Position numbers and translations under genes: made by a program | Shown here: positions 1-64,000 of the stretch, piece by piece | How the letters are laid out: each line of letters begins with the position of its first letter | How positions within the stretch are numbered: the stretch's first letter is position 1 | Source: Bugula neritina | Taxonomy: Eukaryota; Animalia; Bryozoa | NCBI GenBank assembly: GCA_964035545.1 | Contig: OZ037765.1 | Location: 7,140,698 to 7,204,697 of the forward strand | Direction: 5' to 3' | DNA length: 64,000 nt | Notes under the pieces: model-generated | What the model was told of the DNA's origin: nothing | Seen by the model: only the letters and a program-made list of their open reading frames with translations | Databases searched by the model: none

Positions 1-192
1 TATAGTAGCATATGACTCATCCTATGAGAATAAACTATACATTATTGCACAGGTTTTGTAGTTTTCAAGGGACATACTAGAAGTAATTTATATCATACAC
101 AAACAAAATGTAGATAATTGTTTACACACCAAGTATGTGCTTTAGTCGTGCAGTAAAAATTACCGTACCACTAAAGTGAAAAATTGACTCAC

Positions 193-1642
193 CATAATAC
201 CATAGATTCCATTTTCTTCCTCCCATGGTTTAGGGACATTTTCATCTTCTTTCAAAGCATCATCTACAATGTTAGATTCAGTAAGTACGATAGTACAATA
301 GAGAGAATCTTCAAGCTTTTTTGGTTTTATTACGAATATACGAATTTTATCAACAAAGATAATACTGCAGAAGTACAGACCGTCATCGTCAGCTCCATCG
401 TCATCATCACCATCATCATCTCCATCTGAGTCATCACTTCCCTGTTTACCCTTCTTGTTCCTCGGAGACTTCTTAAGTGGAGGGTCTACTTTGTAAAACT
501 TCTCTATCCAACCCCGGCGTCTCAGTGCTTCCCGAACATGAGAATAGGGTCCTTGAATAGTGAAAATTTTCTTAGCCTACAAATGAAACAAAGAAGAAAA
601 TTACACTTATAAAGGGTTATCAATTTTTATGAGCTCAACTGATCTTGTTTGTGTGAAGCATTAAATTTGTCGGTAATTTCTGATGATAGAAAACATGAGT
701 AGAGTTTCATATTAACTCAAATTTGCTAGTGAAACGATTAATGTAAATGAAAGTACCTTAATCGCTTTTTCTGCTGTTTCTTTGGCATTCTGTAATCTTT
801 CCAAATTAATGTTTATTGCACCAGAGCCAAATTTCCGATGTTTTCGATCTGATGAAGAATGTATTGAGATCATAGTCTTACTCCTGCCTTCCAACTCATG
901 ATGTTCCATTGCACTTTGCCTTCAATAAAAGCAACAAGTTGCAAAACATACAAAACAATAGTTTAAAAACACCTCTTAAGTCTTACATTCAAAATAGCAC
1001 AAAATCAGTCAGTGTGAATGTAAACACAAAAAATAAAATACTTGTAGTAAAATAATTTAAGCAATCTTCATCGATAAACTCGTCTTATAAAATAGCAAGA
1101 AAATGATGATTGCACTAAATCTACAGGTATGAAATATAGCTTGATTTAACATAATTCAAAGGTATAACACTTGAGATAATATACAATTTACCTTTGATGG
1201 TGGCTTTTAATAGCTTGTTTTATTGCAGATTGTCGTTGAAACACATCTGTTTTGATATAAGGGCCTAGAAAAGTAAGATTATTCAATAACCAATTATATT
1301 TTATCTAAAATATTTCACTATTTACTCCATAATATTAGTAACACAATAATCATCTTACTGCTTTCAAGCCTTTCAGCTGCAGTGTCACCAATTGGTTGAT
1401 CTAACAGAGTAGGACTCAGTGTAATGAGATTCATGGGTCCATCACGTGATGACCATGGTCTTTGTACTTGGTCATTGACCTAAACCAGGTAAACTATACG
1501 TATAATGATAGTAATACTCATTGGGTACTTTACTTTATTTGATGCAATTTACAATTTCACAAAGTTTATAAATTTTAAATACTTTAATAATTGAAAAGAT
1601 TACCTTCATACTAGATTGATCTGGACTTGCTCCAATAATCAT
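193..1642 (-). CDS. TTLL3: Tubulin monoglycylase TTLL3/TTLL8 family, 5' coding exons (gene continues past the window start)
   Basis: GT-AG exons 1604-1642, 1359-1479, 1192-1264, 757-919, 381-576 and 193-263 join in frame. They give ...[42 protein letters not shown], then an acidic tract, then ...NGIYGIM. This matches the recalled human TTLL3 N-terminus ([40 protein letters not shown] plus acidic tract). The start codon at 1642 is inferred from an in-frame TGA just upstream. Confidence 0.88.
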
Positions 1643-3439
1643 TTGTCATTTATATTAGTTTGGAGCCTGCCAACTAACTGTTAAGCATGTCACACCTAAA
1701 TTAACAGAAAAAATATATTACACTGATAAAAATTACAATTTTTAGTCTGAAAATTAAAAACAATTAGGAACAAACTCTAATTCTAATGCTAGAAGACACT
1801 GCTTAAAAATATTAGTGATTTTTCCTAATATTCAATAAAGGACTAAACATTTTGTTGTGCATTTTAGAGTTTAAAGTTTACATATTTATCAAAATCAGGA
1901 ATGACATTTTACGCAATTTATACCAGCATATAGGTTTGTTTATTTTATAGAATTTTATTGGTCAATTATATACAGACAGTGCAAATCAATAAAAAGGTTA
2001 AATAGTAACATAATATAATATTTGTTTTACTTGACACTATAACAAAATTTTAGTTTTCAAACTAAGGATTATAAGTAAATCAATGTTACTTAAACAGCAC
2101 TGAAATTTAAAACTAGTTACACAAATATGCTGCAATTGGAAATTGGATGCAATTATATGTATATGCTTATGCATTGTTTACTTTATTAGAGTAAATATTC
2201 TGACCCAGCAAAATGAACAAATGAGCAGCAGTTTTTTATTGACATAATTAATATTGTGCTTGAATTTCTTGGTAAGATGCTGATGGTAACGCTGATAATT
2301 AGTCAATAGCCACAGAAACTGCAAGATTAATATCTATAACTATTAGTTAAATAAACAGCTAATATTGTAATATTCCTTACTTAAGAATAAAACCATGACA
2401 AGTATTAGCAATTTAACCTTAACACTGATTGTAACAGTGATACTGTTTTAGTTGACTGTTGATGGAAGCATAAATAAAACTTGAACTTTTGATAACTATG
2501 TTTATTACCATAGAAAGTAACCAATATAACAAATTATATTGAGATCCTAACAAAATCACTGATTTGTATATATCTATATACAGCTGTACACCAACATTAG
2601 TGACTAGAATGCAAAGTTTAAACTCAAGCTCTGCTTAATTAGGTAGCAATTGCAATAATGATCACAGCAGCAACCAAAATAATTCTAATGTAATTGTGAT
2701 AGAACTTATGAATAATAATCCATTTTTGTCATGCTACTGGCTATTGCTAAACAACTAATTATCAACAAAGTTTTGCATTAAATTATTTTACATTATTACT
2801 TTACTTATAATTAGTTGAAGTTACACTTATAGTTATAGTCATTGCTAAGTCATAAGGATGCTTCTTCGTACTTTAATCAGGATTGTAATTATACTAAATT
2901 TACATTAAGTATTTTAAAATAAATTAAAATTACTAACAACTTGTTTATATTACATTTATGTTAAACAGAATGCTTAGTATTAAATTTAGTGCTATAGTAT
3001 TAATGAAAGTTATAGTTATGCTTATACTATACTAGTAATACTAATAGCAATACTATACTAATAATAAAAGTAATAGTACTGCTACTAGTAGTATTAGTAG
3101 TGCTGCAGCTATTACTCATAGTTACTACTGTAGGTGTAATAACTGATAGTAACAGTATTAGTTATTACAGTGACAGTCAATACTTATACAGTTATACTTA
3201 TACTTATAGTTATAATGATAATGATAATCAGTAGGCAATAACTATAACTATAAGTATAAGTATAACCATAGGCATAGCTAATAGTAATAGCTATTGCTAC
3301 TTTTTAGCACCTAAAACTTATTAAGTAATTATGTAAGGATTCAAGTTCACTGTAACACTTACATTTTAAAACACATAATATTAATATCATTACTGAATTT
3401 GTATAACTATTACTTTGAAATAAAGAGTACATACAAAAT

Positions 3440-3830
3440 ACAATTACTTGTACATTTTAATAAGGTGTCACCATGACTCCCTTTACACGAACCTCGTTCT
3501 GACAGCATTGATGTCTTATCGAAGTATAAAATTGTGTCATTAAACTTCAGGATAAAATTTCAGTAGACTGTGAATTGCGAAGTTACACTCTTTGGTATCG
3601 GCGGAAATATAAATTGTCTGCGCGCCAACACAAACAGTTGCCAGCAATCACATTGACAATAATTATGATGATCGTACTCACAGTGATACTGATACATAGA
3701 TATTTTACAGAATTATGATTATAAATTTATCATAGAATTGCATATACTTATTGCATTCGTAATTATTGTTGTTTGGTAACCACTTAGAGACGCACAGCTG
3801 CTGTTAATCAATTAGTATAAGTATTACTCA
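3440..3830. promoter_or_regulatory. Putative bidirectional promoter for TTLL3 and FOCAD
   Basis: Locally CpG-richer patch between the divergent genes. It contains GGCGGAAAT (~3600, ETS/E2F-like), GCGCGCCAA (~3620, E2F-like) and an RFX X-box-like GTTGTTTGGTAAC (3768-3780). A minus-strand donor-like site at ~3447 suggests a TTLL3 5' exon. Confidence 0.45.
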
Positions 3831-4518
3831 AAATTACTGTGACGGATTTAGAAGTTCAAGTTGTACCAACTTGAACCTCCAGACCAAATCCAATAGCCAA
3901 TAAGCAATACAACAATTTAATGATATTAAAACTCTCAGTCTTAGCATTTAAATTTATACTTTTAATTTTTATATATTTGATATTTCTGGTTTCACTTTCA
4001 GTTTGACTATTACTATTAGTATTACTATTAGTATTATCGTTTTCTTTTATCTTATTAATAATATTAATATTAATAATATTATAATTGTTATAAATATTTT
4101 GTGTGCTCAAGTTTGGGTCATTCAGTTTTATTTCTACATTAATTTTGAAAGTAAAATTAAAACTTAAACTATCTAAGTATCACTATGATACTCTATGGAC
4201 TATCACTATGGTTGAATATTAGTATTACTATCAGTATGGGCTCGTGACTCATTGAATAAGTCATTGAATGTAAGTGTAAATAATTCATAAAGTGATGTTC
4301 ATGTTTTATGTTTGATTATCATTATCTAATATCTAATCTGCAGCATTTTATTTTGTTCATAATGATAACTATCATAATCATAGCCATAGTTAGACGAGTA
4401 TTGCTGTGGGTATTAATGTCTGCATTGTAAAAAGCTAAATGAAAAAAAAACTGTCCTTTGTACAGATTGCCATGTAAAGGTTCTTATGGAAAATAGGATT
4501 CAGTTGAAGTACTAATTA

Positions 4519-4926
4519 GCGTGGTGCCACATTAAACATGTTTTCGTGCTGACAAAAACTCGTGCAGACCAAGAAAGGAGCCATTTTGTGCAGAACATGC
4601 TAAATGGCCAGTGCGAATCGCCTCTGCTGTCGTGGCCTAGTTAAAAAATAACTCTTTAGTAAGCCCACTTTTAGGGTTTCAGTTTTACATTAATTATGCC
4701 ATTTCATTGCCCAAATGGACACCGATTAACAATTAGATTTTTCTACTTTTTACCAAAATTGATCTTATCTGTAGTGATCTTTTTGCAGCAGATGTATTTA
4801 TGGAAACTAACGTGCTGTAGGTGCCGCTTTCGTTGGCAACGTATTGTAGGTGGCGCATAGCTCTTGCAGCAAATCTTCCTGCGTGCAATTTTTGCTCACG
4901 AAAATCCGTTTAATGTGGCTTTGCGC
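4519..4926. mobile_element. MITE, PIF/Harbinger (Tourist)-like
   Basis: Imperfect terminal inverted repeats: GCGTGGTGCCACATTAAACATGTTTTCGTG at the left end and CACGAAAATCCGTTTAATGTGGCTTTGCGC at the right. TTA on both sides (4516-4518, 4927-4929) fits a 3-bp target site duplication. No ORF. Confidence 0.7.
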
Positions 4927-6134
4927 TTAGTATGACACTATGACTATGTTATAATGTTGGTCATGCCTGAACCTCCTAACCAGGAAATGTAAATTGAAAC
5001 TACTTTCATTATAAAATGTAAAGCATGACATAAGCTACTTAAAAAATAAATTTTTGCACAATTTTTTTGTGACTTTGTCCATATCTTGAAAAATAAACAG
5101 AACTGTCACTAATTGTTGTCTAAGCTAGTCTTCGTGTTAAGATTATTCTAGTTTTCTTACATGTGGGATTGTGCTTCTAATCCTCTAGAGAGGGCAATTC
5201 TACACATGAGGAGTTGTTGCATTAACTCATTTTTGACAAAGTGCAGATAACTTCTTATAATCAAGTTTTGCTGGGGGAGGGGGTTTGTTGCTAACAAATT
5301 ATCATTAACTTGTCTAAGTAAATACAGCAAAGTATTTCATAAATAATGTAACTGCGGTTCTATATAAAAAAACCTACCTATTGCACTTTTGCTGGTACTT
5401 TTGAAACTTATTAGTATCTTTATATGATTTGACTTTTATTTTCTAATATATGCAGGCTTTATATTGCTATCCGCTTTAAATAGCAGTTAAACAATAGATT
5501 TTTACTGCTTTTTATATTCTTAATTAATTTTCTCATTGGTTACTGCATCAGTATGAAACTTTTTTTTCTGATTTAATTTCTTTTAAATAATTACTTGCAA
5601 TCACTTTCCCTGACTTTCATTGCTATTTCTTCTGGACTAAGGACTAGTTTTTTATGACATATGTTGGTGATATCTTCTTTGGGCTGTAATACATTCTAAA
5701 ATAATATCATTCTCATTTTTACAGTTAGTTGAAAAAATTTGCCGCAAGAAACACAGCTAATAATACCTCTTAAGATTTTCTTACTTCAGAAAAAGTGGTT
5801 CATTCAGCTGCTAGAGTTCACCTATTTGTTGAATGTTGGACAATTATATGCTATTGTGCAACATATTTTTTCAAGATTAGCAATAAAAGGGGGTTTCAAT
5901 TTAATTATAAGGAGTTATCCCCAAAACCTACTTGTAGCTCTTAAATTTTTTCCTATTACACTGAAGATTTTTTTAAAATTTGAATTGAGATTGTTTTCGT
6001 TGAAATCAATGACAATTTTTTTGCTTTAGGTTTGAATTGTTGTTTATAGTTGATGATAGTTCATTGTTTTAAGAACATGTTATAACAATTATATCATGTA
6101 TAAATGTTTTATATTAACCAGGCAAAAGGTGGTT

Positions 6135-9100
6135 ATGGATGCTGTCAAAAGGCACTTACTGTTTGATGATAAGCTGCAGCAGATTCAGGTAAACTAAAAG
6201 AAATAAACCAGTAAAATTTCACAATGATTGTCATAATAAATCTATATCTCAGCATGGAAAAATAAATCAGTTTCATTCATAAATCAATTTCCTATCAATC
6301 CTGTTACTATGTAAAGCACTTAAAAAAAATTGTTAAATAGTTCTACAAGTTAATCTTCTGCTACAGCTGTGTATCTACATCATCTGATTCATCATAAAAG
6401 TCCTTGACTTTTGAGTTGCTGTTTTTATCGAGCATCGGTATGTGCACTGAAATTGTCCCATTTGTGCTGCTCACTGTTCGTCTTTCTGACGACGTTTCTC
6501 TGTGTCTTCTGAACCTTTTACAGAACGTCTTAAAAAAAACTTTTCTGAACTTCTGCCCAAGAGCACAATATAGAATGAAGTTGATTGCACTGTTTAGTGT
6601 CACCATAAAGTTGCGAACAATAGAGACTATCTGCCAGTCAATGCTCTTGGTCACCATTTTTCTATCAATTCCAATTGCCACATTGTAAAGCAAAGCCGGT
6701 AACTGCAATAAGAACAAATTTTTGCAGCTAAAATAAATGATTTTATCAAATATGTTATTGAAAGAACTTGTGGATTACAACTTATATTAATAACTAAAAC
6801 ATTTTAAAAAGATTTAAGATGAAATATGTAAATAAAACAATTTCATACTGATATTTTGTTTTCACTCAATAATTTAGTTCATAAATAGATGGGTGTTTGT
6901 CAAATTTTATAAATAGCAGTATAAATAAAAAGCAGTAAAAGGATCTTTTCAAATTTCCAAGGCTAGAAACCGTCATATATTTTATGGAAAATTATACAGT
7001 TAGCCTTGGAATTTATTTAAATCAAAGTATATTATCTCAACTGGTGGCCAAGTAAAAGCTGTTCAGTCTTATTCATGAAGTCTAATACTGACTTCATGGA
7101 TCAGGTGAATATATAATATTGTGTGGCATCACTCTCTTCTGTCAAGTCAAGGCTAACTAAAATTGTTCTTAAAAACTAATTATATTTTTAAGCATCATTG
7201 CAATGTAATACCTGGTTTTTCTAAGACATATGTAAATAATCGGCAGAGTAAAACTGCCAGACCCCAAATTTTACATTAAACTTGTAAAGCTACAATTACT
7301 TGCAATAATTCATTTTCTAATATTGTCTCAACCAACTGAAAAATCGTCTGCTTAAATTTGGAGAAACATAGGTTTGCAAGGTTAAAGTTACCTGACATAT
7401 AATGAATACAGCCACTACTGACACAAGCATTGTGGTTATATTGTTCTCCTTGGAAGTTTTAGCTGTGTGAGACTCATTTCTCATACTTTTCCTTTCCTTT
7501 GCTGATTTTCTTACTGCTTGTATGAGGAAGTAGTTCAACACAGTTAGTAAACACACCGGAATAATGCACATGACAGTCAAATACAATCCTGAGAAATATA
7601 TGGACTCATAAGCCTGATTTGCCAATACTTTGTTCTGGATTGCCCTATATGATGGCAAGTTAGTTCCAGGTATGAAAATGATGGTCATATTGGCATCTCT
7701 TTTTATTTCGCTCCTGTACTCAAACCATCTGGAGAAGTTGTATACCATTGAGAATATCACAACGCAGAAAGTTGTAATCCTGGCACGTTTAACTGTACAC
7801 AGACTAGAAGCCTTCAGAGGGTTTCTCACAGCAATGTACCTCTCCACAGTGAAGGATACGGTTATCCATATAACACACGTCTGGGCTATCAGTGCTAAAG
7901 GGTACACGTACACAACTACATATGCATGAACCAGCTCCTGGTATACAAGGGAAAGGGGTTTCAAACAAACCAGCAATGTCGTACAGATCAGTACCAGAGA
8001 GTCAAAGATTGCCAGCGCTAATAGAAAACAGTTTGTTGAGCTCTTCATTGATCTTCTTGTTAAAACATACATGACCAAGACATTAGAGATTAAGCCAAGA
8101 ATGCAAATAATAAGCAATATTATTCCAGATAAATAAAATTCTAAATTTTGGATTAGTGCATCTCCTGTCTTCTCCGCTTGAGTAAGAACTTGCAAGAATG
8201 TCATAGAGCTGTTAGCACTGCTTCTGTGCATCTGGGTATAGTTCGCCATGATCAAAGCCGACAGCCAGTTGTGGAGCCAGAGGTTGAAATTAATTGCTGC
8301 AAAGTGAATATGGCTCAAGTTAGATATAATCTTTGTTTTAATCTGCAATTAAGCTTACTAGGAGCAGTGCATTTCAGGGTGTTACATCAAAGTAAACTAT
8401 AATTATCAAGCTATCTTAAAGTTGCACATAGCAAGGCTAGAAAGCCTGCTTGATCTTGTTAGGCTTCTATGAAAAGAACTTTTGGTTTGCCTTCAACACC
8501 TAATCTTATAAATTTCTATTTCTACTTTTAGGCAGTTCACGCATTGTACAAGATGACTGAAACAAAAGTTCGTAAAATGTCTATAATTGGCTTTCAATCT
8601 ACCCACCAGGTATATTCAGCAACTTTTAGCCAGTGAAAAAGTATCATTTCTTTTAAACTAGTTTATTTTATTTTAAAAGTAGCAAAAACAAAATAAAGAT
8701 CTCAAACCTTCAATTTATATTTTGTTTCCTGAAGTTATTTTAAAACTATAACTTTCAGTAATAAAAGTTGTCAAATTACAAAAGAGGAAGAAATGTTAAG
8801 TTAACTTTTAGAGGCTTCATTTATACATAAGCGTTCGAGTTATTTAGGCTGATATCCTAGACTCTAGAGGAATAGGTATTCTTTCAGGTAATAGTGTGAA
8901 ATGAAGGAGATCTTTATGTGGAATATTTTTTAAATGTTGATAACCTACATTGTATAAATAATGAATGACAGTGTGTGCAGCTATGGACAAGTTGATTGCC
9001 AGATTCTCTGTGTATAAAGTTGTAATTTACACTGAGCAGCTTCAAGCCATTGTAAATTAATAAAAGGGTAATCGTCTTGTCATTTACATTAATTGGATGT

Positions 9101-12100
9101 TATTGTACACTCTTGCACATGTGTCCACGTATTGGTGTTATGTGGTAGTCTTTGTATTAGGCACACTAAGCATCTATATGACAGAAACTTAAGGAAATAT
9201 ATATATATATTTTAAAATATGCAGAGTGTTTAATTATCAGACTCATATTTTAGTTATAAGCACAATTTGAACATAAAATATATGAAAAAGGAGTGTATTT
9301 TTATTTGAGGTGTAGATATTTTTATATATACAATAATATTGTATATTTCCGCTATAATTGCACAGGTGCCTGAGTTGGAGTATCTCTTAAACCTGTGTTG
9401 TCAAGGAGATGTGGCTATATCACAAACAGCACAACAGTGTATGGTCTCTATGCTTACTCAAAACCTGGTAGATCTGGAAGGGTGTATTAAGAACACATTG
9501 AAGCTGGTCTCAACTGTCCCGTATGTACAATGTTTGCCCTTGTCAATCTTATGCAGTGAATTATTGTAAATTAATTGAATTATCCTTTCATTTTAACTCA
9601 ACTTTTTAGTGTTTCACTCATTCAAGCAAGGTTTTTTTTGTATTGCCTAATTTGCACATAATATTTTGATATTTTGGGCCCATATTATTTTTATAATTCA
9701 CAAGCTAAATGTATTAATAACAATAAATTAATATTGTATTTACAGTTTTGCTTTTACGTAATGATTCTATTTAAGCACTGCTTACGTAGCTTTATGTCTG
9801 ATGGAATGAGTAACAAGTTGTCAAAGTACAGAAAAGTGTATAATAGCCAGAAATATATATATAATACATATTTTAACTATAAAAATTAGCTTGACAGCCT
9901 TCAACACTGTTCACTCACCTTAACCAAGAAAGTGACGGTCTGCCGAAAGACATTGGAGCTCTCCTGTACCCTGCTATACCCTCTGCCCTTCTCCCTCCAC
10001 CTGCCCTTCTCCCTCCACCTGCACCTCACTTATGCTATCAAGCTGTGGGGCTGTCTTATAACCAGCTGTTTATCTCTCTTTGACTCCCTCTGATTATCCC
10101 TACAAAGTTATTCAATTAATAGTTGCAGAGCAATGAACATAGTTATTGCAATTCTTTCAACAGGCTACTGTAGTGCCCCTATAGCATGCCACACTTTGAC
10201 ACGACATGTCATTGAGCCGCGTATCACTGAATATATTAGCCAGTTTATGCTATAAGTTCTATGTAGCATTAATAGCCAGTAACAGCTTGCATTTATGTTC
10301 ATTTTTACAGTCAACTACAGACAAAAGTTCAAAGTTTCTAATGAACGCTTGACATTTGAGATATTATATTATATAAGTTTATAAAAATTGTTAATATTAT
10401 GGAACTCCACCTTTTGAAATTGTATACATGTTAGTGTAAAAGCCAAAAGTTTGGTTTAGAGCAGACTGTTGTTAGATAAGCTTTTATATAGTAGTTTGTC
10501 AGGACTACTTTTGGTTCTTTTAACTTACCTAAACTGTTGACAAAATAAGCTAAAATTTTTACTTATAGAGATTTAACCTCGATGTTGACCTTTTTGGTAT
10601 CTCTGATGGAGCTGCAGATGACATCTATGGGCCTAAAGTAAGTTTAAGTGTATGTGAAGGACTTTTGTAGCTTGCAGCAATCTCTCAATGCTGTATCTCA
10701 TAATTTTACAGGAATAATCATGTTCTCTTTATTATGGATTAAATTTAGACACTATTGTGTCACAAATAATTATACCACTCAAGTAGTTGAAAGATATCTA
10801 GCATGCTACTTGAGCTCTCGGAATCTTTAGAGCTTCCTGCAATCATAATTCTAACAATGTTTATTTTGTTACTATGTATGTCAGAAAGTTCTGAGAATTT
10901 TAAGGCCAATATTAAATTTTATTTTAATAAATTATTTTTGCAACATATGCAATATTCTAGACTAGCAGTACAGCGAAATAAAATTATTAAATTAAAAGCT
11001 ATGCAATGACATTGTAATTTTTCAAAATATTGCTTGAGCAGTTTTTAATAAAATTTACAGTACTAGTAACTGAAACTGTGTTGTGCCTATTGGAATGTGT
11101 ATTCTTGGTAAATGGGCACATTTGTTGTGCTAATTGGGGTTGAAGTGTATTTAGAGCAACTACATCCTATGATAAACATATTATTCTACATTCTGTGTTA
11201 GCAGAAGTATGTTTGTATGAGTTTTACTGGGTAAAGGCAGGTTTTTGTGAGTGGTTTTAGCACTTTCAAGATTAGTAGTTGTAAATTTATGTTCATAAAT
11301 TTATACACTAATTTAGGTTGAACTCGTAAACCTACAGCATTTTTTAGACACTTAGATTTTAGACTAATCTAAAATTGCATACAAAAGCATTCCTCAAAAT
11401 ATTGAAAGATTATTGAATATTATTTTTCTCTTCCAGAAAGAAATCTGACCATCAGACATGTATATTTAATGTAACACTTGTATATCTTTATCGTTAGCAT
11501 AAAGAGTAAAAATTTATATAACATGTAATTTGTATCCAGCTGCCCTGTGCACCCTTTGGTGAAGGTCTACGAGATCACATCCGCTGACCAGTGGCAGCAA
11601 CTAGCTGTAGCCTTCAGCAACTCCCTCTTTACCATCAACAAATTTTCAAGTGCCAGTCAGCAAGAGTGAGTATACTCTTCTAGTATCTAATTGGTTGAAT
11701 CTACTGCCTACCCCATGTTACAGGTATAGGACTGTGTTGTGTAAATTAGTAATTCATAAACCATAAAGTCTGGGGTAAAATAATGTTCAATTGAGACCAC
11801 GGCAGAAAACTTAATTCTACATAAACAAATATTTATTTAAGAGAGAGAAGTTTTCTTAATTTAAGAAGAATAAGTTAATAATATTGTTAATTAATTAGTT
11901 TTTCTTTGAAATTTTTTTCTAAATGTTCAGTTTTTTCAAGTTTGATCAAAAGTTCGAATTTCTGATCTAAATTAGCATTTAAGGAAATTTGAACATAATA
12001 TTATTATGGTGTGAGTGTAGATGTGGATGGAAAGAGTTAATGACATACCACAAAGTCTTTCTTGAAGCCTTAGTATCTAGTACTACTAATAAATGTAGTG

Positions 12101-15100
12101 GAATACTTTCAATGGCCATTTCTACCTGCATTTCTTATCACCAATACTTAGACTATACCATCTGTGCCCTCATTGAAATACTCCAGCAGACACAGGTTAG
12201 TTTAGAATACCACATTGCATGAAACTAAAACATTTCTCAACAAAGCACAATCTTATTGAATTTTAGTGCATTTTTATCTAAACTAATATATCCATATAAT
12301 AGATTACCATAAGCTAATTTATACACTGTTTAGGATGTAAAGCTCTATAACTGTGGGTTGCTGCGGTAGGTGTACTATTTTGTTACTTTACACCTTCTGT
12401 TTGGGAAAATAATGTGTCATACCGTAGCAATTAAAGTGCATAATTACACTTAACTATAACAGTTAACAGCACCTTTGATACATTGGAGAGGTGAGGTGAT
12501 ATTTTCGAATAGTGTATGATTACAATGTTTCTCTTCCCTATCATACTCAGTTCAATTACTTGTACAAGGAGTTAAATTTGGAAATGTTTTGATTGTAATG
12601 ACATCAAATCTTAGTTTTCAGAAATCAGTATGTTTTTATTTGACCTGTGAACCTTGTTTATGCATGTTTTTGTTACATAATATGTAGTGCAGCTGTTTCA
12701 TTACTTGTTAGTGATAATCCTTGTTTTGTAGGTAGTAGTTTATTGCTATCTGTGTTTTGTATTATTGTTTTGTCAAATACTTACAGCCCATATTTATTTC
12801 TCATTTAAAGTTGCACACTAATCTAATTTCGTTTCTGTTTGAAAATTTTGTAGAAAGTTTTTGTATATAATTGTGAGCGTAAACCTTAGTCTAGAAAACT
12901 TCACGGAAATTTTAAGCATCAGTTGCAGAGAGAGTTATTGTAAAGATTGTTCTATTTCAGAACATTTTCTCCAGTAACAATGTGATGGTGTTGGAGATAC
13001 TGTGGCAAGCTGTTGGTGTGCAGACACCAGGTGGAAGAACCTGCGAATTGCTGTTAGAATTCACTCTGGCAGTGGCTGTGTCCAGTACCATCTCGTACAA
13101 CATCTGGAAACTCATAGACTCTAGGGCTATTCAAACGGTAGGCTTTCAAATATCTACTCATTAGATTAATGCCAGCATTTCAAGTTGAGTTCTTGCTATA
13201 GGAAAATGGAAACTTCCTTTAGCAGCCTGTTGTCTGGTATTCATTGATGCTACCAGACGAATTATTTCCCAAGAGTATTTTCTGTTTTAAGCATTACGGC
13301 GTGCTTGTCAATCATTTCTATATCTTTTACGACACAGTGTACTGAATTTAGAGGTCAGTGTGTAAAACAGGAAATTGACAATTACTTACCTGCCAGGTTT
13401 CCGAATTACTCCTATTGCGACTTGTCTATTAGCACAACTGCAGCTTGACCCTGAACGTCAAGTCTAGAAACTAATTTCCCAGCTCACATACAATGCATGT
13501 CTTTACTGTAGCACACGCGGTTCATTATTAAACAGCAAAGTCAACAGCTAAAATAAGCATAATTCATTTACGTGTGTATTGTCTAGCAAAAATTCAATTT
13601 CTGGTCATTTGGATTTGTTATTGGATGTTTGAAATTAATTTTGTGAGTAATTAAACAGCTTCAAGCAAGAGAGGAAAGGAAATTAGTTTCTTGAGTGCTT
13701 CGTAATTAAAAGCGGAAAGTGTTTGGATGACCAGTAGGGAATATGTTGTGTGCATTTCAGTTCATCTGTAATTCGCTTCGAGAGTTGAAAAGTTTAATTC
13801 ATTAATCTTATAAAAAATTGATACGTTGCCTATTTTATAAATATGATGTCTTTTAAAATTACACAAATTCCTTTATGACTTTTGTGCAGGTTACAGTTTA
13901 CAATCATCACAGGTTGCTAGCTGTTCTCCTTCACAGCCACCTGAATTGTGAATCCCAAGTGCTATCTTGCATTCTAAACTTAAGTAAGTTTACTCATAAA
14001 ATCATTATGGCTTTGATGATATATAGAAATTAAACGCCGAAATTTTTCACAAAATTTCTGCATTCTTATAGTGTACAGTTCACGTATTTACGAGTAGGAC
14101 GACAACTCCTATTAATACATTTTATTTCATGACTTCCAACTTACTAATCAATTGAAACAGTTTGATTTTGCTGCACAGCTTGTAATTTGATGTGCCAATA
14201 ACTTATTGAATCCCCTTTAATTGTATTACAGTGACATTTAAAAACTGTCTTTGAAGTGAGGCATGTGGATAGTGTGAACTCTGTGTTAATCAATAGATGT
14301 GCTAATTTAAAGTCTAGACCCTGTACAGGAGATGCACAGTTGGCCTTGACCTGCTGACTCAGCTAATTAAACTGCTGCAAAACATGAACACAAGTTTAAT
14401 GTGCTGAAAGTTTCTATAATATTGTTTTGTTGTCAGGTTGATGCAGTCGGTTATTTAAAACTCAGTTACTCTAGCAAAAATCTATTGAAAGTTCATAATG
14501 CAATGTATGTGGAAATGATCCTAAAATCTTAAAGATTGGCTGATTGAATGAAGATTGAGCTAAAGTTACATATCTACCTTCACGATTTTCAGTCAAAAAT
14601 TCAATTTGGCCGAGTTGAACTTTCACTGAGTTGCGTTGCATTGTAAAGGCCACTCGTCAAAATTTTTGGTTTGTAATAACTTAATCGGCCGATTTCAGAA
14701 TGACAATCAATGGGAATGATAATTCCTTGTAGATATTGGTATTCATGTTTATAACTATATCGGCTGCCTTTCTCAATTATTGATTTTATGTTGTCAACTC
14801 AACTAATTCATTACCTTTTTTAAAGGGCATCAAATGGCGATTAAGCGAGTTATATTTTAATATTATAAAGTGAGCTTCCGCATCAATATGATTTTAACAA
14901 TTTTCAATATAACTATAAAAGGGTACTCGGACGAGTGAAATTAACTGAAACGCGGAACTTTTTTCAGTAAAGGTATAAAAACAACTTAAGTTTATGCTAT
15001 AATTTCAGTTAAAAGAGCCGTAACAGTTGGCAGTGCGCCAACTGCCAGTATTCTCCTGCTGCCTCTGTTGGAGCTGATTTCAGCTCTTAGTATCTGCAAA

Positions 15101-18100
15101 CCAACGGAAAAGTGTTTGATGTCTTCAGTTGAAGAATGTGTCATGGCTATAGAAAGTCAGCTTCCTCTACATGACTCTGTTGATGCAACATCTGATACAG
15201 TCACAGTTAGTTTGCCAGTACATGTGTACTACTGTCTATAGTCCGTGATATTCCAGCATAGTAGTTTATAGTAACTTATTATAGTGTTTAGTTACTAACT
15301 GAATACCAACAGCAAGTAATTGAATACTATGATATGGTCATTGCTTACAACTGATGAAATTTGAAATTTTTACATAAGATGTATTGTTTTAAACTTATGT
15401 TATATTCAGAAACTGTATACATAGGAGTTAGAGGGAGTTTTATTTCCAGTAAGAAATTTATTATTCTATCACCCTTCAAAATTGCTTCACTCCCATTATG
15501 TCACTTGTCAATTTATAATATAATGACTAACTTTTTACAAATTCTGAAATAAGGTGATTGTTGAATAGTAAATATGAAAATTGTTGTGCATATAGAAGTT
15601 GTGTGCTCTTGTACTATTTGCACTAGTATAGACGTAGTTTTCTGCTGTGTAGTGCGAGCCTGCAAGCAGATATCTTACACAACTAGGAGATTCGGAGCAC
15701 CTGCTCTCACCTGACTACCTCAACAGCATACTTATAAACTCAGATTCTGCTCTGCTTTACCTACAATCAGTAAACCTGCAATTAGAGGCTGGGGGTGCAC
15801 CCTCCACCCTAACGGTATACATGACCTCTGCTATCCTTGTATCAACAAGAAGTACCAGAGTTCAACTAGCTGCTATAGATACTATAAAGAAGTTGGTTAT
15901 CAGCCAGCCAAACCAGGTACATGATATGTTTGATTGTAGGACAATATTGTATGTGTTACATTGGCTACACTGTATTGTATGTGTTACATTGACTACATTG
16001 TATTGTATGTGTTACATTGACTACACTGTATTGTATGTGTTACATTGGCTACACTGTATTGTATGTGTTACATTGATTACACTGTAGATTATTGCAGATT
16101 AACCAAGCATTGCTATTTTTCTCCAGAGCTCAGGTCTGTTCCTCGTCGTGATACACTGGAAGAAACGACATCTACATCCAGATGTAACTCTGTCTGCTTT
16201 ATTATCTCTTCCATCATTCGCCACACACAAGGTACACACTCATAGTATAACTTTATTATCTATTGATTTATTAGTCATGTATTTTTGTGCTTTTTCACTG
16301 CCCTCGAGTTTCTTGATGATTCTTGATACGATGCTGTTTTATAACGAGCCTGTTGTATGAAATATCTGCTATAAGTATGTATCTTCTCATTGTCATAATC
16401 TCCCCTGCAATCATGCAGTTGCAGGACTGTTTTTTACAATTTGTGTAGAATTCAAGTCAACTTTCGCCCCTCGAGGAATTGTCTTGTCATGTTGGTATAT
16501 ATTTCTTGTGTCCGCAGTACAACTTGCCTGTGGTGATCAAGTATTTGCTTAGCCTGGGGACATCTTCTCAGACCAGCCCGCTATCTATTAGACTACTCTG
16601 TGACCTGGCCACTTTACAACCTAAGGCTATACCCTACCTGATGCAGACTATACACTCTACTAAGCTAGATACTACTCACTCTGTAGCGGTGGCTAAAGCC
16701 AAAGCTATTTACCACATCTGTGATTTAAGGTACGTCATCTCTGTAAACCATCACCAGTGTGTTGGGGTAGCATTTGTGTTTTGTTCAACTTTCCAGCTGA
16801 TTGTATGCTTTTTCGGTCTAGTAATTCTTCATTGAATTTGTAGTTAGAAGAATCCAAGGAATTGAATGGTCACAGCCAATATATAGTGTATTGGAGCTTT
16901 GTTGAATTGCATCTGTTTTGTAGTAACTTTTTTCTAAAACTAGTATTTGAAAATAATTTCAAAACAGGTAATATATTTTAATATGTTAATGAGCTTCTCC
17001 AGCTAGTGCAAATACAGCTCTACTGGATATAACATGCATGTCAATACACGTCAATTTGTGTCAATATATATTAATATGTGTCAATATAGGTCAATATAGG
17101 TCAATATATGTCAATATAGGTCAATATATGTTAATATGTAAGTCAATATAATATAATACTGATATTGAATAAAAGCCAGAATTTTAGAATTCATAAGGTT
17201 TATGGGCTGTTCTAATTTACTTATCTTAGCTCTACTGTTCAGTTTAAACCAGATGTAACTCCAGACTGAATACTGAATATCGAGTACTGCACCAGATCAA
17301 CCTGTGGTTGTGTCATGTGTTTTAGACCAGAGTTGTATATTGCTGAGGTTTTGCCTGATTTAAACCAGACTTTGGCCACCCGGACCTCTCAACCAGAGGA
17401 AGTAGTATTGCTCTCTATACAGACTCTGTGCATCCTAGTAGAGTATGAGGTACTAGACATCATGTCTACCTGGGAGGTTATTGCTAGCCATTTCTCTTCA
17501 GCTCAGAAATCCAGGTACATACCTTTGAGAATCTGTTGTGAAGTAGATAGTGTTTCAGATAATACATTGTAAGGTGTTGAACAAACGCTTATGAGTCAAC
17601 TTGAGTTAGTTGAGACTTGGGCAGGCTTACTATACTCACAATTTCCTTCAAAAGAAGTTGTCTGTGAATCTTTAATTTTTTAGTCCCAACACTTCAGCTA
17701 GAGTGTCAAAAATATTATTTGAGTTAACATGGGGAGATAATACTTATAGCTAGAATTATTATTATCTCCCTCATAGACTGCAGCTGTATAATATTCCATT
17801 TTTTATGACTTCATGCTCGTGTTATCATTTTTTTTCTTTGAGTGAAGTCATTTTTATACTTTTAATATATGTTGAGAGAAACTAGCCAGGAGTATTATAT
17901 GGTGTGATACTGTAATTTTAACTGACCAATAGGAGTTCACCAACTTTATTGATTACAGACCACTGGAAGTAGCTGGAATCTGTGAGTTTCTTGGATTAAG
18001 TGCTGATTTCAAAGAGCCACTGACTCCACCACTACAAGTAAATTATCTTCCCTAATATACCCCATGCCAGGCTGTTTTGTATCCCAGCAAGCATTATTTT

Positions 18101-21100
18101 CGAGTTTATATACAACTTTTGTTTTTGAACAAAAAGGCAGGTTTTATATTACATAATACTTTCAATATTACTTCATTGATACATAATTAGCTAATCAGAA
18201 AGATGCTGATTGGATAGAATGTTTTATATATTTCTGTTCCCGTAGAACTTTCAGGATATGGCGCTCTCTACACTGTGGAGGTACACCTCAGATGCCAGCT
18301 GTTTGGTTGTTTCTGCAGCATTCACTGCTCTGTCAAAGTTTCCCTTTGATAGCATAAAGTACAGCCACATGTCTGAGCAGGTCAGTGTTGGGTTGATACA
18401 CACAGACGCTGATTTTCATAGGTCAGCAGTATTTTGCGTGTTTTTAATGATTCTTGAAGTTTTTCTGCTACTCTTTTTACTGAATCAAAAGATATTTACA
18501 TAGAAAAATGAATCCCCTGGTATGGAAAGACAAGAATGTACGGGGTTTAATGATGATATTTTTGGACATTTTTGTCTTCGTACATTTTAGACTATGGTTT
18601 TACTCTGGCAAATGAAGATTAATCAATAAAAGAATGACAAATTGAGTTAATCATGCATTTTCTGGCTATTTAAACCTTCTGCTCATGCAATTTCATTTAA
18701 GTATATAAAATGCATGATTCACCATAAAGTTTTTTATTTGTGATAGAATTTTCATGTTCTTATTTTATGCTACTTTTTAGCTTTATTTTATAGAACCTTA
18801 TACTGAGAGTTCTATCAGTTTTTATACATGTTTTGAAATTGTTTGTAGCAGGTTTAGAGCATTGTAGCAGAGCATATAAACAGGTGTGAAGCATTGTCAC
18901 AGAATTGTAGATGTTTGCTGTTGCCACCAGTTAATGGAGCAGCTGTACAATTTAGTATGTTTCTAATGCTGTATTCCTCCTATCTGAACTGACACATTCA
19001 ACTATCTGCTTACTCTGAGGTGTATTTTAGACACAGCTGACTTACGCTGCCGATTACAGTGACAACAGGGAGAAGTATGATAGTGGTCTTATCAATGCTG
19101 CTGCCGTACTGGACCTTCTCACAGAGCAGCACTCTGACAGCCTGCAAGGCTACCAGACCCTCTTGAATAGCCTAATCACAGCTGTAAGTGAATATATTCT
19201 GAGGATACATACAGCACTGAGGTCACCATATGCTGTGGTGCTACTCCACTATCCAGTAGAGCATGTATAGCACCCCCCTCCTCCCCTACTACTGTCACAC
19301 ATTCATAGTATGCATACTTATAGCATGTGCTCTTATACAAGTATAAACATATGTTGTCAGGGACAGATTAGTTTAGTAGGCAAGAATGTTGTTTCCCTGA
19401 ACACTGTTATACTACACAATACTGCTAGAAACATTGCAGTTTGCTTCAAGTATTAAATTGTAATTTAGTACCATTGCACATTGAGTATATGAGTATCACT
19501 ATCAGTAACAGCAATGTAACTCTTCACTCTTTAATAAGTGCTTGTATCGCTATTGTGATGTATATTGTGCTGTGTATTATACTGTATATTGTTCTGTAGA
19601 TTGTATATATAGTTGCTAATGTTTCACCTGTATTTCACTATGTTATATACTTTGGTAGGAAGCCCGTAACTTAGGAGTTGGCATTACAAGAAAGTCTGTA
19701 AACGCCAGGTCAGCTGTTCCTAAATCTCTCCAGAAGATTCCACAGCTAATCGACAGCAGATATGGAGCCGTGAAAAATAAACCTAACTCAGCAGTTGCTC
19801 TTGGCAACAGCATAGGTTGGTTATAAATTCACATTAATTATAATTATAAAAAGTTATTGCAAAACATTATACCATTGCTATTTCAGACATGTTTCAACTG
19901 TTTCAATATATGACTGGAAATTTGTTTGTATCATAAACATAATATAAACCACTTATTTTAAAGTTAAAAAGCAATATATTACAAAATGATATGCATTTAA
20001 CCACTCGAGTAATTTATTTAAAATTCATGAAAATAATCATTGTGTTTCAGTTGGGATGTTGAGCTGCACAGTTACCGAAAAGCTAAAGGAAGGTTCATCC
20101 AGCAGTGAAGTGAGACGAATTTATTCAATGTCTAAACAGACCTCCGAGATGCTCTCCAGATTTATAATGAATTCTGTCTCGCTGTCGTCTGCAGAAAATT
20201 GGTTGTTTAATGAGCAGCTCTTGGGTGGCTGGAAATCCTACATCCATCATGCTCTCTTGACGTGTATAGAGGGAAGGCGTGCTAACCTTGTCATCTCTAA
20301 CCAAGTAGGTACATGCATCTGGCTGTGTGATTAATAACTTTTATTACTCTTTTACTTGACTCAAAGAAGTTGTTAGAAAGTAAGATAAATTGAGAGTTAT
20401 ATTCTCTCAAGTAATTAGCAGGGAGGAATATACAACTTGTGCCCTCTCTAAACATATAGCCAGAAATTTGTTGTTGTGTTCTCAATCTGCCAATGGCATG
20501 CTCTGCTGCAGCCCTCTTCACCGCCCTTCCTTGAACTTGTCTGTTTGGCTAAAGATCACCTGGACACCGTCATCTGCACGTCTGCTAAGCACGATGAGAT
20601 TACACAAAGCAGCGCTCTCATAGCATTGACCTCTCTAGTCTCCGTAATCAGACAGCTACTCGATGGAGTCAAACACACTGATCTCCCAACTTCTCTAATT
20701 AAATGGGAACAGAACGTTCTGGAAGGTCTGATAGCAACTTCGTGTGGCCAACCTTACAAGTAAGTTCTACTAGCATATAGACACTGTTTTTTCTATTTTT
20801 CCACTCTTAGATGTTGGTTGAGGGCTGTATAGTACACATTGTGCTATTTTGTTCAAGTTACTTCTCTAAGCGAGTTACTAAACTCACTCGATATATAGAA
20901 TATTCTTGACCTAGGACTGGTTTCCCGTGGCTCACCACTTCTGGGTCGGATCTAATCACCTCCACGGGACTCTGCTGCCTTTCTATACTGCCTTACTCTG
21001 TGTATGTGGCCAATGAATCTGCTCTCTATACTGTGCTGGGTTTCCTTTTAGACACTCTGCTGTCGAAGGCAGCAGGTGAGTCATCTCCTCGTCTCAGCTC

Positions 21101-23469
21101 ACCATTTTTTTAGTTGAGTGTAGAAAATGAGACACAATACAACTTGAAGTACAAATAGTGAGTCACACATCTGCTTATGTCTGGTGGTATCAGAGGTATA
21201 TAATCTCAACAGTATATTTACTTGTTATAGAAACCCGCACAAGTTTATAGTCGCTAGGCTTGTGAGAACCCCGGATGAAAAGAGTTTTTTAAAGCAGATT
21301 AAGGACTTATTCATATGTGGCACAGGAGCAATTATGACTGGATGCTCTTCCTACTGTCACCAATGGTGTTTGGACGCAAACCACCGACGTTGTGTTAACT
21401 AGGCCAATGTTCTAACCAGTAAACCACAGCTGCTCCCTTACAAATTTGCTTGTCATTTAAATTTTAAATTCTTTTCTAGGTGCTCAAAATCTCCACTTTG
21501 CTGGAACATCTCTCGGCCATATTCTAGCTGAATTGTTCAGCCACAGTTATCAAGATATTGCTGACCATCAGGTGCTTGCTATCTCCATTTTATTTTGTTA
21601 ATGAATGTTTAGTTTCATATCTCAATACATGTGTGTGTTTGAAGGTGTTCAGTCTATAGATAGCTCTGCGAGAGGTTATTGCTGCTCAGCCCCCTTTCTA
21701 GAATTTATCTGGTAATAATGATGGTACACTGCTAAATGATTGCTTATCCTTACCTTCAAACTTGCAAGTAACTTATTTTTAGCAGGCATTATCACATTAT
21801 AGTCTGTTTAATTATAGCTTATTGAGAAAATAGACGAGTGTGTACAGTACCTCACAACAGAAGGTGTAAAGTTGAGTCATACGTAAGTTTTTACATGTAA
21901 GCTTCATGTTTTTCTCCTAAGTTGTAGCGATGATTGAAAATGCTTACGGATTAACGCTGTCTTACACAGGGGTGGCTGCACGTTGGGAATGCTAAAGCTG
22001 CTGCCAGCACTACTTAGTGACAGTATCAGATATAACATACGTGACCTATATGATCAGTTGGCAGCGCAAACAGAGAATGCTGACGCCAGCTCTGTGAGTT
22101 TATGGCTAGATGAGACGAAGTGATTTAAGTTACTAGAATCACATTAGTGTTTACATGTTAAATGTGTGATTCTTTCTGCAACATTGATATCTGAAAGTCA
22201 ATTTAGATGCACTCCAAGCTGATGGTTTTAGTTATTTTTCAATAACTCAAGACATTACTACATGTTGTGTTGTTACTATGTTACTTACAGTAGCTGAGTG
22301 CTAGTGTTTATAGTATATGTAACATGTTGCAGGTAGCTTGGTATGCGAGAGGTCTACTCGCTGCTCAGCTGCATCTACTTAACATGTGGCATGGAGACAT
22401 CAGTGACGAAGTGGAATACTTATTGTCACGTCTGTCTCTGGTTAGTGTAAATAATTTTTTAGATTGATGTTACTGATATATACACACACATATATTACTA
22501 GTATCTTGTATACCATATTACTAATATAGTCTATAATATATTACTGGTATTGTGTATAATGTATTACTTATATCGCATGTATTACTACTGTAATATATTG
22601 CTGATATTACATATGTACTACTAGTATACTTTATATAGAATTTGTAATTATATATTATGATAATTTCATATATTATTGATATTCAGCACCAAAACCCTTT
22701 TACCCATTTGTTTAAAAATCAGTGAGATGCTTTGTTTTACATATATTATGATAGTTCCAGACTGATGACTATTTCATTACGTCATTGTTACTGTCACTAT
22801 TACACTATTTTCATGTTGGTTACTTGCTGGAGTTAGAACAAACAGCTTTTCACTTAAATTTTATTATTATCTGCTGCCATTGTTATCATGTATATGTAGG
22901 TTGAAGCAGCCCACTTGGGTGTATGTGTATTGGTTAGTACTTTAGCACAAGAATATCATGAGTCGTCTGCTAAATGGATCCATTTTCTGCAGGAATTTTT
23001 ACTGACAGAATGTGAAGGTGTAAGTTTGTCAGTCTGTTGTTTGACCCCCCAGTTTCTTCTTCTTAAACGTAGTTTAGATGGAATGTCTCTTTTTACCTGC
23101 ACAGCATTTTCTGCTTTTTGAAAAATATCTGATTGATGGTGATTTCTTGACACTCTCAAGTCATGGGTTTTTATTTGCAATATTATATATGCTTCTATAT
23201 GTTGATATATGCTTATAGTCGCTTTTATATGTTTGTATATGCTTGTATTCGCTTATATTTGCTTATATATGCTTATGTAGGTGTATATATGCTTATATTC
23301 TATTATATATGTTTATATATGCTTATATATGCAATATCATCAATCAATTATAACACATCCTGTAGTTTTCTTGTCTTCAGAGTACAGGAAGTGATTGCAA
23401 TGTTCCCGACCTTCACCTCTCCGCACTCTTTCTTCTGACTGGGGCTACGCAGTTGCAGGTACTTACGAC

Positions 23470-23560
<91 letters not shown>

Positions 23561-25597
23561 TTGATTAAGGATTTTGTGGCTAATCACTTATATATCAGCA
23601 CTTGAATAGTCTGTTGAAGTTATCTAACTTTGGTTATGTTATATAATTGCAGCAGTTTAATAACTACTAGTTTTTTATTTATACCATTGCTTTAAAAGTT
23701 GCAAAGCTAGTATCTGTGCAAAAGATTTTGTTTCTGATAAGACCAACTCTGATGAAACAGGGTTTCTGATAGGATAGTGTATGTGAAAGGGTGTTTCTGA
23801 TAGGATAGTGTATGTGAAAGGGTGTTTCTGATAGGATAGTGTATGTGAAAGAGTGTTTCTGATAGGACAGAGGTATATCTACAGGGTTTATTTATATTAT
23901 ATTGTATGACTAGTTGGTCATGTATTACAGCCTGGAGAGACAGACCTGCACCCTCTAGCTGTAACCACTGCAGAGAAGCTGGTCGGCGTGCTGTCTTCAG
24001 CTGATGTCAAGTCCAACTCTAAAGTCTGGATGATGGCGTCTCTCTACAGAGTCTTCAATTCTTCCTCATTTCCCTCTCACAGTATGAGCTGTTCTTACTA
24101 ATGTTCTGGGGTCATTATTCACTATTATATGAGTTCCGTGAAGATAATGCTGCATGATAAAGAAGTGCCTTACTACTTTTTACTGTATGCTGAGAGCTTA
24201 TACGAGAGGCTATGCTTTACGAAGAGAGTTTAAATGAAACTTGATACTTTTTTGAAAAATATTTTTTCCTGTGTCAGAGAATCTGCTGCTGCAGTAAACT
24301 TATCTCTATGTTAGATTTTAAATGATACACAAGGCGTGTAATGCAGACATCAAAGCTTGACTCTATGCTAAATTCTCGTGCTTGCGACTAGATTTTCTCA
24401 TGTGTTATTACCCATAGTTCAATAATGCTTCATTCAACTCTTGTGCATTTACTGCGAGTTGTTGCCTAAATTATAATTAGGGAGCAGCCATAGTCTAGTA
24501 TGACAAAAGTCGTGGGTTAGAGTCCGTGTCTAGAAGAGCATCCAATTATAATTGCTCCTCTGCCACAGTAGAAGTCCTCAAACCATGTTGCCAGCTTGTT
24601 TAGGGCATAGTCCTTAGCCCTCTTGAAAATCCTTTGTAATCGACGGGGGGGGGGGGGGGGGGGTGTGGAAAAATGGGTTTTCACAGGGATGAGTACTTGA
24701 AACAAACAAGAGTTGTCTAATTTATAATTGAATATAATTTCTAGGTCGAGACTTGGCTCCTACATATAAGCACACCCTTCCTCAAAGCTCTATATTGAGA
24801 CATGCTGTTGAAAGCTTACACGGCTATGTCAAGGCTAAGCTAAAGCTAACCAGTCAGCAGCTGGTTGCTTTACTGCGATGCATTACAGCTGCTGCCGAGG
24901 TGAAGCAGCTGCCACTTCTTCAATGGTCAGCTCTACTCCTACCTTTGATGAGACAGTCTTCAGGTAAAGTTTGTCTGGTGCACCAAAACAATCTTTATGT
25001 AAATAAATCTTGACATTTGTAGGTATGAATGAGTATTCTTTTCATTTGCATTTCAAAGTTTTCTGTTAAGTTTTCATATCAAAAGTATTGGTAAAATATT
25101 GACAAATTTTGACACTGGTGCATTTTCAATATCATTAATATTATGCGTTTCATGATTCATTGTGTTTAGTAAACTACTTACCCTATCAAGTTGCTGTGAA
25201 GTAATTCTCACTCATATTCACAATATGCAATCATCTAGTAATGTTCAAATTGCATTTTAGAAAGCAATGAGATTCAGAGTTTGTGTATAAGAATAGCAGC
25301 AAGTCAATGCAAGGGTTGTCTTCTTTCATCAGCCTTTGTTTCCAGATGGTGTTCTCCCCAACTGTACAACACATTGAGTGTGAGTATGCTTAGGTTGTAG
25401 TCAATTGCCTTACTTTGTTATACTGATTGTCCACAGCATGCAGTTACTGTTTCTAATATTGCAGCTTGGCGCTCAGGTGTCTCTATTGACTGTGTTTGAG
25501 AAATGCATAGATTATATAAGAGTATCGAAATTGAATGCATTTAGAGATCAATGTTGGCTGCCCATGCTTTTACAGGTAAGTGTAATTGATATACTTG

Positions 25598-25666
<69 letters not shown>

Positions 25667-27755
25667 GTGTACATGTGTGAGTTGGCATGTGTGTATGTAT
25701 GTATGTATGTATGCGTGTATTCGCAGTTTAGCCACTAATGTATATAGTTTCTTGCAATAAACTGATGACATATTAACAAATACAACTGAATAAGCCAGGT
25801 TTTTTCCTAATTTTGCTTGATTTTCTTTGTTTTATCCTAATATTTTTAGTAATTTAGTTACACGGTAGCGATGCTTTATTCATCACATTAGCTGCTAAAC
25901 TATAAAAAATAGCTAAAAACCAGAGATATATAGTGTGTACTAAATTAAGTATAATGACCCATGTATGTATGTATATACCTACATAAATACGCAGTATAAA
26001 AGCACCATGCTTGTTCTTGCATCTTCTCCATAAAATTGTTGGAGTTGAAAGTTACTCATTTACACATCTGTGGTTCATACAAAAGTCTTTGGCTGTTTTT
26101 AGGAAAATGAATCTGAAAAGCCTCCAATTCTTTACTTGATCGCCTCTCTCCGCCAAATAGTGGAGAATTTTACTCTCCGTTCACCATCCACTCAGACGTT
26201 TGCTTGTGAAACTCTAATTAAGCTATGTCAAGGACTTTCAACTCATCACCCTCTCTATGTATGTAATACTTATCTCAGAATAGCTGTCCTTCAAACAGAT
26301 GTTCAAGCTGTGTGCATAAATGGTCACTTTTCATTTTTATATACCTGGAGATATCTTTCTAATAAATATTTTTATCTTATGAACGAATTATCAAATATGG
26401 AAATCACATGCCATACTTTTGCCAATAATGCATGTAATTGAAATGTAACTTTTTGGTCTGAATTCATTTAAACATTGATTTTAATTTGTTTTGTTTGCTA
26501 GAAAGTCTGGTTTTTATCAAAAGCATTTGTAAAAGCTCAAAGATGATTTTTTTTCGTCAAATTTATGGTTTGTCTGATAGGTATTTGACATGAAATTTGA
26601 GTATAGTTTTTAAAAGTTGATGAAATATTTTGCTAACAGATGCTGCGTTTAGCCAGCAGAAAGCGTATTATATAGAAGAACTGGTTTCACCTTCTCTTGA
26701 ATTGTGTTGTAGATTAATTTGGTAGATGAGCTGTGCACATGTTTGGGCAGTTGTGAGAGCACCCTCACTGCTCATATATTTACCCAGTTGAGAAATAGCA
26801 CTACAGCACTCTATCTAGCTTGCAGACTGCTGAATAAAACGTCTGCACTGGAAGTGTTAGTTCAGGCTATAGAGGCAGTAGCCTTGAAATGGTTTGTATT
26901 ATATATAATATGTTGAATTAGTAAAATAAAAAGACAAATATATTATATATTATGCTGCCTTCAGGTTGTTTTCTTATGACATGGTTCTCCGATTAGGCTA
27001 TAGCGTTGTAGCCATTATGATTTGATGTTTTGTATATTATCATTAGTGATACAGAATGGCTCTTGCGTTTGACCTACCCTTGCTGGGCTGCCTTGACATC
27101 TAATCAAAGCATGGAGTTCTTAGTCAGTGTACAGAACCTAACTCGGGACTCTTGTGACATGGAGGTATATTATTATAAATCATCACCTAGAAGATTCACT
27201 ACACAATAATCTACAATGATTTCTTCAAACTTCAAGGCTAAATATCCCAATTATATGTTATTTTAATTCAAGTAATTGCTAACTCTATTGGCGTTTTCTG
27301 TAATTTTTTCCAATATTTTTAATGTTTTCACTAACATATTTTGCAGTTAGGTTCAACACATATGCCTTTAATCCTTCATTCTAGCCTTGAATCTTCTAGG
27401 CATACTGAATGAATACTTTGAGCAAATATTGTTATTGTAATTATATGCACTGTGTGATTACAGTACTGTGAGGTGTGGCTGCAGATTCTCTGTTCTGCTG
27501 TAATAAGCTGGGCCAAGGGTAAACCCTGCTGGAAACAGCTACCGGCATTGCTCAAGATTAATCTGCATAAATTAATGTCAGAAAGTCCCTGGACTCAATT
27601 ATCTAACCAGGTATTGCAGCTAATACTCAAATATTCGTTTCCTTAAAAAAATCACTGTTAAATTTTATTGAAAACCTTATTTCCTTTTGCAGACCCAGGG
27701 TTGGTTGGAACAAATGAGGCTCAAGAAAGGTTTTACTACTGCTTGGTTTAACTGA
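6135..27755 (+). CDS. FOCAD: Focadhesin (multi-exon HEAT/ARM-like protein)
   Basis: Exon 6135-6188 (MDAVKRHLLFDDKLQQIQ), 8532-8609 (AVHALYK...QSTHQ), 9366-9520 (VPELEYLLNLCCQGDVAISQTAQQCMV...), 10569-10637 and 11540 onward (CPVHPLVKV) track the recalled human FOCAD N-terminus (MSDDIRKRFEFPNSLIQSQ/AVGHL...QSTNQ/TPALNLLWEKCC.../HPHPLITV). Many further helical exon ORFs follow (e.g. 16479-16835, 17315-17572, 18258-18503, 20056-20334, 20476-20763, 24753-25013). The last exon, 27693-27755, ends in TGA. Not every internal junction was checked. Confidence 0.85.
6361..8249 (-). CDS. Rhodopsin-class peptide GPCR, FMRFamide-receptor-like (~399 aa), nested in a FOCAD intron
   Basis: Two exons, 7392-8249 and 6361-6702, joined in phase 0 (FIICQ|LPALLY). 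Seven hydrophobic segments, N-glycosylation sequons at the N-terminus, TM2 LAIFD, TM3 ERY, and TM7 NSAINFILY. The NFxxY variant is typical of the FMRFamide/sex-peptide receptor group. Confidence 0.9.
14530..14995 (+). repeat. Interspersed repeat (probable non-autonomous DNA transposon); inverted homolog at ~44250-44720
   Basis: CCTTCACGATTTTCAGTCAAAAATTCAATTTGGCCGAGTTGAA...ACTTAATCGGCC and AAGGGTACTCGGACGAG...GGTATAAA match the reverse complement of ~44570-44700 and ~44260-44330. Confidence 0.75.
15945..16086. repeat. 28-bp minisatellite, ~5 copies
   Basis: Tandem TATTGTATGTGTTACATTG(G/A)CTACACTG units in a FOCAD intron. Confidence 0.9.
17040..17150. repeat. 10-bp degenerate tandem repeat (GTCAATATAG-like)
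   Basis: Repeated TCAATATAGG/TCAATATATG units. Confidence 0.8.
21228..21437 (-). mobile_element. tRNA-derived SINE, copy 1
   Basis: The reverse strand begins GGGAGCAGCTGTGGTTTACTGGTTAGA (A-box-like), then GGTTTGCGTCC (B-box-like), a core GAAGAGCATCCAGTCATAATTGCTCCTGTGCCAC and a tail GCGACTATAAACT. These parts are shared with three other copies. Confidence 0.75.
23180..23335. repeat. Degenerate ATATGCTTAT tandem repeat
   Basis: Repeated ~10-bp units. They account for the low-complexity ORF 23163-23438. Confidence 0.75.
23470..23557. repeat. (AT)n microsatellite
   Basis: Near-perfect AT dinucleotide run. Confidence 0.97.
23757..23868. repeat. 31-bp minisatellite, ~3.5 copies
   Basis: GGGTGTTTCTGATAGGATAGTGTATGTGAAA units. 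Confidence 0.9.
24480..24695 (+). mobile_element. tRNA-derived SINE, copy 2 (with internal poly-G)
   Basis: GGGAGCAGCCATAGTCTAG...GGGTTAGAGTCC...GAAGAGCATCCAATTATAATTGCTCCTCTGCCAC...GTCCTTAGCCC...CACAGGGA, homologous to the other copies. Confidence 0.72.
25600..25660. repeat. (AT)n microsatellite
   Basis: Perfect AT run. Confidence 0.97.
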
Positions 27756-28307
27756 CAATCTCACAGCTGAAATAGTTCACTGGTCTGCAAAGGAAATAAA
27801 AGCATGATGGTGCATAAGCTGCAGGTTAATGGGCTTATGTTTTAGAGATGGTATTCATCCAATGTTCATAAAACTCAGGAATGTTATGCAGCAACTCTAA
27901 AGTATACCTTCCATAGAATTGTGCTTGCTTAAACTTTGTGCAGTAGGATAAGATTCAGCCAACTCAACAATGAATAAACATTGCTATAGTAAATAAAATA
28001 CTTTAATTTATAATGTATGCAATTACTACAGATTTATGACAAAAATATTCTATGTATATACAAAATATCAAAAAAAAACAGTAAATATCTTTGTATTATA
28101 TTTAATTTTACATTATCAAACTATATATAGATTAAAAATATATTTGCCAACATAAAATTGTGTAGTATTTTAGTTAGCATCAACTTTATATATCCTTGTT
28201 CAAGATGATGTACATTAGAAGGATGAAAGCTAGTGAACAGCACTTTACAATTTTAGAAAATGTCAGTTTCTTAAAAATGTATTCTGGAAGAATGGGTGTA
28301 TGATAGT

Positions 28308-31115
28308 TCAGTCAGAGTCTTCTTCGTCCAAATATTCATCATCACACTTCGATGTCCTCACTACAACGCATAACAAAAGATAAATACTTTATCAAATTTC
28401 TAAAGACACCCAAAATAATTTTAAAATGCATTATCACCAGACTGTATTGTAATAATAATAACTGTTTGGTTGCTACAGAGTCTAGCAACTAAAAGTTAGA
28501 AAGAAATGGATTTGGGAAAAAAAACTACCATGACTACTGTTCATATAATGGGATTTTATTACTGATTCATTATTGTTGGTAATTGGATTGCTTAGCAATT
28601 AAACAAACAGTAAGAAGCTTTTTACCTGCTCTCTGTAATAGGGCAGCACAAGCCGGGTTCCTAGCTAGTTGCAAGGGAGTTTTTCCCTCATTATTTTTTA
28701 TGGTGGGATTAACATCTAAAATAAAATTTCCATGACAATTGATAGTGAACAACAATTTTGAGGATACACATGACACAGCCAGTGCCCATCTTGCCAGTAG
28801 ACTTCTCTATGATATAATGCACTGGAAACAAAGAATTAGCTGTGAATTGGTAAATAATTTTCCGACACCTTTTCAGGATTTCTGGATGAATTTCACAACA
28901 TACATGTAGCTATGTTGGTTTTAAAAAACTTATGAACTAGGCATATTACTGCAAAGCAATGCACATGGTAAGAAATTACGAGAAAGCTCAACTACTGTAA
29001 AGCAAGAGATGCAGAGCAGTTGCATTATTTTCATACAATGACATCCGAAATTTCTTTCTAGATATACAAAAGTGATAAACATACTTCTATCTAACAAAAG
29101 GCCAACACAGTCAGCGTGTCCTTTCCATGAGCAAGCGTGTAGTGGAGTATCACCCAATTTGTTCTGCAAAAAACATGTTCAACAATTTAATAATTTAGAG
29201 CATGCTTACCACAGCATAACAGATACAAAACGCTCCAAGTTTAGCATGAAGCGATGGTGAAATTTCCAATATACTGACACTATGTCAATTCCTATATCAA
29301 GTATTTATATAAAATCAAATAACTACATATAAATGGACCCTATAGATTGAACATAACCAAAAAGTACTCAAAAATGATTCATATGATATAACAGTGTTGA
29401 CCATATTCACAATGAATAATGCTGATGAATGCACGCACATTCAAAAGTTGTCTCTTGTCTCAACAAGTGTGTTCAAGTGGATGTTTGAAGCATAGACACT
29501 CTTTGGCCATATGCTGAGCCAATCACAATATATCACTTGGAACTATGCTCTATCTATTGTTGCCATAGCACACATTGAACAATGCTTACCTGTGAGTCGA
29601 GAGAAATGTTGGGTACATTAAGTAGTGCTTGCACACACTCCGTATGCCCGCCGTGAGCTGCCCAATAAAGAGGTGTGGACTGTGCTTTGTCTAAACCATT
29701 CACTGAAACGCCATTAGCTAAACACTCTTGCAGAAATGGCAAGTTTCCTCTTTTAGCAGCTTCATGCAAAGGGTTGTCAATTGCTTCCATGCTTTCAGAA
29801 ACTGCAAAAAATATCTGGGTCATTTTACTTCATCTAGTACACACTGGAAATCTCCAGTTTTTAGCCATATTTTCACAACTTGGCTGCCAATGTATATGGG
29901 TCTTGCACAAAACTAATAAAATATTAATAAATACAACTCAATAATCAAGGTTATTCTAAATTTTGCCTGATCTTTTATGTTTTTTCTAAATTATTTAGTT
30001 AATTTGGATTTGCAGACTTTTACGGTTTTTCGATTGGGTATTAAATTAAGTAAAATAACCCATCTGTCTATTCTCATATATGAAGCTTGAAACCTTTTTC
30101 TCAACTTTCACTTTAGTCATGCCAATTGAAGTGCAAAAATAATCTAATTTCAAACTTACAAAACTGATAAAAATCACAAGCAAAAGTTATTTATTATACC
30201 TACAACAACTGCATGCTTGCATTTCATCATTGATCAGACAACAAATAGGCAAAGTTGAAACCTGTTTTAAGCCTGGTACTGCTTATATTGCTATTGTGGC
30301 AGCCATCAACTAAGCGGGAATTTATTGAAAATATGGCACATTTAAACTGGTCCACACATCATTTACTTCCTTAAAAGTATCCAAAGTAGAGAAGTATAAA
30401 ACGCCTATAAGTTTAATCCATGCCCATAAATGAATTGCTAAAACATTGAACTGCATAGATTACAACTTAGAATTCCTCAAACAATCCAATAAATCCAAAA
30501 AAGTTAGTTTTATTACCATAGTTACTAGGAATGAGCCCACTTCGATTGTTACATTTCGCTTTCCACCAGCCATTAGGATCAGACGAATCAGTGATGTACA
30601 AGGTATCGCCTTCCTCAAAAGAAAGCTCATCCGGTTGCGTGGCTGTGTACTTAAACATTGCTCTTACCACTTTTACTTGCACTAAAAATTGAATGCAAGT
30701 GTTGGAAAACATTGTATTTCGCGTATATCCTCACCTATCTCCGCTCTATCCTGTTCGAGTAGTGGGGTATTATATTTTAAGTTATATATACAAAAAAATT
30801 ATAAAATATAAAAAAGAGTATATAAATAATTGTATACCAAAACTATATAATTTGTACTTTACAACAATTACTGTCTTTCAGAACATGGAAGCCATTGCAT
30901 AGCTAACCATAGTGTCTTTCAGTGATGAAAGAAATGCAAAGTTGGCTTTGCAGTGGGATCCACGAATGTGCATAGAAAAAGCCAGTCAAGAACTATTTAT
31001 AGCACAACTGGAGTACTTACTCAATCCTCAACATTATACAGAACTACTCTAAAAGATTTCACTTACCTCTGCGGGAGGGTGGAGGAGGGGGTGGTGGGCG
31101 CTTATCAGCAGACAT
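28308..31115 (-). CDS. OSTF1: Osteoclast-stimulating factor 1 (proline-rich, SH3, ankyrin repeats, acidic tail)
   Basis: Exons 31067-31115 ([16 protein letters not shown]), 30517-30681 (SH3: [10 protein letters not shown]...DELSFEEGD...GWWK...GLIPSNY), 29590-29801 ([13 protein letters not shown]...), 29085-29163 ([16 protein letters not shown]), 28626-28715 and 28308-28360 (…EYLDEEDSD*). All junctions are in frame. The C-terminus matches the recalled human YLDDEDSD. Confidence 0.95.
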
Positions 31116-31550
31116 CTTATAACTAGGTATCTACCAACAATATACTACTAACAATATTCCCTGGCAGCAAAGGTTTGTTGTGAGATTTGGCTATTCAATT
31201 CCTTTGTGCATAATGAGAGGGAGGTTCAAATATATGCTACAACAGAGTGCATAGCTATTGACTATGAGTATTACATTTGAATTATAAAACTACAACATTG
31301 AAAACTTGACAACTATTTGACGTTATAATTGATAATGAGTTTAACCTTAATTTAAAATTTTACTAGATAACAACAAAAATATGTCAACTGATGCTGTTTG
31401 TGCCATGAAAATCTATCCGAAGTTATTGGACAAACAAAGGTTAAAAAACCCAGCCGTACAATATTTGGGCTATTGCCTTAATTGTGACCAATTTCTAGAT
31501 CCCTGATAGTCCTTGGAGCAAACTGTTCAGCTACTTGGTACTGTTAGCCT

Positions 31551-31913
31551 CTACTGATTGGGCTGCCTCCTTGCATGGAAGCGAGTCTGTTTAGCACCTA
31601 AAGTTGGCTTGTTCAGCAAATCCTCATAAGAAGAGCTGAAAGCTGGATGCTGTCCATCTTTGCTAAAATGTTTTCCTTCTTTGTTAAAGGAGATGTAGGC
31701 AGTGTTTCTTCGTGGTGCTTCGACATCTCCACGGTCTTTGATATTGGCTATGAATGGCACAGTATCCACTTGTATTTTTTCTAAGTCAGAAATATCCTTC
31801 CTGCAAGCTGTGTCCAAAGCTGCGCTAGCATACTCAAGGTGTGGAAGACACAATGCCTTGTACACAATCAGCTGTGCCCATTCAGGTGCCCAGTAGAAAG
31901 CTCTTTTAACCAT
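31551..31913 (-). mobile_element. Degenerate non-LTR retrotransposon (LINE) ORF2 C-terminal fragment
   Basis: YKALCLPHLEYASAALD...DISDLEKIQ resembles the post-RT 'YxxLvRPxLEYAsxxWdP...DIxxLExVQ' segment of CR1/L2/jockey-type elements. Truncated and decayed. Confidence 0.75.
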
Positions 31914-32199
31914 ATCTCACTATCTTCTACTTCTAGCATCTAGTATTTTCTTTGATATATGCTTTCAAGTATAACTCCAAAAGTTTAACGTTAATTTTAA
32001 GCACATTACCATACTACTATGACTAACTAATAGTAATAGTAACACTGTAACTATACCTATTATGCCTATAGAGTATTACTATCAGTAAGAGTATATCAAC
32101 AGTAATACTGTATTAGTATAGTTCAAATCAAACCAAATACACATAATCATAGTGATACTGATATTGATACTTATACTAATACTTTAACTTATAGTATCA

Positions 32200-32575
32200 G
32201 TAATAGACTATCTCATAGTCATAATGATACTGATGGTCATAACTCATAAGCGATAAGTCTGTCATAGTGATACTCATAGTCATAGTCATACTGATAGTGA
32301 TACTCATACTGTAGTCATACTGCTACTCTACTGAGATAGTTATACTAAAACTAAAAGTAAACGATCATATCAAATTTAATATTTTATTAATATTTAGTAT
32401 AACTATAAGTAAATTAGTAATAAGAGTAAGACTATCTCATTCTCATAGTCATAATGATACTGATGGTCATAACTCATAAGCGATGAGTCTGTCATAGTGA
32501 TACTCGTAGTCATACTAATAGTAATACTCATACTGTAATCATACTGATACTCTACTGAGATAATTATACTAAAAT
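32200..32575. repeat. ~150-bp imperfect direct duplication within a low-complexity tract
   Basis: CTCATAGTCATAATGATACTGATGGTCATAACTCATAAGCGAT...CTCTACTGAGATA occurs at ~32212-32340 and ~32442-32562. Confidence 0.85.
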
Positions 32576-32799
32576 TAAACGATTATATTAAATAATTATA
32601 TTAAATTCAATTAATATTATCAATATTTAGTTTTACTTTTAGTGGCTGATTATATTCATATTGTATTATTGCAAAGTTATAGTAGAACATAATCGCTAAC
32701 TATAAATTTAATGCTAAATTAAATTTTAGTTTAATAATTCAGAGCTTGCGTATGATTCATGTAAGCATAATATAATTATCAACACATAAAATTTAAATT

Positions 32800-33210
32800 T
32801 TACTGCAATTTAAGTCACGGAAGCAACATAAGCTTGTACGGAAGTTGAGAGCTCATGAGACTATAAAATGTTTAATCTATTTAAAATTTAAGCTTAATTT
32901 TAAAAAAAATACATTAAATAAAATAAAAATTAAAAAAAAATAAAAAAATTAAAAAATAATAACTCGTCAATATAATTTTATTACATGAATATGATACTGC
33001 TGGTTACAGAATAAACTTTGACCTTATGCTAGCGGAAAGGCAACGGAAATTTTCCATGTAATTACAATAAATAACCCAAAGCAATCAGCTGATTATCGGG
33101 TGACTGTTGAAGCCGGCTTAAAGTTAAGGTTACCAGTTTCAAAGCGAACTAAAAATACCCTTTCTATCCCTTTGAGTCACATTAAAAGTTTTTCGGATAT
33201 ATCGCGACTA
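32800..33210. promoter_or_regulatory. Putative bidirectional promoter for OSTF1 and CASTOR
   Basis: Cluster of CGGAA(G/A) ETS-like motifs (~32818, ~32839, ~33032, ~33044) with local CpG enrichment between the divergent genes. Confidence 0.45.
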
Positions 33211-35250
33211 TTTATTTAAGCATATAAATATAATTCTAAATAGAAATTTAAAATTAGAACACAAAATCAAATTGAAATAAAAAATAATATATTAATTTTA
33301 AAATCTAGTAGTAGTATTCAATTTCAATGTGTGTTTCATCGTTAATCAAACTGTAACTGTAATAATACTTGGAGTTACTGTTGTACTTACTAAATTAACA
33401 TTACTATTAGTATTGCTTATTGCTGTCAACTTCAAGTATCAATACTAATATTATTACTTATTAGTTATTAGTATTACTATTACTTACTATTACTAATACT
33501 AATAGTAATTAGTAATTAGTATTACTATTATATTACTATTGGTATTACTATTACTATTAGTATTAGTGTAAGTATTACTATTAGATTTGCTTTTACTTTT
33601 AGTATTACTATTAGTAACAGTATTAGTATTACTATCAGTATCATTATTACTGTATTAGTATTACACTTGGTATTACTATTAGTATTAGTAATACTTACAT
33701 TTATAATATATTATTAATAATTATTACTTCTAACTGAAACCACAATGACCACAAATTTGATTAGTAATTATTTTCACTATTACGGTTATCATATTTAAAA
33801 TTATGGTATTTATAATCATATTCATAATATTATTATTATCAACTTCAAGCGTGGTCATCATTATGATTATCCACAAGAATCATGATTTATATTATTATTA
33901 TGCATTTGATTTTATTTTACAACTGCAGTAACAATCATTGTTAGCCATGTTAGTTGCAGTTGCAAATAATACATATAAATTTTCTTTTATATTTGCCTAA
34001 CGCGCAGCATTAGTATCAATCATAATCATTATGAGTACGAATCCCTGATAGCAATTCTTATTCTATAACTGTAAAGTTTAAATTTGTCAATATTTATTTT
34101 TAAAGGTATATAGCCGATGGTTGCTATTAAATTTAAATAAAAAACAATGAAAGTATGAGCATAAATATAAATCTTCATATGATTATAATTATTTATAATT
34201 TTCACCATATTAATTTTTACTCTGTGACCTTGTTAATGGTTACTCAATAATCGAAAGAGCATTCATAAGGACTGTTGGCATAAATATTGAAATATTGAAG
34301 CTAAAGCGAAATTAAATTAATAATCATATGCTACATATGACAACAATAATAATATTTTTCAAGCTTGAAAATACCACATATATATCTTATGTTATTCAGC
34401 AGTTACAGTATCAGGATTTATTTATTCATATTCAAATAACTCAGCTGAAAATAGATTGAATTAAAATACAATAATTGTGAAATTACTGTAGGTTTGTTCT
34501 GAAATACTATGATTTTATTGTTTTAAGTTTGAAGAATGCAGACTTACATAGATTATAGCTATATCAATATGTTTAGGTGATTTGTATTGCATAGGGTATA
34601 GTAGCCTTAGGTAACAAATTCTACTCAATTGCTTTTCTAGGTCATGATAGGTTGACTATGAACATTTTTTGGATAATTACTTTTATCTTAATTAAGTTTG
34701 AGTTTCAGATATGCTACTTCTAAGTGTATTCAAAATTCTAATTATATGAATCTTGCATACACCGTACTTTTATAATGAAAATAGGGTTGTGTTTAATCAT
34801 TTTGCCGTTTTTTGTTTTCAATGTTAAAAACTGAATCTATCCAACAGCAAATTAAATTTTAATTTGACAACTGTAAAATTTGGTACATCTTTGGATCCAA
34901 CAAGTAATGCTAGCATGTCTGCAAAACTAATTTATTATTAAATACTGTGCTCTCTAAAATTTCTATCAAAATGCGACCATTAGTTGGAAACTAAGCCTTA
35001 CAAAAACTAGCATCTCTTTTCATTTGTGTTGAAAAATTACTTGTCTACTTAGCTCATATTATGCTTACTTTGTAATTTTTTGTGTTGTCATGCTAGCAAT
35101 GTTTTCATTCAGTCTACATTCAAATTTCTCTTCCTCCTGTATAAAGCTGTAAAGTTGTAAAGTATATTTGATGAATATAATTTATCAAGTCCTAGAGCAT
35201 CATGCCCTTTCTTATATTTTATATGTTAGTGCAAAGCAACTGTGAGTGTG

Positions 35251-38200
35251 ATGGTGAACATGAAAGCTAGTATGGATGAGAGAATGGAGATAAACATATT
35301 GGATTACAGGCTTAGAGTTATGACCATCAGTAAGTCGGCCATTGGAAAGTTTACCCATTCTCTACTTGATGTTTTATTCCTGAAACACTATTCAAATAAT
35401 AACAACTACAAAGAGCATCACGGGTGAGCAATATCATATAGTTTACAGCTTGTTGAATAGTTACGTCTTTATTCATCATAGCAACCATCTAACTTTGACA
35501 GTTTCAAGTAGTTAAATAAGTTAACTCAAAAGGAAAATTGGAAATCTCCTCAAGCATCTCTACTGAAATCAATACTGTAAACATCTATTATTCATAAGAG
35601 TTGATTGAAGAAGGTCATCTAAAAATAACCTCAGGTAGTCTGGTTGCAAAACAAAGTAAATTTTAGATGTAGATGTCTATTTTTTATGGAACTAACTATT
35701 CTTCACTACAACTACATTGATATAGAGAACATTAGGCCTTAAATGAGTAGTCCATGTGCCATTTTATGTTGTATGACTAGCAAACCCAGTCTCATTGCAA
35801 TCTTTTTACCCTGTCCTCTAGGGCTGATTTTCTAAATTAGAATGTTTATTATATACGCACACATGAGGATTAGAATTAGGTTTCTTCGGTTTGGAAGGTA
35901 GGTAAGATGTTTGCTAGTTGGGTTACCATAAAGTTGTGGTTAATATTTTCTTTTCCAGGTTTGTCAGCATCACTGCCACTCAGGAAGAGTACTCTATCAT
36001 CATGGAGGAGGAGGCTTTCAACGGTAAGTAATAGCAAGTAGCTAGCATCTAGCAGCGCCATGGACTTGTGTGTTCATATTGCAGTGTAAACATTCTGTGT
36101 CAATATTATATAACTTGTACTTCAGTTAAGCAACACATTGTAGCTGTCAGGTAAGCTGTCAGGATGAGTTAGTTGAAGCTAGTAGTAATCAATGTCAGGC
36201 CATACTATCAGGTGTTGTGACTCTACTTTAGTCACTGCATCCTACACAGTTAATGGTCTACCACTCCAATCTGGTTGACCAGCTGAGCTATTAGCTTCCA
36301 GCTGTTACAGCTGTGATTGTGATGGTGTCATCATCATTCTGCCAATCCCTTTTTCAACTTGTCTGAAGATTATTTTTCGAACAGTTCTGGATATTGGAAA
36401 ATGGCTTATATTTTATGTATTTCTGTGCTTAGCTTGTTGGGGTAGTTATAAAGTAATGACTAGTTGAAATTTTTGTGAAATTTCAAGTTTTTTTACAGAC
36501 AGTAACTAGGAATCTGCTGTGAAAGTTGTTAGGAACTAACATCATGTATGTAGGAATAGCTTGCTTTGATGTATCATTTATTATTATGCATTTTGAGCAC
36601 TGAGTTGGAATTTGAGATTGGCTGACATCTTAACACTGACATCATGCTATAGATAATCTTTACTTATCTATCTGCTAGAATCCAGTGGAATTTGTCGCAC
36701 TGTTGCCCATATCTTGGAAATATGTATACTGCTGGTATGACAAGCTTGAATGACACTGGTTACCCAGTCTATATTTCCACCAACACCAACTTGTTTGCTT
36801 CCAAATAAAATAAATTGTTCTGCTAATTGTGTTAAAAATGAGATGCCTGTTGCTAATGTACAAATACTACTCTGTGTGTTTTTAAATAAGTCTGCCAACT
36901 TGAAGTTCTATATTTTAAAAATTTTGATAAAGTAATGCTTTTCCTGCTATACTCCCAACTAAATTAAAATAACCTTGAGTTTTGTGGTGAATAGTAGTTT
37001 TCTGTGTGTTATTTCCAGTCATTCTAAATGAATTACCAATTTAGCATGTGTAACAGCTGTAAGAGGGTTTGAAACTTATCAAAGTGGTGTGAATCCCAAT
37101 ACCCAGCACAATCGAACTAAAATTAAGCAGCCAGCAAGGCTAGTCTGGATGGAGAGTAATATCTAATATTTCAATATCTAAAGCCCGTTCTCTTGTTTTT
37201 GTGTCGCCTTATATTCAATGGTGTTTGTAGCATTTGACCTAAAGAGCGAAGGCTTGGTGGTGAACAAAGAAACATGGCTGCCTCTAGTGGCAAGTGCTGG
37301 TCCAATGGTAACAGAGCACACAACTGCTGGTATTAGTAAGATTGCCAACTCAGTGCTAATTCCTCTAGCCGACCAGGGAATATCTGTCTACCCCCTGTCA
37401 ACATACAGAACTGACTACGTGCTGGTTAGTACTGCTACTTGCGCTCTCTCTCTTTTCACTTTGCTCAATAGCCGTAGCTAACCTACTGACGTTGGGAGAG
37501 CTAATAATAAATGATATGACTGTTTTCACTGGAGTTTTATGCGAAAACTTGTAGCTTTTCCAAATGGTTCTATTAACTCTGGCATTATCTCAAAAGTTAT
37601 ACATCGGATGGTACATCGGATATTTTTGACGTTGCTAATACTCAACCTAAGCATCTGCATGCCTATTGCAACTGGTCGCGCCGCAAATTAATGCCACGTG
37701 ATCAAAGCGTCAGGTTATCAGACCAGTTGATCCACTTCTTTCAATAATGATTATGCCGCGCACAAAGCCATATAACGACGTGCATCCAGGGCAGTCCATA
37801 AAAATCCAGGCACGATAATGACTCCGAGTAATGACTAGTTCTATAATAATGCAAACTATACCCCAGTTAACACTCTATTATGGTAAACCGTTATCTTTCT
37901 TTTCCTTCTCGTTTGTAAAAAATGATCAAACTAGATATTGTATAGACCCAATTTAAAGAACAAACATAGAACAAATAGCTATATGAATTTGCAGCAGTAA
38001 TTAGTTATTTGCACAGAGATTAGAGCTCACTTCTGGTGACGGCTTTACAAGTTGCCGTCTTATATCTGAGTAGCGGTAGTGAGTTGAATACAGCAAGGTT
38101 GTAGGGTAGACCAGAACTATGCTACAACAAACAGATTAGAATAGCAAGTGTGAAAAACCTGTTTACCAGTGAAAAAAATATTTACAGTTATTTTCTTTTG

Positions 38201-41200
38201 GCTAGAAATGTTTTTCAGGTTTTGGAGTTTAAAGGAAGTTGAATGACTGTTGTTTTCTATAATAGTAAAAAAAGTGTGTTGTATTAATGATATGGAATAG
38301 TATTTACGTATTTTAAAATATTTCTGTATAATCAAATTATAACAGTATTCGAGCTGTAATTCAAGTTTGTTTGTAAAATCCATGGGAAAAAGATAAATTT
38401 ACAGTAATTTACTAGAATATTTTAATAGAAATCAGCTGAATAGTGTTTCTAACTTAAGTTTTCAACTTGTGCCTCTTTCAAGCTACAGGTAAAAATAAGA
38501 GTTTATCACAGCTTAAGTGATAGCTGTCTGATTTTAGACCAAGGTCTGTTTTTAGCAATGTGTTCAATAGTTTGACTATCACGAAGTTATATTGTGTGCT
38601 TTCAGCTGTGTTTCATTTCTATTGGCTATTGCCTCAATGTTGATTGGCTGAGTTGTTTCATGGGGGTTTATTATTTGATTAATTGAAAATTCGCCGATCC
38701 CAAATAGAATTTTATAAATCATATTCGGCAATCTGGCTAAATTATGTTAATAAATTTGACTAAATTATGTTAGTAAATTCAGTTATTGGTGAACTAGTGA
38801 AATTATAGAGGAAAATGCTAAGCTGCATTCTTATTGGCTAGGAGATTAATGTCTTGCCATCTGATGGCTGGTATGACTTTTCTGACAAGAGTGAGGTGCC
38901 TACAGTTGGAGAAGCAGCAAGTCCCTTAACCTCTACAAACAATAGAAAATAACTTGCAGTATGCAAACCAACAAATAAGTTGTAGGGTAGATGAGTGATT
39001 GATTAGTCCATGTCTACTCTACGAAGTCAATAATAAAATTGGTAACTTGCGTCAAACAGCTAATCAATTATATAATATTGCGGAGCGGTCTTATCGTAAA
39101 CTGGTCTCTTGGGAGTTGCTTATTCCATTAGAGAAGTTGCTACGGTTCGCCAGTCTTGTAGAAAACTACATACAGATAGAAGTTTCCTCAGACTGTAATA
39201 TTGCTGCTCGTACATCATTTATGTTCAGAAAGGATGCTGGGGTGTGTCTTTTCATATCATAAAAGCTAATCCAACTAATTATTTGAACAGGTGTGATAAT
39301 AAACTATGCTACTCTCTAGCATATACCAGTAAATTGTTATGGTCCACTCTGTTCTAACTTGGAAATATATTGCTCTACCATACATAATACACATGCAACA
39401 TCATTACTAATATTGGAAATTCACATGTTTACCAAACCTACTTAACCAAGCAAATAAAATGACATCAATTCATACCTACCAGTATTTTATAAACTTAGAG
39501 AATTTACAAATATACATTATGACGTGCTGGCTCTGTTTAAGGACAAGTTTATGATTGGTTTTTTCTTTAATTGTAAAATTATCTTTTTTTACTGGATTTT
39601 GGAGGGAAGTGATGAAGTGAACTTTTTATTTTATTCAGATTTTTAGATTTAGATTTTAAAATAATCACACAGACTAGAAGAACTTGGGTTGCAGTATTTG
39701 AAACTATTTTAACTTCGTTGTAGTCATAATGATGATTGCTATAAAAATTATTCTCCAAGGAGTTCTGTTTTAAATAGGCCAAATTGAAAAGTACAGTATT
39801 ATGTTGTTAAATGGTCAACTGCTAGTAGTTTTAGTTTTTTAAGAATTTCAATAATTGCTATCAATTATCAAAACATATTGCTTTATTTTTCAAATGCAGA
39901 GGATATAAAAGTGCCAGGCGATCATTTCTTTCAGGGCCTAATAATAAAGACGTGAAAACTTTTAGAATGCCAATTTTAGAACTTGTTTACACAATTTTCT
40001 GTTATCCGAAAAGGCCAAACTTGGAGTTCACGACACAGTTACAAGCTCTGAGCTTTCCATTTCCTACAAGTTTAAAAATTACTGAAGTTGGTAATACATA
40101 CGCAGAGTGTGCTTTGAAAGTTTTTGGGTTACCTGAAAGTTGGCCAGTGTTAGATGCTGATGGATACCTGGCTATACTTTGTCTGGGCCCATTATATAAT
40201 CGCTGCTCTCCATGCATGTAGCCAGTTCAGAGCTTGGGGACTGGGCAAGAATTCAAACTTGGTTGGTCTTAGCTCATCTCGAACTCAATGCAACCTTAGA
40301 CCAGCCATTATTGTCACATAAGAGGAGTTGAAAATGACTAGAAAAATGTTCATTTTGACGATAACTCGTATACTGAACATGCAGCAGTCGAACTGACATC
40401 AATAAGTGGAAAACCAGTAAAAGTTAACCAGGATGGCCTATGGCCTGCATCCGAATGTCATAATTTAACTTATACCTAGATTTTAACCTTTCCCATGATA
40501 AACAGCTATTTGATATTCAATCTGGGAGCCTGTATAGTATACATGTATAATAAGAGAGTGTAAGGTGATGTTCAATGCCTGCTAACCATTATACCTCATT
40601 CATCTCCCCACTCAAACTAGAAGTCTAAATTTAAACAGATATAAATTAGGATATTTCCTTTGAGAATTTCTAATGTTGCTATTTATACTCCGTGAAGACA
40701 GCATTTGTTAGGCTTGACACTTGATACTGGAAGTGTAGAGTTGGTATTGCTAGCACACACTTATCCAGCAAGCAAATGTCTGGTCACTTGATTGACAACT
40801 TCTGGATAGGTAACCTGTGCCACCCTCTGGATGACCTGCCTTTCACACTGCTTTAATTGCCATCTTGTTGATTCTAAAATTATTGTGTTTATCTCCCTTC
40901 GCAGGCTTTGGCAGGTGGTCAAGGTACCCTAGATAAGCTGTGCAGCAGGGTAGTTCCAGTCAGTTATCATCTACAGTAACATTCAGCAAGTCGTGGTGCT
41001 CCGTCACTAATAGCTAATGGTTTATTTTGGTCGTAGCTGTTAGTAGTACATACCTTCAAGAAGTGTCTTGCCAATTAGAATTTTTGAGAGGGAATTTTAA
41101 CTAATTATTAAATATTATAGAAAAAAAATATTATAATCATTTTTTACAATAATTGATAAGAAATTTGCATGAAAACAAAGCCTTTGTGTTTCATGTTAAA

Positions 41201-44200
41201 AGGCAGGTGCCATTTTGGAAGAAAACAATTCCTCATCTGCCTGAGATTTCTCGGCAAGTAAAACTTTTAAATGCATAGTTTGGTGATGAAATAATATTAG
41301 TTTGACTATTGATAGTTGGGATAGTGCTGGCTGTTTCATGTGATGTGACATGCACACTGCAGTAGTGCATGGTCACACTTGTCACACTGAACTCTACTAA
41401 ACCTAAACTTACTTTTAGCCAATTTCACCTGAAATGCTGCAGGTTATAAGTAAATCAGGTTGGGTCTTCACGGCAGCAACTCTAAAATCTTATGCTCAAA
41501 ATTAGTCTGGTTTACCAAAATAATACCACAGTGCTTTATAGAGAGGCAGCCCAGGGAGTTATATACTTGTATTTGTTTTGAAATATTCCACGGATATTAT
41601 GCTGAAGTGGTGGGAGAGCAGCCATGCCCTAGGGGGTTAGGCTTTAGAGGGTTTGCCTAGTAAGCACGAAGTCATGGCTTCGGGACCGGCAAAGGCCATT
41701 GGTGATGTTAGAAAGAGTATCCCGTCATGCTTGCCCCTGTGCGCCAATTTAACAAAAAGAAACCTTCCATCCGGGTTTTGCTCACAGGATAGTGACTATA
41801 AACTTGCTTAGTTTTTATGCTGAAGTCATGACCGTGTTGTGACATTATATTGGATTAGTGGGTAAAAGTAAATATAGCAAAGCTTCAATATCCAGCCAAC
41901 TCATCCACCATAAATCAAAGCTATCAAGTAGCTAAAAATAGACCAGTTAGTTGGTTAATCAAAACAACTGACTTGGTGTACATTTCCCTATGCACTATTT
42001 GATGTCTACAAGCTTGGGAATGATGGGTTAACTGTTTGAGTGGTAGAATCAACAATAGCCTTCACTGAGGATTGCTGTTCTACTTTATACAAAAATCTCA
42101 AATAAACAGTGTCTACTAAAAAACACATCTACATATATACTGGAAAACAATATGCTGCAGTCACGTGTAGCAGTTGACCCCAGTATTCAGACCAGACAAT
42201 TATTATTTAATAATTAGTTTAAATGTTCATTGCAGCTTTTGTATTGATGCAACAGTGAGCTGATAAAATATAATTTATAATAAATATAATTGTTGCATTG
42301 TATTCCCAACGCCTTAGGGTGTTATCCCCCCATTTGGTTAATCAGAAGGCGGTTTTTGGATGTTCTTAAAAATTGTTTTTACCTCCAGCTTCGTTTATGT
42401 AATATTAATCAGTCTATGTTACTAACCACATTGCCCCTATAGCAGTCACAACACATATTTATTTGTTCCTGGTTGTCTGAAAATAACATACTAACGTGCA
42501 GAAGTGAATTCCAGTTGGTGAACCATTATGTATATATTTAGTAAATTTTTAGTGCATGTGAAGGTCATTTCAAAGTTGTCAGTTGTCTGGATCAAACAAC
42601 ATGCCACTATAATATTCACCCTGTCCTATCTATGACAGTTGTGGCATTTAGTCACTTTCTATTACTGGAATATTGACAGATTTTATTTAGCCATTTGCCT
42701 CCACTAAATGTGCTGGATGTACATCATGATGTTGTCATGAGTTTTCAATCAAATTATATAATTGTGACCTTATCTATAGATAAAGGAAACAGATTTCAAC
42801 AAAGCTTGTGAAGTTTTAGCCGAGAATTTTCGGATCACAAAAGAAGGCATCCTAGATAGTCTAGAGATTATAGTGGACCCATCAAGAATAAAGAGGACCA
42901 GCCGTATTGATGGTCATGTTTCCAGACCCATAACTCATAGTTTTGACTGCAATAATAAGAGTACATACTGCATAACTTCTATGGATAGCGAAAGTCTCAG
43001 ATCTCAAGCCTTAATCATTATAGGTGAGCACAATTATGGAGTTTATTTTGCATCATCTACTGACTAGTACCTTCCGTTATGGTATGTAATGCAGCTCGAA
43101 CCAGTCTTATGGGTGAGAGAGAGAGCACAGCTATCTGATGTAGACACGGGCAGCAGTGTGTTTTTAGCAGCAGTATGTGTTTTTAGCAGCAGTATGTGTT
43201 TTTAGCAGCAGTGTGTTTTTAGCAGCAGCTTCTCTTAGAAGAATTAAGAAATAATTATAGTGGACTTTTAGGTCTGATGGTTTCAAGTTAGTCATACTTG
43301 TGGTTTTTTTTACTACAGTCTAAATATTAATCTTATTATGTCTTTTTATACTTCAAGTAAAGCCAGATTTATTTAAAATGCATCCTTCAGTTTGTCTCAA
43401 ATTTACCAGAATTATACAGAGCAGGCACTTTGTATCAAAACACAAGAATTATATATCATTTACTTTTGTGAATTTGGCAAACATTGGCTTAGAATATAAT
43501 CTACAATATTTTTATTGGCGGTGTGATACACATTTAAATAGAAAATGTATTTAGCATTTAGTTGGGTCACTCCCTTGGTTCAGCATTTGATTAACAACTA
43601 GTGGTTTTAATAATAATTACAAATATTACCTTTAAGTCCCTAGAGACATTTGGTTTTTGCTATCTAATCATATGATAATATATTCCTATCAATCAAATTC
43701 TAGGAATTACGTGGAAAAATGTTCCCGTTTTCAGTTATTCAGGATAAATGTTTTTTTAGCAAAGTTGGGCCGACCAGTGGTGTTACTCTAACTATGGGCA
43801 ACAATGGGCATCTTAGCTTGTTTGAGTCTGCTTTTTACTTTGTAACAAGATATGGTCAAACAACAACTTAATAGCAACAATGTAATAGTCAAAGTTTCGG
43901 TGTTTAAAGGAGAGAAAAAAATTTGTCTATTGCTTTTAAAATGGTTCTTCTCCACTAGGAATTTTAAAGAGAAAGTTACTTTTTAAGCTGTTTTGTTCTA
44001 ACGGTGGCTCGGCTTTTATTCAGTTATTTTTCAATTTCTAGTAAACTATGGTAGCATTTGGAGTTAAATTCAAGTAGTTTTGTGGAGTTGTCTTTTCATT
44101 ACATATTACCACGTGATATCATCTTGAAAGTGTTCAGTTTATATTTTGTACTAATATGACATCAGGTTTCTAGTGATTTCTAGCAGATGGATAAGTTTAA

Positions 44201-46033
44201 CTAAACGTTGAGAAAGTTGAGTGTTTGAATGAGTTCTGCTACAACAGTTTTATCTATTAAGTTGCGTTTATACCTCTGCTGAAAAAAGTACCGAGTTTAA
44301 GTTAATAATGCTTGTCCGGGTACCCCTTTATAGTCAAACTGAAACTCGTTGAAATCATATTGATGCGGTTGCTCACTTTCTGAAATTGAAATTTGACTCG
44401 CATAATAGCTATTTGATGCCCTTTGTAAACGTAGTGAATTAGTGAAGCGGAAAGCATAAAAGCGATAATTGAGAAAGCGTAGGCTATATAATTATAACCG
44501 TATAAGTACGTTGTCTAATCGCCAAAGTAATAACTAAATAACGATGTTTACAAGGAGTTATTACTCCTATTCTAAAATTGGCCGATTAAGTTATCACAGT
44601 ACAAAAATTTCAACGAGTGCCTTTTACAATGCAATGCAACTCGGAGAAATTTCAACCCGGCCAAATTGAATTTTTGACCGAAAATCGTGAAGGTATAAAG
44701 GCAACTTAAGACAAAACTGGAATTTCACATAGTGTTTCATTTGCTGCTTAAAAATGCTATAAAATTTGTATTGTAGATATGTTGTTGTATGCTGAGAGTG
44801 ATGGATCACACACTGCAGATGGCAAACAGAAATACAAAGGTTATTTTTTCAATTTGAGTATAATTAATCAAGATATTTCCCTGGTGTTTGATGTCACTCT
44901 ACTTCATCGGTAAGTGTAACTTTTATTATACCATAATTTCTAATTCTAACAAAAAAAATATTTTGAAACCACTTACTCCTTTGGTAAAATTTAAAATTAT
45001 GTTTGTTAATTTTATTGTAGATTTCCACCAAAGGTCTTGTTCAACAACGGGGAGTATTGGCACATCATAAAAATTGATATGCCAGATGACGTGGGATTCA
45101 GTATGTATTACAGCTGTGTTATATAACAAATCATCAGCTATAGAAAGCTACTGTGACACAATTTGAAGTACATGTATAAGATTCTAGTGTATATTACTTT
45201 GCAGGAGAAGCTGGTATAGTAGCTCAGATATCGGAACCCATCGCCTCGGCACACATCTCTGAGTACTACATCTCCTCTTTCACTTGTGGACACGCTTTGG
45301 TGAGTTAATTCTTAAGTTACCGGAAATTGCTTTCCATACTTTTTTACAGGGTCATGCTATTCAAAGCTGAATTTCAAATACCAGTAACTTGACGTTAACA
45401 GATTTCTAAAAAGTAAACATTGCTTGATAGATCAGCTCAGTATAGCTGGAAAAACCACGTTAGATGTTAAGCAATTGATATCAGCATTCCAACTTTTTCC
45501 CAGATTGGGAAAATTAAAAATTGTTTTAAAATAAACCAGCGTACACTGCTACCACAATTTTTCCAGCTACTTGGTAATAACTTACAATCACTTAGTTATT
45601 ACTAGTAATTCAGCATTTTAATTTAATTTAATTCAAGCCAAGTTATCAGTTTAGCAAATCTTAAATTCAAGTTAAAATTTGCTCTTAGCTTGACTCAAGG
45701 TTTTTGAGATGTTCACTGAAAATAAGAACTTTAGTAAAAACCGGTTCTTTTCAAGTTGTGATCGGTTTGTTTCATTTCTTTTCAGTTTTTATATTCTTTG
45801 GTGAACACTGCATGCCAATAAAAGTTTTAAATTGATAAGACATAATAAATACTTTTCAATGTTTCAATATCATTTATGTTGTTTTCTGAACCTTGTGTGA
45901 AGTGGCATAAGGTGTTATTTGCTTTATCATGAAGGTGCCAGTTGAGCAATTCCAAGAAGTTCGAGGCATGTTGGAAAAAAAGAGAGGCGAATACAAAACC
46001 AGTGAGGCATGTCCACAGACTTCTGCTGCTTAA
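35251..46033 (+). CDS. CASTOR: CASTOR (GATSL) family ACT-domain amino-acid sensor upstream of mTORC1
   Basis: Exons 35251-35423, 35959-36023, 37231-37424, 42780-43023, 44777-44909, 45021-45100, 45205-45299 and 45935-46033 join in frame. They give MEINILDYRLRV...FTHSLL; AGISKIANSVLIPLADQGISVYPLSTYRTDYVL; GFREAGIVAQISEPIASAHISEYYISSFTCGHALVP. This is collinear with recalled human CASTOR1/2. The start ATG is uncertain (35251 to 35284). Confidence 0.93.
41612..41815 (+). mobile_element. tRNA-derived SINE, copy 3
   Basis: GAGCAGCCATG...GCCTAGTAAGCACGAAGTCATGG...CCATTGGTGA...CATCCGGGTTT...CACAGGATAGTGACTATAAACT. Confidence 0.72.
43150..43228. repeat. 17-19-bp minisatellite, ~4 copies
   Basis: CAGCAGT(AT)GTGTTTTTAG units. 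Confidence 0.88.
44250..44720 (-). repeat. Interspersed repeat; inverted homolog of 14530-14995
   Basis: Reverse-complement similarity at both ends to the element in the FOCAD intron. Confidence 0.75.
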
Positions 46034-46569
46034 AACTGTGATATTTTTATTCTTGTTGCACTCTTGGATATGAGTATAAACTATCAGATTTATATTTTAA
46101 GTAACTAAATTTTTTTACAGCATTGACTATTAAATAGTGTAGATTTGATAAATGTTTTTACAAAGACTAAAGTGGCCTTCACAAGGTCAATTTGTCTTTA
46201 TAGTTGTATTTTTCGACTTACTAGTCAGGAGGAGTATTGGACTTTTTGCTCTAAGCATTTGTATGTAAACTCTTTTTAATAATTGATAGTGAAAACACCG
46301 TACCATTTACCCCTGCATGTCTTACACAGCAGATTATAATTGTTATAGTAGCATGCCAAAGGCTGAATAATGCTTGCTCATATAAATTTTATTGCTGCAT
46401 GTAATTTTTCAAAAAGATTCTAGTTCCATACTTACAGGGTGTGTCTAACACACTTAATTTTACATGATGCTGCACAAAATGTATATACAATTCAAGCAAT
46501 GCTTGTTCTATTGGAAGTAATAAACTTCATATTATACATTAAATATATACAAATCAAAAACCGTAAATG

Positions 46570-49500
46570 TTAATTTTCCTTATCACTGCTTATTGCATCG
46601 TCATCTGCACTAGCTGAGGGGTCTTGACTCATACTCTCTCCCTCCTCATCGGAGTCATCCTCCCCATCAAAAATAAAGAGTCGTACTCTTCTGTTAGATA
46701 GCATCTACAACATCAATTTAATTGTTTACCAGTATAAATACAAAAAAAAAAAAACCACACTGTTTTGTCCAATAAAAATAATCTCTACTTCATTGCAGTG
46801 TGTGTTCAGCAGCATAGAGCTGGTGAAAATGTGATGGTTACATTTCAAATTTAAAAAAAACTATTTTCACTTGGTATTGAAGCCTATCTACTCCACGATT
46901 TTCAGTTTAATAAATCATGCATGTGAATAATGAAAAATCAATTGTTCAAATTAGGTATATAATTTTTTACCATTTTGCTACCCAAGTGGAAATTTTCAAA
47001 TAAGCAGTTGATGTTATATGTTCCAAGTATCAGTTGATGCACCTGTTTTATCCTTTTTTATAAGTTTAAAAATTCACACAAGAAATGCATTTTAAATAAT
47101 TCAAATACTTACAACACTGCTGATATCTCGTTTGCCACTTGCACTTATTTGCACAGCATTAAACGCATTCTGTAGCACTTTGATGTAGGATGGACTCACG
47201 TATTTTCCTGCCTCAACAGCTTCACTGAAATAAATATGCAACAGATGCTCAAATAGTGACAAGTTTAATTTTGTTGGCATTGTCTGTATATGCAGGTATA
47301 AGAAGAGTTGATCATAAATATATATTAGCCAATTTGCAAGTGGTTGTTTTATTGGTTTGGAGTTGTTTTCTTTTATTATTGATTACTGGCGAAAGGCCTA
47401 CTTTCAAGTGTATTTTGATAATTAAAATTAATTAATTGTACTTTCTTTAAACAATTTTTGTCAAGAGGTAACCTTTAATCAAATGATATACGAGACAAAG
47501 TGCTAAAAAAGTATTTATAGTTGAAACAGTAGCAGAGATTTCCATACTTGGTTCGTGCCCAGTCCTGTGAAGTTAAACTCTCAAGATTGAGCCTTACAGT
47601 TACAAATGATTTGTAGCCCTCCATCTTCTGCTGAAGGAGCACTACTATTTCCTCATCCTGGTAGTAATCAAAGTCGACTATCCTATGTTGTTGGCATCTA
47701 CAAAAATTGCATTTTAGTTAGATTCACATAGCAAAAATAACTTTTAGTAACAAACATTTCCTTCACAGACATGCAGTGGCTATAAGAAATCTGCCAGAAT
47801 TCATGGAGGCAATGATGACCATGGTTAAAATAGTGATATAGTTGTTCCTTTTTGTAAAATTCTTCACTAAAATGCTAGAGAATCTAGAAGTTAAATTTCT
47901 TGATTCAAAAGGTCAAACTAATAATGGTAAAATGTGTTCTTCAAAACACATCGTTTAACTACTAAATAAAACTGCCCTTGAGTAATAATGCTAAAGTGTA
48001 CCCATAAATGTTTTGTTTACATGCTGAAATGTCTCAACTAACATAAAGCCATGTCAAAAGTAACAGCTCTACAAATAAAAATGGCATTTACATTTTGTTA
48101 TTAGCCAGTCCATGTATTACTGAGGTTTGTACACTACTTTTATAAACTATTAAAATAAAACGCATGTTAGTTTTTCAAATGAATAAGTAATGGGATGCGA
48201 TAACACATTTTTGGAAAATATAATTATTAATTATAATTGACCAGGCAAAATATCTGAGTTGAATAAAATGGCTTGAAAATCATTTTTAAGGTTGTTTGGA
48301 AACTGGAATAAATCAATATTAGAGTTGCGTTCTCACAACTACAAGCTGATTGGCTGAAAAGAAGAGCGTTGTAAAGTAGGAAATATTTGGTGATGATAAA
48401 TAGCTGTATAAAGTTAGCAGTGTCTACTTCAATAAAATGGCTCAGTGGTTACACACGGGAAGGAAAATGGAAAGACTGGTGGTAGTTTTGGTAACTCTTA
48501 TAAGCCTCACTCACACAGTAAGTAACTTTCTAATTTAATATGTACCAGCAAGTATTCATTGGGTTTCAGGTCCAACAGTTGAAGCACTGCTTTAGCATTG
48601 AGTTTATATTTGATGCACCTATCAACAGTTGAAGGATAAATGAAGGCCTATATCCATATTATCTTGTTTCAAGGTTACTAAAATTAGCCATCGAAAAAAT
48701 ACAAATTTATGTGATCTAACTGATTGTTAAATTGTGCGCAGTGGGTCTTGGAAAGAAAAACTTTCATTTTTAAAACTTATATTTGAACTTCTCATTTTAT
48801 AAGCTTATGCTGCTTTTGAAAAATAGACTGTATTTTGAATATCATCTGATTTTTAAAAAAATAATGACATCAAACTTAAAACAGCTAGAACTTAAATATT
48901 TAATAGAATGGAGTATACACCAAACTTTTTCTGTTAAATTTTAAACGACTGAAAGGTCAAGGTAGAAGTAATTAATAGTAAGCAGTAACCAGGAGGTGAT
49001 AAATCAACCCCAGATTTGAGCATCAAACAAGAACCTGATGTTGCACAATATATCAGAGTCACCTTGTTATTCTTCAATTAACCATCTTTTGTGATTGTTG
49101 ATGGCTAGGCGGAGATAATCATGAGATTGAAAATATGGATATAGCAAAAGGTTATTTTATATTTACCAAACCTAAGAAATTCCAATCATGTTTAGGTGAT
49201 CATAAAAATAGCTAACTTTAGTTTCATTGAGGCAGCAAAATTTACACTACATGGATGCCACAGTATGATATATTGCTATTGTTTATGTAACAAAACTAAT
49301 TTTGAATCATCTCCATATAAATATAATTGAACCTGGTAAAATAATGTAACCCTAAATTAAAATCAACAGCTATAAAAAGTGATTATAATTGTAAATAATA
49401 TTAAATTTATTTTTACATCACCCTGACAGCTGTGAATGGACTGAACCTACTCCAGAAGCTATTAGTAATTACATATCATTATTTATATATGTTATTTTCA

Positions 49501-52500
49501 AGCAGTTGGAGATTGAGATATGAAGAAGATAATTAGTATTATTTCTCAGAAATAGCTGCAATTAACACTTTGAATAACAGACTTACAGTGTCATCTACAG
49601 TCAGTATGTCAGAGATAAGCAGTTTATTAGATCAAATGGCACCAGGAGACAGTGCTGCCTTCATGACACTGACAACGGGCACTTCACACTGAAGCTGACT
49701 ACCATAACATAGGATTACAGCTATAGTAACAGATATTTTAATGGCCAGTAAAATAGAATAAAATTCAAGCACTTGCTATAACGTTTCCATGGTGATGTAG
49801 TAGAGATAACATAGTATGGTAAAGGGGCTATTTATTTCAGTAGCATGATTGTCTGCCGAGATTAAAAATTTAAAAATTTCATGAAGACTTTAGATAAATT
49901 TCATAATCAGCTGAGGGTAAATTTTCTTCTGACATGCAGTTGACTAATGTTAGTTGTTTCTCAAAGGATAGAGGCTTTGATAGACAATTCATACCACAGA
50001 ACAGGTTCAGACTGAACAAAGAGTTAAAAAAAGACAAGGATGGTGGGTTGCTGTGGTAATATCCTGAGGTATAAATCCTAAGAACTAATATGACTGCACT
50101 ACACACCAAGCCATCAATAATGTATTGACAGCTATAATAGCCGTGTACATTTGCTAATATACTGGAGCTAAAACTTAATGGCTGGGCTAATAAATTATTA
50201 AAGATTAGAGTTAAAAAGTACATTGCATTCTAAATAAATAACTATTTCCCCTTCCCCCCCAAAAAAAAGCTAGTTATAAAATATTTTATACTTTTACACG
50301 ATTTCATATTGTAAAGCTAAACTTTTTCTTGGTGCAATATGGCGTGGTGGTTGAGTGGGTGAGCTAGTTACTTGCTATACACACAATTTAACAAGATATG
50401 TAATCATTTCAACTACTCAAATATCAAAAACATTCAAACTGCCATTTTATTAGAGACCAAGCAACCAAACAAAGCTTATCTTAGATCTTACTCACTCAAG
50501 TAACTACAATACACAACAAGTGTGGCAATAAAACTCTCAAAAGACAACAATTTGCCTGATGATAAAAGCATTTCTCTCCATGTATGAGTATTATTTATAC
50601 CTTAAGGGTCAATAAAATACTGCCATTTTGCTGATAACATCAATTCCTTGTTCAAGTCATCAGTTAATGGCACCTTCTAGTTACAATATTAAATGTTATT
50701 TAGACTAGAAATCTTATCTGTAAAAACTCTTGGAATATTGTTTGAAATTCAATTTCTATGTTTTAGTTAAAGTTGCCCACATGGAAACAGTTATCAACCA
50801 GCTACCCTGGCTATAAGCACAAAGGACAGGGGAAATATACAAACTTAGAACTGTTTCTCAGACTAGGCAAGGCACCTTTACCAGACGAGGATAAGGAAGA
50901 TACAAGTGCGCTAAGATTATCTTTTGCCCTGAATAAGTTGGGTGGTTCCCACAGACTGGGGACAGATGAGATCCACATTTCCAAGACATTTGACCATGAC
51001 AGTGTGAAGGGCAGAGACGGTCAGCAATACATATACAGAACCATGGCTTTCGGCCCTTTCCTTGCCATGAAATATAAAAGTCCAGAACTCATTAGAACTG
51101 ACCCTCTGGACCCAGATTTACCAAAAAGAACATTGAAAGGAAAGCGTGGTATCGTCAGATTCGTGGCATTTTATAACAAAAACAAGCACGCTGATGCAAG
51201 AATAGCATTGTGGGACTGTGACCATGTATTCGAGGCAAGAAACCTTGGCAAGATGCACCATCTTATTTCAGTGGAATTCTGGGAACTGCCAGGTAAGAAA
51301 TTATAACCGTCTACTAAACAAGAACACATTTCTTGTGGTATTTAATGTATGTATAAATAATGTTGAAACATTTCAACATATAAGTACATAATGATGGCAC
51401 GCCAGGATCAACATATATATAGCTGTGTATACTAAACAAGGAAATCCCATATAAATTATATACTCAGACATTAGATCTGGTGGGAATCTGGCATAGAAAC
51501 AAAACTTGGTTCCCAGTGACCCAGTGAATATGAAGTGCAAAGCATGAATTGAAAATTAGTCATTATAACCAAAGCATAGGAACACTAAAGCCTTTCTTGA
51601 TAATATTTTGACTCACTGGTAATAGAGGTTAGCTTCCTAATATATTGTATAAGAATTGCTCTTCTTACAATTACATCTGCTGCATGGATGCTAAAGAGAT
51701 AGTGTTGAATAATTTATTAGAGCAGGAAAAAGATAAGTCATAATTATAAGTCCCAGAATGCACAACTATATTAGTCATTCACTGTATGTGCAGCACAAGG
51801 TGGTGTATATGTAGCATAAAGCTATATAAATGCAGCATAAAGTAGTATATATCCAGCATGCAGAGCTAGTGTAGACTGTAGAGCAACCTTTCAACTATCC
51901 ACCAGTGATTCTTTGAACAAAGAGATAAATTTAGCTGTGCCTAAAGATGCTATCATTGATAAAATAGTTGGAAAAGGAGCAATGTTTACATAATACTGGG
52001 TGTGTGGGCCTATCAAGTGACATCTGCTGTAATAGTCATGGTTCTGGTAAACACAATAGTAAGTTATACCTACAGATAAGATACCAGCTTGAACACGAAC
52101 AGGTGTTCATCTGCCATGGGGCATAACTCCCACGTCCCTAGCCAACAGGCAGCTGGTGAAAAGTGTGCAGATTGGCAAGTGGCTAGTATTGTAACTAATT
52201 CACTGTTGACTTTACAAAATACAGTTTATAATCTAACAATTATAAGATACATTATTCACTCCCAGTCCAAACATTACATGAAAACTAACTGCTGTTCAAT
52301 GGCCCTTGAAAGTTTTGGAGCACAAAGTAGAGGCAAACATCTTAAGAGCTCTTACAATAGGATATGCCTGATTTGTGAAGGTAGAAATTGGAGAGGTTAA
52401 TGGGATGTAAATATAGTAAAACATTTCTTGGATCATTGTGAGTGTGAAATGGGCAGAGCAGATGGGCTGCCAGAGTTGGTCATGTGCAACGCTAATATTG

Positions 52501-55500
52501 TTTTTACAGTACAATGTGAGACAAAATATCCTTTTCAAGCGTATAATTCATGCACAAACATTTTATGTCACGATATTGCAGGCCTTTGAGTCCACGTGTT
52601 AATATTTCTATGGTAAAAGAAAAGAAGCTTTCATCAAATGTAAATACAAATACTCCGCAGGTCACTAAAATCATAGTTGTTCAAACAAGATGTAAAAAAC
52701 CTTTGATTCCATTAGCAGTAGGAATATTATAATGAAGAGTGAAAGAAAAGAGTTTTAGGATTGCAAACTCACAGATAAATCATGGTTTGAATGCACCTGT
52801 AAAGTGAACAGCTATCCGCTGTGTATGGATGATTATCAGTAGAAACACAGCGTGAGGGATTCGTTATCATCTACTCTAATATACTCTACAATCTAGACTC
52901 TATAATATACAACTCTATATAGCACTTGAGCTCACAATCTGTCATGACTAGCTAGCCTTTATACTGTAATGTTAATTATACATCTTATCATAGCCAGTCT
53001 ACTAAACTCTCTAAGCAAATATACACACTGGTTGAATAATAATCTAACTAAATAGTACAGATGGGTGTGATCGCTTATTTATACTCAACTTGAGTCAAGT
53101 TTTTCAATTTCTATCGTATAGCAACACACATAGCTTTACACCAATTCAAATTATTTCATTTCAGATTCCAGTTGCCCGTCTTGAACAAAGGATGATACTG
53201 AAAGCAAAGGTAGTATATGGATATCAAGGGAGTGGAGTAGAGTCAGATGTATATAGAAACCTGCTGCCTTGTAGCAATGAAAGACAGCACCATTTCAATT
53301 ACATCACTTAATCTCGAACTTTGAATTACGTAAGGGGGGGGGGGGGGATTAAAATGTACATATTATATTTTTTAAATTTTGAAACTAAGTCTGATTTCCT
53401 GACCAAATTATAATTATGATGTTGAATGCATTTATACACTTATATACTCTGTAACTTATCTAGTCTTTATATGTGTAATGAGTTACTTATGTAATCCAAT
53501 GAATAATTATTTTGCCGGTTTTTTTTCAATAAATTCAGATACGATTGGTAATCCAAAGGTGGTTGAAGTATTGTTGTATTACATAACTAAAAAGACAGTC
53601 AATGTCTTCCATTCCGTGCTGTTAGGTGCCCAAATCAGCTTATCTCATCTCTAAGTTGACTGCGTGGACACTGGTTGCACACGTTGCTCACATTGGTGTG
53701 AATTTCAATGTATGGTTGAACTCAGTTGTGATATTTCACAAATTTATGATAGAGAGAGGCTTCATTTCATCTTTTGTGTCACGCAAAGAAGGTTTTATTA
53801 TATTTATGAATTTCAATCATCCACTTACACTACATTCAATAAATAATATAAGTTGACATTCAAATCTTGTCATTGAACAACAATGAGAAGATTTTCTTTG
53901 TGATTGTTGAATTTAATTACATAAACTGTGGTCAAACTCCAAGCTAGGTTATTTCAAAGTACTATTTACTAACTTTGCAGTGGCTCACACATCACTGGTG
54001 ATTGGCTAATCAATTATAAAAAAGAACTTTTGACTGCTGTGATTGGTTGAAAAGAGGCAGGTGGTATTAGGTGGCAGATTATTATAATTTTTGGAGATTA
54101 AGCAACGAAGCTGTGATAACATTTACATTTCAATGGATAGAAATGACAATATTTGAAGAGAAGCTCATCTCTCAGTACACAGCTACAGCTAAGAGAGCAG
54201 CTGCAGTATTTGCTTTTGATGGAGAAAAAACAGAGAAACGTAAATTCTTTGATACGGTCGTTTGTTCTCACCCATTAAAACTGCTACAAGCACTCATGAA
54301 GTGTACTTCAATTTGCTCTCAACAACTGTGAGGCCAGAGTATTGTAGTTAAAACCATAATAACTGATCAAGGAGAGTATGAGTACCACAGAGGTGCCACC
54401 ATCAACACTGTGGCCGTCAACTTCACAGCTACTGTAATTGTTAGCCTTTGTTATATCCCTTAATTACAGCAGAGATATGGAAGACATCAGATGTTTTTTC
54501 AGTATAAGATGCTATCTGGCTACTGTCACCCAGCTCTAGTGTGGCCAAAATCATCTTTGAGAATTTTCCAATAGCCAGAAATGTAATAAAAAGAGATTCT
54601 GCTCCATTAGTCATAGATGCATGGCAAAGCAGTTTATAATTGAAAGAATGTACAAGTAAAAAGATATATAAACCAATTAATAGGGTGGAAATGATTGAAA
54701 ATTAATATTCATGAATGTCATATATAATGAGAAATACTTGCTATTTGCAAGCTTTCACACTGCTCTAACAGTAAGGTAATAATTACTCATCTATATTGTC
54801 AACTAGCAATAACCATATTGGGAGTATTATAATTGGAGAAATTTCTTTTATAGTTACAATCTAGTTCTCGGTATATAATATGCACTTTTTGCTAATTCAA
54901 ATCAAATCCCTTAAAATTTGAAAGGTTAATAATTGCAGTTTGCAAATTCAATATTGTCTTCGATGCTTTCAGTGCCTTCTGGTGCTACCAGTTCTGAGAG
55001 AGGAACTTACAAAACAATTTGTTGACTAGAACAGAGTCAATTTAGGCAAAAACTTGGCTGTTTTTTGGTGTCAACTAGCTAGAAGTAGTTCAACAGCTTA
55101 CTGTCTTGTGCAAAAAAAAATCAATTTTCTTACGAAATATTATTTAAGGAGATATTAGCCATGGCCAGAGAGTAGCCACGCCAGACATTGTGAAATGCCT
55201 GTCCTGTATCCATGTCCAGGTGACGGCTTAGCATTTTTTATAGTATAAAAACATCCTTATTTGTCATTGGAATTTTTATTCTGCTTACCTTATAGTATAG
55301 CATTGCTTTCTTAGAGATCAAATTTGAATATGTTAATAAAAATATGAAAATACTCAAACAAAATTCCTGGAACCACCTTAAAACTGCTAATCCAATAGCA
55401 ACCCTCTTGCCCACTGTATGCTAATCAAAAAAGTTATTAATGTATGCACTTATTGCAGGATTACTTATTAAGTTGAAAGAAGTTCTGGACAAAATTCTTT

Positions 55501-58500
55501 TGTAGAGAATATTCTGTCTTTGTTATAGTACAATTACTGTCTCAGCAATTAGAATGCTTGGTTTTACTATAGTAACACAGACTAGACCTTAATCACTATA
55601 TCTTTCCATAAAAATTTTTCAATTTATATTTCAGTAGACAACGTTTTGGTAAAACTATATACAATTTAGAGCTGAACATTTCACTCCAATATCCTCAATG
55701 TTCAATGCTTTACTCCCAGATATCAAACCTAAATAGTATAATAGTAAAGGTCATTGGGTATATACATATTATATTTTATACTCATTTGCCACTAAGCTAT
55801 AGTCATGTCTTATATGGGTAGCCATGCAGCACTGCGACACATTCTGTATGGTAGGTCTCAAATGATTCTGTATTGTAGGTTAATTTAGCCAAGAATTTAT
55901 TCAGAAAAAAGGGAAGAGCCGCTGTAAGTGACACTGACAGGGCAGTGAGGGGGAAACTTTTCCAATTAGTAGAACTAATATGGTGTCTATTCACTCTGCT
56001 TTGGCACTTGACTGTTTATTTATTCTGGAAGTCATTCTGTTAGAAAAATGTTAGCTAAAAGAGCAGGTGGTACTTAGCAGTGTTTAGAGCAAGATTGGCA
56101 AAAGAATTGGCAATAGTCTGAGAATATCTAGCTGACATAGTCTGACAAGCTTCACTTCACTTGCTGCGACTAGGCAGAAATTTCAGTTACCCATTAATTG
56201 CCAATTTAAAAGAGATTTTAAAAATGGGTAAATATGAATCTAGTTCAAATTTAAATTTATAGTTCAGCAATACATTTGATCTTAAAGGCAACATAAATAA
56301 TGCTTGTTATAATAAACTTCTGGTTAAGATTAATGATCTTGTAAATAGATGGAGCTGTACAATTCTACTAGCAAGGTGTATTAGTATGGCTTACAGCTAT
56401 GACTGCACGACTATGTAGTATAACTGTACAGACTGGACTTACAGCATGATGTATTACACTTTAATTACTGATGAGTGGCGAGTGAGATGGACAGGCTATC
56501 TGTACAGTAATGCTTTACCATTACATATTCAGTCTAACTCATGTTTTAGTGAAGACACCTTTACACTAGTATTATGATTACAGGCTACATGTTATTTCTG
56601 CATTGCAGTTATAATTGTCTCAAAATTATCCTCCCTAACATACCCCCTCTTCTCACATACCCCCTTTCTCATATCCCCTCCCTGACATACCCCCTCACTG
56701 ACATACCCCCCTTCCCACAAAGAAAAACCCCTCTCTCGTCAACACAACTAATAGCTACTCTGTCTCACACCTTAGATCTACCAAAGTCTTAACTAATAGT
56801 GTATACAACGTTCACTTGCTAACTATTTTTAGATTTTCAAATTTTTAAAACATCTTCACTTTGTCTGCTTTCATTAGAAAAACAGCTTTTACAGTTTAAT
56901 TGCCAAAGCATACACCAAATCAACTTTAGTCTCTCTCAGTCTCTTACCAGCATCAATAGAATACAATTGAGATACTCAAACGAGATATGCTTAGAGAGTT
57001 GATGGGCTCTTAGTATTTCAACATGAAATTTACTTTAACAAGTATTCTTAAAATGCACTGCAATTATTATTTAGCCATATAACAACTGGCAGAATTTGTT
57101 ATCTCCACCTGCTTCAAAAAGCAATTGCGGTAAGTTATGTACACATTGCCTCATTGCATCAAGAAGTTAGGAAAGATAACTCCACAAGTTAGAGGGATAA
57201 TTAATAGTCACAGTTTGTTTTGCAGAGTTTTCTGTTCATATATCATATCACAACATATTACGGAGAATGTACTGCTGCTGCTCACCAGATACCGCAGTTA
57301 ATGCAAGAATAGAATGTAAGCTACAAGCTTTATATGGCACTGAGGCTAAGAAACATGAACTTACGGATACAGTTCTTCGTCCTGCCCCAATAGACCAAAT
57401 ATTAGCTCAGTTTTGTATAATTCACTGCAAAAAAACAAATAATTACTGCTCAATTCTAAAACCTTCAAAATTTCAATAAAAAAAATACCTCATTTCAACA
57501 AATTTGTTCAAACTGAGTCATTGTCAGAACATGTGAGAAATTCTACTATCTTAGCACTATGAACCACAGCTTATGTTAGCTGATAACAGAAATGAAAGAA
57601 AGATACCTTATCAACAGTTTGATAAAATAAAAGTAACATATGGATACACAATGCACGAGATAATAAAAGATATATCTAAGATATGATATACTCCGAGACA
57701 CAACGTAATACAAAGTTCACTTTTTGATTCTTATCCTCTAAAAGGAAACAATCAAGTTTTCCGTTTACAATACAGCAGCTAACATCAACAAGCTAGTTGA
57801 CTGTCAAATCTTCAATACCTGCCATGGTTTAGAAGAGCTAGTTTGGTTACAAATAATCGTGATTCGGAGTTGTCTTTCCCGTCTATCAAGTAAATGGAGT
57901 ACATGTTTTGAATCCCATCGTTGTCTTTTCCTGGAAACCTGAAAGACAAGAGAGGAGATTTACCACAGTTAATATAATGCATACGACATCCAGAGATGAG
58001 CTCTCTGTTGCTGGAGGAAATATTATCAATCAGCTTAGCAATTTAAACTTTGGAAGAGAAGGAGCAAAGTAAGCTGAATATACAGAGACTGTGTCATCTA
58101 AATCAACTTTAAAATAATTTTCAAAGTATCTCTCAAAATTAATCGTAAATGCAAAAAATACAACAGCAAAAAATAGGCAATATCATGAACAAGTTACTAA
58201 GACAATAAAGTATGAAAGGCGTTAGAATTAAGTCTTGATTTTGTTAGTCAAATAGTGAACACATGTATGTAAATAACATGACTATGTGCTATATATACAC
58301 ACTTTATACACAATATACACACACTATATACACATTATATACACATTATATACACACTATACACACACTATATACACACTATATACACACTATATACACA
58401 CTATACACACACTATATACACACTATATGTATATAAACTCACTGTCTCAACTTCTGTAACTCACATTTACCGATCAGTTTGTGTGTAGTTTGTATCTCCA

Positions 58501-61500
58501 CCTCTTTAGCTATTGTCACCTGTATTCATACAATTCAGTTTAAAATGATCTAAACAATAGAACGTAATGCATAAACAAATAAAAATTTAAAAAATCATCT
58601 TTGAATGAATCTATTTATAAATTAATTTCAATAGAAGAATTTTATCATCAGAATTAAATATCATTATTGATAGAAATATACGCTTTATTGATATTGTCTT
58701 AAATTAAATTTTAACCATGTACCAGTATTGTATTGGTATTCTATTCTGCAATAGCAAATAAAAGGAAGTTACAAGGTGTTGCTTTAACTTGTCACTAGTA
58801 GGACATAGAATATGTGACAAGTCATGACCCAACCCATACACATCCGTGATGTCATTCAGTGAAGGTCATTGGTGAGGTCAAAAACACATCTAGCTATTAC
58901 TTGTGAAAAAATAATACAGATTAACAATAGCTTCCTCCTCTAGACAGAGAGCTTTTCTCAGGAGTCGTGGCTGTAACCCAAAGTGTGAACTCTGATATAA
59001 CACACAATATCCTACCCTTAAATAACGTAACACAATTTTATAGCCTGTCTATGTAATGATAATATACCGTGTGCCAGCATAGAATACTGTGCTCACTGAG
59101 TATAATAGAGACAGCATAGGTCAAACTTGAGTATAGAAATACAGATGTTTGGCATGGTGCCACATTAGATGGATTTCCGCATACGAAACCGCATTTGTGA
59201 AAATTCGCTAAGGGAGCTACCTGCCACACAATGCTTTGTCAGCGAGAGTGGAAATTTACTAGCCAATGGTATTTGCTAATTATTATTTCGCAAACCCACT
59301 TTTTGAGTTTAAAGTTTATATTTTCTAACAATTTCGTTTTTCTACTTTCACAGCAGTATAATCCAAATGTTCTCAACAGACGCTGGAAGGCAGTAGACGT
59401 AACTATGAAAACAAAAGTGCTGTTGACGAGCAGTAAAGTCAACTGCAAATATCATTGGCTAGTAAATATCCGCTCCCGCTGACAATGCATTGTGTGTGGC
59501 GGTTTCACATGCTAAAATTATATGGCCCCACTTTAATAGAGTTGGTTACGACTTAGTCTATCAAAGATCTGAACAGAGATGCAGCCCACTTTTAAAAGGT
59601 TACAAACTTACTGAGGGGGTAGTCAAGGCCTCCAATAATTTTTCTGATAACTGTTTGTAGAGTTGAATCAATGATTTGGTGGGCTGTGCTTTGAACATGA
59701 ATTGGCTATCTACAACAAAGCATCACTGTAGTCCTGAAGCAGTAATATTCAAATGGTTTAGGTTAACTTCATGATAATCTGCAACTTGAAAGCCATAAAA
59801 ATTGACCAGCTACAAACTTCAACTTAGCAAATATTTGAAATGGTAATGAATATAATTTAGCATAAGTCATTCAACTTACATGCTATACAATCACAATGAC
59901 TTACTGAAAAATGATAGAATTGTTAAATATATAGAGTAATTGTAAAGCTTGCAATTAATAATTAATTGTTATATCAGCATAAACAATACTTTAACTTAAG
60001 CAAGTGTGATTTTTACAGCAAAATTTCAAAGTTTTCAAACTAAAGAAAACTTTGCATTGCAAAAGTTGCCAATTTTCTACAAAAGCTTTTGACAAATAGA
60101 CTTTAATCATTACATTTATAATTAACACAATATACTCATAAACATTAGCTAATAACATCATTTTAATTCTCATTAAAACTTGTACATTCCTACTTCTACC
60201 AGTGGAAATTACCAGATAAGTTGGGACAACTCTGAAATGTGTTCCATAGACTGTGATCTGCAGGTTTGGGTTGGCAGGTGAGGTCAGCATCCTTCAAATA
60301 CTGACCTACTCTTTCTAACCTGATGTGGGAACCATGGTCCTAAAATAAAGTACAAATACACTGTAGAATCAGTCTTTAAAACGCATTTCGACATCTTAAT
60401 CAAAATTATGTGAATATAAGATAAAAATTTAGTTGGGAAAATTTTGATTTTATATTATCATGAGGCTACAACTTCAACTTTAACTAGACTTGGCACAAAC
60501 TTTTGGTTAAAAAATTGTTTGTTTCTATTGTTTTATAGACAGGCATTTCAGAAAACAGCCAGTGACCACAAAAGTCATACAGTAAAACATGCCTACCAAA
60601 GAAAGTTCAACATATTGCAATGATGTTCAATAGTTAGACTAAAAAGCAATTATTATAAATGACTGCATCAACTGGTAGAGTGATATTCTACCATCATTAC
60701 ATAGCTGTTGTAGTGAGAGTAAATAGCTTCGGCACTGCATGTGTACACGTAGACAGTGTGAGTAGTAATAGAACATGCAATCACGTGTAGCAGTTTCAGT
60801 GGTACAAGAGTTGCACATACCTCTAGTCCTTTGAAATTGTCGTTTAGAAAATCAGCTACGTCACTGTAATCAATGGAGGCGTAATAATCAGGAACAGGCA
60901 GATTGGAGATTCTCAAAATAACTATAAAAAAAATATTTAAAATTTTTAAACATAAACTAAAGATAACTTTGTCTAACTATTTAATTTAAACTACCTACCT
61001 AAGCCTCTCTCTACAAGTAGGATTAAGTCACACCAAGTTCATGGCTAGTCAAGTCAAATCATGACTCACACAAAAGCACTAAAAGAAGTGAAATTCATAT
61101 AGAATAAAAAATTGAGTCAATAGTTGTAATAGCCATTCAAATATTAACATACTTATTAAAAATATACAAATACATGTAGTTAAACATGCTAATAAGTTTA
61201 GAAAATGATATACCTGAATCCTTTCAAATCTATATACATATATGTATTTATATTAACTGAATAACATCCAAATAATACAGTCAAAACATTTACCTAATTA
61301 CAGCAGTCCTTAAATCACCTATATAGTAACATTGGCAACTTATTGCTAACTTGACTCGAAGTAATTTTTATTAGAATAATTTTAAATAGTCATAGTTCAA
61401 TAGATTGTCTTTTTCTCAAATTAAATTGGGTGATTGCAATTTTCTACTCATGTCAAAATTTCAAAAACCTTTGTGCATTTGAAATAGTCAAGTCTTCAAC

Positions 61501-63737
61501 ATGAGCCAGGGCTGTGCCTTTGAAGATGTTACTGTCAAACGCCATGTGCCTTTTCAAGGTATGCATTTAAATATAGATTTAGTTATGACATCAAACCAAA
61601 GACTCGTAAAGTAATAAATTAAACTTAGAAATACTAACCAGTATAGAGCCAATAGGAGAAAGATTTACTAGTATAGAGCCAATAGGAGAAAGACTTACCA
61701 GTATAGAGCCAATAGGAGAAAGACTTCAGATTTTTATTTCCATTAGATAACAGTCTGTATAAAAAAAGGCAACTATGAAACTTGCTTTAAGATAAAGCTA
61801 AACAGTCGAGAGGGACACTATACGCTTTTATTTCATCAAATTTTTTACTCAAATAAATATTTGTTTAGCTTTTAAACAGAAGCTTTAAATGAAAATTTTT
61901 CACGTAAATAAACTTAAAGCTCATAATTCAATATTTGAAAAATAACATCCATTTTAGTTAGGGCCAGATTATTCTGCTACATGAAATACAAATACTGCAT
62001 TTTCAAAATTCAAACTTAATACAAAACAAAACCTTTAACTATATTTGTAAGTTTTATAACATCTCAAAAATAAAATACTGTCTGTATAGACATATAATAT
62101 GTCGTACATATTTTAGTTTATAGATATGCATTTTCAACTGCTCTATTTTATTCAAGGGAGCAGCCGTGGTCTAGGGGATAGAGCGATGGCTTAATAAACA
62201 CGAAGTCATGGGTTTCATTGGTGTTGCTAAAAAGAACATTTAGTCATCCTTTGCCACAATAATGAAACCGTCCTTAGCCCACTTTAAAAAACACTTTCTA
62301 TCAGGGTTTCCCACAGGGACAGCGACTATAAACTCACGCGAGTTTTTGTACATCAAATTCAAATAAAAATAGGTAAAAGCTAAATAAAACGAGCTTTAGT
62401 AGCTGATCAACGAATGCGCCAATTTCATATATTACTACAGTTTACTTGTTCAAGCTATCATATACATTGCACGGCATCTGTATATCATAACTATCAGTCA
62501 TACTAAACCTAGAACTAACACATACCCTTGCATTTCATTTATTTTCAGTCTCAGGCTGGCACACGCATACAAAGCAGACTCCACGCTGTCGGTGTTTAAC
62601 CCTATGACGCCGAAAGTGTCCGTCCATTGAGAAAGGCCGTGCAGGTCATTCAGATGGTAAAATATTGCCTCTACAGCACTGTGGATATAAAAACAAAATA
62701 TCTATCTAAATAGAAGACCATAACATTATCTAAGTTGATAAATGACAGGCATTTTATTGGAAAATTTAATGCTTTGTACATATTTTTTATCAAGTTCAAT
62801 AATACCTCAATTCATCTTACTCTATTATGTAAAGTATAAAAGCTACCCAATAAATATGTAATTCAAGCCTCAATATTATCTTAATACTTTTCAAGTATAG
62901 AACAATATTAATTAATACAACTTTAAAAAAAAGAGAAAGTGGTCTAAACAATCACAACTAATGCATATGCCTGAAATAGGCATCAAATTGTGGCGAAAAT
63001 AAATTGCAGTAATCTAGAAGAAACAAAGTTATGCATTAACAAACAGACCACATTGAGCAGTAAATTTAAATTTTAATAAACGGTGAAACTATGACATCAA
63101 ACTACAACAATACACAAAACAAAACTAGTTAGAATAGAGAGTGGGTGTACCCCTGCATGTTTACGGTTAGTAACTCCTGCATAGTCTTGTAATACGTCTG
63201 CAGAGTAACTCCTAACTTCTTCATACCCCTTTCAGTGATGGTGTCGGTTAGAAAAACCTTCAACTCTTCACTCGGGGTGCCAAAGAGCAGCAGCTCTAGA
63301 AAGTCGTTCAACACTGTTCCTTCCCCTGCAAGCTAATACAACAACACATACTTTTATCATGCTTTATTCATTGCAGCTCATGATAACATAACTATAGTGC
63401 ATATCACATTATAGCGCATATCAAACTATAGCGCATATCACATTATAGCGCATATTACATTATAGCACATATCAAACTATAGCACACATCACACTATATC
63501 ATGCTGCACATTTTATTCAACTAGAATCTAGATATTAAAACATACTAAATATTACAGCACAGCAAAACCTTTCCAAACATTAATAAACTATATACTTGCA
63601 ACTATGCAAGACTCAGAGATTGCTTTTGGCACTAACTCACCTGTTTTTGTGTAGAAAAATGATTGAGTTTGCGGTCTAGCTCCAACAAACCATCTTCCCA
63701 AGCTTCAGTCATCTTTGTAATGCTGGCATCACAATGC
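46570..63737 (-). CDS. ANAPC4: Anaphase-promoting complex subunit 4, 3' part (gene starts beyond the window end)
   Basis: Approximate exons 63641-63737 (MTEAWEDGLLELDRKL), 63151-63332 (DFLELLLFGTPSEEL...GMKKLG), 62526-62679 (FYHLNDLHGLSQW), 61699-61754 (KSFSYWLY), 60821-60921, 60213-60339 (RLERVGQYLKD), 59613-59710, 58443-58519, 57819-57938, 57365-57424, 47548-47697 (DFDYYQDEEIVVLL), 47113-47224 and 46570-46704 (RVRLF...acidic tail). They match recalled human APC4 motifs in order. Confidence 0.93.
48437..53184 (+). CDS. Secreted Tae4-family (T6SS peptidoglycan amidase effector) homolog, dae4-like, catalytic dyad substituted; nested in an ANAPC4 intron
   Basis: Exon 1, 48437-48517 (MAQWLHTGRKMERLVVVLVTLISLTHT, donor GTAAGT), is signal-peptide-like. 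Exon 2, 50767-51292, carries the domain: LPTWKQL...DTSALRLSFALN...SVKGRDGQQYIYR...LKGKRGIVRF...ARIALWDC...VEFWELP. Recalled Tae4 reads RPAF...NACPIRMSYVLN...TVTGSDKKRYMFR...FAGKQGIIIF...GHVTLWNG...ATFWSL. Probable exon 3 is 53165-53184 (DSSCPS*). Total ~208 aa. The domain call is firm; exons 1 and 3 are inferred from splice signals and phase. Confidence 0.82.
58292..58430. repeat. ~11-bp tandem repeat (TATATACACAC)
   Basis: Repeated CTATATACACA units. Confidence 0.9.
59152..59505. mobile_element. MITE-like element related to 4519-4926, with an internal inverted repeat
   Basis: Starts GCATGGTGCCACATTAGATGGATT, the same terminus as the 4519 MITE. Contains a ~55-bp inverted repeat, 59223-59276 versus 59446-59500. 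Confidence 0.65.
61637..61726. repeat. 30-bp x3 tandem repeat overlapping an ANAPC4 exon end and splice donor
   Basis: AC(C/T)AGTATAGAGCCAATAGGAGAAAGA(T/C)TT three times. Confidence 0.95.
62156..62347 (+). mobile_element. tRNA-derived SINE, copy 4
   Basis: GGGAGCAGCCGTGGTCTAGGGGATAGAGCG...CACGAAGTCATGGGTTTC...GTCCTTAGCCC...CACAGGGACAGCGACTATAAACT. Confidence 0.75.
63388..63498. repeat. 17-bp minisatellite
   Basis: CACATTATAGCGCATAT-like units, ~6 copies. Confidence 0.85.
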
Positions 63738-63898
63738 TAACAATTGTATTACCAGGTGAGCTAACAATATGTAGTACCAGGTGGGCTAGCAATGTGTATT
63801 ACAAGGTGAGCTAACAATGTGTATTACAAGATGAGCAAATTACATGTATGAGTGTATATGAGTGTATATGAGTGTATATGAGTGTATATGAGTGTATA
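63735..63898. repeat. 25-bp and 10-bp tandem repeats
   Basis: GCTAACAATGTGTATTACAAGGTGA-like units followed by (TATGAGTGTA)n. Confidence 0.85.
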
Positions 63899-64000
63899 TC
63901 TTCGTATTAAGATACATAAAACATGCTGCAGAAGGCAAAATTCTATCAAGCCAATCTGACCACAAATGAATGAACACCTATTTCACTAGTAGTAGTATAA

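Follow-up and report, generated by a model that had tools for sequence, protein, structure and literature searches.

A probable non-catalytic, secreted Dae4-type protein encoded antisense within an ANAPC4 intron of the bryozoan Bugula neritina

The analysed window, a stretch of 64,000 nucleotides from Bugula neritina (assembly GCA_964035545.1, contig OZ037765.1, positions 7,140,698 to 7,204,697 of the forward strand), contains a Tae4-derived gene that is spliced and expressed. Its three exons lie between exons of ANAPC4, on the opposite strand and inside a single intron of this host gene (Table 1). The first-pass annotation had proposed these exons together with their borders, a leader and a 3′ micro-exon, and on reading of the sequence all of them are found in place.

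Table 1. Features of the nested gene and of its ANAPC4 host (positions within the window).
Feature	Positions	Strand	Description
ANAPC4 exon	47107–47217	-	Next downstream exon; tblastn to Watersipora L007 1279–1389, 65% identity, E 2e-11
ANAPC4 exon	47548–47697	-	Just 3′ of the nested gene in host orientation; AG/GT borders
Promoter-like elements	48349–48412	+	Inverted CCAAT (ATTGG) at 48349, TATAAA at 48407–48412; read from the sequence, putative function
Exon 1, coding part	48437–48517	+	In-frame ATGs at 48437 and 48467; phase 0 donor gtaagt
Intron 1	48518–50766	+	2249 nt, GT..AG; skipped in X9 contig, kept in Logan contig L003
Exon 2	50767–51292	+	175 codons + 1 nt; entire Tae4-homologous domain
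Intron 2	51293–53164	+	1872 nt, GT..AG, phase 1; removed in X9 and X8 (RNA-type), kept in X2 and X4 (DNA-type)
Exon 3, coding part	53165–53184	+	Phase 1; (D)SSCPS, stop at 53182–53184
3′ UTR	53185–53550	+	AATAAA at 53528–53533
ANAPC4 short exon	57365–57424	-	5′ of the nested gene; AG/GT borders; frame fits 47548–47697; too short for a homology test
ANAPC4 exon	59603–59722	-	tblastn to Tubulanus host gene L010 13543–13662, E 6e-5
ANAPC4 exon	62531–62695	-	PF12896 positions 124–175; E 1.2e-10, 41.7 bits
ANAPC4 exon	63144–63326	-	PF12896 positions 68–128; contig 7203841–7204023, E 2.1e-11

The first exon encodes the leader (MAQWLHTGRK)MERLVVVLVTLISLTHT, the bracketed part being the stretch between the two in-frame ATGs. 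A TATA box stands about 30 nt 5′ of the first ATG. At such a distance, transcription may begin near 48435, with the second ATG as the possible start of translation; a contig of the sequencing run X9 starts at 48460. By inspection, the leader has the features of an N-terminal secretion signal of the Dae4 type: a hydrophobic core of 11 residues (LVVVLVTLISL, mean Kyte-Doolittle value 3.18) and threonine at positions -3 and -1. Exon 2 follows the acceptor sequence ...tttctatgttttag and ends in the donor g/gtaaga. Its open frame of 179 codons is the second-longest of the window, in which about 0.014 frames of the length of exon 2 are expected by chance at the given base composition.

Both predicted junctions, 48517/50767 and 51292/53165, are of the GT..AG type and are joined in contigs of X9, a run classed as likely RNA only by the tool's guess ('RNA?'). 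The spliced transcript, which had been named as a check on the gene, is thus recovered at both positions. One X9 contig continues for about 228 nt beyond 53300 and so ends close to the polyadenylation signal. The k-mers of the transcript are present in unchallenged RNA-type runs of three studies, the contigs examined being those from X9. The GC content matches that of the flanks. The locus also turns up in independent contigs of other studies, one of which, L003, reaches an ANAPC4 exon (to window position 57394).

The host gene is identified from exons on both sides of the insertion, on the strand opposite to the nested gene. Upstream in host orientation, two exons match the ANAPC4 domain PF12896, and the exon of the N-terminal WD40 part falls past the end of the window. 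Downstream, the exon nearest to the nested gene aligns by tblastn with DNA of the Watersipora ANAPC4 gene (E 8e-15) and with Tubulanus (E 3e-4), and it weakly matches PF23405, WD40_APC4_C-half (E 0.012). Its 49-residue translation had no match among PDB sequences, and PF23405 had no match when searched against all six frames of the genome. The two exons that directly enclose the nested gene read ELY./CQQH in one frame. These in-frame exons, the PF12896 matches and the Watersipora alignment together uphold the antisense nesting inside ANAPC4 that had been read from the sequence.

The ancestry of the nested gene was approached through exon 2, on which the exon-level tests were run, with the natural database protein P0001 as the spliced comparison. 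In a plain sequence search with exon 2 alone, the phmmer match to PDB sequences had an E value of only about 0.9, and profile and fold searches were needed. The Tae4 motif blocks noticed in the first-pass annotation are real, and the exon matches Pfam Tae4, PF14113, over profile positions 3–125 of 125 (E 1.3e-7; 32.1 bits against a cut-off of 27). Alignment with hhalign to canonical Tae4 members gives a probability of 99.65% (E 5e-25). The AlphaFold2 model of exon 2 (pLDDT 86.5) adopts the papain-like (NlpC/P60) fold of the Tae4 type; in a Foldseek search of the PDB, the top 11 matches are all Tae4 structures (E 5e-8 to 2e-6, TM 0.6–0.76, identity 15–19%), and the next match has an E value of 0.19. 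The proposed descent of the bryozoan gene from a bacterial amidase effector of the Tae4 family, delivered by type VI secretion, is supported by all three lines, Pfam, hhalign and the predicted structure.

Tae4 activity depends on a Cys-His catalytic dyad, and the mutations C44A and H126A each abolish Tae4 toxicity (PMC3695027). In the bryozoan protein, Ser47 aligns with Cys44 and Arg145 with His126 of the Salmonella Typhimurium enzyme, as found in a MAFFT alignment of 115 sequences, in the profile alignment to PDB Tae4 and in hhalign. The earlier terms 'toxin' and 'amidase' find no support in such a Ser47/Arg145 pair. None of the 45 representatives examined from the animal clade has the nucleophilic cysteine; S, T, A, D, G or K occupies position 47 across the clade, and this variability indicates that no replacement nucleophile is kept there. 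With the cysteine missing from the clade, and the histidine missing as well from the bryozoan branch, papain-like cysteine amidase action would not be possible, and the loss of the dyad argues against peptidoglycan-degrading activity. The catalytic His is kept in mollusc and annelid members and many of these have Ser at the nucleophile site, a combination that makes a Ser-His mechanism possible in those lineages. Around the former active site, R50, S52, N56, L148 and W149 are common to the bryozoan protein and canonical Tae4.

The mature bryozoan protein has exactly two cysteines, both specific to the animal clade. Cys151 is invariant there, and the second comes from exon 3; in all spliced or annotated orthologues, a cysteine is found 3–9 residues past the exon 2/3 junction. 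The co-occurrence of this tail cysteine with Cys151 in a secreted protein suggests that the two probably form a disulfide. Mollusc and annelid orthologues also carry long basic tails rich in His, Arg and Lys.

The three-exon layout is kept in six species of four phyla, and an equivalent leader exon is found in orthologues of five phyla; together with the X9 junctions, this layout substantiates the earlier claim that the gene is truly integrated, with introns of the spliceosomal type, an exon for the leader and a micro-exon for the tail. Synteny in relatives, which had been put forward as a further check, is retained in part. The orthologue lies inside ANAPC4 in Watersipora, the chiton Liolophura and the nemertean Tubulanus, but only beside it in the annelid Paralvinella, where the annotated ANAPC4 model stops 1.5 kb from the orthologue, and in the cuttlefish Acanthosepion. 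For the chiton, annelid and cuttlefish, the linkage rests on stored gene calls and their Pfam matches, and cross-phylum tblastn of the host-gene exons against these three gave no match. The gene is also not 'hidden', as it had been called, since the annotations of Watersipora, Liolophura, Tubulanus and Paralvinella list its orthologues as uncharacterized proteins. Literature searches yielded nothing relevant on Tae4 in bryozoa or on a gene nested in ANAPC4.

The clade without the catalytic cysteine forms a single group (SH-aLRT 92) in a tree built by a quick search, without a named outgroup and without nvDae4 or named cnidarian sequences. Intermediate Tae4-like sequences are degenerate as well, and their contigs look gene-sparse. 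Against a relative diverged by about 10%, the bryozoan gene shows 17 synonymous and 2 non-synonymous differences; the resulting dN/dS of 0.028 indicates strong constraint. Bryozoans, molluscs, annelids and nemerteans carry the same three-exon gene within ANAPC4 or next to it, which points to a single old insertion, predating the divergence of these phyla, as the most likely origin.

The reading preferred here, to which we assign a probability of roughly 0.6, is that the gene encodes a functional, secreted, non-catalytic Dae4-type protein of bacterial Tae4 origin, probably a peptidoglycan binder. The former bacterial reading frame would survive as one exon, preceded by a eukaryotic exon supplying the secretion leader and followed by a micro-exon supplying a cysteine, probably bonded to Cys151. 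Transcribed antisense to ANAPC4 within its intron and spliced at both junctions, the gene would have lost the nucleophilic cysteine in the whole animal clade and, on the bryozoan branch, the histidine too. The protein would keep the Tae4 fold and several groove residues under strong purifying selection, and would most likely bind peptidoglycan stem peptides or bacteria, with no cutting. It could act as a sensor, opsonin or blocker in the manner of the non-catalytic peptidoglycan recognition proteins (PGRPs). A wider version can be put forward tentatively, at somewhat poorer than even odds: one Tae4 insertion into the ANAPC4 intron in the spiralian stem, more than 500 million years ago, with early loss of the cysteine, could have persisted in at least five phyla as a nested gene, antisense to its host, whose product is a secreted pseudo-amidase stabilised by a disulfide. 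These products would make up a so far unrecognised lophotrochozoan-wide family of peptidoglycan sensors or binders with a bacterial origin.

Other explanations have to be weighed against this binding role. The missing catalytic residues, and an intronic position where spurious open frames and contaminant inserts can hide, could point to a transcribed relic, a pseudogene, bacterial contamination or a misassembly. These candidates were rejected, beginning with the intact 175-codon frame set against the chance expectation; the low dN/dS, the removal of both introns in likely-RNA contigs, the GC content equal to the flanks, the independent contigs with one reaching an ANAPC4 exon, and orthologues in the same host gene in other phyla leave such an origin very improbable. 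A secreted peptidoglycan hydrolase that is still active, as nvDae4 or tick Dae2, would need a nucleophile at another place or of another kind, such as Ser47, or Cys151 together with a histidine close by. Peptidoglycan degradation is documented for known Dae proteins (PMC8713801; 10.1101/2020.04.10.036376), the bryozoan protein retains the fold and groove residues, its constraint is strong, and Cys151, His62 and His164/165, invariant or nearly so in the clade, could in principle build a new active site. However, both dyad residues are replaced, position 47 varies widely across the clade, and the pairing of Cys151 with the tail cysteine suggests a disulfide instead of a nucleophile. In Nematostella vectensis, a second homologue lacks the catalytic cysteine, and the authors working on that species set it aside as not predicted to be catalytic (PMC8713801). 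An active enzyme is therefore a poor bet, though a better one than a relic.

A protein that has left the bacterial cell wall altogether, with the Tae4 scaffold re-used in the extracellular matrix, adhesion or signalling, is less far-fetched than an active hydrolase, yet still unlikely. The early loss of the catalytic residues followed by very long retention of the gene would fit such re-use, as would the basic tails of the mollusc and annelid orthologues and the presence of transcript k-mers in unchallenged runs. What stands against it is the invariance of R50, S52, N56 and W149 near the old active site, shared with bacterial Tae4, which is easier explained by continued recognition of the same ligand; a positive sign of another ligand is lacking.

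The gene differs from the active dae enzymes as a weapon disarmed early yet strongly constrained in bryozoans, molluscs, annelids and nemerteans, and its product is a candidate member of a new class of proteins with which invertebrates would recognise bacterial patterns or bind bacteria. It would also offer a dated and unusually clean case of a bacterial open reading frame turned into an animal gene, in which leader and tail exons add secretion and a disulfide to a single exon. ANAPC4 with its nested dae4-like gene may serve as a deep microsynteny marker for spiralian comparative genomics and, if the stem-spiralian insertion is true, would be among the oldest conserved nested-gene arrangements involving a horizontally acquired gene. 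Bugula neritina relies on a defensive bacterial symbiont, and a secreted cell-wall-binding protein is for this reason of interest for symbiont control.

Domesticated T6SS amidases, the dae genes, are a classic example of bacterial weapons taken over by animals; to our knowledge, the examples studied are active enzymes. The insect proteins PGRP-SA and PGRP-LC are non-catalytic peptidoglycan sensors with an amidase fold in which a catalytic residue has been lost; the likeness is a functional analogy only, as the PGRP fold is that of a T7 lysozyme-type zinc amidase and is unrelated. With bacterial Tae4 (PF14113; S. Typhimurium PDB 4j30, 4hff and 4jur; Enterobacter cloacae 4hfl), the bryozoan protein shares the fold, the extent of the domain, with the LPxF..YP motif at its N-terminal and the FWE motif at its C-terminal end, and the R, S, N, GxxGI and LW motifs. 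It differs in the absence of the catalytic Cys and His, in the presence of Cys151 and the tail cysteine, and in being the product of an intron-containing eukaryotic nuclear gene that includes a leader exon and lies among exons of ANAPC4 on an animal chromosome, not in a T6SS/Tai4 context. It agrees with nvDae4 of N. vectensis in that both come from Tae4-derived animal genes with a secretion signal (Chou et al. 2015, via PMC8713801; Margolis et al. 2021, PMC8713801). In contrast to the bryozoan protein, which is without the dyad, nvDae4 retains Cys63, cleaves peptidoglycan and kills Bacillus subtilis, and its activity is abolished by C63A (PMC8713801). Tick Dae2 is another T6SS amidase effector that an animal has domesticated and secretes, and it is an example of the divergence of dae genes from the bacterial genes they descend from (10.1101/2020.04.10.036376); unlike the bryozoan protein, it comes from a different family, Tae2, and works as an enzyme, and its acquisition, put at about 40 million years ago in that preprint, is far younger.

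By its profiles and its predicted fold, the nested gene is a Tae4-fold, Dae4-type domesticated gene. Exon 2 scores above the Pfam threshold for Tae4 (PF14113, 32.1 bits against 27) over nearly the full profile. Its AlphaFold2 model, for which 20 homologues were used as input, has a mean pLDDT of 86.5, and in the Foldseek comparison with the PDB the best 11 matches are without exception Tae4 crystal structures (11/11), derived from Salmonella, Enterobacter, Serratia and Agrobacterium, with E values of 5e-8 to 2e-6 and TM of 0.6-0.76. The first non-Tae4 match of the model has an E value of 0.19. Compared profile to profile, exon 2 and a set of 20 canonical Tae4-like proteins match with a probability of 99.65% (E 5e-25, 169 columns), and the Tae4 membership claimed in the first-pass annotation is borne out by each of these comparisons. 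Since the profile-profile alignment spans both the N-terminal LPxF..YP motif and the C-terminal FWE motif, exon 2 represents the entire bacterial reading frame, to which exons 1 and 3 have been added.

The exon borders, frames and splice sites described in the first-pass annotation match the sequence, and they are collected in the table together with the neighbouring signals and ANAPC4 exons. Conceptual translation of exon 1 gives (MAQWLHTGRK)MERLVVVLVTLISLTHT. The TATA box is located only ~30 nt 5′ of the first ATG, and translation may therefore begin at the second ATG (MERL...). The open frame of exon 2, at 179 codons, ranks second by length in the 64-kb window, where the chance expectation for frames of this length is ~0.014 per window at 33% G+C. 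The longest frame (343 codons, 7320-8348, minus strand) has its matches among 7TM receptor families of the rhodopsin type and the Srw-like type (PF10324, E 7e-23; PF00001, E 8e-17) and probably constitutes a neuropeptide-type GPCR gene with a single exon. At 53334-53348, within the 3′ UTR of the nested gene, there is a run of ~15 G, which is shorter and interrupted in the ~90% identical relative.

Coordinates of the nested gene, its sequence signals and the ANAPC4 domain matches in the window
Feature	Position	Strand	Remarks
Inverted CCAAT	48349	+	sequence reading
TATAAA	48407	+	sequence reading
Exon 1	in-frame ATGs 48437 and 48467; end 48517	+	donor gtaagt, sequence reading
Exon 2	50767-51292	+	acceptor: pyrimidine-rich tract ending tag; donor g/gtaaga
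Exon 3	start 53165; stop 53182-53184	+	phase 1; (D)SSCPS
AATAAA	53528	+	sequence reading
ANAPC4 exon	62531-62695	-	PF12896
ANAPC4 exon	63144-63326	-	PF12896
Weaker PF12896 matches	63635-63736	-	

The nested gene is expressed and spliced. Contigs of sequencing runs were compared with window 48300-53300 (5001 nt), and both predicted junctions are present in contigs of run X9, which is labelled organism A and is RNA-type by guess. The 48517/50767 junction (GT..AG, 2249 nt skipped) occurs in one contig, and the 51292/53165 junction (GT..AG, 1872 nt skipped) in another, which extends to ~53528, near the poly(A) signal. In the DNA-type runs X2 and X4, intron 2 is kept within one contig, which indicates that the joints reflect splicing rather than a DNA variant. 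A 7040-nt Logan contig (L003, SRR4020085) from the RNA-Seq run X8 lacks intron 2, keeps intron 1 and reaches window 57394, within the proposed ANAPC4 exon 57365-57424. This contig bridges the nested gene and the host exon, and their proposed contiguity thus gains independent support. L003, X2 and X4 share only ~90% identity with the window and therefore stand for a lineage or haplotype that has diverged deeply. Runs sharing the organism label of the source run, together with the 2016 'symbiont metagenome' runs, carry this version of the locus (X2, X4, X8 and L003), whose introns are only ~90% identical. A single organism label covers two lineages, cryptic species or haplotypes with deep divergence between them. 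The 2016 runs are consistent with the B. neritina metagenome study (PMC5041132).

The host gene is recognized on both sides of the insertion. Beyond the PF12896 exons upstream, the WD40 N-terminal exon of ANAPC4 lies just past the end of the window. On the downstream side, exon 47548-47697 encodes a 49-residue piece whose sole Pfam match is a sub-threshold one to WD40_APC4_C-half (E 0.012). In tblastn, this exon and exon 47107-47217 match DNA within the annotated ANAPC4 of Watersipora (E 8e-15 and 2e-11, respectively). With ANAPC4 exons on both sides, all on the minus strand, the claimed antisense nesting inside ANAPC4 holds, and it falls in the part coding for the C-terminal propeller half. 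A second PF12896 match, with seven in-frame stops, is found on a small contig of the same assembly (C318:7969-8346, plus strand); this is a copy that has degraded, or else the match extends across introns.

The association with ANAPC4 extends to relatives, as the stored gene calls of five species reveal. In the bryozoan Watersipora subatra (a 69% match) and the chiton Liolophura sinensis, the orthologue lies within ANAPC4 on the opposite strand. In the nemertean Tubulanus polymorphus, it lies within a 787-residue gene whose exons match the ANAPC4 exons flanking the nested gene on both sides in the window. The orthologue of the annelid Paralvinella palmiformis is convergent with ANAPC4, 1.5 kb from its annotated 3′ end, and that of the cuttlefish Acanthosepion pharaonis adjoins a gene fragment with the APC4 C-half domain. 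When each protein was compared with its own locus by tblastn, the three-exon layout proved common to all loci examined: a leader exon, one whole-domain exon ending in FWE.P, and a tail exon starting with [DG]-x-x-C. The nested gene is old, and the most economical explanation is one insertion and one set of intron gains predating the split of these phyla. The third exons of the orthologues are located at 21713-21958 in the chiton locus (L008), 15300-15545 in the annelid locus (L009) and 26368-26592 in the cuttlefish locus (L011). Mollusc and annelid tail exons comprise ~75-82 aligned residues with a high content of His, Arg and Lys, and the bryozoan tail is reduced to a few residues past the conserved Cys.

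In S. Typhimurium Tae4, the catalytic residues are Cys44 and His126 with Asp137, and Ala at any of these positions abolishes toxicity (PMC3695027). Residues of exon 2 were mapped by three independent alignments, i.e., MAFFT with 115 family members, a profile against PDB Tae4 and hhalign. They place Ser47 at the position of the nucleophile Cys (MAFFT and hhalign), Arg145 at that of the catalytic His (3/3 alignments) and Cys151 at that of a conserved canonical Gly. Among 1.84 billion representatives searched exhaustively with HMMER, 119 relatives were found. The canonical Tae4 relatives (n=58) have N-[TA]-C..R.S..LN and G-H..LWDG. In the animal clade (n=45), the nucleophile position is occupied by S, T, A, D, G or K and never by Cys (0/45), and LWDC occurs in 45/45 members. 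The catalytic His is present in the mollusc and annelid branches, and Arg replaces it in the branch with the bryozoans and the nemertean (SH-aLRT 96, quick tree). Judged by its aligned residues, the nested gene lacks the catalytic dyad of the Tae4 family enzymes. Besides Cys151, the mature protein contains only one other cysteine, which the micro-exon encodes, and a Cys lies 3-9 residues past the exon 2/3 junction in all spliced or annotated orthologues; a Cys151-tail Cys disulfide would be the simplest reading.

The only further Tae4-like locus found in the 216-Mb assembly is a paralogue at C2:1918430-1918945 (minus strand), 51% identical to the nested gene, and the dyad is intact in none of the copies found. 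The paralogue has Ser and Arg in place of the catalytic dyad (MAFFT), keeps the three-exon layout and differs from Bugula neritina EB796_019845 at 7 of 172 aligned residues. Its neighbours are CASTOR1-like, Rpp14 and ankyrin genes, not ANAPC4, which marks it as a dispersed duplicate. Two further Tae4-like groups (P0055/P0057/P0062 and P0056/P0064/P0081) occur on long metagenome contigs, of which locus L015 is gene-sparse and L014 denser. One group lacks Cys and His, the other has Cys and lacks His, and together they are sister to the animal clade (quick tree, SH-aLRT 98).

The protein would be secreted, as suggested by a leader which on inspection has an 11-residue hydrophobic core with Thr at -3 and -1 of a putative cleavage site after THT, and by the conservation of the leader exon across phyla. 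It would be stabilised by a new disulfide. The preferred reading is that it binds peptidoglycan stem peptides without cleavage, which we infer from the invariance of R50, S52, N56 and W149, residues near the old active site and common to bacterial Tae4. That the scaffold has been re-used for a ligand unrelated to bacteria appears rather unlikely. That the protein is still an enzyme, its active site having been relocated, is improbable, and the variability of position 47 speaks against a Ser or Thr nucleophile. An artefact or pseudogene is very hard to credit: exon 2 and L003, which is ~10% diverged, differ by 17 synonymous and 2 non-synonymous changes (dN/dS 0.028), and the gene is thus strongly constrained, clearly kept by selection and no relic.

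The functional analogue of a putative peptidoglycan binder of this kind, acting without cleavage, is found in the non-catalytic PGRPs. A lophotrochozoan-wide Cys-less Tae4-derived clade, or its nesting in ANAPC4, was not found described in the searchable literature, a scope outside which Chou et al. 2015 falls; that paper may already include some of the clade's genes under the name dae4. The dae genes themselves are established. Tick Dae2 is enzymatically active (10.1101/2020.04.10.036376). Nematostella has a second homologue that lacks the catalytic cysteine, noted and set aside by the authors who studied nvDae4 (PMC8713801). The Nematostella vectensis nvDae4, which has been produced in a secreting eukaryotic system, is secreted, cleaves peptidoglycan and requires Cys63 (PMC8713801), whereas the nested gene of B. 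neritina lacks the dyad.

What the first reader, a model, noticed from the sequence alone, without database searches (positions are those of the whole stretch)
50890..51225. The Tae4 homolog has lost both catalytic residues: possible pseudo-enzyme peptidoglycan binder
Seen in sequence: the nucleophile position (Tae4 NAC/NTC) reads DTS (AGT at 50905-50907). The general-base position (GHVTLW) reads ARIALW (AGA at 51199-51201). The frame is intact and the structural motifs are kept. His->Arg(AGA) needs several base changes, so it is unlikely to be a sequencing slip. The spliced protein has only two Cys (WDC and terminal SCPS), a plausible extracellular disulfide. Inference: selection kept the fold but not amidase activity. 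It could have been repurposed as a peptidoglycan-recognition or opsonin-like protein, or as a decoy for bacterial Tai4-type immunity proteins. An alternative is a rebuilt Ser-His site using the His four residues upstream (NKHADAR).
Basis: partly seen in the sequence, partly recalled or inferred. Interest (0 to 1): 0.85.

Follow-up and report, generated by a model that had tools for sequence, protein, structure and literature searches.

The report
Catalytically dead domesticated Tae4 amidase
A bryozoan gene descended from a bacterial cell-wall-cutting toxin is expressed, spliced and strongly conserved although both catalytic residues are gone. It therefore probably now binds bacterial cell wall rather than cutting it, but binding has not been tested.

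Summary
Exon 2 (50767-51292, +) encodes a Tae4-fold domain: Pfam PF14113 scores above its cut-off, and the AF2 model matches EcTae4 at Z 17.6. A profile-profile alignment (probability 99.8%) puts Ser47 (AGT 50905-7) on the catalytic Cys and Arg145 (AGA 51199-201) on the catalytic His.

The gene is real. Spliced RNA contigs from four studies confirm three exons: a signal-peptide exon, the domain exon, and a short tail ending in a Cys. dN/dS against a sibling lineage is 0.027.

- The Cys is absent (Ser/Thr/Ala) from a whole lophotrochozoan clade: molluscs, annelids, a brachiopod, nemerteans and bryozoans. The clade is marked by an invariant 'WDC' Cys and a conserved phase-1 intron.
- His->Arg occurs only in one sub-clade: both paralogs of this genome, Watersipora and 14 unnamed relatives, plus one nemertean.
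- In the core bryozoan sequences the residues next to the old site are also relaxed, while new residues (Arg145, His164/165) are fixed.

A non-catalytic peptidoglycan binder, like RipD or the non-catalytic PGRPs, is the best reading, but binding is untested. I rate this a new variant of a known kind, of moderate-to-high interest.

The parts
48437..48517 (+). Exon 1 coding part: 27 codons, start ATG at 48437 (second in-frame ATG at 48467), hydrophobic signal-peptide-like core. Transcript contigs start at or before 48423.
   Evidence: Translation. Spliced contigs of 4 runs end at 48517 and continue at 50767. Orthologs carry comparable N-terminal hydrophobic leaders just before the 'LP.[WF]' start of the domain. 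No signal-peptide predictor was available.
48518..50766 (+). Intron 1 (2249 nt, GT..AG, phase 0)
   Evidence: Joint 48517->50767 in contigs of runs X2, X4, X18 and X13. It is 88% identical to the sibling-lineage contig L006, against 96% for the exon.
50767..51292 (+). Exon 2: the whole Tae4-fold domain (175 codons plus the first base of the Asp codon)
   Evidence: PF14113, 32.1 bits. AF2 pLDDT 87.3, pTM 0.86. Foldseek top 11 hits are all Tae4. VIA-align Z 16.6-17.6 for 9 Tae4 entries, next hit Z 4.7.
50905..50907 (+). AGT = Ser47, at the position of the Tae4 nucleophile Cys (N-T-C motif reads D-T-S)
   Evidence: It is the first residue of helix 47-58.
51199..51201 (+). AGA = Arg145, at the position of the Tae4 catalytic His (G-H-V-x-L-W reads A-R-I-A-L-W)
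   Evidence: Arg is found in all 18 sampled members of the Arg-bearing sub-clade.
51217..51219 (+). TGT = Cys151 of the clade-specific 'WDC' motif (bacterial Tae4 has Gly here). Candidate disulfide partner of the tail Cys.
   Evidence: Invariant in the animal clade, while bacterial-type proteins have Gly in 83%. It lies at the end of strand 141-151, at the hairpin turn.
51232..51234 (+). GAG = Glu156, at His+11, the position of the third triad residue (Asp139 of EcTae4)
   Evidence: Position taken from PMC3852654. It is Gln/Glu in the His-keeping clade but E/Q/D/K/N in the bryozoan sequences.
51293..53164 (+). Intron 2 (1872 nt, GT..AG, phase 1, splits the Asp codon)
   Evidence: The joint is seen in contigs of 3 runs. 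The same intron position is inferred across phyla: spliced models read 'PDSxC', and unspliced gene calls read through as 'PG[KE]..'.
53165..53184 (+). Exon 3 coding part: the last two bases of the Asp codon, then S-S-C-P-S and stop (TGA 53182-84). The tail Cys is TGC 53173-75. The 3'UTR runs past 53400.
   Evidence: This matches the C-terminus of database protein P0001.

Best explanation
This is a three-exon nuclear gene, transcribed and spliced, of a bryozoan (most likely of the Bugula neritina complex). It encodes a small, cationic, secreted protein with the fold of the bacterial type VI amidase effector Tae4, so it is a 'domesticated amidase effector' of the dae4 kind.

It cannot carry out the papain-like Cys-His chemistry of Tae4. 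The nucleophile is Ser, the general base is Arg, the third triad position is variable, and the bacterial disulfide loop that lines the site is absent.

The loss came in steps:
1. The Cys was replaced (Ser/Thr/Ala) in the ancestor of a lophotrochozoan-wide clade. That clade also gained an invariant Cys ('WDC'), a conserved tail Cys and a shared phase-1 intron.
2. His was replaced by Arg in the bryozoan lineage and in at least one nemertean.
3. In the core bryozoan sequences, the residues next to the old catalytic centre became free to vary, while Arg145, Ala144, His164/His165, Arg158 and Ser105 became fixed.

Shown: fold, residue equivalences, expression, splicing, purifying selection and the order of losses on the tree.

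Inferred: the protein keeps the muropeptide-binding groove and works outside the cell as a non-hydrolytic peptidoglycan or bacterial-surface binder (recognition, agglutination or sequestration). On this reading the Arg-Asp pair (Asp143/Arg145) in the former active site contacts charged groups of the D-Glu/mDAP stem peptide.
For: - Fold and family.
- Residue equivalence.
- Transcription and splicing in 4 studies.
- Purifying selection: 18 synonymous against 2 non-synonymous differences (dS 0.176, dN 0.0047, ratio 0.027), with intron identity only 88%. Paralog B has ratio 0.106.
- Family-wide loss of Cys: among rows covering at least 78% of the domain, 50 Ser-His, 38 Ala-His, 4 Thr-His and 20 Ser/Thr-Arg. 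No family-type member has Cys at that column; the one Cys-His row that aligns a Cys at the WDC column, P0062, is a bacterial RHS toxin (all-row tally).
- Named members in molluscs, annelids, Lingula, two nemerteans, Watersipora and Bugula.
- All Arg-bearers fall in one clade, sister to the Lingula sequence.
- Site-wise shift of constraint.
- Conserved 'PDSxC' tail.
- pI 9.5, net charge +8.5.
- No Cys/His-bearing copy in the same genome.
- Precedents: M. tuberculosis RipD is an NlpC/P60 domain with Ala-Ser-Glu in place of the triad. It still binds peptidoglycan without cleaving it (PMC12067865). Non-catalytic PGRPs act as peptidoglycan sensors (PMC3041801, PMC8124813).
- Mutating the Cys alone abolishes activity in Ssp1/Ssp2 (C50A, PMC3852654) and in nvDae4 (C63A, PMC8713801).
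Against: - No binding, localisation or induction data exist for this protein or any member of its clade.
- The coordinates of the AF2 model could not be read, so the state of the groove, the Ser47-Arg145 geometry and the C151 to tail-Cys distance were not measured.
- The relaxation of groove-lining positions in bryozoans (G104, F154, Q156, D159, W160) could equally mean that the old ligand site was abandoned.
- The His-keeping relatives conserve His and Gln/Glu without a nucleophile. This is unexplained and warns that the family's chemistry or ligand is not understood.
- Support for the Arg clade is modest (SH-aLRT 80), and the careful tree searches did not finish.
Confidence: 0.55

Rival explanations
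1. The protein has a new function unrelated to peptidoglycan, with the Tae4 fold reused as a scaffold for another ligand or protein partner (for example adhesion, a matrix role, a larval function or symbiont signalling).
For: Positions homologous to groove-lining residues of bacterial Tae4 are relaxed in bryozoans, while a different set (His164, His165, Arg158, Ser105) is newly fixed. This pattern fits a change of ligand. Nothing ties the protein to immunity.
Against: The motifs shared with bacterial Tae4 around the site remain invariant: T46, R50, S52, N56, G128 and L148-W149. Both known precedents for dead peptidoglycan hydrolase folds, RipD and the PGRPs, kept peptidoglycan binding. The protein is secreted and cationic.
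Confidence: 0.3
2. It is still a hydrolase and uses a non-canonical mechanism, for example a Ser/Thr47 nucleophile activated by another base, or a water activated by Arg/His.
For: Ser or Thr is always present at position 47 in the Arg-bearing clade. Conserved polar residues (His62, His164/165, Asp143) exist. Strong purifying selection is compatible with an enzyme.
Against: Position 47 is Ala in 38 relatives that share the rest of the site. Thr is not a nucleophile in this fold. Arg is a poor general base. The third triad position is variable. A Cys-to-Ala change alone kills Ssp1/2 and nvDae4.
Confidence: 0.1
3. It is a decaying pseudogene, an assembly or sequencing artefact, or bacterial contamination.
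For: The catalytic residues are missing.
Against: - The frame is open, with two spliceosomal introns and a signal-peptide exon.
- Spliced transcripts occur in four studies.
- dN/dS is 0.027.
- The same substitutions are found in a second paralog and in other named bryozoans.
- The window has 33% GC and animal flanking genes.
- No prokaryotic genome among 185,579 species carries the family's motifs.
Confidence: 0.02
4. It is a decoy that soaks up bacterial Tai4-type immunity proteins.
For: C50A mutants of Ssp1/2 still bind their immunity proteins, so a dead effector can bind immunity proteins in principle.
Against: Immunity proteins are periplasmic and protected by the outer membrane. Half of the residues that Ssp1 uses at its immunity interface lie around the catalytic site and the disulfide loop, both of which are changed or missing here. 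The genome holds no active Dae4 whose action a decoy could assist.
Confidence: 0.02

Closest known systems
Bacterial Tae4 / Ssp1-Ssp2 (T6SS amidase effector family 4, Pfam PF14113; PDB 4HFL, 4HFF, 4J30, 4BI3, 6IJF)
   Same: Same fold over the whole domain (Z 17.6, rmsd 2.7 A over 151 residues). Shared motifs: the N-terminal 'LP.F..L..YP', 'T.A.R.S..LN', 'GK.GI' and 'LW...W'.
   Different: Cys is replaced by Ser and His by Arg. The Asp at His+11 is not kept. The C-x3-C disulfide loop that lines the site is absent, and 'WDG' has become 'WDC'. The gene has a eukaryotic structure with a signal peptide and introns. No immunity gene is expected.
Dae4 of animals, e.g. Nematostella nvDae4 (PMC8713801), and the dae concept of Chou et al. 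2015 (not held in the library)
   Same: A Tae4 gene domesticated in an animal genome, secreted, and maintained by purifying selection.
   Different: nvDae4 keeps the catalytic Cys63, cleaves peptidoglycan and kills B. subtilis. The same paper notes that the second Nematostella homolog lacks the Cys, and the authors set it aside. The protein here lacks both Cys and His and belongs to a large clade with no Cys at all. That clade has not been described in any paper I could find.
RipD (Rv1566c) of Mycobacterium tuberculosis
   Same: An NlpC/P60-superfamily domain with both Cys and His replaced. It binds peptidoglycan but does not cleave it (PMC12067865).
   Different: A bacterial protein from a different NlpC/P60 family. 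Its replacements are Ala/Ser, not Ser/Arg. It has a C-terminal pentapeptide-repeat tail. This is a resemblance of principle, not close homology.
Non-catalytic PGRPs (e.g. Drosophila PGRP-SA, -LC, -LE)
   Same: Animal immune proteins derived from a peptidoglycan amidase fold. They lost a catalytic residue and act as peptidoglycan sensors, while catalytic paralogs persist (PMC3041801, PMC8124813).
   Different: An unrelated fold (T7-lysozyme-type zinc amidase). This is a functional analogy only, and it is untested here.
Tick Dae2 (10.1101/2020.04.10.036376)
   Same: A domesticated T6SS amidase effector used in animal immunity.
   Different: It comes from the Tae2 family and is catalytically active and bacteriolytic.

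Membership tests
Tae4 / PF14113 (sequence family) | Scores above the Pfam gathering threshold over most of the profile | tested here: met
   32.1 bits against a cut-off of 27, profile positions 3-125 of 125. hhalign to 30 bacterial-type members gives probability 99.8%.
Tae4 / PF14113 (sequence family) | Bilobal NlpC/P60-like Tae4 fold | tested here: met
   AF2 pLDDT 87.3. The top 11 Foldseek hits are all Tae4, E 4e-7 to 9e-6. Z is 16.6-17.6 for 9 entries, with the next fold at Z 4.7.
Tae4 as an enzyme (gamma-D-Glu-mDAP DL-endopeptidase) | Catalytic Cys in the N-[TA]-C motif at the start of the helix | tested here: not met
   Ser47 (AGT 50905-7) occupies the column. All 57 bacterial-type hits with His have Cys there.
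Tae4 as an enzyme (gamma-D-Glu-mDAP DL-endopeptidase) | Catalytic His in G-H-x-x-L-W | tested here: not met
   Arg145 (AGA 51199-201), with Gly-1 also changed to Ala.
Tae4 as an enzyme (gamma-D-Glu-mDAP DL-endopeptidase) | Acidic third residue at His+11, and the C-x3-C disulfide loop lining the site (EcTae4 Asp139, Cys137-Cys141) | tested here: not met
   Glu156 here, but the column is E/Q/D/K/N among the bryozoan sequences. There is no Cys at +9 or +13.
Tae4 as an enzyme (gamma-D-Glu-mDAP DL-endopeptidase) | Cleaves peptidoglycan stem peptides | not testable with these tools
   Needs recombinant protein and a sacculus/HPLC assay.
Domesticated amidase effector (dae4-type gene of an animal) | Encoded in the animal nuclear genome with eukaryotic gene features, and expressed | tested here: met
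   Two GT..AG introns and a leader exon, confirmed by spliced contigs from four studies. The window has 33% GC, and ANAPC4 exons lie nearby.
Domesticated amidase effector (dae4-type gene of an animal) | Maintained by purifying selection | tested here: met
   dN/dS 0.027; paralog B 0.106.
Non-catalytic peptidoglycan-binding NlpC/P60 domain (RipD-like, by function) | Catalytic Cys and His both replaced while the fold is kept | tested here: met
Non-catalytic peptidoglycan-binding NlpC/P60 domain (RipD-like, by function) | Binds peptidoglycan | not testable with these tools
   No binding data exist, and the model coordinates were not readable for a look at the groove.

The most novel reading that the evidence does not exclude
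A bacterial T6SS toxin captured before the lophotrochozoan radiation lost its nucleophile early. It has since been kept for hundreds of millions of years, in molluscs, annelids, brachiopods, nemerteans and bryozoans, as a secreted, disulfide-braced, non-hydrolytic peptidoglycan sensor. That would be a second, independent invention of a PGRP-like receptor class, this time from an interbacterial weapon. In bryozoans, and separately in a nemertean, the last catalytic residue was converted to an Arg that reads a carboxylate of the stem peptide.
Probability: 0.3. Interest if true: 0.8.

Novelty: new variant of a known kind. Interest (0 to 1): 0.6.

Why it matters
Domesticated amidase effectors are the textbook case of animals borrowing bacterial weapons, and every characterised example (tick Dae2, Nematostella nvDae4) is an active lytic enzyme. 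This gene shows that one lineage of these genes has been preserved under strong selection with no catalytic nucleophile across at least five phyla, and with neither catalytic residue in bryozoans.

If the protein binds peptidoglycan, this repeats the enzyme-to-receptor transition known from PGRPs, but starting from a horizontally acquired toxin. It would also add a candidate class of pattern-recognition molecules for Lophotrochozoa, whose immune receptors are poorly known. The stepwise series (Cys lost, then His lost, then neighbouring residues relaxed) is a natural experiment for testing what keeps a dead enzyme fold under selection. In Bugula, which houses a vertically transmitted bacterial symbiont, a non-lytic cell-wall binder could also matter for managing the symbiont.

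Tried and rejected
- Single-sequence phmmer against the PDB was only marginal (E about 0.9). The profile search reached E 6e-4. The fold search was decisive.
- Cys151 as a relocated nucleophile is rejected. It lies six residues beyond the His column, at the hairpin turn, and co-occurs with a conserved tail Cys.
- Pseudogene or artefact is rejected.
- Chou et al. 2015 (Nature 518:98; PMC4713192) is not held in the library. What that paper says about dae4 catalytic residues is therefore known only through PMC8713801.
- Literature searches for Cys-less Tae4/Dae4 homologs in molluscs or bryozoans found nothing relevant.
- The 'careful' maximum-likelihood searches did not finish in the time allowed, with either 139 or 58 rows. 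The trees quoted are the quick ones, with SH-aLRT support only.
- The search for related loci with alignment A2 had no usable conserved stretch. With A1 it found no prokaryotic relative. That scan is pattern-based, so this is weak negative evidence.
ANAPC4-domain exons lie at window 62528-63326 on the minus strand. Exons on the other side of the gene were not sought.
Full report
1. WHAT IS IN THE SEQUENCE

The flagged stretch lies inside an open exon, window 50767-51292 on the + strand. It is bounded by an AG acceptor at 50765-6 and a GTAAGA donor at 51293. Codons 45-47 read D-T-S, with AGT at 50905-7. Codons 144-149 read A-R-I-A-L-W, with AGA at 51199-201.

The 175-residue translation matches Pfam PF14113 (Tae4) above the curated threshold: 32.1 bits against 27, covering profile positions 3-125 of 125.

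2. GENE MODEL AND EXPRESSION

- Exon 1: an ATG at 48437 opens a 27-codon exon with a hydrophobic leader. It ends at a GTAAGT donor at 48518.
- Exon 3: begins at 53165 behind an AG. It completes an Asp codon and adds S-S-C-P-S and a stop.

Logan contigs from four runs, belonging to four different studies of the same nominal organism, were laid on 48300-53400. They show:
- the joint 48517->50767 (GT..AG, 2249 nt skipped) in all four runs;
- the joint 51292->53165 (GT..AG, 1872 nt skipped) in three runs;
- essentially no contig cover over the introns.

The gene is therefore transcribed and spliced as modelled. The window has 33% GC, and ANAPC4-domain exons lie 9 kb downstream on the other strand.

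Exon 2 was used by reference, and the database protein P0001 stood in for exon 2 plus exon 3. In one search the 17 coding bases of exon 3 were appended to exon 2 inside a script. This was done only to keep the codon frame for a dN/dS count against a natural contig that has them contiguous.

3. ARE SER47 AND ARG145 REALLY AT THE CATALYTIC POSITIONS?

Several lines of evidence agree:
- HMMER alignments to the PDB Tae4 chains put Arg145 under the His of '..ARGHVTLW'.
- 134 hits of an exhaustive profile search were aligned to the family profile. About 60 bacterial-type sequences read N-[TA]-C-A-[IL]-R-[LM]-S and [TD]-G-H-x-x-L-W-[DN]-G. The window protein reads D-T-S-A-L-R-L-S and D-A-R-I-A-L-W-D-C, without gaps.
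- A profile-profile comparison of 25 animal sequences with 30 bacterial-type sequences gives probability 99.8%, E 2.7e-28 over 165 columns, with the same two equivalences.
- The AlphaFold2 model (pLDDT 87.3, pTM 0.86) places Ser47 as the first residue of helix 47-58 and Arg145 in the middle of strand 141-151. This is the standard geometry of papain/NlpC-P60 enzymes.
- The model's only convincing structural neighbours are Tae4 structures. Foldseek gives E 4e-7 to 9e-6 for the top 11 hits, with the next hit at 0.29. VIA-align gives Z 16.6-17.6 and rmsd 2.7-3.0 A over about 150 residues for nine entries, with the next fold at Z 4.7.

In Ssp1, a Tae4-family enzyme:
- Cys50 and His133 form the catalytic dyad.
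- The oxyanion hole is made by backbone amides.
- An Asp completes the triad. It sits at His+11 in EcTae4.
- A C-x3-C disulfide loop lines the site.
- C50A abolishes toxicity (PMC3852654).

In nvDae4, C63A abolishes lysis and killing (PMC8713801). In the window protein the His+11 position is Glu156, and there is no C-x3-C loop.

4. NOT A SLIP AND NOT DECAY

The RNA contigs differ from the window at 20 positions in exon 2, but not in either codon. Eighteen of those 20 differences are at third codon positions.

- Window copy against contig L006, which comes from a sibling lineage (SRR4020085): 18 synonymous and 2 non-synonymous differences, dS 0.176, dN 0.0047, dN/dS 0.027. Intron 1 is only 88% identical.
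- Second paralog: it lies at G000:C2:1918430-1918945 on the minus strand (51% identity). It also reads D-T-S and D-A-R-I-A-L-W. Against the published Bugula neritina assembly its dN/dS is 0.106.

No copy with Cys and His was found in this genome, either by a protein search or by a PF14113 search.

5. FAMILY HISTORY

Sequence searches recover a large clade of animal proteins. Three features define it:
- an invariant 'L-W-D-C', where bacterial Tae4 has 'L-W-D/N-G';
- a conserved tail;
- no Cys at the nucleophile column.

Among rows covering at least 78% of the domain, the states at the two catalytic columns are Ser-His 50, Ala-His 38, Thr-His 4 and Ser/Thr-Arg 20 (one search gives the tally over all aligned rows). 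One further row, P0062, reads Cys-His and aligns a Cys at the WDC column. It is a bacterial RHS-repeat toxin and groups with the bacterial-type outgroup.

Named members:
- bivalves, gastropods, a cephalopod and a chiton;
- the annelids Paralvinella, Owenia and Capitella;
- the brachiopod Lingula;
- the nemerteans Lineus and Tubulanus;
- the bryozoans Watersipora and Bugula.

Every properly spliced member continues after the last strand with 'P-D-S-x-C'. Gene calls that ran into the intron read 'P-G-[KE]...' instead. So the phase-1 intron and the tail Cys are shared across phyla. This points to one ancient acquisition with vertical descent, and it makes a Cys151 to tail-Cys disulfide plausible.

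A pattern scan of one genome from each of 185,579 prokaryotic species found no relative carrying the clade's motifs. A metagenomic contig from the most GC-rich sub-group has the low coding density of a eukaryote.

6. THE HIS->ARG STEP

In two quick maximum-likelihood trees, built with the trait columns removed, all Arg-bearing sequences fall in one clade (SH-aLRT 80). That clade is sister to the Lingula protein (92 in the 58-row tree; unresolved in the 139-row tree). Within it:
- An 18-row sub-clade (support 91) holds both paralogs of this genome, Bugula neritina P0014, Watersipora and 14 unnamed sequences. All of them have Arg.
- A second group (97-98) holds Tubulanus (Arg), an unnamed sequence P0017 (Arg), and P0036, whose 90%-identity cluster includes a Lineus longissimus protein (His).

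The minimum is two changes. Either there was one replacement and one reversal, or there were independent replacements in bryozoans and in a nemertean.

A column-by-column comparison gave the following (its printed numbers run 3-4 below the true residue numbers):
- Two columns switched between the His and Arg groups: Gly144->Ala and His145->Arg.
- Several columns are conserved in the His group, and partly in bacteria, but relaxed in the Arg group: Gly104, Phe154, Asp159 and Trp160. Gln156 at His+11 is likewise variable in the bryozoan sequences, as read from the alignment tables.
- Asp159/Trp160 align with the bacterial 'Y-F' that follows the disulfide loop. In Ssp1 this corresponds to Tyr151 at the active-site/immunity interface.
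- Other columns are newly fixed: Asp45, Ser105, Arg158, His164, His165 and Ser168.
- The Arg-bearers outside the core bryozoan sequences (Tubulanus P0037 and the unnamed P0017, P0020 and P0028) still keep the 'F-[YH]-Q-x-R-[DN]-[WYL]' stretch. So the order is most likely Cys loss, then His->Arg, then relaxation of the neighbouring positions.

- His141 (four residues before Arg145) is Leu in Watersipora. It is Lys, Arg, Met or Ser in other Arg-bearers, including this genome's second paralog. A rebuilt Ser-His pair is not supported.
- Position 47 is Ser or Thr in the Arg clade, and Ala in 38 relatives that share everything else. That pattern suits a helix N-cap rather than a nucleophile.
- Cys151 is not a relocated nucleophile. 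It sits at the hairpin turn, six residues along the strand from the His column.
- The Tai4-decoy idea has no support.

8. MOST LIKELY FUNCTION

Shown: a secreted, cationic (pI 9.5, +8.5) Tae4-fold protein without the catalytic dyad, strongly constrained and expressed.

Inferred: it binds peptidoglycan or the bacterial surface without cutting it. The basis for the inference is:
- The motifs around the site that are shared with bacterial Tae4 are retained (T46, R50, S52, N56, G128, L148-W149).
- RipD is a precedent: an NlpC/P60 domain with Ala-Ser-Glu in place of the triad that still binds peptidoglycan (PMC12067865).
- The non-catalytic PGRPs are a second precedent (PMC3041801, PMC8124813).

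My probabilities are about 0.55 for this reading, 0.3 for a new ligand unrelated to peptidoglycan, 0.1 for a non-canonical hydrolase, and a few per cent for the remaining alternatives.

9. NOVELTY

Margolis et al. noted in passing that one of the two Nematostella tae4 homologs lacks the catalytic Cys, and they set it aside (PMC8713801). I found no description of the following in the searchable literature:
- a phylum-spanning clade of Tae4 homologs with no catalytic Cys;
- its conserved disulfide and intron;
- the His->Arg sub-clade.

Chou et al. 2015 could not be read. I therefore class this as a new variant of a known kind, the domesticated amidase effector turned pseudo-enzyme. Interest is about 0.6, because the evolutionary case is strong but the function is untested.

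Noticed in passing
L006:1-6835 (Logan contig of SRR4020085) against window 48488-57182: This sibling-lineage contig keeps intron 1 and about 4 kb of downstream sequence, at about 90% identity. It lacks intron 2 exactly, joining 51292 to 53162/5. Either this is a DNA allele with precise intron loss, or it is a partly spliced transcript. The study behind it (PMC5041132) made both shotgun DNA and polyA-depleted RNA libraries.
   Followed up: partly
G000:C2:1918430-1918945 (-) = L002:1402-2019 (-): This is a second paralog in the same genome (51% identity), and it also reads D-T-S and D-A-R-I-A-L-W. It is the ortholog of Bugula neritina EB796_019845, with dN/dS 0.106. Non-coding flanks are only about 87-88% identical to the published B. 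neritina assembly, so the window genome is probably a different member of that species complex.
   Followed up: partly
Family-wide; in the window, the exon 2 / intron 2 boundary at 51292/51293: The phase-1 intron that splits the Asp codon of the 'P-D-S-x-C' tail sits at the same place in molluscs, annelids and bryozoans. Many database proteins of this family are gene calls that read through it (tails 'P-G-K/E...') and so lack the conserved last Cys.
   Followed up: partly
Proteins P0036/P0212 (Lineus longissimus) and P0037 (Tubulanus polymorphus): Within nemerteans one species keeps His (A-D-A-H-V) and another has Arg (A-D-A-R-V) in the same local motif. This suggests either repeated His->Arg replacement or a reversal.
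   Followed up: partly
Proteins P0055, P0057, P0059, P0064 and P0056, P0066, P0083, P0103 (ENA contigs up to 230 kb): These are other odd Tae4-like groups. One has Asp at the Cys column and Ser at the His column. Another keeps the Cys but has Ser or Asp at the His column, with an extra Cys just before it. Their organisms are unknown, and their placement on the tree involves long branches and is unreliable.
   Followed up: no
window 62528-63326 (-): Two exons here match the ANAPC4 domain (PF12896 positions 68-176). I did not look for ANAPC4 exons on the other side of the gene, so the nesting is unverified.
   Followed up: partly
L002:2301-2720 (-): A 139-codon open frame made of tandem 'L-P-L-H-Y-L' repeats lies about 300 bp upstream of the paralog's main exon. 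It is probably a microsatellite-like repeat and not a gene.
   Followed up: no
L003:6617-8603 (+), also L004 and L005: In metagenomic contigs of the GC-richer 'G-G-A-A-A-V-R-L-S-W' sub-group, the Tae4-like gene is the third of three small same-strand genes (119, 141 and 200 aa). The arrangement is the same in three samples, and the two neighbours have no Pfam match.
   Followed up: no
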